Shown: positions 1-63,996, counted from the first letter of the whole stretch. The stretch: 63,996 nucleotides of DNA, filler included, from an uncultured Myxococcia bacterium (GCA_964617105.1; 4 parts of 4 records of this genome joined end to end with filler, not necessarily neighbours in it); one strand, 5' to 3'. A program made the numbers and translations. Notes: a model not told the origin generated them from the sequence alone.

Positions 1-258
1 ACCGCTAATAGAGAATTTTCCCTGCTCATCAGTGGTAACCTGGTTGGTATAGAGATCGGAAAACACTTTAACCTGGGTTCCGCCAGGAGCTTCCAAATCA
101 TCTTGCAGCACCACTGTCCCGGCGATTTTCGCTTTTTTCAAAAAGATTGGATCGGCCTGTTTATCGTAAGGATTATCTCTGGTGGATGGGTCCATACAAC
201 CCCAAAAAGCAAAAAGCGTTAGCAGCATTAAAGTAGCCAATAGATGTTTGCCATTCAT
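1..258 (-). CDS. Lipoprotein with carboxypeptidase-regulatory-like (CarboxypepD_reg) domain, 5' part only (runs off window start)
   Basis: Not in the ORF track. Manual translation: MNGKHLLATLMLLTLFAFWGC-MDPSTRDNPYD...KIAGTVVL...TTDEQGKFSISG. Lipobox-like Cys, AGAGG RBS upstream, open to base 1. Confidence 0.7.
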   Translation of the reverse strand, partial: MNGKHLLATLMLLTLFAFWGCMDPSTRDNPYDKQADPIFLKKAKIAGTVVLQDDLEAPGGTQVKVFSDLYTNQVTTDEQGKFSISG

Positions 259-333
259 GATTTAACCTCTTGTTATCGTAGAAAAAATTATATTTTTATT
301 GATAACTAACAGTGAAGTAATTTTTTTACTACC

Positions 334-343
334 NNNNNNNNNN
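334..343. other. Scaffold gap (10 N)
   Basis: Run of N. Confidence 0.99.
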
Positions 344-412
344 TATTCTCGTTTTTGAAAAGTAATTTAATAAATTAAGGGACGTTGATATATGATGAAG
401 GCGTCCGTTACT

Positions 413-1396
413 TTAAAATTTGTACCTGAACGATACTGCTGTTTGCTGGTTGGAAACTTCGATATTTATTGGCAAATATTCAACCTTGTCTCTGGCCGTA
501 AACAGAATATCAGCCATATTGACTAGATAGGTAAGGGCAAATATGCCCAGGGAGAGTTTGTGGTTGTTAATGGAATTTTTATGCCAATCATAATATCTCA
601 CTGTGGCCGGTTCATCTTCACGGTATTGTTTCCGTTCGCTGGAAGCGCGTAAATAGAAAAATATCGATGAAACTAAAGACAAAGATGCCAGGCTGGTATA
701 GGTGATTGCCCGTTCGGTCTCCCCCATATATAATTGGCCAATTCCCGGAAAAAGGGCGCTGCGCCAAATGGCCCCAGTCCTTGATTTATAGACCAAAATA
801 GACTCAAGAGACTGATTTAGCGACTTAACCGGAAAACTGGAACTCTCCTGCAAAAGGATGGTGGCTTTCTCGGCATCAATTAAACGGACAGAAAGGAGAT
901 ACTTATTGTCCAGTTGATACAACGAACCAGACACCATTGCCCGTGCTCCCAGTATTTTGCCCAGGCGGGGAGCGGTTTTTTCATCTACTGCACCGGTTTG
1001 GGAAAAAGCCATCTCTTCAAGAATCTGGGCTAGTTTTTCTCTTTCCAGCAAAATTATTCCTTTTTGTTTCTTAAGTGTTTCCGTCAGCAGGTGGGAGAGA
1101 GCCAAACCCTGCGAATTATCGGTTTTGTGGTTGGTTTTAAATGGAAGCACCACCAGGCGGTTATAACTTCCATCCAAACTTGACATCTTGCGAGCCAATT
1201 TTTGCCCCATTGCCTTTACATTATCAAACACATGGGGATAACTGATCTCCTTGGGGCTTTTTTTCGATTTTGCTTTGGTTTTTGCTTTTCCTCCGGCCCA
1301 GAGATTTGAACAAAAGAATACCACCAGGATTATAATTCCCACAAAATTGAGAAAATTCGCCGCATTGATTCGATAATGACGATAAAGCATAATCAC
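413..1396 (-). CDS. Exported CsgG/FlgO-like protein with C-terminal DUF5683-like membrane region
   Basis: Signal peptide; LLEREKLAQILEEMAFSQTGAVD...LGKILGA...VRLIDAE (CsgG/FlgO pattern); RSALFPGIGQLY. Confidence 0.7.
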   Translation of the reverse strand: MIMLYRHYRINAANFLNFVGIIILVVFFCSNLWAGGKAKTKAKSKKSPKEISYPHVFDNVKAMGQKLARKMSSLDGSYNRLVVLPFKTNHKTDNSQGLALSHLLTETLKKQKGIILLEREKLAQILEEMAFSQTGAVDEKTAPRLGKILGARAMVSGSLYQLDNKYLLSVRLIDAEKATILLQESSSFPVKSLNQSLESILVYKSRTGAIWRSALFPGIGQLYMGETERAITYTSLASLSLVSSIFFYLRASSERKQYREDEPATVRYYDWHKNSINNHKLSLGIFALTYLVNMADILFTARDKVEYLPINIEVSNQQTAVSFRYKF

Positions 1397-1477
1397 CTCG
1401 CATGCACATGATCGTATGACATAAAAATCGAAGAAAATAAATTTTTAACACTATTACCAGGATCTGTCAAGGTCAAC

Positions 1478-1496
1478 CACCCCCTTCAGGGGGGGC
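1478..1496 (-). terminator. GC-rich hairpin just downstream of the hybrid kinase
   Basis: CACCCCC-TTCA-GGGGGGGC next to the kinase stop; no U-tract. Confidence 0.3.
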
Positions 1497-1503
1497 GAGG
1501 ATG

Positions 1504-3888
1504 TCAAGAAGAAGCATAATCACTGATTACATGTAGAAAATTGGCTTTTTTTATAGGTTTGCTCAAATGTCCGCTGCAGCCGGCATCCAGGGACTTTTTA
1601 ACATCTTCCTTCAAGGCGTATGCTGTCAGCGCTACAATCGGAATGGGTTTTTTCCCTTTGGAAAACTCCCATTTTCTAATCTCCTTGGTGGCGCAGTACC
1701 CGTCCATCACCGGCATCTGCATATCCATAAAAACCAGGTCATAAGAACCTGATTTAAATTTATCCACCGCCACTTTACCATTCCCGGCAATGTCAACCTG
1801 ATGAATTGTTTTCTTCAAGTAACACTCAATTAAAAACTGGTTGTCCTGGGAATCATCAACCAGGAGTATGTTTAATGGAGTTGAGTCTAACGGAGGAACA
1901 ATTTTCCTCTGGCCGATGTTTTTTTCGGCAAAAGAGCGCTTTTTTATGCCATGTTTAATATTTCCCTGGATAGTACTTGCAATAATTGAGTGTTTAACCG
2001 GCTTGGTACAGTAAAAATCTATACCAATCTCCTTAACCTTTTGGGCATTTCCCAAATAACTATCGGAGGTAAACATCATTATTGACATGGGTTTATCGGT
2101 ATTAAAGGCAGAAATACTCTGGGCTTTTTTCAACATATCAAAACCATCCAGGCCCGGCATATGGTTATCAGTTAATATTATTTGAAAAGGTTGGTTGGCC
2201 TCATAGGCAGCCTTGATCTCCTTAAATCCCTGTTCGCCGTTGTCAGCCACAGTTACCTCAGCACTCCACTTGTACAGCATCTCTCTTAATATCATCCGGT
2301 TGGTTGAGTTGTCATCTACCACCAACACTTTGTATCCTTTTAGATTTAATTGATCTATTTCAGTCGCATCTTCCAAATTTTGGGCTGGGATTGAACAGGG
2401 GAGAATAAAATTAAAGGTGCTGCCTTTTCCCTCCTTACTTTCAATCCAAATTTTTCCGCCCATTAATTCAACCAACTTTTTAGAGATGGTCAGCCCCAGA
2501 CCAGTGCCGCCGTATTCACGGGTAACAGAAGAATCAGCCTGGCGGAAACTATTAAAAATAACCTCCCATTTTTCTTTCGGAATACCGATTCCGGTATCTT
2601 TTACCGAAAACAGGAGATTCAAATTGTCTGCCGTAAAATCAGGGTGGTCAGCACTGCTATCACGAAATCTTTGTACTTCGCAAACGATTTCACCCGCCGG
2701 AGTAAATTTAATGGCATTTCCTATCAAATTGGTCAGAATTTGTCTGATCCGTTCTAAATCTCCAATAATATTAACTGGCACATCATTGTGAATAAAGATA
2801 TTCAATTCCAGCCCTTTTTTATGAACACGCATCGCCAAGATCTGGCCTGTAGTTTCAACCATTTCCACCAGGTTGAAGGGGATATTTTCAATCTCAATTT
2901 GACCAGCCTCCACTTTGGATAAGTCTAGAATACTGTTGATCAGGCTAAGCAGAGTTTCCCCGGCCGAGTTGAAAATATTAATGTAGTTTTCTTGTTCATC
3001 ATTTAGATCGGTTTCTTTCAGCAACTCTGCCATGCCGATGATAGCGTTCATTGTGGTGCGGATGTCATGGCTCATATTGGCTAAAAATTCGCTTTTCATC
3101 CTACTGGCTTCTTCGGCCATCTCTTTGGCATGACGTAATTTTTTTTCTCCTTTACCATAATAATAATTGATCAGCACCAAACCTATCAGGCCAGCCAGAA
3201 AAACCGTCAGGTAAAAAAAATTGGTATGAGACTTTTCTTTGGCTGCCGCAGTTAAAAAAGCGATGGCCGGAGTTGTCACGCTAATACCGCCCCTAATATC
3301 TCCCTGTTTATATCCCTGTTTGGCATGGCATTTGAGGCAGCCTTTTTCGGTAATTAGAGGTGCCATATATTTAAACACTTTTCCCCCGGCGCCATAGTCC
3401 AGTAATTCTATCACCTCTTTGATACCAGTTTGAAAAGATTTCAAAGCCACTGTTTCCCACTTGTCAGCCACATTATCAGGCCGGATCGGATTGAGGCTGG
3501 TTATATGAAAGAGAATTTTCCTCATTTTTTCTGCTATTTCAGCAGTTTGGCGAGTCATATAGGCGGGATTAATCTTGGTTAACTTTAAACCATCGACAGT
3601 GATAACGTCCCGGTTGGGAACCTCCAGATAGGGATTGGGTTTGGTCGTATCGGTAATTGGCACATAAACACCGCCATGGCGCGCATTCCAGGAACGGTTG
3701 AGCACAACCTGGTCAAAATATCCCTTGGCCTGTTCCAGGGCTAATTCGTAAGTGTTTTTTTCGGATATAGATAAGTTGTTAGAATGTAGGACAAAAATAA
3801 ATATCGCCCAAAATGGAATCAAAGCCCAGCGAGCCAGTATAAAAAGGTTTTTATAGTTCATCAGGTTTCGTTTCCTTTTTGCTATCAT
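1504..3888 (-). CDS. Hybrid sensor histidine kinase: heme c (DUF3365/Tll0287-like) periplasmic sensor, HisKA, HATPase, 2 REC
   Basis: [52 protein letters not shown]; two REC domains (VDDN..., FMDMQMP). Confidence 0.92.
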
Positions 3889-4101
3889 TTAAAAGTAGTT
3901 TATATCCTATCAAATAAAATCGTAAAAATCAGGGAAAAATTATTAAAATTCCAGTGACCTTGCTATAATATTATTATCTTGCCCTGATGAAGGGGTCTGG
4001 CAGTTGACACCACCAAAATTTGTGCTATCATAATCGATGTTTAAATCCTCCATGTTTTTAAGTTGTTAGGCATTATTTTGTTGAAATCAGGGATAAATAT
4101 T

Positions 4102-4812
4102 ATGGATAAAATAGACCCAAAAAGCATGATAGAGGGCATTTCAACTGTATCTGAGGCTGTCCGGCAGTTCGTGCAAAGCGGACAAACTCTTCTGATCGGC
4201 GGTTTTGCCCGTGGAGGAGTCCCCTTCACCACTCTTGAGTACCTGGCAAATTATCCAGAAGATTTCCGGGAGTTGACTTTGGCTAAAATCGATGCCAATG
4301 AACCGGATATTGGTATTGATCTACTTTTACAGCAAGGTATGGTAAAAAAACTAATCACCTCGCATATTGGGCTGAATCCAAATTTTATTACTCAAATGAA
4401 TAAAGGGGAAATCGCCTGTGAATTCGTTCCCCAGGGTATCTTTGCAGAACGCATCAGAGCCGGAGGTGCAGGGATCCCGGCATTTTTGACCGATATCGGA
4501 CTGGGGACGGAAATTGCAGAAGGAGCAACAATTTTGGAACTGGATGGCAAGAAATACATTGCGGCCCGTGCCATTCGAGGCGATGTAGCCATTGTGCGGG
4601 CAGACATAGTTGACCGTGCCGGAAACTGTTGGTGGCGCGGTTCCAATCGCAACACATGCATAGTGATGGCTACCGCCTGTGACAAAGTGATAGTGGAAGC
4701 CGAGGTCATAAAGGAAACCGGTAGTATTGAACCTGAGAATATCCATTTGCCAGGAATGTTTACGGATGCGATTGTACAGGCCAAACCGGGCCGTCACCAG
4801 AGAGGAGCATAG
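4102..4812 (+). CDS. 3-oxoacid/acetate CoA-transferase subunit A
   Basis: GGF...VKKLITSHIGLN, PQGIFAERIRAGGAGIP; ATG at 4102 preferred. Confidence 0.9.
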   Translation: MDKIDPKSMIEGISTVSEAVRQFVQSGQTLLIGGFARGGVPFTTLEYLANYPEDFRELTLAKIDANEPDIGIDLLLQQGMVKKLITSHIGLNPNFITQMNKGEIACEFVPQGIFAERIRAGGAGIPAFLTDIGLGTEIAEGATILELDGKKYIAARAIRGDVAIVRADIVDRAGNCWWRGSNRNTCIVMATACDKVIVEAEVIKETGSIEPENIHLPGMFTDAIVQAKPGRHQRGA

Positions 4813-4816
4813 GTGC

Positions 4817-5497
4817 ATGGCCTTTCAAAGAAATATCCAACCAGAAGAGGAAATTATTCTCCGGCGGGCGGCCAGGGAGATCAAATCGGGCATGGTGGTG
4901 AATCTTGGTATTGGTTTACCCACATTTATGCCCAAATATCTGCCCAAAGAGAGTGAGGTAATCTTTCACTCGGAAAATGGTTTTGTAGGAATGGGGCCAC
5001 CCCCTCTTGAAGGTGGGACGCCTGATAACGACATTGTTGATGCCGGAGGCACAGCCTGCACCATTTTAAAAGGCGGGGCTTGTTTCGACAGTATTCTCTC
5101 CTTTGCCATCATTAGGGGCGGACACCTGGATATGGCGATTCTGGGAGCCTTTGAAGTGAGTCTCTACGGAGATTTGGCCAATTGGAAAATACCGGGAAAA
5201 TTGACACCTGGTATGGGAGGCGCAATGGAATTGGCTCAAAAGGCCAATCACTTGCTGGTAGTAAGCCATCATTTTAATAAAATGGGAAAATCCAAGTTGG
5301 TGCAGACCTGTACGCTTCCGGTGACGGCTCCAAATTGCGTTGACACGCTGGTGACCGAACGGGCGGTGTTTCGCAAACGAAATGGAAAATTGGCCCTGGT
5401 AAGCATTCATCCAGCCCATACCAGAGAAACAGCGTTACATGACATGGCAGACCTGGTAGAAGTGGTTGAACCACTTGAAAATTGGCTGCTTTTTTGA
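4817..5497 (+). CDS. 3-oxoacid/acetate CoA-transferase subunit B
   Basis: VNLGIGLPT, catalytic SENG, GDLANW, GMGGAMEL; ATG at 4817 directly after subunit A. Confidence 0.9.
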   Translation: MAFQRNIQPEEEIILRRAAREIKSGMVVNLGIGLPTFMPKYLPKESEVIFHSENGFVGMGPPPLEGGTPDNDIVDAGGTACTILKGGACFDSILSFAIIRGGHLDMAILGAFEVSLYGDLANWKIPGKLTPGMGGAMELAQKANHLLVVSHHFNKMGKSKLVQTCTLPVTAPNCVDTLVTERAVFRKRNGKLALVSIHPAHTRETALHDMADLVEVVEPLENWLLF

Positions 5498-5667
5498 TCT
5501 CTATAATTGATTCGGTTTTGAGGTGGATATTTTAACGAAAAAATAACGGAGGTTATGATGAAGGGCAGACCTATCTTGTAGAGATACTTAACGATTGACA
5601 TCAAGTCAACCCGGAATTAACCCTGTAAAATGCGGACACGGTCCAAAGCAAATCTATTTCGGTGCTG

Positions 5668-5961
5668 TTATCCCTCAAAATAGACCGGATCGCTCAACTC
5701 TTTGAAAGAAAATTTGTGGAATACATGGTAACCATTGTAATCCAACACCCTCAGATCATCGGTCTGTTTCAGGTCGCCCAATACCACATTGTACTGAAGC
5801 CCATATTCCTGTTTGACCTTTGCCAGGTCTACTTCACAGGCAATATATTTTTTGATCCCCTTGGCTGCCAGTTTGTCCACCAGATCCGGAGCAGTAAGGG
5901 AATCAAAAGTGGTCAGTAGTAAAATCGGTCCGGTACCAGTAAAAAATATCCCTGCTTTCAT
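5668..5961 (-). CDS. Conserved hypothetical cytosolic protein (97 aa)
   Basis: AAGGAG RBS; protein-like sequence (FTGTGPILLLT...GIKKYIACEV...DLRVLDYNG). Confidence 0.7.
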   Translation of the reverse strand: MKAGIFFTGTGPILLLTTFDSLTAPDLVDKLAAKGIKKYIACEVDLAKVKQEYGLQYNVVLGDLKQTDDLRVLDYNGYHVFHKFSFKELSDPVYFEG

Positions 5962-6172
5962 AACATCACTCCTTTTTTAGGCCTATATATTGCACTAGTA
6001 ATAATGCTATTCAATTTATACTAATTATATCGCAAATTGCCAAAAAAGTAAACCGCCCTTGACCAAAATTGAACAAATTTGACTATTTTTACTTGACCAG
6101 ATCGGGGGAGTAGTCATAAACTCTCTTAGCGAGATTTGTCTATAACCTATGATCTGAACCTTGTTAGGGGAA

Positions 6173-8402
6173 ATGATGTCATTTTCACGATTAATTTCCA
6201 TTCCAATTTTGAGTTTGCTTCTGTTTATTTTAGGGGCTTTGTTATACCTGCCCGGCCTGGGCAATTATCCGCTTTGGGATCCCTGGGAGCCCCACTATTC
6301 GCAGGTAGCCCTGGAGATGGAACAACACCATACCTGGCTGATGCCCTGGTATAGAAACAGCAATGTATGGTGGTCCAAACCAATCTTCACTTTTTGGCTA
6401 ATACGGGGTGGTTTTTCGATTTTTGGCCATAGCGATTTTGCTGCCCGTTTTTTTATCAGCCTGTTTGGCATTGGCGGTTCTATTTTAATGTTTTTGGGGA
6501 TGAACAAACTTTTCCGCTGCCGCTGGACCGCTTTTTTTGCTGCCCTGGTAATGCTCACCTCGCCCATGTATTTTTTAATCTCCTGCCAGGTGATGGTGGA
6601 TATTCCTTTTTTGGTCTTTTATATGAGCGCCATGGGATGCCTGGCGATTTATCTATACTTGCCAGGTTCCAGGCCAGATTCCGGGCCTGAACTTTCGCCC
6701 GAACATCAACCCGGGCAAGAGGCGAACAACCGTTCAGGTAAAATCTATTTATATCTATTCTATATGTTGCTGGGACTGGCTATGCTTGCCAAAGGTCTCT
6801 TGGCCCTGGTGCTGCCCGGCATGGTAGTTCTGGTGCTTATTATAAGCAGCCGGGAGTGGAAACTGTTGTTAAAACTAAAATTGATTCATGGCCTGGTTAT
6901 TTTCCTGGCTATTTCCGCGCCCTGGTTTATCTATATGACGGTTCAGCATGGCTTGCCATTTTTACGGGAGTTTATCATCGAACATCATTTCCAGCGAATG
7001 GCCGGCAGTATCGGCAAACCTACCGGCACTTTTGACTTTTACCTGAAGCAGGTGGGGGTGGGAATGTTTCCCTGGAGTGCGTTTATACCAGCCGCCATGT
7101 TTTTTCTTTTGCCCAGGGAGATATGTTCCCTCAGGAACCAACCCCAGGAGATAGGCAGCCAAACCAGTGAAGATTATCTTAAAACTCCCTATTATTTTAT
7201 TTTGCTTGCCATTTTTCTCCCCTTTTGTTTTTTTCAACTATCCTCCACCAAGTTCAGTCACTATATCTTTCCCATTCTCCCCTTTATTGCAGCGGCGATT
7301 GCTCTTTTTGCCCGAAGCCTGGTGCACCCAGGGACAACACTCCTGAAAAGATATATTATTACCATTTTCATATTAGCTCTATTTGCTATCTTGGCTTTCG
7401 ANNNNNNNNNNNNNNNNTAAAGATAGGCGGATGCCACCAGAGGTAAATCCCTATCTTTATTTTAAAATCATTTTTGGGGCAGGCGGAGTTTCTCTGCTAA
7501 TATTTTTGATATGGCAGCGTTTCAGTAAGGTGCAGTTGTTGGTATTCTCGCTGGTGCCAATTCTCTTTACGGCCCTGGTATTGCAGTACCTTTTTCCCCG
7601 GGTGGCTCCGGTTTTTTCTTTGAAGCCTTTGTATGAGGCCTACAAAAAACTAGAACCCGAGGAGAAGGCCCAGGTAGGCGATTATCAGCGTTGGCTGCGC
7701 CGAAGCGCCACCTTCTATTTTGGCAACCGGCTACGCCACCTGGACAGCCAGGATGATGTAATATCTTTTGTTCAGCGTCCCCACCAAATATATATGTTGG
7801 TGGACAAAATTATGCTGCCCAAATTACGAACCGAGGTTAAAAACCGGTTGAACCAGGTGCTATACGTGGTTTCCGACCAGCATCCACTGACCATGCTGGT
7901 AGCCAACCAACCCTCCAAAGAGGTAAAAGAAAACATTACCCAAAATATTTTCCGGGAAGATCAGCTGCCCGACAATATTCATAGGATTAATGGCCGGGCG
8001 GGAGCGGTATTGGAAAACCAGATCAAAATCTTGGGCTACACTCTGGAATCGGCCCGCATGCAGAGGGGCAAAAAATACCAGGTGACCTTTTATTACCAGG
8101 TATTAAAAAAAGTAGAGAAGGATTACATGGTGTTTGTGCATGGAGATTACAGTATTACCGCTGGGCACCGGATAAACCGGGATCACCTCCCCATGCGGGG
8201 ATTCTATCCCACTTCGGAATGGCAGCCTGGCGAGGTTATTCGCGACCAGTGGACACTGGTGGTGCCGCTAAAATATCCCTTTAAAGGTTTTACCCTCTGG
8301 GTAGGTTTCTTTTTAGGCGACAAGCGGCTAAAATTGGTAAACAACGCCAACTCTGATGGACACCACCGGATAAAAGGACCTTACATCAAGGTAGGGGATT
8401 GA
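6173..8402 (+). CDS. ArnT/PMT-family (GT83/GT39) membrane glycosyltransferase, split in silico by an assembly gap
   Basis: LWDPWEPHY...KPIFTFWL...LAKG...TKFSHYIFP; the downstream ORF continues in another frame after the 16-N gap (7402-7417); C-terminal DYMVFVH...WQPGEVIRD domain. Confidence 0.8.
7402..7417. other. Scaffold gap (16 N) inside the glycosyltransferase gene
   Basis: Run of N. Confidence 0.99.
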
Positions 8403-8428
8403 GGTCAGCGAACCGTTCTCTAAATGGT

Positions 8429-9175
8429 TCAGGATTTATCCCCGGTGATAAAAGGTTTGAACAGGTCGATGGGTATTGGAAAAATAGTAGTGGAGTTGTT
8501 TTCTGCCGCTACCTCACTGAGAGTTTGCAAATAGCGTAATTGCAATGCCATCGGCTCAGAGGAGATGATGGCCGAAGCATCGTGGAGTTTTTGGGCTGCC
8601 TGGAACTCCCCTTCGGCATTGATAATTTTGGCCCGTCTTTCCCGCTCCGCCTCAGCCTGCTTGGCCATGGCTCTCTGCATCTCCTGGGGAAGATCCACAT
8701 GTTTTACCTCTACGTTGCTTATTTTTACTCCCCAGGGATCAGTATGCTGGTCCAAAATTTTCTGCAACTCCAGGTTAATTTTTTCCCGTTCGCTTAAAAG
8801 ATCATCCAACTCCACCTGTCCCAGGATACTGCGCAGAGTGGTCTGGGCCAGTTGACTAGTAGCGTATAGATAGTTTTCCACCTCCAGGATAGATTTTTCT
8901 GGAAAAATCACCCTGAAATAGATGACGGCATTGACTTTAATGGAAACATTGTCTTTAGTAATGATATCCTGGGGAGGCACATCCCGGGCAATAGTCCTCA
9001 GGTCAACTTTGATCATTTGATCCACAAAGGGGATGATCCAGGTAAATCCTGGGCCTTTAGTGTCACTGTATCTTCCCAGCCGCAGCACCACACCCCGCTC
9101 AAACTCATTTAAAATCCGTACACCGGAAGCGATAATAAAGATAATGAAACCAACGGCTAATCCCCAACTTAACAT
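8429..9175 (-). CDS. SPFH/Band 7 (stomatin/slipin) protein
   Basis: [47 protein letters not shown]. Confidence 0.95.
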
Positions 9176-9377
9176 AATTGTTCTCCTTTTTTTTAAAAAA
9201 GTGTCTTGACAAACTCACTTATAAACTTATTGCTTATGTTCAAATAATATCTATCATAATTCTGAAATCTTCTCCAGAGCCTTTTGAGATCATTTTTGCT
9301 ATTGGATGCAATGCTCGCAATCTAATAGGGTTGTCAGAAAATGGTATTTATGATAAATTTATCTGATTGTATAGAAA

Positions 9378-9872
9378 ATGANNNNNNNNNNTAGTATAGG
9401 TGATAAAGCAGTATATCCTGCTCACGGTGTAGCTGAAGTGATGGCCATTGAAGAGAAAGAGATTTCTGGTACTTCACACCACTTTTATGTTTTGAGGATA
9501 TTGGACAGTGAACTAAAAGTTATGGTGCCGGTGATCAATACCGATAATGTTGGATTAAGATCAATAATCTCGGCTCAGGAGGCTCAGGAAGTTATTGATG
9601 TTTTAAAAGACAAATCCGATGTTTCCAGCCGGAATTTAACCTGGAACCGGAGATACAAGGCTTTCATGGAAAAGATCAATTGCGGTTGCGCCATTAAAAT
9701 TGCCGAAGTATTAAGGGACCTCTATGCCCTGCAAAGTACCAAAGGCCTCTCCTTTGGCGAACGTCGTATGTTCGATACCGCCAAAAGCCTGTTAGTAAAA
9801 GAGTTGTCTTTGGCCAAAGAGGTGGATGAGCCTGAAATAGAAGGTGAAATAGAGGAGATATTTACCAATTGA
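9378..9872 (+). CDS. carD: CarD/CdnL family RNA polymerase-binding regulator (5' end hidden by gap 9382-9391)
   Basis: GDKAVYPAHGV, TWNRRY (wedge Trp), AEVLRDL, LSFGERRM; about 164 aa with no HMGA tail, so CdnL type. Confidence 0.93.
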   Translation: MXXXXSIGDKAVYPAHGVAEVMAIEEKEISGTSHHFYVLRILDSELKVMVPVINTDNVGLRSIISAQEAQEVIDVLKDKSDVSSRNLTWNRRYKAFMEKINCGCAIKIAEVLRDLYALQSTKGLSFGERRMFDTAKSLLVKELSLAKEVDEPEIEGEIEEIFTN

Positions 9873-10762
9873 CCATTAAATCAATTCCCTTCCATCCCCT
9901 TACCAGGGGTGATAAAATTGCGGTCTGCTCACCTTCTGGACCAATTAGAGAACAAAAAAAATTTTTCCAAGGTATTGAGATTCTTAAAAGTATCGGTCTA
10001 ATTCCTATTTGGCAAGATGATCTTTTTACTAAAACAGAATATTTAGCCGGCAATATCCAAAGACGCTTGGAAGAGATTTTGTATTGTTTCCAGGAGCCCG
10101 GTATTGCCGCCATCATGCCAGCCAGGGGCGGTTTTGGTTCCATGCACCTTTTGCTGCACCTGCTGGAGACACGGGAGGAATTACAGCCCCGGCCACTGAT
10201 AGGCTGTTCCGATATTACCGCGCTCCACAGTTTTAATGTGGAAATAATGGGGCACTACAGTTTCCACGGCCCCACGGTCTGTCAATTGGCTTTACAACAG
10301 GAAAAATCGCTACAAGCCTTTGAGTCGCTTCTATTTGAAGGTGTCTTCCCCTGGGAGGACCATCAATTGCAGATGGTTTTGCCCGGGCAAGCACAAGGTA
10401 GACTAAAAGGCGGCAACCTGTCTATTATTGCTAGTCTTATAGGTACTCCTTTTGATCCTTTTGCCAAGGACTGCATCCTTTTGTTAGAAGATGTAAATGA
10501 GCCTCTCTATAAAATCGACCGTATGCTAAGCCATTTTCAATTGACCGGACATTTGGACCGGATAAAAGGTCTTATACTGGGCGAATTTATTGGCTGCCAG
10601 GGCGAGGGAAACCTGGATGAAATTTTTTCCCGCTATTTTTCCCCCTTGAAAATTCCAATAATAAAAGGGTTGAAGAGTGGTCATGGAGATCTAAATTATT
10701 TGTTGCCACTGGGAGCAAAGGTATCTATAAAAACCGAACCGTGCCAAATTGTGATTATTTGA
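9869..10762 (+). CDS. ldcA: LD-carboxypeptidase (peptidase S66)
   Basis: YLAG, ARGGFG, IGCSDIT, GGNLS, LEDVNE, SGHG. Confidence 0.9.
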   Translation: MTIKSIPFHPLTRGDKIAVCSPSGPIREQKKFFQGIEILKSIGLIPIWQDDLFTKTEYLAGNIQRRLEEILYCFQEPGIAAIMPARGGFGSMHLLLHLLETREELQPRPLIGCSDITALHSFNVEIMGHYSFHGPTVCQLALQQEKSLQAFESLLFEGVFPWEDHQLQMVLPGQAQGRLKGGNLSIIASLIGTPFDPFAKDCILLLEDVNEPLYKIDRMLSHFQLTGHLDRIKGLILGEFIGCQGEGNLDEIFSRYFSPLKIPIIKGLKSGHGDLNYLLPLGAKVSIKTEPCQIVII

Positions 10763-10771
10763 AGTGAAATT

Positions 10772-12016
10772 ATGGAAAAAAAGAGTTTGAGTCCTAAAAT
10801 AGATGCTGAATTTCAGCAGGGAATTGATGAAAACCTATTCTCCGCCGCAGTTTATCTGGTGGCCAGGGGAGATGAGATTCTCCACCGGCGACCATACGGC
10901 CATCTTTGGATGGAACCTGGTTACCCACCTGCTGACGGCAGAAACAGAGGCTCGCAAACCAGAATAGACAGCATCTTTGATGTAGCCTCCCTTACCAAGC
11001 CTTTAGTTACAGTGACTCTGGTTATGCTCGCTATACAAGATTCACTTTTACGCTTAGAGGACCGGGTAGGAGATTTGCTGCCAATATTTTTAGGCAGTGA
11101 TAAAGAGGATATTCTGGTAGAGCAATTATTAAGCCACTGCAGCGGTCTTAAGGAGTGGCACCCCTTTTATCAAGAGGTGGAACAGGCAGGACTAATGGGA
11201 AATACCGGAGCTGTCGATTTTGTGCGGCAAAGATTGCTTGTAACCCCTCTCCAATATCCTCCGGGCAGTAAAACTCTCTATAGTGATTTGGGATATTTAC
11301 TGTTGCAATGGATATTGGAAAAAGCACTGGGATCTGGCTCCATTGATAGTTTTTTCAGCCAACAGGTGGCAAATCCTCTGGGGCTGAAAAATATGTTCTA
11401 TATCAAACTATTTGACCGTAGATCCCCTTTCAGTCAAGTAATATCCACCGCTTCAATAGGTTTGGCCGCCATGGATGTCAAGATAGGTTCATTTTTTCCG
11501 GCGGAGGTAATAGAACGAATCGCAGCCACTGAGATTTGTTCGTGGCGCGGCCGCATGCTGCGCGGCCAGGTTCACGACAGAAATTGCTTTGCCATGAACG
11601 GTATTGGCGGCCATGCCGGACTCTTTGCCAGTATTGATTCAATCTATACCCTGCTTCGCCATTTGGCCGATTGCTATCAAGGTAAAAAAGGGATAATCCG
11701 GCCCGAAGTGATAAAACAGTTTTGGCGGCGCCGCCACCTGACGCTCGATTCCAGTTGGACCCTGGGTTACGATACCCCTTCAGAACAGGGCTCCACCCTG
11801 GGAGACACCTATTTTCGCCAGGCAGTGGGACATCTAGCCTTTACCGGTTGTTCCATGTGGTATGATCGCCAGGATGATATAACCATTATCCTGCTGGCCA
11901 ACCGGGTATATCCTTTTGACCTGAAGCAGCGTCAAGAAAAGTATAAACAGTTCAGGCGCCAGCTCCATCACCTTACCGGCCAGTGTTTGGAAAACACGAC
12001 CGTTACCGGGCCATGA
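10772..12016 (+). CDS. Serine hydrolase, beta-lactamase family
   Basis: FDVASLTK (SxxK), LLSHCSG, YSD, GQVHDRN, GHAGLF, GHLAFTG. Confidence 0.9.
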   Translation: MEKKSLSPKIDAEFQQGIDENLFSAAVYLVARGDEILHRRPYGHLWMEPGYPPADGRNRGSQTRIDSIFDVASLTKPLVTVTLVMLAIQDSLLRLEDRVGDLLPIFLGSDKEDILVEQLLSHCSGLKEWHPFYQEVEQAGLMGNTGAVDFVRQRLLVTPLQYPPGSKTLYSDLGYLLLQWILEKALGSGSIDSFFSQQVANPLGLKNMFYIKLFDRRSPFSQVISTASIGLAAMDVKIGSFFPAEVIERIAATEICSWRGRMLRGQVHDRNCFAMNGIGGHAGLFASIDSIYTLLRHLADCYQGKKGIIRPEVIKQFWRRRHLTLDSSWTLGYDTPSEQGSTLGDTYFRQAVGHLAFTGCSMWYDRQDDITIILLANRVYPFDLKQRQEKYKQFRRQLHHLTGQCLENTTVTGP

Positions 12017-12057
12017 GCGGGGGGTAGAAACTGTTTTCGATCGGAAATTATTATTTA

Positions 12058-13446
12058 TCAAACATAACTAAAAGTGGAATCAAAAATTCTTATTCCCGGT
12101 GATTCATATTCAAACTTTAATCCCCGGTCAACTTGTCCATGTTTCTTTTTTACCGCGGCTATTACATCGGATACATACTGAAAGTGTTCTAACGTGTAAA
12201 CCCGCCTGGGCACAGTCAGACGGCATAAATCCAGATTCGGTCTAATATTTTCGCCGGTATCCGGATTACGACCGGCCAGACAGGAGCCTATTTCCACCAC
12301 TCTAATGCCGCCCTCTTTATAAATTTCAACGCATAATAATTGCGAGGGGTACTGATCTTCCGGAACCCGCGGGAAAAATTTGCGGCAATCGATAAAAACC
12401 GCGTGCCCACCTACCGGCTCTACTATGGGGATATCAGCCTTCTCTTTCAACATCTGGCCCAGATCGGCCACCTGGCCGATGCGATAGTTCAAATAGGTAT
12501 AGTCCACCACCTCTTGCAAACCCTGGGCCAAAGATTCCATCATCAATCCGCTCATGCCGCCGTAAGTGATATAGCCCTCAAACAATATGGTAAATGGTTT
12601 CAACTGCTCGTACAATTCCTTGTCCCTGAGCACCAATAAGCCTCCCATGGGCGAAATCGCGTCCTTTTTGGAACTCATGGTAAAACCATCGGCATATTGG
12701 AACATCTCCAGCACTATCTCTCTGATCGATTTATCTTGAAATCCATCTTCCCTGGCCTTGATAAAGTAGGCGTTTTCAGCAAAACGGGCGGCATCGAAGT
12801 AGATGGGGATATTCTGGCTCCGGCATAATTCACTGACGGCCTTGATATTAGCCATGGAAACCGGCTGTCCTCCGCCGGAATTGCAAGTAATGGTTATCAG
12901 CACGTAGGCAATGGCTTTGGGTCCGTATTTTTCGACAACATCGGCCAGTTTTCCCACATCCAGGTTACCTTTAAAGGGGTGGTAGAGGTTGGATGAACTA
13001 CTCTCCTCAATGGTTACGTCAACACATCTGCCCCGGGCATATTCAATATGCTCCTTGGTGGTGTCGAAATGGGTATTGCCGGGCACTAACTGATGCGGTT
13101 TAACCATAGCCGAGTTTAAAACCCGCTCTGCAGCCCGTCCCTGGTGGACCGGTAAGATCAAGGGTAAATCAAAGATCTCCCGCACCTGTTTTTCCAGTTT
13201 TCGAAAACTCCTTGAACCAGCGTATGATTCATCGCCCAGCATCATTTGCGATTGCTGGTTTATGCTGATGGCCCCAGTTCCACTATCGGTTAAAAGATCG
13301 ATGTAAACATCGGAAGATTCCAGCCGGAACACATTCAGGCCGGCTTTGGTAATCAATTCTTCCCGTTTATCCCTTGGTGGTAAAAAAATAGGTTCTATCA
13401 CTTTGGCTTTAAAGGGGATAACTCTTCTCGTCCTTTCGCTCATCAA
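12058..13446 (-). CDS. tnaA: Tryptophanase (beta-eliminating lyase family)
   Basis: DLLTDSGT, GDESYAGS, HFDTT, DAARFAEN, MSSKKD (PLP Lys), GGHAVFID, EIGS, RLTVPRRVYT. Confidence 0.8.
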   Translation of the reverse strand: MMSERTRRVIPFKAKVIEPIFLPPRDKREELITKAGLNVFRLESSDVYIDLLTDSGTGAISINQQSQMMLGDESYAGSRSFRKLEKQVREIFDLPLILPVHQGRAAERVLNSAMVKPHQLVPGNTHFDTTKEHIEYARGRCVDVTIEESSSSNLYHPFKGNLDVGKLADVVEKYGPKAIAYVLITITCNSGGGQPVSMANIKAVSELCRSQNIPIYFDAARFAENAYFIKAREDGFQDKSIREIVLEMFQYADGFTMSSKKDAISPMGGLLVLRDKELYEQLKPFTILFEGYITYGGMSGLMMESLAQGLQEVVDYTYLNYRIGQVADLGQMLKEKADIPIVEPVGGHAVFIDCRKFFPRVPEDQYPSQLLCVEIYKEGGIRVVEIGSCLAGRNPDTGENIRPNLDLCRLTVPRRVYTLEHFQYVSDVIAAVKKKHGQVDRGLKFEYESPGIRIFDSTFSYV

Positions 13447-13478
13447 TAACTCCTTTTTCTATCTCGATATAACTATAC

Positions 13479-14417
13479 TCAAGTATTGTGGTTCTGGAGG
13501 GAATCTAAAAAACTATCTTCCAGGCTTTGTCCCCGCTTGACCTCCCTTATGTCGATCTTCATTAGAAGCATTTTTTGCATCAATTCCCGCAACTGCTCAT
13601 TTACCTCGGTTTTGGAAAGGGTAAAGGTAAGTTTTAACAGTTTTTTATCTGCTTGCCACTGGGTACGGCAGGCTTTTATTTGATCTATCTCCTTCTCTAA
13701 TTGGGGGGGCAAGGCGTCAAGATCCAGGACTAACCAGATCACTTTTTCCTGCTCAGTGATCTCGGCAATAGGACCCTGAAAAATCTGTCTGCCCTGGTCT
13801 ATAATCAGAGCATGACTGCACAACTCTTCCACTTCAGTCAAGTTATGAGAGGAGATTATCATGGTTGTGCGGCTGGAAAAATCGATGATAAGTTCTTTTA
13901 CTTCCCGGGCGTGTCTGGGATCCAGCCCTGAGGTGGGTTCATCCAGCAAGATTATTTCCGGATCTCCCAAAAAAGCCTGGGCGATAGCCAACCGCTTACG
14001 CATACCGTGGCTGAGGCCGCCTATTTTAGCCCGTTTTTTATCGGTTAGTCCCACCCTTTGTAACCGATCTTCTACCTGTTGCTCTAAATGGCTGTCCCTC
14101 AATCCTTGCAGGCGACCCAACATGCGCATCAAGGTCAAGGGGGAAAAATCGGGATAAAGTTCGGCATCCTGGCAGAGAGCTCCAATCTTACCCGTCTTTA
14201 TGATGGATGCTGCCGTTTTTTTGCCCAAAATCTCGATACTGCCCTTATGGGGTTTGATAAAACCGGCCAGCAGGGAAAAGAGGGTGGTCTTGCCAGCCCC
14301 GTTGGGGCCTATAACCGCAAAAATTGCTTGAACCGGCACCTGTAGGTTAAGGTAATCAACCGCTTTAATTGCCCCATAATTACGGCATAATCCTATAGTT
14401 TCAACTGCATAAGTCAT
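13479..14417 (-). CDS. ABC-2 type exporter ATP-binding protein
   Basis: GPNGAGKTT, LSHGMRKR, LLDEPTSGLDP, SSH. Confidence 0.93.
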   Translation of the reverse strand: MTYAVETIGLCRNYGAIKAVDYLNLQVPVQAIFAVIGPNGAGKTTLFSLLAGFIKPHKGSIEILGKKTAASIIKTGKIGALCQDAELYPDFSPLTLMRMLGRLQGLRDSHLEQQVEDRLQRVGLTDKKRAKIGGLSHGMRKRLAIAQAFLGDPEIILLDEPTSGLDPRHAREVKELIIDFSSRTTMIISSHNLTEVEELCSHALIIDQGRQIFQGPIAEITEQEKVIWLVLDLDALPPQLEKEIDQIKACRTQWQADKKLLKLTFTLSKTEVNEQLRELMQKMLLMKIDIREVKRGQSLEDSFLDSLQNHNT

Positions 14418-14430
14418 AGTAGTGCTGTTT

Positions 14431-15306
14431 TTACACGTCCCGCTTGGAAAAAATAAAATAGCTCAGAGAGATGAATACAGCGGTAAAGATTATTAGTATT
14501 GCCGCCGCTATACATACGGTTCCTATTTCCTGGCTATAAAAATCAGTCTTATATCTAAAGGGAGATAGAATTTGCCAACTTTCGTTGCTTTCCAATATCC
14601 AGAGTACAAAAATGGAAATAAAGCCTAACGCCATAACCGAAAACTTTTTTTTCACCAGGCAAGAGAACAGCAGAGTTAAACTGGTAAAACAGCCTCCGTA
14701 GATCAAAGTCAACAACCAGAATTTAAACAGGGAAAGCAGAAATAAAGAATAATCTCCGATAGGAAAAATATCAGCCTTATAGAGAATATAGAGCAAAGAG
14801 GCGAAATATCCGGTCAGAGTGATGGCTCCCAAAAGCAGAAATTCTCCAGCAAATTTCCCTAGAATCAGGGTGAGACGGGAGGTACGCAGCAGCAGATAAC
14901 GGATACCTTTATCCCGGATGTCCTGGCTCACCTGGTTGTGGGATAAAAGCAGGACAAACAAAGGCAAAACCATGGTGGAGAGGAAAAAGATAAGCAGCAC
15001 TCCCAGGGGTATCTGGAGTAAATACTCCACCATCTGTTCCGAAGCGCCGCCTGTGGCAAAGATACGGTGCTTAAGTTCCTCGATTTCCGTTGGCTGGAGT
15101 GACTTGACACCGAGATGTTTTGCCTGGGTATAGATCTCATCGTATACCTCAAAAAAGATAGCCAGACCGGCTAGTAGAATAGTGTTAAAAAGAAGTAGGA
15201 AAAACCATCCCCGTTTACTCTTTAGAGCACGGCTCAGTTGAAACAAACAAATTGTCCAGATGTGATTCAGCAAGAAGTTATCCTTAATGGTTGAAAGACC
15301 TATCAT
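14431..15306 (-). CDS. ABC-2 type exporter permease
   Basis: Multiple TM helices; IRYLLLRTSRLTLILGKF; ends FSKRDV; adjacent to the ATPase. Confidence 0.85.
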   Translation of the reverse strand: MIGLSTIKDNFLLNHIWTICLFQLSRALKSKRGWFFLLLFNTILLAGLAIFFEVYDEIYTQAKHLGVKSLQPTEIEELKHRIFATGGASEQMVEYLLQIPLGVLLIFFLSTMVLPLFVLLLSHNQVSQDIRDKGIRYLLLRTSRLTLILGKFAGEFLLLGAITLTGYFASLLYILYKADIFPIGDYSLFLLSLFKFWLLTLIYGGCFTSLTLLFSCLVKKKFSVMALGFISIFVLWILESNESWQILSPFRYKTDFYSQEIGTVCIAAAILIIFTAVFISLSYFIFSKRDV

Positions 15307-15415
15307 AATAGCACTTTATGGCGCTGTTGTATAGGGGGAAAGGTGAAGAGGCCCAGCCAACCTTTGGCTTGCTTAGGCGAGGCAAATGGGGTATGCTCAT
15401 TAGTGGAGGCGAGAT

Positions 15416-16579
15416 ATGCAGAAAAAAACATATACCGGCCCGGCTAGATATGTACCGGTGGTGCTTTTGGTACTACTCTTTTTATCCACTGGGTTAAGAG
15501 CGGAAAACTCGCCCACGGAAAACCAGCAAAAAAAGTGGCCAACCCAACCCGCCTCGGAAGCGGTACAACTCCTTACCGGCGCCAACCACTATTTTGCCCG
15601 GAACCAGTTTGATAAAGCACGCCCATTCTATGAGAACGCGATTCTACTCTATCCCAACTATCCTTTGGCTTTGGCCCTCCACGGCAATTTTCTTCTGGCT
15701 ACCGGTGAATACAAACTGGCCGCTTTTGAGATACGTAAAGCTATTGAAATTGCGGGTATCACCAGCCAGATAATCTGGAATGTCAGAGAGGCCTGGCGCG
15801 ATTATCCTTTACTTGCTCAACGGATAAAAGAATTACAAATCGAGGCGGAAAACCGGGGTGGTGAATTTTTATGGCTGATAGGCTTTTATACGGCCATAAT
15901 CGGGTATAACCGCACCGCCCGCTATTATTTAGGTCGCTGGTTAGAACAAAACTCCAATGACCCGCTGGCCCAAAAACTCGAACATTATACCCAAAAACTT
16001 CCCTACTTGCCTCTCCCCCATCTGCTGGTAGATAAGGCGTTGCAATTTGACCATGATCAATATCACCATATTGAACCAATTCGCTTTCGATTTTACTCCC
16101 AAATGGGATCTTCCCTGCTTTTAAACGGGATGGACAATTCCTTTAAATACAGTGCTGCATTGGGATTGGGGGCAGGATTACAGGTCAACCGGCTGATGGC
16201 TGATTTGAATCTGAATGTCACCCAATTTAACCACCAGGGGATGCGGACCGAAATATTCTGTTTCTCGCCCGGTTTTGACCTGGGCTACCATCTCCCCCTG
16301 GGCCAGGGAGTATGGACAAATCTTAAGGTCGGTTATCAACTTCATTTTTTACAACGGGCCAATCCTAACCACCCGCTTTACCAACCGCTCTATATCTGGG
16401 GCCACGGACCCCAGGCTGGAGTTGAAATCTATTACCTGTTTTCCACTTATGACGGTCTAATCCGCGTGCCAATAGGATTTTCTTTATCGGGCCATCACTA
16501 TTTTCTTCCCCAGGCAGATGGATTCACCTTTAGCGGACAAACCTTGAACTTGATGTTCAAAATCGGCATGGAGATGTGA
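15416..16579 (+). CDS. Exported TPR-containing protein with probable C-terminal beta-barrel
   Basis: Signal peptide, TPR-like helices (FDKARPFYENAILLYPNY), alternating aromatic beta-strands at the C-terminus; GGAGG RBS. Confidence 0.6.
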   Translation: MQKKTYTGPARYVPVVLLVLLFLSTGLRAENSPTENQQKKWPTQPASEAVQLLTGANHYFARNQFDKARPFYENAILLYPNYPLALALHGNFLLATGEYKLAAFEIRKAIEIAGITSQIIWNVREAWRDYPLLAQRIKELQIEAENRGGEFLWLIGFYTAIIGYNRTARYYLGRWLEQNSNDPLAQKLEHYTQKLPYLPLPHLLVDKALQFDHDQYHHIEPIRFRFYSQMGSSLLLNGMDNSFKYSAALGLGAGLQVNRLMADLNLNVTQFNHQGMRTEIFCFSPGFDLGYHLPLGQGVWTNLKVGYQLHFLQRANPNHPLYQPLYIWGHGPQAGVEIYYLFSTYDGLIRVPIGFSLSGHHYFLPQADGFTFSGQTLNLMFKIGMEM

Positions 16580-16580
16580 C

Positions 16581-16982
16581 TTGAATAAGTATCACTACAA
16601 GGGCCGGTTTCCTCAGGCAATGGAACTGTTTAAACTGGTAAAAATGGTTATGGAGCACCTTTGCCAGGATAAGGTAACTGATTTTAAGGTGGGCAGTCTG
16701 CTGGACATGAGCCGGCAATATACCCACTTTTGGAAAGCCGGTTACCAGGGCCTCGGTCTAAAGCACTATCGCATTTTACTTGATAAAACCGATATCCCCC
16801 CAGCCTTGCTTTTTGATATTCTGCTAGGTAAACAGAGCGCAGCCGAAGCCTTTGATATTTACTGCATAAGTCAATATAGCGCCAATTGCAAAAACCAAGA
16901 TTTCTATCTCTCCATCAGAGGAAATAAAAAACCCACCAAAAAGATGGTATCGGAGTTGCAAAGGGTTATCGACCGCTTTTAG
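16581..16982 (+). CDS. Hypothetical protein, possible XRE-like HTH
   Basis: TTG start 1 nt after the previous stop, GGAG upstream; VTDFKVGSLLDMSRQYTHFWKAG fits an HTH pattern. Confidence 0.5.
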   Translation: MNKYHYKGRFPQAMELFKLVKMVMEHLCQDKVTDFKVGSLLDMSRQYTHFWKAGYQGLGLKHYRILLDKTDIPPALLFDILLGKQSAAEAFDIYCISQYSANCKNQDFYLSIRGNKKPTKKMVSELQRVIDRF

Positions 16983-17040
16983 GACGGGAACTATTTAATA
17001 ATGGAAAATCCCTCTGGGCGCAATAGGGCCTAAAAAATCA

Positions 17041-18201
17041 TCACCCGATCAAATCGCCACTCCATAGCATGGCCAAAAATTCGGGCCAAGGTAAGATATC
17101 TATTGGGCCAACTTTGCGGATATACTTTTCATTGCATACTAAAATCGCTTTTTTGGGATTATGTTCTTCTGTAAAAACTTTCAAAGGGCGCAGGTGTTTG
17201 TTAAGTATATTACTACTCCCCTTTACTTCTATGGCCACCTCACCATTTTGGAGAATAAAATCAACCTCTATTCCGCCTTTTGTCCGCCAAAACCGAATGG
17301 AATAATCGAGTTCAGAATATGCCCGGTGCGCCAAAAGTTCCATCAAAATAAAGTGTTCAAAGGCCTTGCCAAATTCTTCACCCCGCTCCTCGATCAATCT
17401 TCTTTTGGTCAAAAATCCCGCTACTCCGACGTCAAAAAGATAAAATTTTGGGGTTGAAGTAATTATCTGTCTCCCTTTAATTTTACTGAATGGCTCAATG
17501 AACTGACCCAAAAGGGTATCTACCAGGATCTGGTAATAGGCTTTAACAGTTTTGGCATCGACTCCACAATCCCGGGCGATATTGACATAGTTGGTAAGTT
17601 CTCCGTGGCTGTATCCCAGAGAATCCAAAAAACGGGAAAAAGCCGGAACATTTCTGACTAAACCCTCCTGGCTGATCTCCTCTTTTAAATAATCAATCAG
17701 ATATGCTTTCAGGGTCCTCAAATAGTTTTTATCAAGATAGTGCGAAGGTATGAGACCTCTATTTAAGGCTTTTAATAGGTCAATTGGAGCAATCTCTTTC
17801 CAAGTTAAAGGAAACATTTGCATTCGCCAGGCTCGCCCACCCAAAAGATTGGCCTGTCCTCTTTTTACTTTTCTGGCACTGGAACCACACAAAATAAAAC
17901 TCAATTTTTTATTTTCAATTAACCAGTGAATTTCATCCAATAATCTGGGGATTTTTTGCACTTCGTCTACAATTATAGGCTTCTTTAGTTTTACCGAAGG
18001 ATTGGCCAGGACTTGTTCCCTAAAGAGCGATGGGTTTTTGGAAAGTTCAAAATAGAGATCGGTTTTCAAAAAGTCAAAATAGATACTTTCAGGAAAGTTA
18101 GTCTTTAAAAATGTGGACTTGCCGGTCTTGCGCGGACCCCATAAAAAAGCACTCTGTCCCGAAGGCAAATCAAAGTTTAATATCCTTTTAAAGTCAACCA
18201 T
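17041..18201 (-). CDS. AAA_14 ATPase with DUF4143 (PD-(D/E)xK-like C-terminus)
   Basis: GPRKTGKST, VDEVQK, GSSAR, LLGGRA, PKFYLFDVG, EVDF...AIEVK. Confidence 0.9.
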   Translation of the reverse strand: MVDFKRILNFDLPSGQSAFLWGPRKTGKSTFLKTNFPESIYFDFLKTDLYFELSKNPSLFREQVLANPSVKLKKPIIVDEVQKIPRLLDEIHWLIENKKLSFILCGSSARKVKRGQANLLGGRAWRMQMFPLTWKEIAPIDLLKALNRGLIPSHYLDKNYLRTLKAYLIDYLKEEISQEGLVRNVPAFSRFLDSLGYSHGELTNYVNIARDCGVDAKTVKAYYQILVDTLLGQFIEPFSKIKGRQIITSTPKFYLFDVGVAGFLTKRRLIEERGEEFGKAFEHFILMELLAHRAYSELDYSIRFWRTKGGIEVDFILQNGEVAIEVKGSSNILNKHLRPLKVFTEEHNPKKAILVCNEKYIRKVGPIDILPWPEFLAMLWSGDLIG

Positions 18202-18477
18202 GCCGGAACAACCTCCTGATTAGTCAGACTAATACGGAATTCATTCTACTTTAAATAAAAAGAAAAGTCAAAATAAATTCATTGACCGGTTTTAATATTT
18301 CTGAAAACTAAAAACAATTATTTATATTCTTCTGTTCTTGACAAAGTCATTGTTAATGTTTACTTTTTATTTCAGGTTAATTTGCGAAGCAATATTTGTC
18401 GCTTTTTTAAATTGCCAACAGATGCCAATTATGTTAATTTGTTATACAAATTTTTATAATGAATTTAGAGCAATAAT

Positions 18478-18871
18478 ATGATTAAGTCCTGCTTTTTACC
18501 AACCAAGTGGTTCAAAATATTCACAACCAGATTATTCTCCGTATGGAAACCTATTTATGCTCATTGGAGACTGGTTAATTTTCGATTTTTTTCTGCCAAG
18601 GCACTGGTAGCCTTGTTGATGATCCTGTTCTCCTTCGCTCTGCCCTCACTGGCCGCCAAAAAGCCTGAAACCCTGGTGATTGCCGATCTAAAACCGATAA
18701 AACCGTTAAGTAAAAGCCAGGCTTATGCGATTACCGAAAGAGTGCGGGATGTAGTGATCAACTCCGGGATTTTTCAGGTATTGAGCCGGGAGGAGATGGA
18801 AAATATCCGCCGGGAAGCCAGGTTCCAGATGTCGGATGAGTGTAAAAAGGGGGAGGATGAAATCTCCTGTT
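18478..18871 (+). CDS. Exported CsgG/TolB-N-like protein, truncated by contig end (start uncertain)
   Basis: Signal-like LVALLMILFSFALPSLAA, then FQVLSREEMENIRREARFQMSDEC. Confidence 0.55.
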
Positions 18872-18971
18872 NNNNNNNNNNNNNNNNNNNNNNNNNNNNN
18901 NNNNNNNNNNNNNNNTTAATTAATTAANNNNNNNNNNNNNNNNNNNNNNNNNNNNNNNNNNNNNNNNNNNN
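18872..18971. other. Artificial contig linker N44-TTAATTAATTAA-N44
   Basis: Six-frame stop spacer; genes are truncated on both sides. Confidence 0.98.
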
Positions 18972-18973
18972 TC

Positions 18974-20014
18974 AAGGATTGTATTGCGGAAGGTTCCAAA
19001 GCTATTGACTGGCATAAAAAACATGGCAAAAGCAAAAACAAGGGAAGGATTAGGCGGGGTGTCGGCATGGCCACAATGGGACACTGTACTGGAGCAGCCC
19101 CCCTTTATATCGACCATTCCAATGCCGTGATAAAATTCAACGAAGATGGTTCAGCCGATCTTATCGTCCATCCGGCCCAGGTTGGGCAACACATTTGGGG
19201 TGCATTGACCCAAATCGCTGCTCAGGAACTAGGACTTGAGATCGACGATATCAAAATTGTAACCGGGGATACCGATGTAACCTTGTTCGAATATGGTTCT
19301 GACGCCAGTCGATCAACCTATGCCATCGGGAATGCCACCCTCCTTTCGGCTCGTCGGGCAAAGAATCAACTCTTGGCCCATGCCAGCAAAATGCTCAATC
19401 ATCCGCAAGATGATATGGAAATAAAAAGCCGGCTGATATATTCCAAAAGCGATCCTACAAAATCTATTTCCATCGGAGATATATGTAACAACGGAATATA
19501 CAATTTCCATGGACATGCGAAACACTTCGTTGGACAGTGTTCATGGGAAAGCAAGTGGAATTCTCCTCCCACAGGCGCATATTTTGCCGAGGTCGAAGTC
19601 GATACGGAAACAGGTGAAGTGTCCGTCCTCAAATTTGTCACCGCCATCGATTGTGGAACAGCAATCAATCCGAATGCTGTTGAGGGACAAATCGAAGGAG
19701 CGATTCAGCAAGGGATCGGGTATACACTCACCGAGGATTATCTGATCGACCAAAAAACCGGCGAAGTGCTCACCGATAACTACGATAGTTATAAAATGCC
19801 TGGTTCCATGGATATGCCCAAAACCAATACTGTTATTATTATAGATAAACCCGACCCGAAAGGTCCATTTGGAGCGAAAGGTGTTGGTGAAGCCGGCATG
19901 GTCGGGGTAGCGCCAGCCATTGGCAATGCAATTTATGATGCTATCGGTATTCGGATTAAGGATTTACCGATAACGCCTGAAAAGGTCCTTGAGGCTTTGA
20001 GGAATTATAGTTAA
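18974..20014 (+). CDS. Xanthine dehydrogenase-family molybdopterin-binding subunit, C-terminal part (5' truncated)
   Basis: Frame is open back to the contig start (KDCIAEGSKAIDW...RRGVGMA); EVEVDTETGEV, DCGTAINP, EGQIEG, GPFGAKGVGE. Confidence 0.92.
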   Translation, partial: KDCIAEGSKAIDWHKKHGKSKNKGRIRRGVGMATMGHCTGAAPLYIDHSNAVIKFNEDGSADLIVHPAQVGQHIWGALTQIAAQELGLEIDDIKIVTGDTDVTLFEYGSDASRSTYAIGNATLLSARRAKNQLLAHASKMLNHPQDDMEIKSRLIYSKSDPTKSISIGDICNNGIYNFHGHAKHFVGQCSWESKWNSPPTGAYFAEVEVDTETGEVSVLKFVTAIDCGTAINPNAVEGQIEGAIQQGIGYTLTEDYLIDQKTGEVLTDNYDSYKMPGSMDMPKTNTVIIIDKPDPKGPFGAKGVGEAGMVGVAPAIGNAIYDAIGIRIKDLPITPEKVLEALRNYS

Positions 20015-20027
20015 AAGAGAAAAGAAA

Positions 20028-20624
20028 ATGGAAAAGCCCAAAATATTGCTGATTGATGATGAACAAATGATCTATGAATCGATCAAATTGCTTTTAAGGA
20101 GGGAACCGTACAACATTTTATGGGCTAAAAATGGCAAAGAAGGGCTGGATATGTTCAGCAAAGAAAATCCTGCCACCACAATTCTCGATATCAATATGCC
20201 AATAATGAATGGTATAGGATTTTTAAAGCGGGCTAAATCATCCGACTATAATTTGTCTTCTGTGATAGTCCTCACCGGCCATGGAGAAGACAAAGAGATG
20301 GAACAGTGTTTCAATCTGGGAGTTTCCATTTTTTTTCGAAAGCCGTTTCATCCGATTGAACTAAAGGGTTTTATCAACCATTTTGTTGGTTTTAAAAAAG
20401 TACAAAAGAATTTGATACATGAGATCAATAATAACATAAAGTTAAAACAGAAAATCAAACAGATGCAAGGTAAAAAAGTTGGTTTGGCATGTAAATATTT
20501 AAGCGAGTGTCGCCATATAGATTTCACCCAGGATTTCTTCTATCAACATATGGAAATATACTGCCGGGAAGACGATAAATTCAAAAAATGCCCTTTCTAC
20601 CGTAGTTATCAGAAACAAAAATGA
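20028..20624 (+). CDS. Response regulator (REC) with C-terminal Cys-cluster domain
   Basis: LLIDDE, LDINMP, LTGHG, RKPF; C-terminal CKYLSEC...YC...KC. Confidence 0.8.
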   Translation: MEKPKILLIDDEQMIYESIKLLLRREPYNILWAKNGKEGLDMFSKENPATTILDINMPIMNGIGFLKRAKSSDYNLSSVIVLTGHGEDKEMEQCFNLGVSIFFRKPFHPIELKGFINHFVGFKKVQKNLIHEINNNIKLKQKIKQMQGKKVGLACKYLSECRHIDFTQDFFYQHMEIYCREDDKFKKCPFYRSYQKQK

Positions 20625-20777
20625 CCTAATTATAATAAGTCCTATCTTATTCTGGGTGAACAAACCCTTGCAGAACGTTATGCCCGAATAGCTTTAAAGA
20701 AAACTGAGACACCACTCGAAAAACTCAAAGTATTTGAAATTATTAAATCAAAAACAGCCAAATGAATTGATAGCAAA

Positions 20778-23234
20778 TTATTTTATAGTTCTAACCGGGC
20801 GAAAACCCAAAAGATAACTGCGGAATTCATTTTTTAGCGGCGAGAAAATCGCGTGTCCTTCATAAGGATGATAGCGAAAGGAAGACCGGCATTCATGAGC
20901 TGTATGTCTCCAACAGCCGCCTTTGAAAGTACGATAATCACCCTCAGCCGCTCCTACCGGATCAACCAAACCACTCAAGTCCTTGCTATGATAATGCTCA
21001 TACCTATCCCAGGTCCATTCAAACACATTTCCGCTCATATCATAAAGACCCCAGGCATTGGGCTTTTTTAGTCCCACCCCGTTAGTCCCGGTACAGGATA
21101 ATCCGAAGATGGCCCAATTGTCATAACAGGGTTTATAGTTCACCCTGGAGTTACCGCAATACCAGCCAATTTCATCCAGGTTGGGATCATTACAGTCCCT
21201 ATCTATTAGCGGGCCGTTATAATAAGGAGTCAGGGTATTGGCAAGGATAGCATATTCCCATTCAGCCTCAGTGGGCAGACGATAGCCCGGACAGTTTTGC
21301 GGCTTGGCATAAGTTGATTTCAATTTACAATTTTTAGTAGACTTGCCTTGGCCTTCGCAGACAAAACACTCATCTAAACCTTTAGATTTGGACAGAGCAT
21401 TACAATAAACTAAAGCCTCATACCAATTGACATTCTCCACTGGGCAATCATCACCGCAGGTTTGAAAATGGCTGGGATTATAACTCATCAATTTTTTAAA
21501 CTGGGATTGGGTAACCTCGGTAGATTGAATCTCAAAATCAAAAGTTAAACTCACCTTACTCGATTTTGCCTCACGCATAGTATTTTTGGTATTATCATCT
21601 TCCGCAGCCCCAAAAAGAAACTCACCCGCTTTCAATGGAACAAAAACATTGGAAATAGTACGGGCCGGACGAAATCCGATATTATGGTTTCTATCTTCAG
21701 CAGGTTTTCTATTACGATATGCCGAGCGGCATAACCAGGCTTCACTTCTATAATCTCCTCCCCGGCAAACCCGATAGTAGGGTTTGGAGGAGTCGGTGCC
21801 AGCAGGATCGGTGACATCTCCTTTATATCCTTCCCAATCATCCCAGACCCACTCCCGCACATTGCCGCTCATATCGTAGAGATCCCAGGCATTGGGCTTC
21901 TTTTGGGCTATGGGCATGGTTTTTTCGCTGGAATTTTCACCATACCAGCCAATCTCATTCAAAACCGGATCCAGGTGGCCGGCGTGGGGTTGAGTAATAT
22001 CACCACTACAAAAAGCCTCCTGGCTGCCGGCCCGGGCAGCATATTCCCATTCCGCCTCAGTGGGCAAACGAAAACCGGGACAATCTTGAGGCCGGCTATA
22101 TTCGGGCTTTAATTTACAGGTCACCTCCTGTTTACTTCCCTGGCACAAAAAACACTCCTTATAGCCTTTACTTTTAGAGAGGGCATTGCAAAAAGCCAGA
22201 GATTCGTGCCAATTGAGATTTTCTACCGGCCGAAAGTCGCCATCATCTTTTTGCTGGCTGGGATTGTATCCCATCAATTCCTGAAATTCTTTCTGCCATA
22301 TCTCAGTGGATAATATCTCATAACTATAGGTAAGTTTCACTTTATGTTCAATTTCGTTCTCCGAGCGCCCCGGTTCATCAGCCGGGCTGCCCATGGTAAA
22401 GGTTTTTGGGCGGATGGTTACATATCTGCTTGGCAGCCAGTGGCCCCCTTTTCTCAAAAGAGCCTTTATCTCATCCGGAATAAGGGCGCGGTTGTAGATC
22501 CGGATATCATCTATTATCCCCTTGAAATTATTCTCTTTGGTTGGAGATACACCGATGCTGATTTTCGATTCTGGGCTGTGCCGGATATCCCCTGTAAACT
22601 CAAATCCACCATCCTCTCTTCCGTCAAGATAGCATTTGACTTTGATACCGTCATAGGTGAAAACCGCCAAATGCCAGGTATGGGACTTTACCTCAGAACT
22701 ACAGTCTTGCCATTTTAGTTCCTGGCCATTGTGCAGATAGGGACGGATTTTGTTTTTTGAGGAGATGGAAAATTGATAATCAATAGGTGAGGCATCACCG
22801 CCATTTTCAGCAGATGACTCTGTAGATGAGCCCGGTATAATCCCTTTACTAATAATAACCTTTTCAATTCTGGGAAAACTCTTTATATAGATCCAGGCGG
22901 AAATTGTCAGTTTGGGCAGAAGGGTAGAAATAGTTGGATGGTTAATCTCAATCAGGTCATCGGGTTGATAAAAGAGAAAAGCGCCATTATCCTGGCCAAA
23001 CCTGTCTTTAGTTGGCAGGGTCCCGGATATTTCCCCCTTAATTATCTCATCACCTTCACTTTCAGCATTTCCGCTAAAAGGAAAATAGGCCAGAACCCCG
23101 CAATCCAGAGTTTTGTCACCCTGGCCAGAACAGCCAGTATAGATATTCCAGCCCTTTATACCATCACCGCAACGGATAGTCGCAAAGGCTAAAATTGCTA
23201 TCCAAATTATTACTTCAAAATATATCCGCTTCAT
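20778..23234 (-). CDS. Probable lipoprotein: LamG-like jellyroll plus two FGE-sulfatase (SUMF1/CLec) domains
   Basis: FKGIIDDIRIYNRAL; two copies of RLPTEAEWEY / KPNAW.LYDMSGNV.EW / GFRP.RT. Confidence 0.9.
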   Translation of the reverse strand: MKRIYFEVIIWIAILAFATIRCGDGIKGWNIYTGCSGQGDKTLDCGVLAYFPFSGNAESEGDEIIKGEISGTLPTKDRFGQDNGAFLFYQPDDLIEINHPTISTLLPKLTISAWIYIKSFPRIEKVIISKGIIPGSSTESSAENGGDASPIDYQFSISSKNKIRPYLHNGQELKWQDCSSEVKSHTWHLAVFTYDGIKVKCYLDGREDGGFEFTGDIRHSPESKISIGVSPTKENNFKGIIDDIRIYNRALIPDEIKALLRKGGHWLPSRYVTIRPKTFTMGSPADEPGRSENEIEHKVKLTYSYEILSTEIWQKEFQELMGYNPSQQKDDGDFRPVENLNWHESLAFCNALSKSKGYKECFLCQGSKQEVTCKLKPEYSRPQDCPGFRLPTEAEWEYAARAGSQEAFCSGDITQPHAGHLDPVLNEIGWYGENSSEKTMPIAQKKPNAWDLYDMSGNVREWVWDDWEGYKGDVTDPAGTDSSKPYYRVCRGGDYRSEAWLCRSAYRNRKPAEDRNHNIGFRPARTISNVFVPLKAGEFLFGAAEDDNTKNTMREAKSSKVSLTFDFEIQSTEVTQSQFKKLMSYNPSHFQTCGDDCPVENVNWYEALVYCNALSKSKGLDECFVCEGQGKSTKNCKLKSTYAKPQNCPGYRLPTEAEWEYAILANTLTPYYNGPLIDRDCNDPNLDEIGWYCGNSRVNYKPCYDNWAIFGLSCTGTNGVGLKKPNAWGLYDMSGNVFEWTWDRYEHYHSKDLSGLVDPVGAAEGDYRTFKGGCWRHTAHECRSSFRYHPYEGHAIFSPLKNEFRSYLLGFRPVRTIK

Positions 23235-23301
23235 TTTTAGGTTCCATGATAACGGGTGGCAAAAAGATTTTTAATTATAGAGGTTAATGCTGCATAGTGC
23301 C

Positions 23302-24264
23302 CTAAGGTGTGACAAACTTTATTCGCCCTTCCAATTTAGGTGTCACCGGTGTGTTTTTCTGAAAATACTCTTCCATAGTAACTATAAGATCGACTGTAGA
23401 ATCTTTTTTCTTGGCAGCATCTAATTTTTTTAAGGTAACAAACTTGTCGCCTCCACCAGCCCGGTAATTATCAGTCAATATTTTATAGGTGGTGGTATCG
23501 GCCTTTATTTCTTTGCCATCCAGTTTTATAGAAACAATCCGTTCTCCTGGGGTAACTATTTCGGTATTATTTTCATCTAATTTTTCACCTATTTTATCAA
23601 GGTCGATAAGAATTTCAACCCCTTTGGAAACCTGAAGGAAAGCACCCGCTGGGTCACCAACACCGGTATGAGGAAGCCCGGCAACAGAATGCTCAAAAAT
23701 CTCTTTCAGTTGAACACCGGTTACTTCAACTACTACAGCGGTATTTTTATATTTGTATATTTTCTGCAGTATATCCTTGGTAATTTCTCCAGCCTTATAG
23801 ATGCCATCGGGCCTGGTGTTAGGATCAAAACGGAGGTTACCGCCTGCAGTAACGGCAAAGTCCACTTTCTCGATCTTGGCATCAGCATATTCTTTGGCCG
23901 CATCTGATGCCAGGTTGCCCAGAAGAGACTCTTTGGTGCGGACATTCACTTTGTTGGCATCCAGATCTACGGTAACTTCACCCACCACATTGGGGTCCAC
24001 ACTGCTGTCAGTTCCTGCATCAGTAACTGCATCGGTCTCACCTGCATCAGTTATCTCATCAGTCTCACCTGCATCTTCGGTCCCGGCATCATCTTGGGTG
24101 CCACCATCAGTCTTGGTATCTTCTCCGCTATCGGTTTTACCGGCATCTACGTCTGAGGATGCTCCGCCTCCATCCACGGATTCTTTCTTATCAGATTCTT
24201 CACCACAGGCAAATAATAAAGATATCATCATGCAAAAAATCAATGTGAATTTTAAAATTTTCAT
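23302..24264 (-). CDS. Lipoprotein with acidic DAG linker and 5'-nucleotidase C-terminal domain only
   Basis: Lipobox LFAC; ESLLGNLASDA, GGNLR, GAFLQVS, YRAGGGD, EGRI; AGGAG RBS before ATG 24264. Confidence 0.8.
   Translation of the reverse strand: MKILKFTLIFCMMISLLFACGEESDKKESVDGGGASSDVDAGKTDSGEDTKTDGGTQDDAGTEDAGETDEITDAGETDAVTDAGTDSSVDPNVVGEVTVDLDANKVNVRTKESLLGNLASDAAKEYADAKIEKVDFAVTAGGNLRFDPNTRPDGIYKAGEITKDILQKIYKYKNTAVVVEVTGVQLKEIFEHSVAGLPHTGVGDPAGAFLQVSKGVEILIDLDKIGEKLDENNTEIVTPGERIVSIKLDGKEIKADTTTYKILTDNYRAGGGDKFVTLKKLDAAKKKDSTVDLIVTMEEYFQKNTPVTPKLEGRIKFVTP
24014..24075. repeat. 27-bp imperfect coding tandem repeat (about 2.3 copies) encoding TDAGETDxx
   Basis: cctgcatcagtaactgcatcggtctca / cctgcatcagttatctcatcagtctca / cctgcatc. 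Confidence 0.85.
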
Positions 24265-24463
24265 AAAATCTCTCCTATAAATAATTTCACAAATAATATA
24301 ATTTAAATTTGAAGGCAATATGTCATATAATGCATTAGAAGTCAAATAATTTTTATGGGAGGATGACAAAAATTGCAGGACAGGGAATAACCGGACGGAA
24401 ACTGTTGCCCGAAATTGGCAACCAGGCCCTATTCCAGACCGAATAGTAGTGGCTAGTTTCGAA

Positions 24464-26035
24464 CTATCTCCATTGGGTCCCGATACTCACCACCGCCTGG
24501 CCGTCAAAGCGGTGCTGCCAGCCTTTGGCTGACATTTTGAAGGCACGGCCGCCACCACCAACTTCAATGGTGAGAAGGGCCGGTCCCAAAGGCATAGAAT
24601 AGCCGATAGTTGCAATGTATGACCAACCGGTGGTGGAGTTAATCTCTGAATCTTTATCAACCGGATTTAGGGTCTGATAGAGGTAGTCGTATCCCAGTAA
24701 GGCATCGGCATGGAGCACACCAAATGATATTTCAAAAGCATAACCGATTCCAGCCATAGCACTTAAATCGTATAGCTTTTGGGAGTTCTTTGGGTTTGAA
24801 CTGAAGGCTGCCAAGAGACGCATGGTAGGTTGCCAGTTGCCAAAAGTATCTATCCGGTAACGCAACGCTGAACCAAAGGCAGGGGTTTCATAGTCGAGTG
24901 GACAAATTCTAAAAAGGGCGCCTCCCTCCACCTGATGGGTATATCTCTTGCGAAAAAGCCCCCCTTTGGCAACGGTTTGCTCGGGAGTATAGTCTTGGAA
25001 ATCATTTTGAGTCAGGGTAATTCCACCCACTTTTGGCACCGAGAACTGGAGCCGTTTGGTCTGACCCAAGGCTAAAAGATTGGCCCGGTAATTGCCAGCA
25101 GGCAAGGCCAGGACTATCGCTTTTTGAGGCTTAACTGCGATCTCGGCCACCATAGTGTCAGCTTTATGGTTTAATAGCAGGAGCCGCCCATGGTGTTCTC
25201 CCTTAAATTTCAGATATGATTGGCTTTTATCCAGGTTGGTTAAAATGATATCCCCATGCCCCTTGATACGGAATTTGTACATAGGGTGCTGTATTCCGGT
25301 TGAAAGAGCGCTGGTGTGAATCACTGTCTTGTTATATGCGTGTTTATAGGCTTCGGAAAGGGTTACTTTTCCGTCTTTGGAATTATCTGCAGCCCCATGC
25401 AGGGCAGATACTAAATAGTGGGTAAAAAAGGAGCCTCTCACCTCTTCTGACTCTTGGCTCAATTCATTATGGGCACTGGAGGTGATGATAGCATATCCGG
25501 AAGAAGATAACTGTTCGTTAATGGATATGTTGTATCCTGGTCCGCGGCGTCCCCCTTTGTTTGCTACCAATTTGCCGCTATGGCAGGAGTCGATGATGGC
25601 GAGGCGGACATTGGCGCCAGATGTCTTCAAGAAATTTGATAGATATCTAAAATCGAGACTAGTACGTCCCAATTCCAGGTGATAACCATCGGCATGACCG
25701 GAAAAATAGAAAACAAATAAAGATTTAATGCCATTTTGTCCATCAGCCTTTAGGTTTTCCTCTATTTTGAAGATGACTGACCATATTTCTGAGGCTGAAG
25801 CCCCCAAAAAAAGATGGGAATTCTCAGCCGGAAAACCTCCAAGTTTTACCAGGGTTGAGAAAAATTTCTGAGCATCGCTTTCTGCGTATTGTAAAGTTTT
25901 TTGCGTTTTTTTCCCTTCATTATTACCCAAAACTATCGCGTATTTTTTAACTTCTGCTAAAGAAAAATCTGGATAAAAAAGAATAAGGCAAGAAAATATA
26001 AGAGCAGCCAGGATAGCCGAAATTCTAGCGGTCAT
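24464..26035 (-). CDS. Exported caspase-family (peptidase C14) protein with probable C-terminal beta-barrel
   Basis: Signal peptide ...FSLA-EV; LQYAESDA, YFSGHADG (His), IDSCHSG (Cys), GSFFTHYL, DGKVTLSEAY; ends IGTQWR. Confidence 0.88.
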   Translation of the reverse strand: MTARISAILAALIFSCLILFYPDFSLAEVKKYAIVLGNNEGKKTQKTLQYAESDAQKFFSTLVKLGGFPAENSHLFLGASASEIWSVIFKIEENLKADGQNGIKSLFVFYFSGHADGYHLELGRTSLDFRYLSNFLKTSGANVRLAIIDSCHSGKLVANKGGRRGPGYNISINEQLSSSGYAIITSSAHNELSQESEEVRGSFFTHYLVSALHGAADNSKDGKVTLSEAYKHAYNKTVIHTSALSTGIQHPMYKFRIKGHGDIILTNLDKSQSYLKFKGEHHGRLLLLNHKADTMVAEIAVKPQKAIVLALPAGNYRANLLALGQTKRLQFSVPKVGGITLTQNDFQDYTPEQTVAKGGLFRKRYTHQVEGGALFRICPLDYETPAFGSALRYRIDTFGNWQPTMRLLAAFSSNPKNSQKLYDLSAMAGIGYAFEISFGVLHADALLGYDYLYQTLNPVDKDSEINSTTGWSYIATIGYSMPLGPALLTIEVGGGGRAFKMSAKGWQHRFDGQAVVSIGTQWR

Positions 26036-26825
26036 AGCGTTTCTCTTTAATGATGGGAATTAACACCAGATTCCCTTTTAAATTATCATTGGGCGGGATA
26101 TGAATAAATGTATTAATTCGCTGTGCCAGGTTAACCAGTTTCTTGTAAACTTCAATCCGGGAAAAATTCTCAGAACTAAAATATATGATTATAGTTTCAG
26201 GGCCAGTGTAATTATCTAAAATGACACTACCTTCCAGCACATTTTCTCCCGCCGTATCAATCCGCAAAGGGTAGCGATCGAGTTCTGGAGGCAACTCAGG
26301 ATAGAAAAAATTGGATGAACCATCTGCAGAAACAGTAAATATGCTTAAAAATCCTGGTGTTGAACAGGTTATAACAAATCTTAAGGCATCGCCTTCCCGT
26401 AAAGTCTGTCCTGGTTGAACATAGAATTGTTCATCCCCTCTTTTTACAATAATTTTTACCCCTAAATCTCCCTTGTAGTTAACAGCAAAATCGGGTGAAT
26501 GGTTCAAGCCGGTAACAAGAAAACCTATAATCACCAAGAAAGCGATGGAGGCGGCTATAAGAATGGGTTTAGCCTGTTTAGGGAATAATCGCCGCAAGAA
26601 GGTTACCTTGGGAGAATGAGGCATTGTCTTAATTTGGGCCTTCAATCTGGCAAAAGAATCTTCACGAATAGAGTTGTAATCTGCAGCCGTTGATTCAATT
26701 TGGCCTAAAATCTTTTGACAGGCAGAGCATTCCTGCAAATGTTCTTTTAGAGCAAGGGTTTCCTCTTCTGGCAACTCTTTTAGATAATACTGCACTAAGG
26801 CAAATTGTTTTGGGCATTTGTCCAT
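26025..26825 (-). CDS. Zinc anti-sigma factor (zf-HC2) + TM + DUF4384-like periplasmic domain
   Basis: HLQECSAC (HxxxCxxC), one TM helix, LREGDALRF...LEGSVILD..GPE; overlaps both neighbours. Confidence 0.82.
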   Translation of the reverse strand: MDKCPKQFALVQYYLKELPEEETLALKEHLQECSACQKILGQIESTAADYNSIREDSFARLKAQIKTMPHSPKVTFLRRLFPKQAKPILIAASIAFLVIIGFLVTGLNHSPDFAVNYKGDLGVKIIVKRGDEQFYVQPGQTLREGDALRFVITCSTPGFLSIFTVSADGSSNFFYPELPPELDRYPLRIDTAGENVLEGSVILDNYTGPETIIIYFSSENFSRIEVYKKLVNLAQRINTFIHIPPNDNLKGNLVLIPIIKEKRYDR

Positions 26826-27385
26826 TAAAAAACCTTTAATTTTAGTGCTTTCAGGCGTAATTGTTTTACTTTTTTAACCACTGTCCGCCTTGAAATCCCC
26901 AAATTTTCTGCTATCTGTCCCTGACTTAGGCCATCAATAAAATAAGATACAAAAATAACCTGTTCCCTTTCATCAAGTTCATTGACAACAGTTTCAATTA
27001 TTTCCCTGGCCATTATTTTTCCCTCTTCCTGAGGGGAAAATGATAACTCGGCATTGCGGGTTAAATTTATTGCTTTTTTGCCTCGTTTCCTTTTTCTTAA
27101 AATTTTTAAGCATACATTAGTGGCAATTTGGTAAAGCCAGGCTAAATAAGTATGCTTTTTATCAAAACGATCCAGGGCTTTGTACGCAGACAAGAAAGTC
27201 TCCTGCACGGCATCTTTAGCCTCCTCCCCGTCGGTCAAAAAGTTCTTACATTTATAAAAGATCACACCTGAATATTTCTGGTGTAAATCTTCAAGTACCT
27301 TTATTGGATCCGGCGAAGTTGCGGATAAGTTTTTCTTATCTGTCTTATCTATATTAATCCCGGTGAAGGGTAAAGTGAGAACCAT
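26825..27385 (-). CDS. ECF RNA polymerase sigma factor
   Basis: AKDAVQETFL, AWLYQIATNVCL, GLSQGQIAENLGISRRTV. Confidence 0.92.
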   Translation of the reverse strand: MVLTLPFTGINIDKTDKKNLSATSPDPIKVLEDLHQKYSGVIFYKCKNFLTDGEEAKDAVQETFLSAYKALDRFDKKHTYLAWLYQIATNVCLKILRKRKRGKKAINLTRNAELSFSPQEEGKIMAREIIETVVNELDEREQVIFVSYFIDGLSQGQIAENLGISRRTVVKKVKQLRLKALKLKVF

Positions 27386-27710
27386 TTTTTCAATTTATTT
27401 TTAAATGGATGAAAATATTATTCTATTGGGCAGATCAAATTTCTAATATAGAGCATTCAATATAAATGAAATATTAAAAATAATCAATCAAACCTCTATA
27501 GAATTCACAATCATATCCTAAAGCGAGCACTAAAGAAAATATTGTGAAAAGAAATATTTTAATTTTAGGGTTCACACTTTGGGTCTCTACGGGATTAATA
27601 GTTTATAAAGGGAGAAGTGCTTTAATTCAGCAGTCAAAATTGTAAGTTAGTAGTTTCAGCCGGCCGGACCATTTATGTCTTGGGAATTGAGAATTAGGGG
27701 ATTTTTAAAA

Positions 27711-28442
27711 ATGGCGCATTTAACTCAAAAAGATAATACTCAAAGAGATAATATTAATGCAAGTGCAGAAGCAAAGAAAATAGTTGCCGATATTTTTCAT
27801 GACTTCCGTAACCAACTAACAACGGTCTTAACTGCTGTTGATATACTGCGCCATTTTCAGGAAAAGATGACACCCGATCAGATTGACCAGCATCATAAAA
27901 CAATAAACTCACATATTAACAATATAGCCTATTTAATGGATAGTTTTGTTTTAGAGAACCAGATGGATGAAGGAAAATTACATCTTCAGCCAGAGAAAGA
28001 AAATATCCGCGAGTTCTGTGAATCCATTATTAAGGAACTAAATGGATTGCACTTTACCAAGAGCCTGGTGTTTACCTTTTCCGGACCACAGGAACACATA
28101 TTTTTTGATAGGCGATTACTGCAGTGTATTTTGAGAAATTTACTGTCCAATAGTATTAAATATTCTCAACCAACCGACCCGGTATATCTGCATCTTTCCT
28201 GCAAAAATAATCGTATTAGTTTAAGTGTGCGGGATCGGGGAATTGGAATTCCCAAGCATGAAATCCCCCGAATATTTGAGCGGTATTACCGTTGTCAAAA
28301 CATAAAAAAGATCCCCGGCACCGGTTTAGGTTTGTCCATTGTTAAAGATGCTATAGATTTTTATGGAGGATTTCTGGAAATCGAAAGTGAACTCAACCAG
28401 GGAACCCATATCAAAGTTATATTGCCATTAAAAACAAAATAA
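27711..28442 (+). CDS. Sensor-less histidine kinase (HisKA + HATPase)
   Basis: FHDFRNQL, NLLSNSIKYS, DRGIGIP, GTGLGL; alternative start at 27675. Confidence 0.85.
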   Translation: MAHLTQKDNTQRDNINASAEAKKIVADIFHDFRNQLTTVLTAVDILRHFQEKMTPDQIDQHHKTINSHINNIAYLMDSFVLENQMDEGKLHLQPEKENIREFCESIIKELNGLHFTKSLVFTFSGPQEHIFFDRRLLQCILRNLLSNSIKYSQPTDPVYLHLSCKNNRISLSVRDRGIGIPKHEIPRIFERYYRCQNIKKIPGTGLGLSIVKDAIDFYGGFLEIESELNQGTHIKVILPLKTK

Positions 28443-28623
28443 ATCCCCCCTTGCCCCGTCAAAACATCTACTCCTTAAATTTTTTTACTATTTCTATTTC
28501 GCCTTCCAGTTTCAAGGTCTCAGCCAGTGGTTTGACCTCCGGCCTTTCAAAATCGGTAGGAGAAGGTCTGTGAAGGATGATATTAGAAAATGATGAGTTA
28601 ATAGGCTCAAACAATTTATGTTT

Positions 28624-29316
28624 TCAAACCAGTTTAAAGAGAAATTTTATAGTATAGTAAATGCCAACTACAATAAATATTACTGCTGTTACACAACGAG
28701 TCCATTTTTCCAATCCAGTGATAAAATTAAAAATACGAGAAATACGATTAGCAGAAAAGACAAGCACTATGGCAAAAATAACAACTGGCAGAGCAGTCCC
28801 AATCCCATAAAGAGAGGGCATAATAAATATTGACTGAAATTTAAGTGCTAGAGGTATAAGGCTGCCAAAGAATAACGCCGCTGAAACGGGACAAAAGGAC
28901 AGTGCGAATATACATCCCAGAAAAAATGATCCAGAAAAACCCATCTTTGCCGCAATTTGCTGTGCATAATGCGATATTTTTGATGATTCAGGCAAAGACC
29001 ATTGAAAAATTTTCAGTATTAACAAACCCGTTATAATCAAGATAGGTCCTAGTAATTTATTGATGTGGTCCTGAAGAAAATTAGCAATGGCAGGAATTGA
29101 CGATAATCCTTGTAATATTATTACCGCAATTGCGAAGTAAACAAAAGTCCTGCCTAAGGTATATAATAAACCATTAATCATGGCAGTCTGCGGTTTATCG
29201 ACCTGTTTTCCTATATAGGAAACAGCAGTGATATTAGTGGCAAGGGGGCAGGGACTTATAGATGTTAAAATTCCAAGCCATAATGCGCTAAATGTTGCCA
29301 GAGAAAATTCCTCCAC
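28624..29316 (-). CDS. arsG: ArsG-family (DsbD/CcdA-like) aromatic arsenical efflux permease
   Basis: LTSISPCPLATNI, ALSFCPVSAALFFGSLIP, YGIGTALPV; ars context. Confidence 0.8.
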   Translation of the reverse strand: MEEFSLATFSALWLGILTSISPCPLATNITAVSYIGKQVDKPQTAMINGLLYTLGRTFVYFAIAVIILQGLSSIPAIANFLQDHINKLLGPILIITGLLILKIFQWSLPESSKISHYAQQIAAKMGFSGSFFLGCIFALSFCPVSAALFFGSLIPLALKFQSIFIMPSLYGIGTALPVVIFAIVLVFSANRISRIFNFITGLEKWTRCVTAVIFIVVGIYYTIKFLFKLV

Positions 29317-29840
29317 TATTTACCTTTCAAAAAACTTTGTATTTCATTTTGTACATATTGAATATACTGCTTAGGATCATTAACAAGGTCCCATATTTTA
29401 TCACAATTTTTCCATCTTATCTCTTTCCCTTCATTATATGCAGAAATAATAATCGCTTTTGTATATAGATTATAATCTTTTTTAAAATGTTTACTTTCTG
29501 GTTTATCAAAATTTACTGGTTTCCATTCCAATTCGCCGTTGGTCATCTCTTTTTCAAAACCTTGCTGAAGTGCCTGTAAAGCATATTTTTCCATATTGAT
29601 ACAAGTCCTGCATCGGTAATCACCATTAAAATAATACACAACGGTTCTGTTAGTTTTTACTTTTTTAATTTCTGACACAGGCTCATTTAAATTCGTGGAT
29701 CTCAAAACTAATTTGGACTTTGTTTCAGATCTAATACTTTGTTTTTCTGGCTCTGTTTTTTTACAACTACAATTAAAAATTGACATTCCAAATAATGTTA
29801 TCCATAAACATAGAGTGATATATAAATAATTTTTCATCAT
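29316..29840 (-). CDS. arsF: ArsF-family thioredoxin-like exported protein
   Basis: VYYF.G.YRCRTC, WKNCDKIW; lies between the thioredoxin and arsG. Confidence 0.75.
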   Translation of the reverse strand: MMKNYLYITLCLWITLFGMSIFNCSCKKTEPEKQSIRSETKSKLVLRSTNLNEPVSEIKKVKTNRTVVYYFNGDYRCRTCINMEKYALQALQQGFEKEMTNGELEWKPVNFDKPESKHFKKDYNLYTKAIIISAYNEGKEIRWKNCDKIWDLVNDPKQYIQYVQNEIQSFLKGK

Positions 29841-29879
29841 TACTTTCTCGTTGATATTTTAAATATTATTAAAAAGTTA

Positions 29880-30122
29880 TCAAGATATAATCATTTTTTT
29901 TAAATCTTGTAATGAAGGTATTTTACCCACACTTTTTATTTCACCATTTATTACCAGCCCAGGAGTAATCATCACACCTCGCTCAATAATTTTTTGAATA
30001 TCATTGACCTTAATGACCTCAGCCTCAATTTTGTTTTCTTCCACCACTTGCTTGGTTAAATTAAATAATTTATTACATTTCATACAACCTGTGCCTAAAA
30101 TTTCAACTTTTATCATGGACAA
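29880..30122 (-). CDS. Small thioredoxin-family redox-active disulfide protein (MTH895/ArsE-like)
   Basis: ILGTGCMKC, GVMITPGLVING. Confidence 0.88.
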   Translation of the reverse strand: MSMIKVEILGTGCMKCNKLFNLTKQVVEENKIEAEVIKVNDIQKIIERGVMITPGLVINGEIKSVGKIPSLQDLKKMIIS

Positions 30123-30155
30123 TTCCTCTCGTTTTAATTTTCAATGTCAAACTAC

Positions 30156-30729
30156 TTATATGATCATCCCAAATAGGAATCCAACCAGTGTAGACATTAC
30201 AACCGTTAATACACAGAATACAAAGGTTTTTTGGGTGCCAAAAACCTTATAGATGACTAAAATACTTGGCAGTGATAATGCTGGTCCTGCAAGTAGTAGT
30301 GATAATGCCGGACCTTTGCCCATTCCCAGGCGCATTAACATCTCTACTATTGGTATTTCAGTTAGTGTTGCAAAGTACCAGATCATCCCAACAAATGAGG
30401 CCAAGAAATTTGATATTATGCTATTGCCGCCGACAACAGTAGCAACCGTTTGCTCTGGGATAAGCCCCGGACGCAACTGAATAAGCCAATATTCGGTTGG
30501 AATGCGGACCAAGATAGCGCATTACTGAAGACTTGGACATAAATGTCGAAATAGCACCAGCAATGAACATAGCCGATACGACGCAGGCTAATGTGTGGTG
30601 GATTGCGTACCATTGCAGTAAACGAAAGGCCTCAAGAATGGCATTTTGGACTTTTGCGCTTCCTAACGGCAGAGAGTATGCCATAAGGAAAATTCCAACC
30701 AACCAGGCAAATTTCTTCCATTCTTTCAA
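30156..30729 (-). pseudogene. arsP: ArsP (DUF318) permease with a large internal deletion and frameshift
   Basis: N-terminal piece (MKEWKK...MFIAGAI...YLGPHSNRILAYSVAS) joins out of frame near 30470 to a C-terminal piece (GLIP...YFATLTEIPI...GMGKGPALSLLLAGPALSLP); about 190 codons in total, central CSC motif missing. Confidence 0.8.
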
Positions 30730-30780
30730 TTACTTATTTCCTGATAATATGCGAAAAAAAGTTTTAAACGTTTTTGTAAT

Positions 30781-31848
30781 TCACTCGTTCTTATTTGTAT
30801 TTGAAAAGTATTTACCTCCCAGCCACAAAGCCACATTTACCAATCCGATTAAAACCGGCACCTCAACTAAAGGTCCAATTACAGCAGCAAAGGCTGCGCC
30901 ATGATGTATTCCAAAAGTGACCACTGTCACAGCAATGGCTAGTTCAAAATTGTTTGATGCTGCTGTAAAGGAGAGAGTTGTTGCCTGACCATAGGACGCA
31001 CCTATTTTCTTACTCATAAAAAAAGAGATGAAGAACATTAAAACAAAATAAACTAGAAGCGGGATGGCTATACGAATAACATCAAAAGGAAGTTGAACAA
31101 TTGTTTCGCCCTTAAGGGAAAACATTACAACAATGGTAAAAAGTAAGGCAATAAGTGTAATTGGACTTATTTTAGGGATGAATCTAGTATGGTACCATTC
31201 TTTATTTTTTAATTTTATGAGCGAAAACCGGGTGACGATACCGGCGATAAAGGGAATTCCTAGATAAATAAATACACTTTTGGCGATTTGGCTAATGGTA
31301 ATATTAACAGAAATACCTGTTAGCCCAAACAATGGGGGCAATACTGTTATAAAGATATAAGCATAAACAGAAAAAAACAATACCTGAAAGATAGAATTGA
31401 AAGCCACCAGGCCAGCACAGTATTCTGTATCACCTTTAGCCAAATCATTCCAAACAATGACCATGGCAATACAACGGGCCAATCCGATCATTATAAGGCC
31501 TACCATATATTCTGGCCTGTCTTTTAGAAACAGCAAAGCCAGCACAAACATCAGAATAGGTCCAACTATCCAATTTTGTACCAATGACAGACTCAATACT
31601 TTGAAATTTTTAAAAACAGGACCCATTTCTTCATATTTAACTTTTGCTAGAGGAGGATACATCATCAGTATCAATCCAAAGGCAATGGGTATGGATGTAG
31701 TTCCTATACTAAATTTATTAAAAAATGGCACTATTCCTGGAAATAAATATCCTCCTCCTACACCAAGTGCCATTGCTAAAAATATCCAAAGGGTAAGATA
31801 ACGATCAAGAAATGATAGTTTACTAATAATTCCTTTTGATTGCTTCAT
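30781..31848 (-). CDS. acr3: Acr3 arsenite efflux permease
   Basis: [44 protein letters not shown]. Confidence 0.96.
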
Positions 31849-31878
31849 TTAGTAGTTCTCCCATTTCGAACATCACTC

Positions 31879-31904
31879 ATTGGCTGATTGCCAAAATAGC
31901 CAAT
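31879..31904. promoter_or_regulatory. Candidate ArsR operator upstream of acr3
   Basis: Inverted repeat ATTGGCT-N12-AGCCAAT; a related sequence lies at 32242-32266 upstream of arsR. Confidence 0.55.
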
Positions 31905-31926
31905 TACTTATTGAAAAAAATATAAT

Positions 31927-32229
31927 TTATGAATGTTTTAAAACTTTGTTAGTACATGTAAACATATCCAAAACACATGGTGTAAGCAAACGATAGTTGA
32001 CGATGTTGCCTTCTTTACGATTATCCACAATACCTACAGAAAGCAAAACTGAGAGGTGCTTTGATACCGTAGACATATCCAATTTAACAGTTTTGGCTAA
32101 TTCACCTACTGAGCATTCACAATCACGAAGGCAGTCCACGATCATTAAACGAGCCTCGTTTGCCAGGGCTTTATGAATACGTGCCTGTTGTTTGTAATCT
32201 TCACGATTTTTGTTAATTTTGCATTTCAT
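31927..32229 (-). CDS. arsR: ArsR/SmtB-family repressor
   Basis: KALANEARL, ECSVGEL, STVSKHLSVL, YRLLTPCVLDMFTC; ATG 32229 preferred. Confidence 0.9.
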   Translation of the reverse strand: MKCKINKNREDYKQQARIHKALANEARLMIVDCLRDCECSVGELAKTVKLDMSTVSKHLSVLLSVGIVDNRKEGNIVNYRLLTPCVLDMFTCTNKVLKHS

Positions 32230-32518
32230 TAAAATTAGAATATGGCAATTTGGCAAAATTAACAAGTGCTTTAATTATCTTTTTTTGTCAGTAAGGGAAT
32301 ATTCCTATTTTAAAGTCACGGGGGCTGATTTATGTTGAGAAGAAAGCCGAGTGAACAAATCCACAGTTCAAAGTTTTGCGGTCATTTACCTGGGGAGATA
32401 AAATATCTGGGGCCTTAAATGACCAGAAAATGGATTGCTAAAAGTTGATATATAAAGCGACCTATGTTAATTTTTAAGTGATTTAAAAATCTACTTATAG
32501 CCGCAATGGATCATTACC

Positions 32519-32704
32519 ATGAAAAAAAAACCAGACCAAACAAGATCTGTCCACAGCAAGGCGCTAATAAATGTTTACGAAAATATGCCCCAGGATTATG
32601 ATGGAACCTGTTTGCGTCCCCTTGGACTTTGTGAATTAGGCGGATGTTGTGATGTCTGTATCTATAATCCCGAAAATCGCAAACATAAATCAAGTCAATA
32701 TTGA
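32519..32704 (+). CDS. Small Cys-rich protein (61 aa)
   Basis: ATG ORF with CLRPLGLCELGGCCDVC in otherwise AT-rich DNA. Confidence 0.5.
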   Translation: MKKKPDQTRSVHSKALINVYENMPQDYDGTCLRPLGLCELGGCCDVCIYNPENRKHKSSQY

Positions 32705-33089
32705 CCTTCAATTACAGGTGATTACTTCAAAAAAATATGTGGCAAGTATTTATTATAATACTGTTCTGGGGAAATATAAAATCATGGCCCAAGCAATATA
32801 CTATAATTCAACCGACTGTACAGGTAATGCCTATTTGTTTGATACGGCATTTCAACGAAACGTTTACCGCGATTATTCAGGATCTATCTTCTATGTGAAT
32901 AGTATACCAATAACCGGCTTATCCGGAGAAACCTCGTATAAAAATTCCAATAATAATTGTCAGCCTGGCTCTCATTTTAGTCCCAATTTTTATTATAGTC
33001 CTGTAACCAAAGATGCAAATGGCGATATTACCGGCTTTCCAAGTGATGGTCTTTTTAATGGTTCAATTACAGTTGATATTGCCAAGTAA
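32649..33089 (+). CDS. Hypothetical protein or 3' fragment of a secreted beta-rich protein
   Basis: YYNSTDCTGNAY..., N/S/T/Y-rich; no convincing start or signal peptide. Confidence 0.4.
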   Translation: MMSVSIIPKIANINQVNIDLQLQVITSKKYVASIYYNTVLGKYKIMAQAIYYNSTDCTGNAYLFDTAFQRNVYRDYSGSIFYVNSIPITGLSGETSYKNSNNNCQPGSHFSPNFYYSPVTKDANGDITGFPSDGLFNGSITVDIAK

Positions 33090-33115
33090 ATAGCCAATAA
33101 CCATAGGAGGTCATT

Positions 33116-33907
33116 TTGAGCATACTAAGTAAAAAGACAAAAATTGTTGTGCTCATCGCTCTGGTCACTTTTATTATCAGTATATTTCTTATCCCTGGCG
33201 GCAATGTCCAGGCAAATGAGCGGCTGGGATATCTCAGTTTTCAATCCAGTGCCCTACCCAAAGATGAACGGCAGGAGATGGAGCAAATGATAGAGCAGCG
33301 GTTGCAAAAAATTACAGGATTTGAATTTTTTACTCCTGCTGCAGTGAAAAAATATTTAGGGGAAGATTATGCGGCCGCTATTCAATACTGCACCTTTAAT
33401 CCTGAATGTATAAAGGGCCAATGCCGTGATAAACAGATGGATATCCTGGTTATCAACTCCACTGAGAAATACGGCCGCCAATATACCATTAACATTGTGG
33501 TAGCGTTTTTAAAGGGGCAGTACGGTGAAACCGTAACCCTACGGAAAAAAGTTGCCGGTCCCTTTGATAATTTTAAAACGGAATTTGCCCAATCATTACA
33601 ACGGCTGGAAAATATAGTCCTATCCTCATCTAAACACGCTCGTCCTATCTCATCGGCAATAGCGCCCACAATCGCTGAAATGACGCCACTACTCCCGCCA
33701 ATCTCACCTCAAGTAAGTGAAACTATGGCTGTTACTGCCGGAGAACCTTTGCCCTGGTATTCAAACTGGTGGGTCTGGACCGCCACTGGTGCAGTGGTGG
33801 CCGGCGGAGTTGGCTCCTACCTGGTGCTAAAAGATAGCAGCCCCCAGAAAAAAACCACTTCCTTCCAGTTAAATTTTGCCATCCCCTCCCATCTTTTACA
33901 GAAATAG
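33116..33907 (+). CDS. Exported protein with myxobacterial-type C-terminal PWY..WWVW..GAVVAGG membrane motif
   Basis: AGGAGG RBS with TTG start, signal peptide, C..PEC motif, PWYSNWWVWTATGAVVAGG. Confidence 0.65.
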   Translation: MSILSKKTKIVVLIALVTFIISIFLIPGGNVQANERLGYLSFQSSALPKDERQEMEQMIEQRLQKITGFEFFTPAAVKKYLGEDYAAAIQYCTFNPECIKGQCRDKQMDILVINSTEKYGRQYTINIVVAFLKGQYGETVTLRKKVAGPFDNFKTEFAQSLQRLENIVLSSSKHARPISSAIAPTIAEMTPLLPPISPQVSETMAVTAGEPLPWYSNWWVWTATGAVVAGGVGSYLVLKDSSPQKKTTSFQLNFAIPSHLLQK

Positions 33908-33915
33908 AGACCAAG

Positions 33916-34428
33916 ATGCAAAGATCGGCCAAACTGTTTTTCGCTTTTTTATGGTTGTTGATTGTAGCCAACTTTTGGGCTGGCTGTAACGATGTCCAGG
34001 TTGACTCCCACCTGAGTTCTTTTCACCTTAAAGTGGGCTTAAATCAAACCGGATTAATCCCGGCAGATAAAATATATTGCCGTCTTCTAGTCATTCGCCA
34101 GGATGACCTGGAAACCATATTTAATCAAAATGTGCTGTTAAAATCGGACGGAATGGCCTCTTTTGCCGCCACCAATATCGAGGAGGGGACCTATAATTTC
34201 ATTATCACTCTCTTTTCCATGATGACCAAGGGCTTACCTGAACAAGAATTGCTCCTGTTAAAGGTGGAAAAGGTGGTGAACTTGACCCAAAATAACAACC
34301 AGATAACTCTGGCGGAAGAGGATTTTCCCCAGAACCTGCCCGATGATGATGACGATGGGTATAGCAACCTGGCGGAAGTGGTAAAAGGTAGTGACCCCTT
34401 AAATCAACAGGATATCCCACCAAAATAG
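33916..34428 (+). CDS. Lipoprotein with C-terminal Ca-binding (thrombospondin type 3-like) motif
   Basis: Lipobox WAGC; DDDDDGYSNLAEVVKGSDP. Confidence 0.7.
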   Translation: MQRSAKLFFAFLWLLIVANFWAGCNDVQVDSHLSSFHLKVGLNQTGLIPADKIYCRLLVIRQDDLETIFNQNVLLKSDGMASFAATNIEEGTYNFIITLFSMMTKGLPEQELLLLKVEKVVNLTQNNNQITLAEEDFPQNLPDDDDDGYSNLAEVVKGSDPLNQQDIPPK

Positions 34429-34441
34429 GTGGCTGGCAGTT

Positions 34442-35296
34442 ATGCAAAACAGAATCTTAATTTTCACCTTTTCTTTGGCCATGTGGGTAGTTTTGAATCT
34501 AATGGTCGGCAAAAGCGGTCTGGCCTACGTCTTAACCAGGGTATCTTCTGCCAGTAATACCAACCTTTACTGGTCTATAAAAGATCTCTCCTTCCAAATC
34601 GGCCCTACCAATTTTGCCAAAATAGAAGATCATAAATCTGTCAAGATTATTCAAGATTCATTTGAAACCTGGCAAAACATCCCATGTGCAAACTTATCTC
34701 TTACCTATCAGGGCCGCAGTACAAAAAAATATGCTGACGGTGATAATCAAAATACCGTCTCCAATATTAGTAATGGTTGGCCATATCAGGCGGCGGCCCT
34801 GGCCATGACCACTGCTTCGTTCAATCCCTCCAACGGCGAAATTTGGGATGTAGATATCGAGTTAAACTCCCAGCACTTCAGTTTTGCCCACCACCAAACT
34901 GGCACAAATTGCCAGGGAGGCTACGACCTGCAAAATACCGTAACCCATGAGATCGGTCATTTTTTAGGCCTTGATCATGTACCTATAACCGATGCCACTA
35001 TGTACAGTGGAGCCATCGCTTGCGAGACCAAAAAACGGGACCTGCATCAGGATGATATAGATGGTATATGTGCAATCTATGACCAAGAGAATCCTGGTTC
35101 CATACCCTGTCAAGATGGGGTAACTTTCGTGCAAATCGGCCAAACAGATAGCAATCACAACACTCATATTGGCCTTGGCGGGTGCCAATTTTTTCCAACA
35201 ACTGCTAAAGGCAAAATCCCGGTGGTCAATATTATACTGCTTTTACCTTTGGGATTATTGTGGTTGCTGCTCAGAAAAAGGAGATCTGGTAATTAA
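34442..35296 (+). CDS. Matrixin (M10) zinc metalloprotease with MYXO-CTERM-like tail
   Basis: DVDIELN, HEIGHFLGLDH, Met-turn ATMY; C-terminal GGC...hydrophobic helix-RKRR. Confidence 0.88.
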   Translation: MQNRILIFTFSLAMWVVLNLMVGKSGLAYVLTRVSSASNTNLYWSIKDLSFQIGPTNFAKIEDHKSVKIIQDSFETWQNIPCANLSLTYQGRSTKKYADGDNQNTVSNISNGWPYQAAALAMTTASFNPSNGEIWDVDIELNSQHFSFAHHQTGTNCQGGYDLQNTVTHEIGHFLGLDHVPITDATMYSGAIACETKKRDLHQDDIDGICAIYDQENPGSIPCQDGVTFVQIGQTDSNHNTHIGLGGCQFFPTTAKGKIPVVNIILLLPLGLLWLLLRKRRSGN

Positions 35297-37073
35297 AAAT
35301 CGTCACCTAACGCCTCTACTATTATTGGGCCTGGCCAGTATTATTTTTTGCCTTCCCCTTTTTGTCAATTGGGGATTTTGGGGTATTAACGACTGGGACT
35401 ATTATCTTTTTAATTATGCGGTGGCCCGAAAAACCCTGCTCAATCATCTCCAATTTCCCCTCTGGAACCCCTATTATTGCGGCGGCAATCCCTTGCTGGC
35501 TAATCCCCAAAGTTTTTTTCTCTCCCCCTTTTTCCTGGTGCTACTCTTTTTTGGTGAATTACTGGGAGTAAAACTGTTGGTGTTGCTTCATATGTTTGTC
35601 GGTATGGCTGGTGCTTATTTTCTGGGCCGCCAGTATGGCGCCAGAGGGCCAGCGGCCTTTTTCCCTTCCCTGATATTTATGATGTCAGCGGTTTACCCTT
35701 TACACATTGGCACTGGTCACCCCATCTGGTTTGCCCAGGCCTTTATCCCCTATGTTTTTATTTTTCTGAATTTATCCCGGCAAAAATCTTTCCATATCTT
35801 TTGGGCGGCTGGTTCTTTAGCCCTGATTTTTTTTACCGGCAATATCTACTATTTCATTTTTACGGTTTTAGGCGCCACCCTGTGGTGCCTTTTAGAGGCT
35901 TTGGGAAAAAATTGGCTTCCTGCCCTGGTAAAACTGGCAGTTTTGGGACTTATCACCTTTATTTTTACTGCAGTTAAACTGATACCCATGATCGAAATGG
36001 TGCTAGCCTACGGTAAACCGGTCAGCGACAGCTCATCTCCGGGTTTCGAAGTTCTTTACAAGGCTCTCTTCAGCCGAGCCCAAGATTTACGCTCCCACCA
36101 GTTGACCGGTCAAAAATGGCGTTGGTGGGAATATGGAGCCTACATCGGCCCCCTCCCTTTTGTGATAATAATCGGGGGCTTGCTCCTTAATTTACGGCGA
36201 TTGTGGAAAGAAGCAATAATATTTATTTTCTTCTTGTTGATCACCCTGGGATCAGGGTTCTATTTCTGGCCCTTACTTAAATCGATGCCGCTTTTGGAAA
36301 ATCTCCGCTCACCCTACCGGATGTCGATATATTGCTTATTGATAGGGGGCATATTCGGCGCTCTTTTATTGACCAAAATTGGCAGTTACGGTCAAAAAAA
36401 AGGGAATAAAGTTATCCCAATTCTTTTACCCCTGCTGACGGCTTTTATTTTTGTGGACCTCTTGATGGTCAATCAGGTATCCCTTACCAGGGCTTTTACC
36501 ATTGCCCCACCATCACCAGAGGACAAAGCGGGTCAGAACTTTATTCAAGTACGCCAGAAGAAACGGTTTAAAACTTTTTACCAGTATAGTCACATGTACG
36601 ACAACTTTTTGCTAAACCGAGGCTCAGTAAATTGCTACGAAAGACTAAAATTACCAATAAAGGCGATACCAGCTAAAAACTGGAACAACCGCTTATACAA
36701 AAATTATCGCGGAGAATACTATTTCTCCAACTGTAATGATGGAAGTTTTATGGCTAAAGTGGATGGCAATGAGGTGCAGCAATTGCTATTTAGCCCCAAC
36801 CGGCAAATATTTAAAGTAGAAAAACTTACCCAGCCCCTCTGTCTGCTAATTAACCAAAATTATCATCAGGGCTGGAAAGCAACTATAGACAACAGCAGCC
36901 TGGAGGGGATAAAAGTAGAATCTAAAAAGGGCTTAATCATGGCCCACCTGCCAGCCGGCTCCTACAAATTGGAACTATACTACCGGCCCCTGAGTTTTAT
37001 CATAGGCCTGATAATCACAATAATGGGATTACTATTTATAGTAGTCTATAAGTTTCTTCGGAGAAAGAATTAA
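35286..37073 (+). CDS. YfhO-like GT-C membrane glycosyltransferase (start uncertain)
   Basis: FPLWNPYYCGGNPLLANPQ, many TM helices, LRSPYR, NQNYHQGWKA, LELYYRP. Confidence 0.75.
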   Translation: MVIKNRHLTPLLLLGLASIIFCLPLFVNWGFWGINDWDYYLFNYAVARKTLLNHLQFPLWNPYYCGGNPLLANPQSFFLSPFFLVLLFFGELLGVKLLVLLHMFVGMAGAYFLGRQYGARGPAAFFPSLIFMMSAVYPLHIGTGHPIWFAQAFIPYVFIFLNLSRQKSFHIFWAAGSLALIFFTGNIYYFIFTVLGATLWCLLEALGKNWLPALVKLAVLGLITFIFTAVKLIPMIEMVLAYGKPVSDSSSPGFEVLYKALFSRAQDLRSHQLTGQKWRWWEYGAYIGPLPFVIIIGGLLLNLRRLWKEAIIFIFFLLITLGSGFYFWPLLKSMPLLENLRSPYRMSIYCLLIGGIFGALLLTKIGSYGQKKGNKVIPILLPLLTAFIFVDLLMVNQVSLTRAFTIAPPSPEDKAGQNFIQVRQKKRFKTFYQYSHMYDNFLLNRGSVNCYERLKLPIKAIPAKNWNNRLYKNYRGEYYFSNCNDGSFMAKVDGNEVQQLLFSPNRQIFKVEKLTQPLCLLINQNYHQGWKATIDNSSLEGIKVESKKGLIMAHLPAGSYKLELYYRPLSFIIGLIITIMGLLFIVVYKFLRRKN

Positions 37074-37161
37074 TTCTGGATGCGGCAGTCGTATGAATAA
37101 TACGCCGAGGACAATTTTATTCCCTGCAACAACGCTGGTGAAGATGCATCCGAATTCTTCC

Positions 37162-37832
37162 CTATTGTTTGCCTCTTAGGGCGAAAACTACACTAGCACA
37201 AATAGGTCCACCAATATTAAAAGTCACGGCATGGTCAATATTTTTCACCTGTAATGCTTCTGGCACATCACCCACTATTTGGTTGTAAGACCATCCTACC
37301 ATAGCTACTCCAGTGGCGCCAACGGGATGACCTTTGGCAATAAGTCCGCCAGAGGTATTAATTGGACATTCCCCACCTACAGAGGCTTTGCCCTCAACAA
37401 AATATTTAGCGCCCTGGCCATAGGAGGCTTTACCTATTATTTCAGCGGACATGGCTCCCATAACGCTGAAACAATCATGGACTTCAGCAACTGATATATT
37501 ATCCGGCCCAATACCCGCCATCTTGTAAGCGGCATCTATTGCTCCGTAAGCCCCGGTAGGTTTAAGGGTATCGGTACGGTTAGCACTGTTGAGAGGATCT
37601 GTCCTCTGGCTAAAACCACCAATTTCCACTATCCGGTCGGGACTTACCGATAATTTCTTGAGCCCCTTTTCATTGCAGAGAAGAACTGCGGCATAGCCAT
37701 CAGATACCTGTGAGCATTCAAAGGTCTTTAAGGGTAAATCCGGGACAATATAACGGTTTATTCCTTCGATTTTCATTACCGCATCATGACTGAGTTTCAC
37801 TTTGTTCATCTGGGCCAGGGGATTCTGGTTGG
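37162..37832 (-). CDS. Thiolase-family (SCP2-type) protein, C-terminal part (5' truncated)
   Basis: CSQVSDG, AEVHDCF, NTSGGLIAKGHPVGATG, NIGG; frame open to the contig end. Confidence 0.9.
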
Positions 37833-37932
37833 NNNNNNNNNNNNNNNNNNNNNNNNNNNNNNNNNNNNNNNNNNNNTTAATTAATTAANNNNNNNNNNNN
37901 NNNNNNNNNNNNNNNNNNNNNNNNNNNNNNNN
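37833..37932. other. Artificial contig linker N44-TTAATTAATTAA-N44
   Basis: Identical to the linker at 18872. Confidence 0.98.
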
Positions 37933-38018
37933 AATCCGGTATTGAAATCCCGGGAATTCTTTTTGTTATTAAAATTGTGCACTTTTCCATTGACTAAAAG
38001 CTCATTACATAATAATAG

Positions 38019-39344
<1,326 letters not shown>

Positions 39345-39372
39345 TGTACTTTACCTTGAAGTATCTTGAATT

Positions 39373-41481
39373 ATGACTGACTTTCTTTACCAGTTTCTGG
39401 TTAAAATCATCGCTTCCTCTGGATTAGACGGAGCCTGTCAGGTATTCTTGCAAGAAAGCAGCCGCTATTTTGGCTGTGAACAGGGTATTTTCACCTTTGC
39501 CAACCCGGCAAAAAAGATAATTGAAATCAAGGCCATTGTCGGGTTGGAACCCAATAACCATTGGACAGAGTCTGATACAGAGTCTTTCTTTGAAAAGCCT
39601 ATAACTAACCTGGTGCTTCAAAAGGACAGGCCTCAATTCCTGGATCACCTTTCTCTCCAGAAACAAACCGAACCGGGAGAAACATTCTACTTTCCTGACA
39701 GTAAATCTCTACTCTCTTATCGGGAGCATCTAGATATAGGTGACGAGATTATTGTTATTTTGGAATCTAAACAGGCCCAAAAACCATCTGCTGATATCGA
39801 CCTGCTCAGGTTGATGGTAAAAAATGTCATCAACCTGCTCAAAAGCCGCAAACGCAGTGAAAAAAGAGCCAAGGAACTTTCCTGGGTTTGGGATGTAAAA
39901 CGGGAAGTATCCGCCTTTGATGAAGATTTGGATATTTCTGAAATGAGCGGACTTTTGGGAAAAATTCTCCGGTTGGCCCTCTCCCGTACGAACACCAAAA
40001 ACGGGGCGATTTTAATGGTGGACGAAGAGACCAGTGATCTACTCATCTACCAGGAGGCCATAAAAGGGAGCGTGATATCAAAAAATGGGATCACCACCCG
40101 CAGATTTTACCGGCGTAAAGACCGGCCATCGGGACTCTGTTACTGGATTTTTGATAATAATAAAGCCTATATGACCCTTGATGCCACTAAAGACCCCAAT
40201 TACGTGCCTCTGTTTAAAGAGATTAAATCATCCCTGGGTGTTCCAATCTCCTTTCAGGACAGATGCATCGGGGTTATAATAGTGGAATCGGTGAGGAGAA
40301 ACGCTTTTGTGGAAGCTGACCGTCACCTGCTTCTGGATTTAGCTCAAAATGTAACCATGTTTGTTCGCCGGGCTCAACTTTACGAGGAGACTAAAAAGAA
40401 GGGGGTGCAACCCATTTTGATCAGGGGGCTCTCTCAGGAGTGGCAAGAGGTGGAGCGGAGGGTAGAAAAATCGGCAGCCACCAACGCTACCGTTATGCTT
40501 AGAGGCGAGAGCGGCACCGGCAAAGAACTGGTGGCTCACTCCACCCATTTTAATAGTCCCAGGAAACACAACCCTTTTGTGGTGGTCAATTGCGCCGCTA
40601 TACCGGAGCAATTACTGGAAAGCACCTTCTTCGGTCACGTCAAGGGCGCCTTTACCGGCGCCACTTACGACCGGATCGGTGAATTTGAAAAAGCGGAGAA
40701 GGGAACCATTTTTTTAGATGAAATCGGTGATCTCTCGCTGCCCTTACAAGTAAAATTGCTCCGGGTACTCCAGACTGGTGAAATAATGAAAATCGGCAGT
40801 AATGAATTATCCCAGGTGGTGGATGTAAGGGTTATTGCTGCAACCAGCAGAAACCTGGAAGATATGATTAAAAAAGGATCTTTCCGAGAAGACCTTTACT
40901 ACCGTCTCCATGTGGTGCCCATATTCCTACCGCCTTTGCGCAGTTACCGCGATTCCATCCCCGGTATGATCAAGTCCTTTATTGAACAAAGCAACCGGGA
41001 ATATGGTAAAAAGATAATCGATATCTCCTCCGACTCCTTAAACGCCTTGATCAACTACGATTTTCCCGGCAATGTTAGGGAGTTGAAAAATATTATCGAG
41101 CAGGCGGTTATCCTGGAAGATAATGAAAAGATTCAAATAAATATCCTACCCCAGCATATCTCTGCCCCTATAAAAGAAGCGCTGAAAAAATCGGGGCTAG
41201 ATACTATAGATAATGACAATTTAGCTTCCAATACTGGGAAGTCAGATATTTTAAACCATATAGATATTTTTCAGGATGATTACAAGTCGCTGCGGCAACA
41301 TTATCTGCAAAATTTTGAACGGCAATATTTGGAACAACTTCTGGCTGAGTATGATGGGAACATGGCCAAAGCAGCAGCCATGGCCGGCATAAACCGGGTC
41401 AACTTATACAAACTGGCTAAAAAACATAACCTGAATCCAGACAATTTTAGGAAGGAACATGGCCAGGAAAATAGCCCGTAA
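39373..41481 (+). CDS. GAF-domain sigma54-dependent transcriptional activator (bEBP, Fis-type HTH)
   Basis: GAF (DATKDPNY...SLGVPI), [37 protein letters not shown]-terminal HTH. Confidence 0.95.
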
Positions 41482-41504
41482 GTAAGCCTGAGGTATGACT
41501 AATA

Positions 41505-42368
41505 TTATCCGTCACTATTGGAGGAAAAACTACTCTCCACTTCGGCTAACAAATATTTAGTCTTAACCAAATCAACCGTCTGAGCCATCTCCACCACCGA
41601 ATCCACCTGACGCTGGAACTCTTCTATATCTGCTTTAGGTTTGGAATTATACTCCATTATTGTGCGCAAAGCATCAGTAGCCACGATTCGGTATTTCTTG
41701 CGGTAATGGTGCCTGGAAATAAAAGAGACCATCCCTACACACCAGTTATATTGCTTTAGAAAGAGATCGTTTAGGGAAAACCGGCCATCACCAAGGTTAA
41801 GGGGACAGCCCTCAGTATCGTTCTTGGTCTTTAGCACTTTCAAATTAAGTTGGAATTTGAGAGCATTCACAGAAATTAAAGGCAGAGAATACCCCAAGGC
41901 TTGATACACGCCGGTCAATACCTGGCTCTCCTGGACCGATAATTTTCCCCCTAACGTAGAAAGCCTGGTAATGATGCGCCGGTAATTGTCAAAAAAATCG
42001 GCAAACTTTTGATAGGATTTGGCTAGAGCCTGAACATCGATTTGCTTTTTATGCTTTTGGGAAAGGGGCGGCAATATCAGGTTGTGGGCAAAAATTATAC
42101 TTTCTAATAATAGTTGATTTCTAAATCCTTGATCAAAGAGGTTGAAAATAGTTATGATTTGGTTAAAATGGTCAGTGGCGACTTTAGCGTCAATTTGGGA
42201 AGGTGGCGTTATCAGGATATCGATATAACAGTCCAAAATAACTTGCAGCAGTTGACATAGAGATTCCAAAAGCGGAGTTACTTGCTCAGGAGTCGGATAC
42301 TCTTCAGTTGGAATTTTTTCAACTGCAATAGATATTTGTTCTGCTAGTTCTGTTTGGATCATGTTCAT
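41505..42368 (-). CDS. Hypothetical protein (helical, 287 aa)
   Basis: Long ORF filling the space between genes; no recognised motif. Confidence 0.6.
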   Translation of the reverse strand: MNMIQTELAEQISIAVEKIPTEEYPTPEQVTPLLESLCQLLQVILDCYIDILITPPSQIDAKVATDHFNQIITIFNLFDQGFRNQLLLESIIFAHNLILPPLSQKHKKQIDVQALAKSYQKFADFFDNYRRIITRLSTLGGKLSVQESQVLTGVYQALGYSLPLISVNALKFQLNLKVLKTKNDTEGCPLNLGDGRFSLNDLFLKQYNWCVGMVSFISRHHYRKKYRIVATDALRTIMEYNSKPKADIEEFQRQVDSVVEMAQTVDLVKTKYLLAEVESSFSSNSDG

Positions 42369-42415
42369 GCCCTTAAAGTAATATCAAAATAACTTTTTTG
42401 TCCAGAGTAAAAATA

Positions 42416-43693
42416 ATGCGATTATTTAAAATCAAACTACATTGGCAAATCCTGGTCGCCCTGTTGGTTGGAATAGTAGCCGGGCTGATTACCGGAAAAG
42501 ACACTACCATTGGCCAGATCAACCTTTACAGCCTATATAATTTTTTAGGTGATCTGTTCTTAAGAGCCTTAAAAATGTTAATAGTTCCTCTAATTACTTC
42601 TTCCATCATTACCGGTGTTGCTGGCGCTGGCCAGGGGCGCTCCCTTGGCAGGATGGGGTTGAAAACCCTTTTTTACTATATGGCCTCTAGCCTGGCCGCC
42701 ATATTAACCGGACTATTTATGGTCAACCTGGTAAATCCGGGACTTTCAAATGGTAAACCGGTTAAAAAACTGTTGGGACTTACCGCTGATACCGGGGAAT
42801 TGGTAGAAGAGTTGGGAAAACGTTCCACCTCAGATTTGGTGGATATCCTGCTGCGCCTTATCCCTGAAAACCCGCTGTCAGCGGCAGCAGAAGGACAAAT
42901 ATTACCTTTGATATTCTTTTGTCTCCTGGTTGGTATTTTCATCAATCAATTAAAGGAGGATAGCAGTGTATCGGTGGTGGAGCAATTTTGGCAGGGTCTT
43001 TTTAAGATTATGATGAAACTTACTTCCCTGGTAATGCTTTTTGCTCCGCTGGGGGTGTTCGGCTTAATCGCTAGAACCACAGCCGCCGCCGGGTTAGATG
43101 TTTTCCGGCCCCTGGCTTTTTATGTTGTTACGGTTTTTTCATCACTACTTATCCATGCATTTATAAGTTTACCTTTATTATTATATGTAATAGGTCGTAT
43201 CAATCCGATAAAATATTTTCGTGCCCTGCTACCAGCGCTTTTAACCGCCTTTTCCACCAGTTCCTCCTCCGCAACCCTGCCGGTAACCATGGATTGCCTG
43301 CAAAAGGGAGCCGGAGTATCCAGGCGGGTTTCCTCCTTTGTTCTTCCTCTAGGAGCCACAGTCAACATGGATGGAACCGCTCTGTATGAATGTGTGGCTG
43401 CTATGTTCATCGCCCAGGCTTATGGAGTTGAACTTGGTCCTCTGCAGCAAGGTGTAGTGGTTCTGACCGCTCTTTTGGCCTCCATTGGAGCCGCCGGCAT
43501 CCCTTCCGCCGGACTGGTGATGCTATCCATAGTCCTTAATGCGGCCGGCCTTCCATTGGAAGGGGTGGGATTGATATTGGCGGTTGACCGTATACTGGAT
43601 ATGTTCCGGACCTCGGTTAATGTCTGGAGCGATGCCAGTTGTAGCGCTGTGGTAGCCAGAAGTGAAGGTGAAAAATTAGAGAAAGTAAAATGA
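42416..43693 (+). CDS. Dicarboxylate/amino acid:cation symporter (GltP/DctA family)
   Basis: FLRALKMLIVP, AFSTSSSSATLP, PLGATVNMDGT, VDRILDMFRTSVNV. Confidence 0.95.
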   Translation: MRLFKIKLHWQILVALLVGIVAGLITGKDTTIGQINLYSLYNFLGDLFLRALKMLIVPLITSSIITGVAGAGQGRSLGRMGLKTLFYYMASSLAAILTGLFMVNLVNPGLSNGKPVKKLLGLTADTGELVEELGKRSTSDLVDILLRLIPENPLSAAAEGQILPLIFFCLLVGIFINQLKEDSSVSVVEQFWQGLFKIMMKLTSLVMLFAPLGVFGLIARTTAAAGLDVFRPLAFYVVTVFSSLLIHAFISLPLLLYVIGRINPIKYFRALLPALLTAFSTSSSSATLPVTMDCLQKGAGVSRRVSSFVLPLGATVNMDGTALYECVAAMFIAQAYGVELGPLQQGVVVLTALLASIGAAGIPSAGLVMLSIVLNAAGLPLEGVGLILAVDRILDMFRTSVNVWSDASCSAVVARSEGEKLEKVK

Positions 43694-43738
43694 AGCCTAG
43701 TTGTTTCACCCAATCCCGCCCGGGAACTAACTAAAGTG

Positions 43739-43768
43739 TTGACATCGAACCTTATTTTGCATTAGATT
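43739..43768 (+). promoter_or_regulatory. Sigma70-type promoter for the Cys-rich lipoprotein
   Basis: TTGACA-N18-TAGATT, then an AGGAG RBS before 43815. Confidence 0.5.
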
Positions 43769-43814
43769 AATAGTTCTATATAGATTTCGACTTCTCTAAC
43801 TTTTAGGAGTACAA

Positions 43815-46800
43815 ATGTTATTTAATAAAAATCTGACCGCTAATTCCTTAATTTTATTATTAACTCTTACGCTATTTTTCGCTTTTGGCTGCGGTGAAGA
43901 AAGCCCTTCCGGAACCGATTCTGGCACTTGCGAAGCAGATGCCGACTGCGTCAGCGGAAAATTTTGCCAACAGGGTAGTTGTAAGGATAAGCCGGTGGGT
44001 TACTGCAGCAAGCCCTCTGATTGTCCGGCCGGTCAATTATGTGAGAATAGTATTTGTAAATCTCAGACCGGAAAACAATGCAACACCGATGCTGACTGTA
44101 CCGGTGAAGAAAAACCCGGATGCAATCTTATGAGCAGGCGTTGCGAATTGGAGTGCTCCAATGACACCCACTGCCCAAACGGTACCTGCGATCGTTATGC
44201 TCACAAATGTGTGGGCAAACAAAAAGAGTGCACCAAAGATGGAGATTGCTCAACCAAAACAAACAAGGGGTGCAACCTGCTCACCAATAGTTGTGAATGG
44301 CAATGCACAATTGATGCTCACTGTCCCAGTGGTTTATGTGATATCTATTCCCATAAGTGTACTACTGGTATGGAATGCAATAACGATGCCGATTGTGCGG
44401 GCGCTCTTAAAAAGGGATGTAATACGGTCACCAAAAAATGCGAGTGGGGCTGTGCCAGCGATGCTCATTGCCCTAACAGTTCATGTGATTTGACCAAACA
44501 TACCTGCAAGCCCATTGTTAAAGACTGCCAATCAGACCTGGACTGTGCCTCAGAGATCAACAAGGGATGCAATACGGTCACTAAAAGATGTGAATGGTCC
44601 TGCACCCAGGACAGCCAATGTACCAATGGTATCTGTGATTTGAACACCCACATCTGTATAAGTGTTGGCAGTGGTTGTGCTGGATGTAAAAGCGATGAAT
44701 TTTGTTTTGGCAATCAAAAATGTATTAAAAAATTTATGGAATGCCAAAAAGATCTGGATTGCGGTAAAGATCAAAAATGTATCTCTATTGGTGCAAAAAA
44801 TTCCTGCCTTGACATCTGCGATCCAGCCAAAAACGTATCAACCACCGACAATCACAATAACGATTGCTGGGTCGGATACGGAGAATGCACTCCCTTAAGT
44901 AATGACCAAACCACAGGTGTTTGCCAGTTGCCCAGAGAAAATAATCGCAACTTAAACGAGACTTGCAGTCAAAATGATCCAGAAAAAGAGGATTTTCACG
45001 ACTGCCAGTCCACCGATTTGATCTGTGTAGGTATCAGCCAGTATAGCTCTTTGGCCTACTGCTGGAAATCATGCGACCCAACAAAAAATGATAGTTCAGA
45101 CTTAAATCCTGCCTGTAGCAACAACAAAGGAAAATGTATTAAATTGCAGGATGGTGGCGGCGTTTGCGAGCCGGAAAGAGAGAAAAAGCGGCTGGAAGGA
45201 GAAACCTGTTTACAGGGATTCGACAATGTTAAACCAGAATATCATGACTGCCAATCTACTCTTACCTGTCTGGAAGGCAAAAAAATATGCGCCAAACCAA
45301 GAACCAATACCCAAACCCTGGGTGCCAAATGCGAAACCGAAAATGTAGGCCAACCAGACTACAACAGTTGTGCAGCCGGGAATAATTGCTATAAAAACAA
45401 ATGTTTCAAATCATGTAATCCTGCCAGTCCAGCCTGCGGCAATGAGGAGACTTGTATGAAAACCTCTGTTGCCACCCCCAATGATGGAATATGCCACCCC
45501 ATTCAATTACTGGAATGTGAACGAGAAAAAGATGCAAATGACCAAGACGATCCAAGCAAACATAATTGTCCTACCGATTTTTTCTGTTTTAAGTTTAACA
45601 TATATTACCGCTGTGTGAAACCATGTGATCCATCTGCCACGACATCCACTTGCGACCCCAACTACACCTGCCGTAAATTTGACCTTAACGATGCCACCAA
45701 AGGATACTGCATCCCCGACCGCCAGAAACTCAATAAAAAAGGTGATGTTTGCTACTATTCCGATCCCACAAAAACTAACTACCATGGTTGCCAAGCCGGT
45801 CTGGATTGTGATATTGAAAATTTCACATGCACGGATGCTTTTCCAAAAACCCAAACTGCCGGCCAGGAATGTGAAACCAACAACAAAGGATGCCAGGCGG
45901 GGTTGACCTGCCTCTACAACAAAGGCGGAGAACAAAAAGTCTGTGCCACATCCTGCAGCCCCTTTCAAACGGGTCAATGTCAGGCTGGAGAATTATGTAT
46001 CTCCACCCAGGAAAAGAAATACTACTGGGACGGTGGCTGCTTTCAGGAAAGAAAAGAAGAGTTGGCAGAAGGAGCGGAGTGCTATTGTCAGGACACCACT
46101 CAAAGTTGTTACAACGAATGCACCTCCCCTCTAAAATGCTACACCTATATTAGCGACTATAAAGTCTGTGCAAAAGAGTGTGCAAAAGATGAAGACTGCC
46201 CGGATACCAGCCAGTATTGTGAAACCTACTTTGAAACCTGTTTGAAAAAATCAACCAATACTCAACAGGCTGGATACCAATGTTTTCAATCAGACCCTAG
46301 AAAAGATTCGTATAACGACTGCGATGAAACCAAAGCGACTTGTTTAAATCTGGGAGACATGTTTCTTCCCGATTACTGGTGCCTGGGAAAATGTGATCTA
46401 AAAACACCAAATTGTGACCAGGATTATGATTGCCGCCAGGTCGATTCAGAGACCCAATGCACCAAAGACGAAGATTGCACTGAATCAGGATTTTACTGTA
46501 TGAATGGAATCTGCGCCATGGGTGTCTGCCTAAAACTCAGAAAAGAAACCCGCGATATGTTCGAAGAGTGTGGTGCTGGTGATCCCAAAATTCCATCTTA
46601 CCATGGATGCAAAGGCACCGACCTGCTCTGCGTGGGCGGTGGTGCAAAGAATTATTGCCTGACAAAATGCGACACCAATGCGCCCCAATGCAGCCAGGGA
46701 TTTAGTTGTATGCCTCTTTCTGACGGCACTGACGGTATCTGCGCCATGGATTGCACGCAACTTTCAGAATGTACCGCACACGGAACAGAGTGCACTACTA

Positions 46801-46826
46801 TTGGTGATAAAAAGGTCTGTTTATAG
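43815..46826 (+). CDS. Very Cys-rich repeat lipoprotein (1003 aa)
   Basis: Lipobox AFGC; CxxDxDC repeats; second repeat family ...YHDC / YNDC / YHGC...CDP. Confidence 0.85.
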   Translation: MLFNKNLTANSLILLLTLTLFFAFGCGEESPSGTDSGTCEADADCVSGKFCQQGSCKDKPVGYCSKPSDCPAGQLCENSICKSQTGKQCNTDADCTGEEKPGCNLMSRRCELECSNDTHCPNGTCDRYAHKCVGKQKECTKDGDCSTKTNKGCNLLTNSCEWQCTIDAHCPSGLCDIYSHKCTTGMECNNDADCAGALKKGCNTVTKKCEWGCASDAHCPNSSCDLTKHTCKPIVKDCQSDLDCASEINKGCNTVTKRCEWSCTQDSQCTNGICDLNTHICISVGSGCAGCKSDEFCFGNQKCIKKFMECQKDLDCGKDQKCISIGAKNSCLDICDPAKNVSTTDNHNNDCWVGYGECTPLSNDQTTGVCQLPRENNRNLNETCSQNDPEKEDFHDCQSTDLICVGISQYSSLAYCWKSCDPTKNDSSDLNPACSNNKGKCIKLQDGGGVCEPEREKKRLEGETCLQGFDNVKPEYHDCQSTLTCLEGKKICAKPRTNTQTLGAKCETENVGQPDYNSCAAGNNCYKNKCFKSCNPASPACGNEETCMKTSVATPNDGICHPIQLLECEREKDANDQDDPSKHNCPTDFFCFKFNIYYRCVKPCDPSATTSTCDPNYTCRKFDLNDATKGYCIPDRQKLNKKGDVCYYSDPTKTNYHGCQAGLDCDIENFTCTDAFPKTQTAGQECETNNKGCQAGLTCLYNKGGEQKVCATSCSPFQTGQCQAGELCISTQEKKYYWDGGCFQERKEELAEGAECYCQDTTQSCYNECTSPLKCYTYISDYKVCAKECAKDEDCPDTSQYCETYFETCLKKSTNTQQAGYQCFQSDPRKDSYNDCDETKATCLNLGDMFLPDYWCLGKCDLKTPNCDQDYDCRQVDSETQCTKDEDCTESGFYCMNGICAMGVCLKLRKETRDMFEECGAGDPKIPSYHGCKGTDLLCVGGGAKNYCLTKCDTNAPQCSQGFSCMPLSDGTDGICAMDCTQLSECTAHGTECTTIGDKKVCL
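44079..44657 (+). repeat. Four tandem 44-aa, 8-Cys coding repeats
   Basis: CxxDxDC....KxGCN....CEWxCxxDxHCPxGxCD...HxC x4; copies 3 and 4 share aagggatgYaatacggtcacYaaaa. Confidence 0.9.
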
Positions 46827-46862
46827 GAGAATTACCGGACGGTAACTAGTTTTAAGCCAAAA

Positions 46863-46904
46863 AAATAGCCCCGCTACTTTTAATTAAGAGTAACGGGGCT
46901 ATTT
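46863..46904. terminator. Bidirectional intrinsic terminator
   Basis: AAATAGCCCCG...CGGGGCTATTT between convergent genes, with A/T tracts. Confidence 0.85.
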
Positions 46905-46922
46905 AATTAATAAACTTGATTA

Positions 46923-48467
46923 CTACTTAAAAGAAGAGATAAACCCATCGATGGTCTTAAAAACCATATCGCTTTCACAGTCCTGCATCATTTCGTGACC
47001 TGAGTGGTCAAACCAAACCACCTCTTTTTCTGTGCTATTTACCCCTTCTAAAATAATGCGGGCGCTGTCTGGAGAGATAACCTTATCCTTCTTGGAATGA
47101 AGAAGTAAAAGAGGGTGAGAAAATTGACCCAGGCGGGTCTGGATATCATTAGAATATTGCAACAAAGATTGGAAACTGTCGGTAGCAAAACGGGGATAGT
47201 TACGATTTTCTGAGGCTAGTTGAGAACAATTAAAAGCGGTTGGAGAGTCCCAAAAAGGGAAGAGTTTTTCTAAAAATGGGGTTAAATGAACCAGGGGACT
47301 GACAAATTTCAAGGCCGGAGCAACCAACACCAAACCTTTAACAACTTTTTCAAACTCTATACCCAAATCCAGAGCCAACAAACCTCCCATGGAAAAACCA
47401 ACCACAATAATCTGTTGGCATTTTTTATTTAATTCTAACAGGGCTTGCCGGGCGTCCTTAAGCCAATCTTCACTTTGCAGCCCTTTTAGCGCCTTATAAT
47501 CGGTGCCGTGCCCTCTAAGTACTGGAAACAAATAAGGTATATCTTGCTTTTCCAACACAGGTACCAGGCCGGAAATAGTTTTCAAACTAGAAGTATATCC
47601 GTGAAGAGCCAATACTCCTAATGGCTCCTTTTTTTTTCGCCCGTTTAATTTATAACTTATGGGCTCAGTTTTTTGCATTGGAACATCGATGGGCCAAAAA
47701 TTCTGGGAATGATCCACCAGAGAAGAGATTTTTTTCATTAACTGATCGGTCATCTGGCGCAACTGCTCTTTATCAATAGTCTCCAGTTTTTGACTATACC
47801 TAATCGGCTCTCCAAAACGGATAGTGATTTTGTTGTTTTTGGGCAAAGGCAGCATCTCCAGGCGAGGATACATTTCGGGAGGAAATGCCAGACCAGTTCC
47901 GGTCAATCCCACTGGAACAATGGGCGCACCGGTAATCATTGACAACCGTACGGCACCGGTCTTACCTGGCAAGAGTCCGGTTTCTGCCTCCAATTGATCG
48001 CGTTGGACCTCTTCTTCTCCCGGGATGGTTCCTTCCGGAAAAATCACCACTACCCGACCATATTTTAAACGTATAATGGCGTTTTCGAGACCACTGCCGG
48101 TTTTTCGTTCTAACTTGATAGATTCGGCAAAATCCATTAAATATTTTAAAAAGGGAAAATCAAACAGCATGGCCTTGGCTAAAAAACAAACTCGCCGGGG
48201 ACAACTACTGGCTACTACAGTAGCATCAAACCAACTCTGGTGGTTAACAGCCAGAATCAAGCCTCCGGTTGCAGGAATATTATCAGCACCAATAATCTCA
48301 ATTTGATTGGTGAGACTATACTGCAATTTAAGTAACCTGGTTATAAAGCCATAAGAATATTGACGAGTTAGTTCAAAAACCGGTAACTCTTTCAGCAAGT
48401 TATAGGTTTTACCAACTATCATATCAGCTGGCGCCAATAATTTATTTATTAGTTCAAAGCGCTTCAT
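46923..48467 (-). CDS. Fusion: PlsC-type lysophospholipid acyltransferase + alpha/beta carboxylesterase
   Basis: NHQSWFD (HxxxxD), FPEGT; LHGY, LRGHG, GFSMGG, KKDKVI, SGH. Confidence 0.88.
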   Translation of the reverse strand: MKRFELINKLLAPADMIVGKTYNLLKELPVFELTRQYSYGFITRLLKLQYSLTNQIEIIGADNIPATGGLILAVNHQSWFDATVVASSCPRRVCFLAKAMLFDFPFLKYLMDFAESIKLERKTGSGLENAIIRLKYGRVVVIFPEGTIPGEEEVQRDQLEAETGLLPGKTGAVRLSMITGAPIVPVGLTGTGLAFPPEMYPRLEMLPLPKNNKITIRFGEPIRYSQKLETIDKEQLRQMTDQLMKKISSLVDHSQNFWPIDVPMQKTEPISYKLNGRKKKEPLGVLALHGYTSSLKTISGLVPVLEKQDIPYLFPVLRGHGTDYKALKGLQSEDWLKDARQALLELNKKCQQIIVVGFSMGGLLALDLGIEFEKVVKGLVLVAPALKFVSPLVHLTPFLEKLFPFWDSPTAFNCSQLASENRNYPRFATDSFQSLLQYSNDIQTRLGQFSHPLLLLHSKKDKVISPDSARIILEGVNSTEKEVVWFDHSGHEMMQDCESDMVFKTIDGFISSFK

Positions 48468-48499
48468 TTAACCTCCCATAAAACTATACTGCGCATGCT

Positions 48500-49093
48500 C
48501 TACTCATCAAAAATTGCTCCCTCGAATTCCTCCTGGTCGATATCTATCCCCTTTAAATTGGCACCCATCAAGTTGGCCTCCATAAATTCCGCACCGGTGA
48601 TGTCAGCGCCAGACAAATCACAATTATGCAAGTTGGCGTTTTCAAAATTGGCATCTCTCAAATCAGAATCTTTAAATGAAGCACTCTCCAATTCAGCACA
48701 TTCAAAATCAGCGTTGCTGATTTGGCAATTTTGCATTTGGGCTTTATGCAGGAACGCGAATGCAAATTTTGTGTTTATCAACTTGGAACCTTTAAATACA
48801 GAACCAGATAATATCGCCTCCTTCAAATTAGCATCACTTAAATCGCAATTTTCTATTTTACTGTTTCCCAGGTTGGCACAGATTAAGTTAGAATTGCTAA
48901 GATTGGATCCGGTAAAGTCCACATTAAGAAGGTCTGCGCCAGACAGGTCAACTTTGTTCAAATTGGTGTTTGATAAATCCGCTCCGGCTAATAAAATATC
49001 GATATAAGGATTTTCCTGCCTGAACTTGTTCCATTCTTTGACCGATTTTTTTAACAAGTTGCATTGCTCTTCTAAATAATTTTTTATTGCCAT
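48500..49093 (-). CDS. Pentapeptide repeat protein
   Basis: A(D/N)Lxx repeats (ADLSN TNLNK VDLSG ADLLN...); N-terminal VKEWNKFR. Confidence 0.92.
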   Translation of the reverse strand: MAIKNYLEEQCNLLKKSVKEWNKFRQENPYIDILLAGADLSNTNLNKVDLSGADLLNVDFTGSNLSNSNLICANLGNSKIENCDLSDANLKEAILSGSVFKGSKLINTKFAFAFLHKAQMQNCQISNADFECAELESASFKDSDLRDANFENANLHNCDLSGADITGAEFMEANLMGANLKGIDIDQEEFEGAIFDE

Positions 49094-49168
49094 TTTTTAT
49101 CCTTATACATTTAGGTAATTAAGGCCAATATTATTTATTTTATTTAATGTAATGGTAAATGTCAACAA

Positions 49169-49191
49169 TGTTTGGACAATATGTCCAAACA
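49169..49191. promoter_or_regulatory. Perfect palindrome, candidate enhancer (UAS) for a sigma54 activator
   Basis: TGTTTGGACA-ata-TGTCCAAACA, about 140-160 bp upstream of the -24 element. Confidence 0.6.
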
Positions 49192-49326
49192 CACCTGGCA
49201 AGGCGGCGGGAAACTGTTGGTTATTGAGGGAAACAGTTTGCTGTCCAGGGTTTACAGAAAATATTATACCTAATCTTTTCCGTAAGTTACGCTATAATCG
49301 AAAAAACTCTGGTCTCTCTCTTATCA

Positions 49327-49343
49327 CTGGCACCAAAAATGCA
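49327..49343 (+). promoter_or_regulatory. Sigma54 (-24/-12) promoter
   Basis: CTGGCACCAAAAATGCA: GG at 49329-30 and GC at 49341-42 with the canonical 10-nt spacing, about 60 bp before ATG 49405. Confidence 0.7.
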
Positions 49344-49404
49344 AATTGACAATGGACATTCACAACAAACATGAACTGACACTTTAATTGTATAGGAGTA
49401 TGAG

Positions 49405-49758
49405 ATGAAAGAGATCACCCTTTATACCTTGATTGAATCACTGGTTACCGAGGTCTATTCTGCCTGCGAAACTTTTGTCAATCGAGACCAGGATAATTTG
49501 CATAATAAAATCAATAAGGCAGCAATTCTTACCACCGCTTTTTTTATCAAGGGCTGCCGTTCGCCTTCTCCTTTTAAATACATGGCCCATTCTCGACAAT
49601 GGGCGAACCAAGTAATTTACCTATTAACACTGGCCCAAAGAAGAGGCCTGATCTCTAAGGATAAATCAATAGGGCTCAGCCGTCCCTACTTTAATTTGGA
49701 TGAAAATATCAATCTTATTTTGGCGAGGAATACTCAAAGTGTTGTCAAAAGTAATTAG
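49405..49758 (+). CDS. Divergent four-helix-bundle protein (23S rRNA-IVP/bAvd-like)
   Basis: LVTEVY..CETF...L..KINKAA...I.GC...Y...R...YLL.LA.RRGLI resembles the IVP pattern; AGGAG RBS; overlaps the comM start. Confidence 0.6.
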   Translation: MKEITLYTLIESLVTEVYSACETFVNRDQDNLHNKINKAAILTTAFFIKGCRSPSPFKYMAHSRQWANQVIYLLTLAQRRGLISKDKSIGLSRPYFNLDENINLILARNTQSVVKSN

Positions 49759-51280
49759 CAGTACAATTTTAGGAATCGATGCCCACAAAGTGGAAGTTGA
49801 AGTCAATATCTCCAATGGCTTTATCAAATTCGACCTGGTGGGACTGGCAGAGTGCGCTGTTAAAGAGAGCCGAATCCGAGTCGAAGCCGCCCTGAAAAAT
49901 TGCGACTTTAATATGCCTATGAAAAAGATAATTGTCAATTTGGCTCCAGCAGATATTCGTAAATCCGGTACTTCTTTCGATTTACCCATAGCGGTGGGCA
50001 TACTGGCCTCCTCCGGAGTTATCCCTATCTCTAACCTGGCTGATTATTTAATCGCTGGAGAATTGTCCCTGGATGGTAAGGTAAAGCCGGTTCCCGGTGT
50101 GCTGTCAATGGCCATTGCTTCAAAAAAATTGGGTTTAAAAGGTTTGATTGTACCGAAAAAAAATATCGCCGAAGCCTCTCTTGCAAAGGGCGTGGATATT
50201 TTGGGGGTAGATGACCTGAAAGAGACGGTGGATATTTTGATCAACGGAAAATCGGAAAGGTACATGATAAATGAAGTCAAAAATGTTCGGGAAAATAATC
50301 ACATTAGTTTCAACAACCTCGACCTGGCCGATGTTTTTGGTCAGCAACACGCAAAACGGGCTTTAGAAGTAGCAGCGGCCGGTGGCCACAACCTTTTGCT
50401 CATAGGACCACCCGGAACCGGAAAAACCATGCTGGCTCAACGGATATCTTCAATATTTCCTTCTATGTCCTTTGAAGAATCACTTGAGACCACCAAAATA
50501 TATTCTATTGCTGAGCATCTAGGGGAAAAAAAGTCTCTTATCGTTTCCCGCCCATTCAGAGCACCACACCACACAATAAGCAGTGCTGGCATGGTGGGAG
50601 GGGGGAGATTCTCGCCCAAACCGGGCGAGGTTTCCCTGGCCCACAATGGGGTGCTTTTTTTGGATGAACTACCTGAATTTCGGCGAGATGCCCTGGAGGT
50701 ATTGAGGCAACCTTTGGAAGATGGAAGAGTGAATATTACCAGATCCCAGATTACTTTTAACTATCCCGCTTCTTTTACCCTGGTGGCTAGCATGAACCCA
50801 TGCAAATGTGGACATATGGGAGATAAAATTAAAAACTGTACCTGCTCGGTGAGTGCCATAAAACATTATCGTGCCCGTATTTCCGGACCTTTGCTGGACC
50901 GGATAGATATCCAGGTAGAAATTCCTCCTGTTACTTCAAAAGATATTTTTTATGGAGATAGGTCGGGTGAAAGTTCCAACAATATAAAAAAAAGGGTGGA
51001 AAAGACGCGAAAAATACAGTGGCAACGGTTTAAAAAAATTAACGGTCTTTTTTGTAACGCCAATATGAACGCTGCTCACCTGAAAAAATATTGTCAATTG
51101 AACGACCGGGGAACAAAACTGCTGAAAAATGCTGTGGATATAATGGGAATCAGCGCCAGGGCATATTCTCGTATCCTAAAAATGTCTAGGACCCTGGCTG
51201 ACATGGAAGGGCAAAAGATGATTGGAAGTCATCATATTGCCGAAGCCATAAATTATCGCAGTTTGGACCGGGAAAATTAA
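49739..51280 (+). CDS. comM: ComM/YifB AAA+ helicase (Mg-chelatase-like)
   Basis: VKESRIRV, NLAPAD.RKSG..FDLPIA, GELSLDG, GPPGTGKT, RPFRAPHHT, PGEVSLAHNGVLFLDE, MNPCKCG, SGPLLDRID, SARAY; GTG start with GAGG RBS. Confidence 0.95.
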   Translation: MLSKVISSTILGIDAHKVEVEVNISNGFIKFDLVGLAECAVKESRIRVEAALKNCDFNMPMKKIIVNLAPADIRKSGTSFDLPIAVGILASSGVIPISNLADYLIAGELSLDGKVKPVPGVLSMAIASKKLGLKGLIVPKKNIAEASLAKGVDILGVDDLKETVDILINGKSERYMINEVKNVRENNHISFNNLDLADVFGQQHAKRALEVAAAGGHNLLLIGPPGTGKTMLAQRISSIFPSMSFEESLETTKIYSIAEHLGEKKSLIVSRPFRAPHHTISSAGMVGGGRFSPKPGEVSLAHNGVLFLDELPEFRRDALEVLRQPLEDGRVNITRSQITFNYPASFTLVASMNPCKCGHMGDKIKNCTCSVSAIKHYRARISGPLLDRIDIQVEIPPVTSKDIFYGDRSGESSNNIKKRVEKTRKIQWQRFKKINGLFCNANMNAAHLKKYCQLNDRGTKLLKNAVDIMGISARAYSRILKMSRTLADMEGQKMIGSHHIAEAINYRSLDREN

Positions 51281-51305
51281 TCAGGTATAAAAAATAGGAG
51301 GTTTT

Positions 51306-52331
51306 ATGAAAAAAAATATTGCCAGTTTATTAAAAGATGTTTTAGACACCATTGAGAAACAATTTGGAAAGGGCTCTATCATGCTGATGTCCGATGAAAC
51401 TGCCAGATCTAAATTGGTGCCTGCTATCTCCAGCGGCGCTCTGGGATTAGATATGGCTTTGGGCATCGGTGGTTATCCCCGGGGTAGAGTAGTCGAAATC
51501 TATGGTCACGAATCATCCGGCAAAACCACCCTCAGTCTTCATGCTATCGCTGAATTACAAAAATCGGGCGGGGTGGCGGCTTTTATCGATGCTGAACATG
51601 CTTTTGATATCAATTATGCCCACCGCCTGGGCGTGGTTACCGATAACCTGCTAGTTTCACAGCCAGATTGTGGCGAGCAGGCTCTTGATATTGCCGAGAT
51701 ATTGGTACGTTCCGGAGCCATCGATTTGATAGTGGTGGATTCTGTAGCTGCCCTGGTTCCAAGAGCTGAAATAGATGGGGAGATGGGAGACAATCATTTG
51801 GGATTACAGGCCAGACTAATGAGCAGGGCCATGCGCAAACTAACTGCGCTGGCCAACAAAAACCAGACTACTTTAATCTTTATCAACCAACTAAGGATGA
51901 AAATCGGGGTCATGTTTGGCAATCCAGAAGTCACCACCGGCGGCAATGCCTTAAAGTTCTATTCTTCGGTGCGCCTGGAGGCCAAACGACTGGGCGTGCA
52001 GAAACAAGGAGATGTGGTGGTGGGCAATAAAATCAGAGTTAAGGTGGTAAAAAATAAAATGGCGCCTCCTTTCAAACAAGTGGAATTAAACCTGATTTAC
52101 AATCAGGGTATCTGCCGAACTGATGACCTGGTGGAAAGAGCCATTACTTACGAAATATTGAAAAAAAGCGGCAGTTGGTACTCCTATGGCGATACCCAAT
52201 TGGGACAGGGAAAAGAGAATACCATTCGAAACCTGGTAAAAAACAACAATTTGCGGCAAAAAATTGAAGCGCTGATAATAAACAAATGGCAGCAGCAATG
52301 CCGACTGGAACCAGTAACCCAGGCGGCTTAA
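51306..52331 (+). CDS. recA: Recombinase RecA
   Basis: [66 protein letters not shown]. Confidence 0.98.
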
Positions 52332-52396
52332 GTCTTATCCAGGGGTCTCTGGATGGAGATGACTAATTCGTTATATCCAAAATAAGGGAGGTAAAA

Positions 52397-52783
52397 ATGA
52401 AGTCACTAAATAAAGTTCTGTTAATTGGAAACCTTGGTTCAGATCCGGAAATGATTCAAACCAAATCGGGAAAAACCCTGGTAAGCCTGAATTTGGCTAC
52501 TAATCTATCGGTTCCGTCTGGGGAAGATTGGCAAGAGATAACCGATTGGCACCGAGTCAAGGCCTGGGGGAAATTAGCGGTCATTTGCAACAAATATTTG
52601 GTCAAGGGACGTAAAATTTTTGTGGAGGGTCGTTTGTGTCGTCGGGAATGGGAAAAAGAGGATGGCAAAAAGGATTCTATCACTGAAATTATCGCCAATA
52701 ATATTATCTTTTTAAACAAGGGTAATGGCACCGGCAACTATGCTACTGCTACCGCCAGTGCAGTTGGGGATTTACCAATGTAA
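52397..52783 (+). CDS. ssb: Short single-stranded DNA-binding protein
   Basis: LNKVLLIGNLGSDPE, LATN, TDWHRV, KGRKIFVEGRL; tail GDLPM. Confidence 0.93.
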   Translation: MKSLNKVLLIGNLGSDPEMIQTKSGKTLVSLNLATNLSVPSGEDWQEITDWHRVKAWGKLAVICNKYLVKGRKIFVEGRLCRREWEKEDGKKDSITEIIANNIIFLNKGNGTGNYATATASAVGDLPM

Positions 52784-52801
52784 ACTCCTCTTGGCAGAAA
52801 T

Positions 52802-52840
52802 CTGAACATCTTTCCAAAATAAACCGGGATAGGTGTTCAG
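52802..52840. terminator. Hairpin between ssb and the convergent small ORF
   Basis: CTGAACATCT...AGGTGTTCAG. Confidence 0.45.
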
Positions 52841-52854
52841 CCTCTAACCAAAAG

Positions 52855-53118
52855 TCAGTGGATGGAAATATTATCGGTCAGGTATTTTTCCGCCTGAGCC
52901 AAAAGGGTTTCATCCACAGGGATTCCCTTTTGGAGGTTTTCCGCTTGATCCATCAATTGGCTGTGTAGATTTTTAATCCTGAATAACTCTTTTTCTGTTT
53001 CACTGCTCCTTAACTGCTCGTGTTTTTCCAATGCTTTCACATGCCTGTTGTGCGCCCTGAAAAGTAGCATCTTGAAATTAATTTTAACCATGTCGTTCTC
53101 TTCCATCTTCACCTCCAT
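52855..53118 (-). CDS. Hypothetical coiled-coil protein (start may be the second ATG)
   Basis: GGAGG RBS before MEEND; helical, charged sequence. Confidence 0.55.
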   Translation of the reverse strand: MEVKMEENDMVKINFKMLLFRAHNRHVKALEKHEQLRSSETEKELFRIKNLHSQLMDQAENLQKGIPVDETLLAQAEKYLTDNISIH

Positions 53119-53204
53119 TGGGTATCCAAATGTGAGTCTTTATGCTACATTTACACACATGATTTGTCAAAAATTTTTATGTAAAAAAACTAAGAAGGAC
53201 ACTA

Positions 53205-56200
53205 CTAAACAGTCTTGATAAGTCCGAAACGGGCATTGGCCTCTATCCAGGGGAAAATATGACGATCTTTGGGGCTGTAGTACACCGCCTTTTTCTTGTC
53301 TTTTTTAGTGGTGATAAATTCAATAGTGTTCTGTTCAAGGGGAGACCAGTGATGGATATGTTGCGGTCTGGCTGGAATAGCGCATTCACCCAGGGCATCG
53401 GCATCAGCATTGCTCACTAACGCGGGACGGCCATTAGCGTCATCTATTAATACCTGGGTATCATGTTCAGGGCTGTTAGATAGTGCATCCAAGGCAAAAT
53501 GCATAAACTCTAAAAATTCTGGGGTAATATCGGGAGTGGTTATTCCTCTAATAACTGAAGTAGGGGCCCGCAAATGGAACTGCCCATCCCGATATAGAGA
53601 AATCATTCTTTCATCTGAAAGGGAATAGGCGCCACCAGATACTTGAAAAAAAGCCCGGGAATCCAGAATGGAGCGCACCACCCGCAAACCAAAATCGATC
53701 AATCGGGGAGAAAAATCGTGCTGGTATCGTTTTATGATGTGTTCTCCTTCTATCATCGCCTCTTTGATTTTGATTATGCCCGATGAACTGTGTGGAGAAC
53801 CGTTGGCAGCGCTAAATAAAAGGTTACGGCAGATAAAACTGTCCAAAAGCCGCTGTTGGTCCGGCGTACCGCCCTTCATCCGCGTCTCTGCTTCCAGGGC
53901 ATTGGCACAACCCTGGCTGTAACCGATAAATCCCCAGGGAGTATCAATATTTCTAACCGCCTGGATAATCACGCCGGCGTTATACTCCAATGAACGGACT
54001 ATGCCGGTATCAGCCCGAATCAACTCTATTCCTCTTTTCTCTTCCAGTCGTTTGAAACTGTTTTCCAGTTCTCTGCCTCGCGCCCCATCTGTTATCACTC
54101 CCATGCAACTGACAATAGTAAAGTTATACTTTCCTTCAGGCGGTTCAATTAACAACCTTACCAGCGGATCAGATTTAACCTGGTCTTGATCTTCTTTTCG
54201 CCGATAAAGGGTCTGGATACAATTTTCCAATAGATGTTGCTGGTTTTTAAACTCCTTTTTCCCGGTTCTTATCTGCAGCCATTGGCGTACATTATCTACA
54301 TCCTGCCGGTAATTTTCCACTACCGAGAGCATAGTCAAGGCATCTTCATTGCGGTGCCAAAAATCTTTGAACCAGGGACGCTTGAAGGCATGGGGATCAT
54401 ACTTTAAAATAAGAGCGCACTGTCTGAAGGCGTCCTGGTAAGCCTGGGCGGCCTCTTTATGTCCGGATAAAGAGTGCTGGCGAAAATCGATTTTCCTACC
54501 CAATTTGTCAGCCTGGGCAATGGCTGACACAGCTTTCTGCTGCAAAGTATTTACCCGGTTATTATTTTTTCTCCCTTTCAACGTCCTATGTCTGGCTACT
54601 TGAGCAAATTGCTTGCGGGTAAAATAAGAGAAAGCGCCTTTTTCAACAATTCTTTCAGCCACCTGATCCAAAGCCTGTATATATGACTCAAAAGCCCTGG
54701 GGCCATGGGCCATAAACTCTTTTCGAGCAGCAACCGTTATCCCCAAATATTTTTGAAATAGGCCCTGTAAATCAAGCGGATGCTGCAAGTAGTCCTGATC
54801 CTGGTCAAAAAAAGCGAACAAAAAACCGGGAAATGCCCGGGGACTGCTGTTCCATAACTCCACCAGCACATCAATAAAAAAAGGCTTCTCTTGCCTAATC
54901 ATTATTTCCAACAATAATCTGATATTAAGTTGAGTCTGCCGATCCTGCCGCCCAAAAGAGAGCGATGCCTTTAACAGGGTAGCCACCTCTTCTGAGCCCA
55001 GGAGGATAGTATTATCTGGCCGGGTTTCCTTTTTTATTCTATCAGAGGTGCTGTTGCCTGCCATCTGTTTGCAAAAATCGGAACCCACTGCTTCGTGAAG
55101 AATACCGGCAATCCAAATCGACTGAGGGGCAAATTCAACTCCACCGTAACTTTCGTTGATCCTGGCTACCTGCTCCTTAATAGTCAACACCCTATACAAA
55201 AAAGAGAATCTCTTTTTACTCCAACGCCGTTTATAAGGACCGGATATAATATAGCGCAATTGCTCCAGGGTCAGAAAAACAGACTGTTTGATAATCTTTT
55301 CCGACACCTCTTCCGATATTTTTTGCTTGATCACCTGGTAAAGTTGGTTGGCTGATATTAGTCTCCTTACCTCCCTGGGCGCATTTTTTTCTTTGGTGAT
55401 GGGTAAGAGTTGTTGCTGGTTAGCCTTTTTTATTGGTTTGGGTATTAAAAGATTATGCAGCCAGAAAACCATTGGTTCAAGATGATTCTCGACATCCAGG
55501 TCATGTAACTCTTCATCAAAAAGCGAAAGTATCTCCTGGGGATTAAATACTTGTCCATCAATTACCAGGGTAGTTTTTTCCAGTTGCTCGGAAATACGTT
55601 TATAGTTTTTAAGACCGCCATTAAAAAGCAAAGAAAACATCTTGGCCATTTTTTCCCTGGGGATAAAATCTGCCGGATGCTCGATATTCTCCCTCTTGAG
55701 TAACTTTTCAGTTATCAGAAACATTATTCGAACCGCTCTTAGCACTTCAGACAATTCGCGGTTAAAAAGAGCAAGGGCGGAAATAAGGTGGAACATGGCT
55801 TCATCGGAACGCAATAATTCCAAGGCATGCAGCGGATTTTCCAAAGGATTGATTAAGGCATTGAAATATTTATACCCATATAATCCGGCACTATCCCCGG
55901 AAAAAGAGATCCGGCCCAGATCATTTATCTCCATCAATACATTACCCTGGCGCAAACCCATAGCCAAAATAGATACTTTTTCCTTTCCCCGTCTAAGAAA
56001 GCAAGGCTTCTTCTGTAAATCCCAACAAATTTCGACCTTTAGACGCTCCAATTTGGAGGTGATAATTTTGCCCTCCTTTACTGCAATCTGGAGCAAGGTA
56101 TCGGACGGCAACCAAAATTTAAACTGATCCAATTGGATATCAGCATAGTTTATCTTTATTGCCGATTTACTGCTGGCAATAGAAACATTGGGTTGATTGA

Positions 56201-56786
56201 TGCCGGAAAAACTGACCTGCAAATGGGCAGTATTTTCAAAACTACAGCCCAGTTTTGCTTTCAATTCCCCCTTTTTTATGGAAAACTCGGGGATTGTATC
56301 CAGTTGGTTGGCAAAATGACCATCTATATTTCCGGAAGTAATCCAGTGTATCTTCCAGGTTCCATTGCTGTCCAGGCCCAGGCGCCCTTCAATTTTACTC
56401 TGAACAGAAGCGGTTATCTTTTTTTCCTGGTGGAAATAATGTTCAATAAAATCATCATTTGTGGCAACAACAGCGGAAAACCGCAGTAAATCATCACCAT
56501 GCTCCAACTGTAAAACCCCTTTTTTCCATAGCAAGGAGAGCGAACCTTGTAAATTGATATCGCTGATATGGCCTGGTATTGAAGTTTCAGACAGACAAAG
56601 TGGATTGGAAAGGAGTACCTGTAACAACAGATCATTCCTGGAAAATCGGTGGGGAGAAAAACCAAAAGATATATGGTTCAATTTGGCATAAATCCCCTTT
56701 TGAATGAAACCACCATCAAATTGTCCCTGGGCAATAAATGAGGATAGAGAAGATAAGTGCAGGTGGAGATCGGAAAAATTTACTAC
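53205..56786 (-). CDS. Large (>1190 aa) uncharacterised protein with C-terminal alpha/beta-hydrolase; 5' truncated
   Basis: Frame open to the contig end; GYSQG nucleophile elbow, SAANGS, HDTQV, HHWSPL. Confidence 0.75.
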   Translation of the reverse strand, partial: VVNFSDLHLHLSSLSSFIAQGQFDGGFIQKGIYAKLNHISFGFSPHRFSRNDLLLQVLLSNPLCLSETSIPGHISDINLQGSLSLLWKKGVLQLEHGDDLLRFSAVVATNDDFIEHYFHQEKKITASVQSKIEGRLGLDSNGTWKIHWITSGNIDGHFANQLDTIPEFSIKKGELKAKLGCSFENTAHLQVSFSGINQPNVSIASSKSAIKINYADIQLDQFKFWLPSDTLLQIAVKEGKIITSKLERLKVEICWDLQKKPCFLRRGKEKVSILAMGLRQGNVLMEINDLGRISFSGDSAGLYGYKYFNALINPLENPLHALELLRSDEAMFHLISALALFNRELSEVLRAVRIMFLITEKLLKRENIEHPADFIPREKMAKMFSLLFNGGLKNYKRISEQLEKTTLVIDGQVFNPQEILSLFDEELHDLDVENHLEPMVFWLHNLLIPKPIKKANQQQLLPITKEKNAPREVRRLISANQLYQVIKQKISEEVSEKIIKQSVFLTLEQLRYIISGPYKRRWSKKRFSFLYRVLTIKEQVARINESYGGVEFAPQSIWIAGILHEAVGSDFCKQMAGNSTSDRIKKETRPDNTILLGSEEVATLLKASLSFGRQDRQTQLNIRLLLEIMIRQEKPFFIDVLVELWNSSPRAFPGFLFAFFDQDQDYLQHPLDLQGLFQKYLGITVAARKEFMAHGPRAFESYIQALDQVAERIVEKGAFSYFTRKQFAQVARHRTLKGRKNNNRVNTLQQKAVSAIAQADKLGRKIDFRQHSLSGHKEAAQAYQDAFRQCALILKYDPHAFKRPWFKDFWHRNEDALTMLSVVENYRQDVDNVRQWLQIRTGKKEFKNQQHLLENCIQTLYRRKEDQDQVKSDPLVRLLIEPPEGKYNFTIVSCMGVITDGARGRELENSFKRLEEKRGIELIRADTGIVRSLEYNAGVIIQAVRNIDTPWGFIGYSQGCANALEAETRMKGGTPDQQRLLDSFICRNLLFSAANGSPHSSSGIIKIKEAMIEGEHIIKRYQHDFSPRLIDFGLRVVRSILDSRAFFQVSGGAYSLSDERMISLYRDGQFHLRAPTSVIRGITTPDITPEFLEFMHFALDALSNSPEHDTQVLIDDANGRPALVSNADADALGECAIPARPQHIHHWSPLEQNTIEFITTKKDKKKAVYYSPKDRHIFPWIEANARFGLIKTV

Positions 56787-56886
56787 NNNNNNNNNNNNNN
56801 NNNNNNNNNNNNNNNNNNNNNNNNNNNNNNTTAATTAATTAANNNNNNNNNNNNNNNNNNNNNNNNNNNNNNNNNNNNNNNNNNNN
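56787..56886. other. Artificial contig linker N44-TTAATTAATTAA-N44
   Basis: Identical to the other two linkers. Confidence 0.98.
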
Positions 56887-56925
56887 TGCCATGGCTATAA
56901 TACCACAAACAACAATTTTTTCATG
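56887..56925 (-). CDS. Possible start of an exported protein cut by the contig end
   Basis: MKKIVVCGIIAMA looks like a signal peptide; only 13 codons visible. Confidence 0.35.
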
Positions 56926-56941
56926 GAAAAATATTGATACC

Positions 56942-56981
56942 TAAAGTGGACCCCTTTGTCTTGACAAAGGGGTCCACTTTA
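56942..56981 (-). terminator. 19-bp perfect inverted repeat ending the men operon
   Basis: TAAAGTGGACCCCTTTGTC-tt-GACAAAGGGGTCCACTTTA, 6 bp after the menG stop. Confidence 0.8.
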
Positions 56982-56987
56982 AATCCT

Positions 56988-57713
56988 CTATTTCTGGACA
57001 ATTATTTTAGAAGCAAGCCCAAAACTATAATTTTTAATGGAAATATCGACAGTGCCCAATTTATTAATAATAGAGTACATTTGTGATGTAGAGACATGAT
57101 TCTCAATGCTTTTTGCCAAATATCTATAAGCCCAGGGCTCAGAAAAGGGCATTACCAAAAAGGGTACTATCTTTTTCATCCAGAAAGTATTAATCAGGCT
57201 CATTACACCTTTTTCCACAGGAAAAGAATCAAGAATAACAAGTTGACCACCAGGTTTTAAAACTCTGACTAATTCAGCTAAAGAAACGGATAAATTGTGA
57301 AAATTCCTGGTTGTAAAAAAAGTTGTAACCAAGTTGTATGTCTCATTTGCCCGGGGAATATTTGCCGCATCACCGGAAAAATAACTGGATTTGTTATCTA
57401 TCTTTCTGGCAAGTGCCAGCATCTTTTCTGAGATATCCATCCCCTCTAATTCAAGGCCCTGATATTTTGTATGCAAATACCGGCCAACCCAGCCAGTACC
57501 ACAACCAACATCAAGCACCTTATCGCCAGGATTTAAAGAAAGATTTCTCAAGGCTTTCTTCCTCCACCTGGATGTCTGCCCCAACGATATAACCAGGTTC
57601 ATTTTATCGTACCTGGCGGCAATATCATCAAACATCTCTTCAATTGCTTCTCGTTTGCCGCTATCTTTTAGGCCTACCAACTCCTCTGGTAAAACACTTT
57701 TGTAATTTTTCAT
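56988..57713 (-). CDS. menG: Demethylmenaquinone methyltransferase
   Basis: MFDDIAARYDKMN..ISLG...WR, VLDVGCGTG, RVLKPGG, AYRYL..SI. Confidence 0.88.
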   Translation of the reverse strand: MKNYKSVLPEELVGLKDSGKREAIEEMFDDIAARYDKMNLVISLGQTSRWRKKALRNLSLNPGDKVLDVGCGTGWVGRYLHTKYQGLELEGMDISEKMLALARKIDNKSSYFSGDAANIPRANETYNLVTTFFTTRNFHNLSVSLAELVRVLKPGGQLVILDSFPVEKGVMSLINTFWMKKIVPFLVMPFSEPWAYRYLAKSIENHVSTSQMYSIINKLGTVDISIKNYSFGLASKIIVQK

Positions 57714-59176
57714 TTTAGTTCCTCAACTAACTTAACAAAAAAAGATCGGTCCGGTTTAATGCCAGAATCTTTTAACTTTTCCGGCCAGGGAAAAAATAGT
57801 TCCGGAACCTGGTATCTGGCCAATTTTTTAACCAGTTCTTTCCTCAATACATTAAAATCCACCTTTTGAGCCTTTATAAATGCTGCTGATTGAGTCCCAA
57901 ACTCACTATTTTTTATGGGAACCACTACGGCTGCTTCAACGTTTTTAATACTAAGCAGGCTCTTTTCCACCTCTTCTGGGTGAATATTTTCTCCACCAGT
58001 AACAAACATGTTATCTCTCCGCCCCTTTACAATAAGGTTACCATACTGATTTATATAGCCTGTATCACCACTTCTAAACCAGCCACCTTTGTCAAAAGGT
58101 TGCAAAATATCATATTTTTTTACATAACCCCTGAAAAGGGTATCACCTTTAAGTAAAATTTCCCCTTCCTGTGAAATTTTAATTTGCCGTCCAGGCAAAA
58201 CCTTACCCGCTGTCAATAAATCACTCCTTTGGGCTCCAATTTGAGTGGTAGTAACCTGGGATGCCATTTCCGTAGACCCATATGTTATAAATAATGGAAG
58301 TTTTTTTTGCGAGGCTTCCATAATCAGATCTTCGGGAACAGGTCCACCCCCCAAAAGCAGGCATTTCAAGGGTGACAATATCTTTATCGCTACCTTCCAT
58401 CCCTTTAAAATCCGGAAAAGATTGGTAGCAACCATTGAGACATGAGTTACCAATAAATCAGAAATCACATCTTCCAGGGGCTCATCATCTGCAAAAACCA
58501 AAGCACCTCCACCTGATAATGCTCTAAAAAGCAAAGCCAGACCACCAACATGAAACATGGGCAATGACGCAATCCACCTGTCACCAGCACAAAAGGGGAT
58601 ATTCCGGTTTGCGCCAAGAGCATTGTCCCAATGTGCTTTAAATGTATGTAGCACCCCTTTGGCATTTCCTGAACTGCCAGATGTAAAAATCACAGTGGCA
58701 TCCTGTTGCCAATTAAACATAATATTTTTTAAGGGATATTTCCTGTATTCCGATAAAGTATCCGCATCTAAATAAATCACATCCTTAATGCTGATAACTT
58801 TGAATTTTCCAGTCATTTCAACTGGCTTAAAATTTTTTTCACTGCTGTCCTTTACCACAATCTTGCAGGAGGCAATTTCCAGCAATTGATTAATTTTTAC
58901 AATGGGGAAGCGGGGATTAATGGGGACAATTATTACACCTAACTGGAGAGCACCAAGGCAAATTATCACCATTTCAGGACTATTTGACAGGCATAATCCA
59001 AGTCTATCTCCCCTTTTTATTCCAAATTTCGACAAATGATGACCAGCCATCCTGCTAAAAACTCTGGCATCGTGCCAGGAAATTGAAATATTCCGGGAAA
59101 TTACTGCAGGCCAATTCCCTTTATTGTTTGCCAAATTATCAAGGGGAAATAAAGTATTGTTGGTGTATTCATTCAT
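57710..59176 (-). CDS. menE: o-succinylbenzoate-CoA ligase
   Basis: FTSGSSGNAKG, YGSTEMASQ, SGDTG, GRRDNMFVTGGENI. Confidence 0.9.
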   Translation of the reverse strand: MNEYTNNTLFPLDNLANNKGNWPAVISRNISISWHDARVFSRMAGHHLSKFGIKRGDRLGLCLSNSPEMVIICLGALQLGVIIVPINPRFPIVKINQLLEIASCKIVVKDSSEKNFKPVEMTGKFKVISIKDVIYLDADTLSEYRKYPLKNIMFNWQQDATVIFTSGSSGNAKGVLHTFKAHWDNALGANRNIPFCAGDRWIASLPMFHVGGLALLFRALSGGGALVFADDEPLEDVISDLLVTHVSMVATNLFRILKGWKVAIKILSPLKCLLLGGGPVPEDLIMEASQKKLPLFITYGSTEMASQVTTTQIGAQRSDLLTAGKVLPGRQIKISQEGEILLKGDTLFRGYVKKYDILQPFDKGGWFRSGDTGYINQYGNLIVKGRRDNMFVTGGENIHPEEVEKSLLSIKNVEAAVVVPIKNSEFGTQSAAFIKAQKVDFNVLRKELVKKLARYQVPELFFPWPEKLKDSGIKPDRSFFVKLVEELK

Positions 59177-59177
59177 A

Positions 59178-60317
59178 TTAATTCAAACTAATCTGCTGCA
59201 AAGCACTAAAATCAACTTTCTTGCGCCGATTTTTCAGCAAATCATCAAAATTAACCAGATAATTTTCACAGTTGAAGATTTCACTTGAATAGCTACTATC
59301 ATTGAACCAGTCTGCAGTTCCCAGACCACATGCTACTCCAGGAGGGATTATAGCCATGGCAAGGTTTGCCAAAGTTTCTAGACCCACAGGAGTTTCAAAA
59401 CAGGAAGTTATTACGGGGTAAATCCCCATCTTTCCAGCCAGGTCGGTCCAATCCCTTGTCTTTTTAAGGCTTCCCAGGATAGAAGGCTTTAAAACAAAGG
59501 CTGCCAGACTTTTTGTTCCAACTAACTCTGTTATCAGTGATTCTATTTTCCCGGATTTTAATATCAAAGATTCATCCAGGGCAAATTTGACACCCGTTTC
59601 CTGGTAAAAAATTATATTTTGAGCAACATCTGCTGTAGGTTCCTCAATAAACTCAATATTGCAATCAAAAACTCCATTTCCCAGGACCACAGCATGCTCT
59701 AAAGATAAACAGCGGTTAGCATCAAGCCTGAGGACAACTTTGTCACCAAGGCTTTGCCTGGCAACTCTTACCCTATTTATATCGTTTTCCACTGTTTCGC
59801 GACCAATTTTAATCTTGACAGTTTCACATCCCCGCTTTTTTAAATTAGAAGATTCCTGTTCTACTTCTTGACATGTTTTACTTGTTAACAATGCGTTAAC
59901 CGGTATAGATCGATTATGGTTTGGATTTAACAGGCTGCAAACTGCCAATGATTTTATGTTTGCAACTAGATCCAGCAAAGCCATTTCCAGTCCAAATCTA
60001 GTCGATGGAGATAGTTGGGAATTTATACCTGATCCATTGAAAGGCTCAAAGATTGAAAAGTTGGTAAAATCAAAATCAGCCCAGGTTTTTACCTGTTTGT
60101 GAATTTTTTTTAATTCCTGTAATACATCGTCAAGGTTTTCTCTGTGAAGTCCTGGCAGAGGTGATATTTCTGAAATACCCTGATGTCCGGCACTATCATT
60201 AAGGCAAAGGTAAAATCCTGTCCTCTGGGTTAACTCTTCCCCACCTATTACTAGTGGCCTGGTCAAAGGTAAACAGAATTTATAAACCGCTAGATTTAAC
60301 GTATTCAAATCAGCCAT
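59178..60317 (-). CDS. menC: o-succinylbenzoate synthase
   Basis: EISPLPGLH, KIKIGR, LRLDANR, EEP, ALDES, VLKP. Confidence 0.9.
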   Translation of the reverse strand: MADLNTLNLAVYKFCLPLTRPLVIGGEELTQRTGFYLCLNDSAGHQGISEISPLPGLHRENLDDVLQELKKIHKQVKTWADFDFTNFSIFEPFNGSGINSQLSPSTRFGLEMALLDLVANIKSLAVCSLLNPNHNRSIPVNALLTSKTCQEVEQESSNLKKRGCETVKIKIGRETVENDINRVRVARQSLGDKVVLRLDANRCLSLEHAVVLGNGVFDCNIEFIEEPTADVAQNIIFYQETGVKFALDESLILKSGKIESLITELVGTKSLAAFVLKPSILGSLKKTRDWTDLAGKMGIYPVITSCFETPVGLETLANLAMAIIPPGVACGLGTADWFNDSSYSSEIFNCENYLVNFDDLLKNRRKKVDFSALQQISLN

Positions 60318-61189
60318 CCAATAGAGAAAATGGTGCTGTAAAAAAAGAGCAGTTTACCTGTGTTAGCCAGAACCTGGTTGAGTTCCTGGTTGCCGGGATT
60401 GCTCTTGAAAACTTTTTGTATAGAAGGTATTGCCAGAATAAACACCACTAGTGCAACCATGGAAACAGGGTGTCCATCATAGTTTACATAAATTATTACT
60501 GGAACCAGGCTAGATAAAAACAGACAAAAAAAGTATTCCAAACGAGTAAAGAGTTTACCAAAACGGACCGCAAGGGTTTTTTTACCGGCTTCCCGATCTG
60601 TTTCCATATCCCTCAGGTTGTTAACTGTTAATATGGCCACTGCTATCAACCCAGGTCCAACCCCAGCCAATAAAACCGGAAAAGTGACCTCTCCTGTCTG
60701 AACAAAATAGGTGCCTGCAACCGCCACCGGGCCAAAAAAAATAAAAACAAAAACATCTCCCAATCCCAGGTAACCCAGGGGGTAAGGTCCTCCAGTATAA
60801 AGAATGCCACTGGCAACAGCAAGAATTCCAATCAACACTATTGGCCAGCCCCCACGCCAGACAAGATAACCGCCTATCAGAAAAGCCAGTAAAAAAATCA
60901 TAATAAAAGTTTTTTTCATCTGCTCTGCTGTTACCAGCCCTGCCTGGGTAGCTCTGGTAGGTCCGGATCTTTTACAAGTATCAGCTCCTTTAACAAAATC
61001 ATAATAATCATTGGCAAAATTAGTACCAATTTGAATAGCAAGAGCTCCAAGAAGAGCAGCCAGCGCCGAAATCCAATGAAAACCATTGTCGGCAAAAGCC
61101 ATTGAACTGCCAATTAAAACAGGAGAAATGGCTGCAAAAAGAGTTTTAGGTCTGGATGCCAATAACCAGGTTTTTAATGAAGAATTCAT
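60305..61189 (-). CDS. menA: 1,4-dihydroxy-2-naphthoate polyprenyltransferase
   Basis: RPKTL, NFANDYYD..KGAD, YTGGP, NNLRD..TD...GKKTLAV. Confidence 0.93.
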   Translation of the reverse strand: MNSSLKTWLLASRPKTLFAAISPVLIGSSMAFADNGFHWISALAALLGALAIQIGTNFANDYYDFVKGADTCKRSGPTRATQAGLVTAEQMKKTFIMIFLLAFLIGGYLVWRGGWPIVLIGILAVASGILYTGGPYPLGYLGLGDVFVFIFFGPVAVAGTYFVQTGEVTFPVLLAGVGPGLIAVAILTVNNLRDMETDREAGKKTLAVRFGKLFTRLEYFFCLFLSSLVPVIIYVNYDGHPVSMVALVVFILAIPSIQKVFKSNPGNQELNQVLANTGKLLFFYSTIFSIGWLI

Positions 61190-61190
61190 T

Positions 61191-62024
61191 TCAAGGCCTG
61201 CGACTGAACTTGGAAAACTGAGGTTTTCTTTTCTCCAGGTAGGCATTTCGACCCTCCTGGCCCTCCTCAGTCATGTAAAAAAGCATAGTAGAGCATCCGG
61301 CTAGTTCCTGTAAGCCCGCCTGTCCATCACAATCGGCGTTCATGGCAGCTTTAATGCAGCGAATTGCCATGGACGAATTAGCCAGTATTTCTCTACACCA
61401 CAAAATAGTTTCCTCTTCCAATCGCTCCAGGGGAACCACCGTATTAATCAGCCCCATTTCCAAGGCCTGATGCGCGTTATATTGACGACATAAAAACCAG
61501 ATTTCTCTTGCTTTTTTCTGGCCAACAATCCTGGCCAGGTAACTTGAGCCGTAACCCCCGTCAAAAGAACCGACTTTGGGTCCAGTTTGGCCAAAGATGG
61601 CATTTTCTGCAGCAATAGTCAGGTCGGCAATCAGATGCAGCACATGTCCTCCACCAATTGCATAACCGGCAACCATGGCAATAACAGGTTTAGGACAGGT
61701 TCTGATTTGTCGTTGAAAATCCAGGACATTGAGCCTTTCTATTCCAGAATCGTCCTGGTAGCCAGCATCGCCCCTCACCCGTTGGTCACCGCCGGAACAG
61801 AAGGCTTTGTCCCCTTCACCTGTCAGAATTACCACGCCTGTCTCTGGGTCATCTCGAGCATCATTTAAAGCGTTACACATCTCAAAAACAGTCAAAGGGC
61901 GGAAAGCATTGCGTACTTCCGGCCGATTAATAGTGATCTTAGCAATACCTTCTGCTTTTTGATACTTTATATCCCTAAAGTCCAGAGCAGGTTTCCAGTC
62001 AATATTACCCTTTTTAGTTTCCAT
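61191..62024 (-). CDS. menB: 1,4-dihydroxy-2-naphthoyl-CoA synthase
   Basis: [40 protein letters not shown]. Confidence 0.97.
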
Positions 62025-62087
62025 TTGTCTTCTTCCTTCAGCAGTTTTAATTTCAGTAAAAACACGCCCCCTTAATTAGCATATAAC

Positions 62088-62113
62088 GGGCAGCACACAG
62101 AGGTTGCCCCTAC
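62088..62113 (-). repeat. GTAG-type REP-like element
   Basis: Minus strand GTAG-GGGCAAC-ctctgt-GTGCTGCCC, just after the menD stop. Confidence 0.6.
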
Positions 62114-62132
62114 ATTCAATTTGACAATATAT

Positions 62133-63908
62133 CTACATTTGTTCCAAAACTATACGGTGCAGTTCCTTATGAATACTGTAATTCTCCTGGCGATTAGTTT
62201 GCACTTCAATAATAGTGCTCTTTTCCCTCTCCTGGTTCTGAACAAAAACTGAGACAAAATCTTCCTTTTTATTTACCAGTTGGTAATCTAGTCCAAAAGC
62301 CAGCGCCAGATTTTTAAAATCGGTTTTGTGAGGAGAGGCAAAACAGGATTCAAAAACCTCTTTACATTCACTGATGGGCAAAAAAGAAAAAATGCCACCC
62401 CCACAATTATTAATTAGCACAATAGTTACAGGAAAATCAGAATTTCCCAGAATTTTAAGAGAGTTAGAGTCATGTATAAATGCCAAATCTCCAATTAGAA
62501 GGGTTGTTGCTTTTTGTAAACCAACAGCAAAACCGCTGGCAGCAGCAATATTTCCATCAATACCACTAGCTCCGCGGTTGCAACCAATAATTACTCTTTG
62601 CCCTCTTGGGTTATAAAAAAGATCACAGTCCCTTATTGGCATGGAATTTCCAAGAAACAGCCCTGAATTCTCTTTAATATTGCCGGTCACAGCCCGGGCG
62701 ACAAAGGGTTCAGTGATTTTGTCGGTCTCTTCCAAGAAATTGTCTACTTTAGTATCAATTTTTTGTTGTAAATGGTTAATTACAGAGAGATCTAATCTTT
62801 TTTTAACATGATGACAGGATATAAAATAGTTATGACCTTTAAGTTCTCTGCAAAAAACATCAATTTCACAGTCTATTTTAAGGCTGACAAAATGGTTATG
62901 ATCTGTCCTTGCACAACTGTTTGACACATGGATATAATTATTAAATCCAACCGCTCGGCAAAACTGGTCAAAACTTTTGGAAATTATGGGCCCGCCAAGA
63001 TGCAGGACAGTGTCTGGGGATGGTAATTGATCTGAGGCCAACATCTGATGAAAATTATTAATAATATAGTTTTTATTATTCTCTGCTGGCAGGGAAGTCC
63101 AACTTTTAAGACCCGATGTGATGTCGGCCAGAACTGGCCATTCAAGGTAAGAGGCAAGCATTATCACAGCCTGCTGCTGTATATAACCCCCACAATCCCC
63201 AACTACAATGATTCCTCTTTCAGATCTATTGATAATATTAACCGCTTCATCAATAATCTTTGTGCCTGGCACTAAAACCGGATTACAATTTTGAGTAAAG
63301 GGGAGTCTGCTTAACTTCCATTTACTCACTCCATCCAGGTAATCACCTCTAATATTTGACTCAACAGGTGCCAGAGGTTCGCGGAACATGCAGTTTAGGT
63401 GAACCGGACCCGCATTCGGGGCATAGGCATTCCTGATAGCTAAATTTACTGTAGTCAAGACAACCTGAGGAGAAATCTCCACCGTTGGACAGGGTAAATC
63501 AACTGACCAACGGCAATAGTTACCAAAAAATTTTACCTGATCTATAGTCTGATTTGCTCCTGAATCTCTCAATTCCGGTGGCCGATCAGCTGACAAAATC
63601 AATAAAGGTATCTGAGCCATCGAGGCTTCTACTATTGCGGGAAAAGTGTTGGCTAAAGCGGTACCCGAGGTTGTAATGACAACTGCAGCTTTACCTGCCC
63701 CCTGAGCATATCCAAGAGCATGAAAAGCAGAACCCCTTTCATCCAGGCAGACACTTACCCGGGTATCTGGATGGCGTGCTGCTGCCACGGCCAGGGGTGC
63801 TGAACGGGAACCGGGAGAAAGGCAAAAATAGGTAATTCCATTGCGGACCAATTCCTCCACAATCAGGGAACTCCAGAGATAATTGATATTTTCCATTGCT
63901 ATGGGCAT
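62133..63908 (-). CDS. menD: SEPHCHC synthase
   Basis: SPGSRSAPL, DERGSAF, TSGTA, ADRPPEL, NQTIDQ, GNSMPIRD, NRGASGIDG, GDLAFIHD, NNCGGGIF. Confidence 0.96.
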   Translation of the reverse strand: MPIAMENINYLWSSLIVEELVRNGITYFCLSPGSRSAPLAVAAARHPDTRVSVCLDERGSAFHALGYAQGAGKAAVVITTSGTALANTFPAIVEASMAQIPLLILSADRPPELRDSGANQTIDQVKFFGNYCRWSVDLPCPTVEISPQVVLTTVNLAIRNAYAPNAGPVHLNCMFREPLAPVESNIRGDYLDGVSKWKLSRLPFTQNCNPVLVPGTKIIDEAVNIINRSERGIIVVGDCGGYIQQQAVIMLASYLEWPVLADITSGLKSWTSLPAENNKNYIINNFHQMLASDQLPSPDTVLHLGGPIISKSFDQFCRAVGFNNYIHVSNSCARTDHNHFVSLKIDCEIDVFCRELKGHNYFISCHHVKKRLDLSVINHLQQKIDTKVDNFLEETDKITEPFVARAVTGNIKENSGLFLGNSMPIRDCDLFYNPRGQRVIIGCNRGASGIDGNIAAASGFAVGLQKATTLLIGDLAFIHDSNSLKILGNSDFPVTIVLINNCGGGIFSFLPISECKEVFESCFASPHKTDFKNLALAFGLDYQLVNKKEDFVSVFVQNQEREKSTIIEVQTNRQENYSIHKELHRIVLEQM

Positions 63909-63996
63909 GGTTTTGTCCAGATCTTTAGGTATTTTTTAATTTTGGCCTCTAATTCCTTCCATTCAGCATTGGCAACTGATCCCTTTACTATTCCAG
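63899..63996 (-). CDS. menF: Isochorismate synthase, 3' end only
   Basis: Not in the ORF track. Manual translation GIVKGSVANAEWKELEAKIKKYL...* matches the GIVxGS..xEWxE C-terminus; directly upstream of menD. Confidence 0.8.
   Translation of the reverse strand, partial: GIVKGSVANAEWKELEAKIKKYLKIWTKPCP

Follow-up and report, generated by a model that had tools for sequence, protein, structure and literature searches.

Why a bacterium would keep a second recA and a second ssb next to comM, and through which class of promoter such genes are read, is the question raised by the locus described here. The genes, in the order orf117-comM-recA2-ssb2, belong to an uncultured marine bacterium and occupy, together with an upstream palindrome, positions 49169-52783 of the window, the 63,996-nucleotide stretch of DNA that was analyzed as a whole. 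The first-pass annotation had read them as a sigma-54-controlled, possibly SOS-independent recombination or transformation module. This overall reading is supported by the results below, with nearly all of the checks suggested alongside it turning out in its favor, and the function, which may lie in competence, repair or development, is discussed in the last section.

Organization of the locus and its gene products

The source is a single metagenome-assembled genome (4.07-Mb assembly, estimated contamination 3.35%). In the window, several contigs are strung together with runs of N as joints, and physical linkage to the operon is limited to positions 37933-56786, which represent contig C43. Closer examination bore out that the four genes are co-oriented (all on the plus strand) and closely packed, with an overlap of 20 bp followed by gaps of 25 and 65 bp when comM is taken to begin at GTG 49739 (Table 1). 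The comM frame is open from ATG 49700; the GTG is the likely start because GAGGA precedes it by 9 nt, the family models begin there and the relatives are about 510 aa long. Each of the four genes is preceded by a Shine-Dalgarno sequence, and no terminator-like site was detected on the plus strand between them. The three weak plus-strand terminator matches are located at 48931-48949 (upstream of the promoter), within orf117 and within comM. The genes orf117, comM, recA2 and ssb2 are predicted to be co-transcribed. The comM-recA-ssb order is not an assembly artefact, since contigs from several runs bridge the junctions with 0 differences: the comM-recA junction is spanned in four runs of two studies (X1, X2, X3 and X4) and the recA-ssb junction in three runs (X1, X2 and X4). 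X1 is possibly the source sample itself, and together with X2 it looks like a single data set.

Table 1. Features of the comM-recA2-ssb2 region (positions in the window)
Feature	Position	Strand	Description
Pentapeptide-repeat protein gene	48500..49093	-	197 aa, Qnr/MfpA-like fold family; divergent neighbor
Perfect 10+10 inverted repeat	49169..49191		TGTTTGGACA-ATA-TGTCCAAACA; candidate enhancer (UAS)
Sigma-54 type -24/-12 promoter (predicted)	49328..49343	+	TGGCACCAAAAATGCA, TGGCAC-CAAAA-ATGCA; GG 49329-49330, GC 49341-49342
orf117	49405..49758	+	117-aa helical orphan between promoter and comM
comM (yifB)	49739..51280	+	YifB/ComM TIGR00368, 636 bits (cut-off 362)
recA2	51306..52331	+	RecA TIGR02012, 501 bits (cut-off 325)
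ssb2	52397..52783	+	128 aa; SSB PF00436, 105 bits

The only comM copy of the genome encodes a protein with a Lon-like N-domain (PF13541), an AAA+ domain of the Mg-chelatase type (PF01078) and the C-terminal domain PF13335, and its best non-self relatives are full-length proteins of about 510 aa with 55-57% identity. With its three domains and a score above the curated cut-off, it belongs to the same family as the ComM helicase of Vibrio cholerae and Acinetobacter (PMC6158740; preprint on the recruitment of ComM by DprA, 10.1101/2024.10.21.619469).

The first-pass annotation had asked whether the genome also holds a second recA and a long ssb. Both were found, each in housekeeping surroundings, and the recA and ssb of the operon are therefore not the only ones in the genome. 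RecA1 (552 bits) is encoded on contig C2 in the context gidA-gidB-parA-parB-bactofilin-recA, and SSB1 (179 aa; its long Q-rich linker is followed by the ending DDIPM) on contig C70. RecA2 is 61% identical to RecA1, and its best non-self match reached 69% among the 120 matches listed from 8000 scored candidates in 5.8 billion proteins. It has the Walker A lysine, Walker B and the L1 and L2 loops. Of 151 near-invariant columns, 15 deviate in RecA2 versus 7 in RecA1, the changes in RecA2 including Walker A GHESSGKT (P to H) and T to V in loop L2. RecA2 falls outside the housekeeping clade containing RecA1, and its placement in one clade with 15 myxobacterial comM-linked RecAs was not rejected (p-AU 0.37). 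SSB2, which is 43% identical to SSB1 and 57% to its best non-self match, combines a single OB fold with a linker of about 20 aa that leads to the C-terminal tip GDLPM, and the unusual ...PM ending is common to both SSBs. Its assignment to the SsbB type agrees with the short length, the single OB fold and the paralogy to the main SSB, but SSB2 is not a tail-less SsbB because the tip is retained.

The product of orf117 had been labeled IVP-like. Since its match to PF05635 (18.4 bits, E 0.0025, profile positions 3-94 of 106) is below the gathering score of 33.8 and a Foldseek search returned no match at E <= 0.001, we call it IVP-like and not a member of that family. It had 3 non-self matches among 1.84 billion representatives. 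One of these, P0128 (E 2.6e-4), scores 80.5 bits against PF05635 and genuinely belongs to it, the nearest Atlas clusters are IVP/bAvd with a score of 0.89, under the 0.9 mark, and the AlphaFold2 single-sequence model has four helices (pLDDT 73.5). On this weak basis the label can be kept, and orf117 probably encodes a very divergent protein of the 23S-rRNA-IVP/Avd four-helix-bundle family.

Predicted promoter, upstream elements and other putative sigma-54 targets

The canonical -24/-12 element reported ahead of orf117 was confirmed. Its GG and GC doublets are 10 bp apart as in TGGCAC-N5-TTGCW, ATGCA forms the -12 element, and a transcription start is predicted near 49354. TGGCACN6TGCW had one match in the 64-kb window, with 0.18 expected and at least one match in 15 of 100 shuffles. 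A sigma-54 matrix scan of the genome placed the operon site at rank 25 with 19.9 bits, and its score was 17.5 bits once the competence loci had been left out of the matrix training. Sites of at least 18 bits in the genome scan comprised 30 non-coding versus 3 coding ones, the comEC start region being one of the three "coding" sites. Under the leave-out matrix, 31 non-coding and 9 coding matches reached at least 17 bits, with non-coding DNA accounting for 17% of the sequence, and about 1 in 15 non-coding matches at the 17.5-bit level may be due to chance. The operon promoter falls within the approximately 30 credible sigma-54 promoters of the genome, the targets of which include flagellar rod genes and flagellin, as expected for this sigma factor. 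The genome encodes rpoN (440 bits) and about 13 enhancer-binding proteins (12 PF00158 sigma-54 AAA domains at E <= 1e-45 and one more at 7e-15), whose ATPases carry REC, FHA, PAS or GAF sensor domains.

A lexA gene is present and has GAACATTTGTTC in its own promoter, from which alone the LexA box type GAAC-N4-GTTC was deduced. With this box type, of which the genome has 24 copies, no LexA box was found on C43, and versions with one mismatch were also absent from C43 positions 11100-11480, in agreement with the earlier failure to recognize one at the operon.

The perfect 10-bp palindrome noticed about 150 bp further upstream is likewise present, with its center 149 bp upstream of the GG doublet and approximately 174 bp ahead of the transcription start predicted above. 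This is a typical UAS distance, and the palindrome may serve as an enhancer of the sigma-54 promoter. It is single-copy in the assembly and not repeated exactly at the other com genes, where only TGTCC/GGACA half-sites recur. Both arms are 2 positions off TGTCCGGACA, variants with 2 mismatches occurring at 0.36 per kb, and the half-sites run in the opposite order relative to TGTCCGGACA. Three of the five genomic copies of TGTCCGGACA precede sigma-54 sites of at least 18 bits by 83-158 bp. These sites belong to radC, to the ComEA-like gene and to an uncharacterized operon (S33), which have the upstream element TGTCCGGACAC in common. Among the 40 top-scoring promoters listed, just four (radC, ComEA-like, S33 and the operon described here) had three TGTCC/GGACA pentamers within 240 bp upstream, and no TGTCC element was found upstream of comEC. 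The palindrome also adjoins the -35 of the sigma-70-like promoter of the divergent pentapeptide-repeat gene (minus strand, 49165-49137), which with an 11/12 match is the best in the region. The two transcription units may therefore share the palindrome, and co-regulation of this gene with the operon is conceivable.

Sigma-54 sites in the range of 17.5-22 bits serve as a shared control element of the genes for DNA uptake, comEC and the ComEA-like gene, and of those that process DNA, namely comM, ssb and radC. The leave-out scores were 22.0 bits for comEC (ComEC/Rec2 TIGR00361, 225 bits, cut-off 190), 21.7 for radC (NF000642, 209 bits, cut-off 180), 20.8 for the ComEA-like gene and 17.5, the lowest of the four loci, for the operon. 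The ComEA-like protein, presumably periplasmic and DNA-binding, matches PF12836 HHH_3 (49 bits, cut-off 27), remains below the cut-off of 53.1 for TIGR00426 (43.3 bits), and has an N-terminal hydrophobic stretch that, read by eye, resembles a signal peptide. The suggestion that competence genes share the promoter class of the operon thus held for comEC and the ComEA-like gene, with radC in addition, but not for dprA, the comF-like gene and the pilus/pseudopilus genes including the pilins, none of which has a sigma-54 site of at least 15 bits nearby.

Conservation in Myxococcota and other phyla

A co-oriented recA directly follows comM at 13 of 30 Myxococcota comM loci. The strict element TGGCA[CT]-N5-NTGC[AT] was located at -26 to -50 of comM at 8 of these 13, and one of the 17 loci lacking recA has it, at -205. 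In an extended set the element was present at 9 of 15 myxobacterial comM-recA loci, with one TGGTAC variant counted. In contrast, promoter, recA, ssb and orf117 were each found at 0 of 29 comM loci from other phyla. Gene order and promoter, the conservation of which had been proposed as a check, are consequently shared by many myxobacteria, and this genome is not the only one with the sigma-54 comM-recA core. Unlike at the 29 loci of other phyla, where neither recA nor ssb adjoins comM, both are part of one operon here. No ssb follows recA at any of the 15 myxobacterial comM-recA loci; orf117 is missing from these as well as from the 29 other comM loci and, as far as the loci compared indicate, is a lineage-specific insertion. 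Among myxobacteria with comM-recA, a sigma-54 element was present at comEC at 1 of 13 loci and at radC at 4 of 12. By this comparison the lineage-specific parts are ssb, orf117 and the predicted sigma-54 promoters at comEC and comEA, and nothing else.

Two recA genes were found in four of five myxobacterial genomes sampled, and the second follows comM in three of those four. TGTCC/GGACA half-sites also flank myxobacterial comM promoters. The palindrome TGTCCG-N5-CGGACA occurs 13-19 times in each of four related myxobacterial genomes versus 0-1 times for the reversed control, lies 79-83 bp upstream of the sigma-54 elements at comM and radC in one group, and has a DEAD/Helicase_C helicase gene as another target, which would suit repair and transformation alike. 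Competence regulons are already known, as are duplicated recA genes, but a literature search found no published description of a sigma-54/enhancer-controlled comM-recA unit, the myxobacterial core included.

Possible roles of the operon

With a probability of roughly 55%, we regard the enhancer-dependent sigma-54 operon as a self-sufficient set of genes for handling single-stranded DNA, most likely in natural transformation. SSB2 would coat the single strand, the RecA2 paralogue would pair the coated strand with the chromosome, and the hexameric ComM helicase would lengthen the joint via branch migration, after an enhancer-binding protein has turned on the operon independently of LexA. The core of promoter, comM and recA would be an old module common with the Myxococcota that placed a second RecA paralogue behind comM, and which the marine lineage would have extended by orf117 on the 5' side and by ssb2 on the 3' side. 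Integration of imported DNA is taken as the most likely use because comEC, the ComEA-like gene and radC have sigma-54 promoters as well; both this function and the signal that would trigger it are putative. More tentatively, Myxococcota and this marine lineage could have in common an ancient second RecA system under the control of sigma-54 and of an enhancer-binding protein with TGTCC/GGACA as its sites, which in this bacterium would have grown into a full transformation regulon with a dedicated recombinase apart from the SOS RecA. The members of such a regulon would be ComEA-like, ComEC, RadC, ComM, RecA2, SSB2 and the Avd-like helper. If real, the sigma-54/enhancer-controlled comM-recA unit would offer a testable reason for the presence of two RecAs in myxobacteria, of which one lacks a LexA box. 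It would also add a new way of regulating recombination or transformation, open to study in cultured myxobacteria, and a case in which a cell may split the RecA for foreign DNA from the one that triggers SOS. The defined motif (TGTCCG-N5-CGGACA, or TGTCCGGACAC in this genome) would then offer a bait for the responsible enhancer-binding protein.

The same sigma-54 operon could instead act in a stress response or in recombinational repair independent of LexA, in which an enhancer-binding protein that senses damage or starvation raises the second RecA, ComM, RadC, SSB and helicases, a possibility that we consider somewhat doubtful. The conserved myxobacterial core would suit such a role, as it consists of comM-recA with radC at 4 of 12 loci and the DEAD/Helicase_C helicase, comEC having the element at only 1 of 13 loci, and so would the position of dprA, the pilin genes and comF outside the sigma-54 set of this genome. 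Escherichia coli comM is UV-induced according to the available text of PMC1635313. For Myxococcus xanthus, the accessible parts of two reports describe RecA1 (MXAN_1441) and RecA2 (MXAN_1388), of which the LexA-box-less RecA1 is weakly expressed at basal level and rises upon treatment with UV and mitomycin C (PMC7029660, PMC12288472). Repair alone, however, poorly explains the promoters, since the DNA-import channel ComEC and the ComEA-like HhH protein carry strong sigma-54 sites, and ComM has been described as transformation-specific in Gram-negative bacteria (PMC6158740, PMC11612176, as far as their available text goes).

It is improbable that the -24/-12 element is unused, the genes being read from a sigma-70 promoter and the palindrome being the operator of the pentapeptide-repeat gene. 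An exact TATAAT at 49293-49298, which precedes the expected sigma-54 start by 50 bp, the contact of the palindrome with the divergent promoter and the low rank of the operon among the four sigma-54 loci would agree with this explanation. Yet the hexamer has no acceptable -35, the scan listed no plus-strand sigma-70-like promoter within 49081-49404, and the position of the sigma-54 element before comM is kept in myxobacteria of 43-75% G+C. Finally, a foreign origin of the second recA and ssb, by a contaminating contig or recent phage or plasmid transfer and with no host-integrated role, might be suspected from the metagenome assembly with its 3.35% contamination estimate and the lack of close relatives of RecA2 and SSB2, but is very unlikely considering that C43 has the composition of the genome (tetranucleotide correlation 0.985, 80th percentile; operon 0.953, with 0.918 as the median of randomly drawn pieces of 3.4 kb), carries the single-copy enolase gene and the sole comM, flanks the operon with housekeeping genes and no integrase, that phage and plasmid RecAs (at most 62%) are no nearer to RecA2 than chromosomal ones, that SSB2 and SSB1 end alike, and that the comM-recA arrangement is vertical in Myxococcota.

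The proposed role of the operon in transformation can be compared with several known systems. In Streptococcus pneumoniae (cinA-recA) and Bacillus subtilis (SsbB), recombinase and short SSB are raised together with DNA-uptake genes outside the SOS response, with a single recA that has an extra promoter and with ComX or ComK as regulators. The SsbB of Gram-positives lacks the C-terminal tip, unlike SSB2, and control here would be of the sigma-54 class. In Ralstonia solanacearum, the link between sigma-54 and competence is reportedly through pilus genes. The Sxy/CRP-S regulon of Haemophilus influenzae, in the available text of Cameron and Redfield (2006, PMC1635313), unites comE1 (comEA), rec2 (comEC), comM, radC and ssb in one promoter class, and the same five functions come under one promoter class in this genome. 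The differences are that sigma-54 and an enhancer would take the place of CRP-S, that the promoter class does not extend to dprA, comF and the pilin genes, that a dedicated recA paralogue is added and that comM, recA and ssb form one operon. As in M. xanthus (PMC7029660), there are two RecAs with about 61-65% identity, one of them lacking a LexA box. In the present genome, the paralogue shares its operon with comM and ssb. Similar to R. solanacearum, in which rpoN1 is needed for twitching motility and natural competence (available text of PMC4371752), sigma-54 is tied to competence genes, but here the pilin genes are devoid of sites and the uptake channel and recombination genes carry them.

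Layout and genomic setting of the operon

The operon comprised four co-oriented genes that overlap by 20 bp at the first junction and are separated by gaps of 25 and 65 bp at the following two. Each gene was preceded by a Shine-Dalgarno sequence, no terminator-like sites were found between the genes, and ComM, RecA2 and SSB2 all scored above the curated family cut-offs in profile searches. A GTG is the likely start of comM, given the upstream GAGGA, the family alignments and a length of about 510 aa in relatives.

Features of the operon region, in window coordinates
Feature	Position	Strand	Basis or remark
orf117	49405-49758	+	gene call
comM	likely GTG start at 49739	+	GAGGA 9 nt upstream, family alignments, length of relatives
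recA (recA2)	51306-52331	+	curated cut-off passed
ssb (ssb2)	52397-52783	+	curated cut-off passed
-24/-12 element	49328-49343	+	single copy within the window
10+10 palindrome	49169-49191	no strand	single copy in the genome

The source genome was assembled from marine/seawater metagenomes of two studies (489 contigs, 4.07 Mb, 96.5% complete, 3.35% contamination). Both the comM-recA and the recA-ssb junctions were spanned by independent contigs of public marine runs with 0 differences, and the gene order is therefore no assembly artefact. The window strings together contigs C41-C44 in order of length, with N runs between them (18872-18971, 37833-37932 and 56787-56886), so that genes separated by a spacer are not adjacent in the genome; short N runs were also present at 334-343, 7402-7417 and 9382-9391. 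Contig C43 (37933-56786), which carries the operon, shares the tetranucleotide signature of the genome and encodes its only enolase. The flanking genes of C43 (enolase, GAF-type sigma-54 enhancer-binding protein (bEBP), dicarboxylate symporter, Cys-rich lipoprotein, acyltransferase-hydrolase and pentapeptide-repeat protein) are ordinary genes, and nothing in the sequence suggests a mobile element. The GAF-type bEBP (39373-41481) was considered as activator of the operon; it lies beside the symporter gene and could not be tied to the operon. Two large proteins without a Pfam match flank the region, a 1003-aa lipoprotein of Cys-rich repeats (43815-46826) and a 1158-aa protein (53205-56681). No Rfam match at E <= 1 was obtained between 48900 and 53300.

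Predicted sigma-54 promoters and upstream elements in the source genome

The -24/-12 element was the single match in the window, with 0.18 expected. Genome-wide, the pattern TGGCA[CT]-N5-NTGC[AT] had 55 matches, 26 of them outside long ORFs, in regions that make up 17% of the sequence. A matrix built from these 26 sites returned 30 non-coding versus 3 coding sites at 18 bits or more, and one of the three "coding" sites lies directly before the real comEC start. By score, the predicted targets included radC (rank 6), comEC (18), a gene for a ComEA-like protein (20) and the orf117-comM-recA2-ssb2 operon (25), in addition to flagellar rod proteins, flagellin, an ECF sigma factor and a GGDEF protein. 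The ComEA-like protein has 123 aa with a helix-hairpin-helix, and its N-terminal hydrophobic stretch was read by eye as a signal peptide. When the matrix was trained without these four loci, they scored 21.7 (radC), 22.0 (comEC), 20.8 (ComEA-like) and 17.5 bits (operon), with 31 non-coding and 9 coding matches at 17 bits or more; by these scores the operon's predicted site is the weakest of the four, yet inside the credible range. No site of at least 15 bits was found near dprA, the comF-like gene, the pilin genes, recA1 or ssb1. At radC (C31, about 12200) and comEC (C253, about 3204-3238) the start codon follows the predicted sigma-54 start by 4-5 nt, and if these starts hold, both mRNAs would be nearly leaderless.

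The source genome encodes ComEC, RpoN, LexA and a single ComM, as well as DprA (within a dprA-topA-trmFO-type cluster), a weakly matching ComF-like protein, ten prepilin-type signal matches and 12-13 bEBPs with REC, FHA, PAS or GAF sensor domains. The lexA gene carries GAACATTTGTTC in its own promoter; a box of this type was found neither on C43 nor in the 2.9 kb before recA1.

An upstream element, TGTCCGGACA, was present in five genome copies, which is near the chance number. Three of them, all reading TGTCCGGACAC with a partial second copy 10-13 bp off, were located 83-158 bp upstream of the sigma-54 promoters of radC, the ComEA-like gene and a three-gene operon on C226 (S33). The fourth, on C91, falls within the coding start of what we take to be a yebC-type gene, judging by its conserved N-terminus. 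The copy at C1:1146, whose adjoining genes encode unrelated envelope proteins, was set aside. The S33 promoter (C226, about 2729-6020, minus strand; 18.1 bits, TGTCCGGACAC 158 bp upstream) precedes genes for three unknown proteins (154, 255 and 602 aa, in this order), of which the 602-aa product is a lipoprotein bearing a lamin-tail domain. Because it has the upstream element in common with radC and the ComEA-like gene, this operon may be a surface part of their regulon.

The palindrome before the comM operon (GGACA-ATA-TGTCC) contains the pentamers of TGTCCGGACA in reversed order, and each of its 10-base arms is a 2-mismatch variant of that element. With 0.36 such variants per kb, matches of this kind are frequent, and the tie is therefore only suggestive. 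A further TGTCC is located at -82 on the scale of the promoter-pentamer count. Among the 40 top-scoring promoters listed, four had three TGTCC/GGACA pentamers upstream, namely radC, ComEA-like, S33 and the operon; none of these pentamers was found upstream of comEC. In addition, the palindrome abuts the -35 of the region's best sigma-70-like promoter, which serves the divergent pentapeptide-repeat gene, and it may accordingly act at that gene, at the operon or at both. GTGTCC-N4-GGACAC hairpins with like flanks were noted at C14:8933, C22:212, C34:15024 and C122:1509, two of them just past the end of a long ORF (C122, C14) and one in the last 50 nt of an ORF (C34). Spacer 4 is the commonest class of GTGTCC/GGACAC hairpin (12 in the genome), and these hairpins may act as terminators or form a small family of repeats that uses the sigma-54 upstream half-site.

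Encoded proteins and conservation of the comM-recA unit

RecA2 scored 501 bits against the RecA family model, versus 552 for RecA1, whose gene on C2 is located downstream of gidA-gidB-parA-parB-bactofilin. Its Walker motifs and both DNA loops are kept. It departs from 15 of 151 near-invariant columns (119 relatives; RecA1 from 7), among them positions in Walker A (GHESSGKT) and in loop L2 (T to V). In a collection of 5.8 billion proteins the best non-self identity among the matches listed was 69% for RecA2, with 57% each for SSB2 and ComM, and no close relatives of the three were among these matches. A phage or plasmid origin of RecA2 was dismissed, since such RecAs were at most 62% identical and no closer than chromosomal ones. 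SSB2 is short and ends in GDLPM, so it is no tail-less SsbB; this end resembles the DDIPM of SSB1 (C70, 179 aa, long glutamine-rich linker).

The orphan orf117 had a full-length but sub-threshold match to PF05635, a family to which one remote homologue truly belongs; its Atlas neighbours (score 0.89) are of the IVP/bAvd families, and its predicted structure has four helices. Taken together, these make an IVP/Avd-like protein likely but unproven. Foldseek comparison of the model with the PDB gave no match at E <= 0.001, and a predicted orf117-ComM complex, run without controls, scored 0.00. One degenerate fragment was the only other IVP gene in the source genome.

The source genome was the sole member of its phylum in the GTDB-based comparison set, and its housekeeping RecA groups with Myxococcota. 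The order comM-recA-ssb occurred at 0 of 80 recA loci from species genomes; among the recA loci of 40 relatives, all sharing only the domain with the source genome, a divergent comM was present at one (L015). The 80-locus survey is misleading because the loci sampled were housekeeping recA copies, and comM-linked copies surfaced only in searches starting from comM. Two recA genes were present in four of five myxobacterial genomes, the second one downstream of comM in three of these four. Across 81 myxobacterial genomes, a co-oriented recA followed comM by 45-110 bp at 13 of the 30 best comM loci. The strict sigma-54 pattern preceded comM at nine of the 30, at -26 to -50 in eight cases, all of which belong to the 13 comM-recA loci. 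The pattern, recA, ssb and orf117 were all absent from 29 comM loci in 150 genomes of other phyla, and neither ssb nor orf117 adjoined any of 15 comM-recA loci in an extended myxobacterial set. Two metagenome scans, with orf117 and ComM as queries, recovered no relatives. In one genome (G152, L265) the comM gene that precedes the second recA aligned in three pieces in different frames and may be frameshifted.

In three related myxobacterial genomes GTGTCCGATTTTCGGACAC was located 80 bp before the comM promoter, with a single mismatch in one of them. TGTCCG-N5-CGGACA occurred 13-19 times per genome in G157, G178, G186 and G207, versus 0-1 for the reversed control. A sigma-54 element followed 60-91 bp downstream at 7 of the 16 sites examined (L297-L312), preceding comM (2), radC (1), a DEAD/Helicase_C helicase (2) and other genes (2). 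The helicase, found in two myxobacterial genomes, is RecQ-like. A further genome (G154, L264) had three tandem TGTTCC-N5-GGAACA palindromes 60-110 bp upstream of the comM promoter, spaced 21 bp or two helical turns apart, with a variant half-site and in the position of the TGTCC sites of the others. In the 13 comM-recA genomes the sigma-54 element was present at 4 of 12 radC loci and 1 of 13 comEC loci.

In trees, RecA1 grouped with the myxobacterial housekeeping RecAs, and the comM-linked RecAs and RecA2 fell outside this well-supported clade. FastTree joined RecA2 to long branches, and an IQ-TREE quick tree placed it in a polytomy beside the comM-linked sequences. A single clade of all 16 (comM-linked RecAs plus RecA2) was not rejected (p-AU 0.37). 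We read the promoter-comM-recA unit as an old module, vertically kept in Myxococcota and in the source lineage; in the latter it was probably extended by ssb2 and orf117, and predicted sigma-54 promoters also precede the DNA-import genes.

Transformation or repair

We favor a transformation-linked recombination kit as the role of the operon, with a probability of roughly 0.55, because the predicted sigma-54 set of the source genome mirrors the gene set of the H. influenzae competence regulon, for which the accessible text of PMC1635313 lists comE1, rec2, comM, radC and ssb, and because ComM is described, in the portions available of PMC6158740 and PMC11612176, as a transformation-specific branch-migration helicase. 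The main rival, a LexA-independent repair regulon, appears less likely to us. It draws on the conserved myxobacterial core, which includes a helicase and lacks uptake genes, and on M. xanthus RecA1, which according to the available excerpts of PMC7029660 and PMC12288472 has no LexA box, is expressed at a low basal level and is increased after UV/mitomycin. Those excerpts make no mention of comM or sigma-54 at recA, and the first of them (PMC7029660) assigns each M. xanthus recA its own promoter. In the partial texts covered, literature on sigma-54 promoters at comEA, comEC, comM or recA offered indirect links only, such as Ralstonia rpoN1.

The divergent pentapeptide-repeat gene (48500-49165, minus strand), whose near-consensus sigma-70-like promoter abuts the palindrome, encodes Qnr/MfpA-like repeats that scored below the cut-off of every specific model. 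The E. coli Sxy regulon reportedly includes the gyrase inhibitor SbmC (PMC1635313, accessible part), so the placement of a gyrase-directed DNA mimic next to recombination genes may not be accidental.
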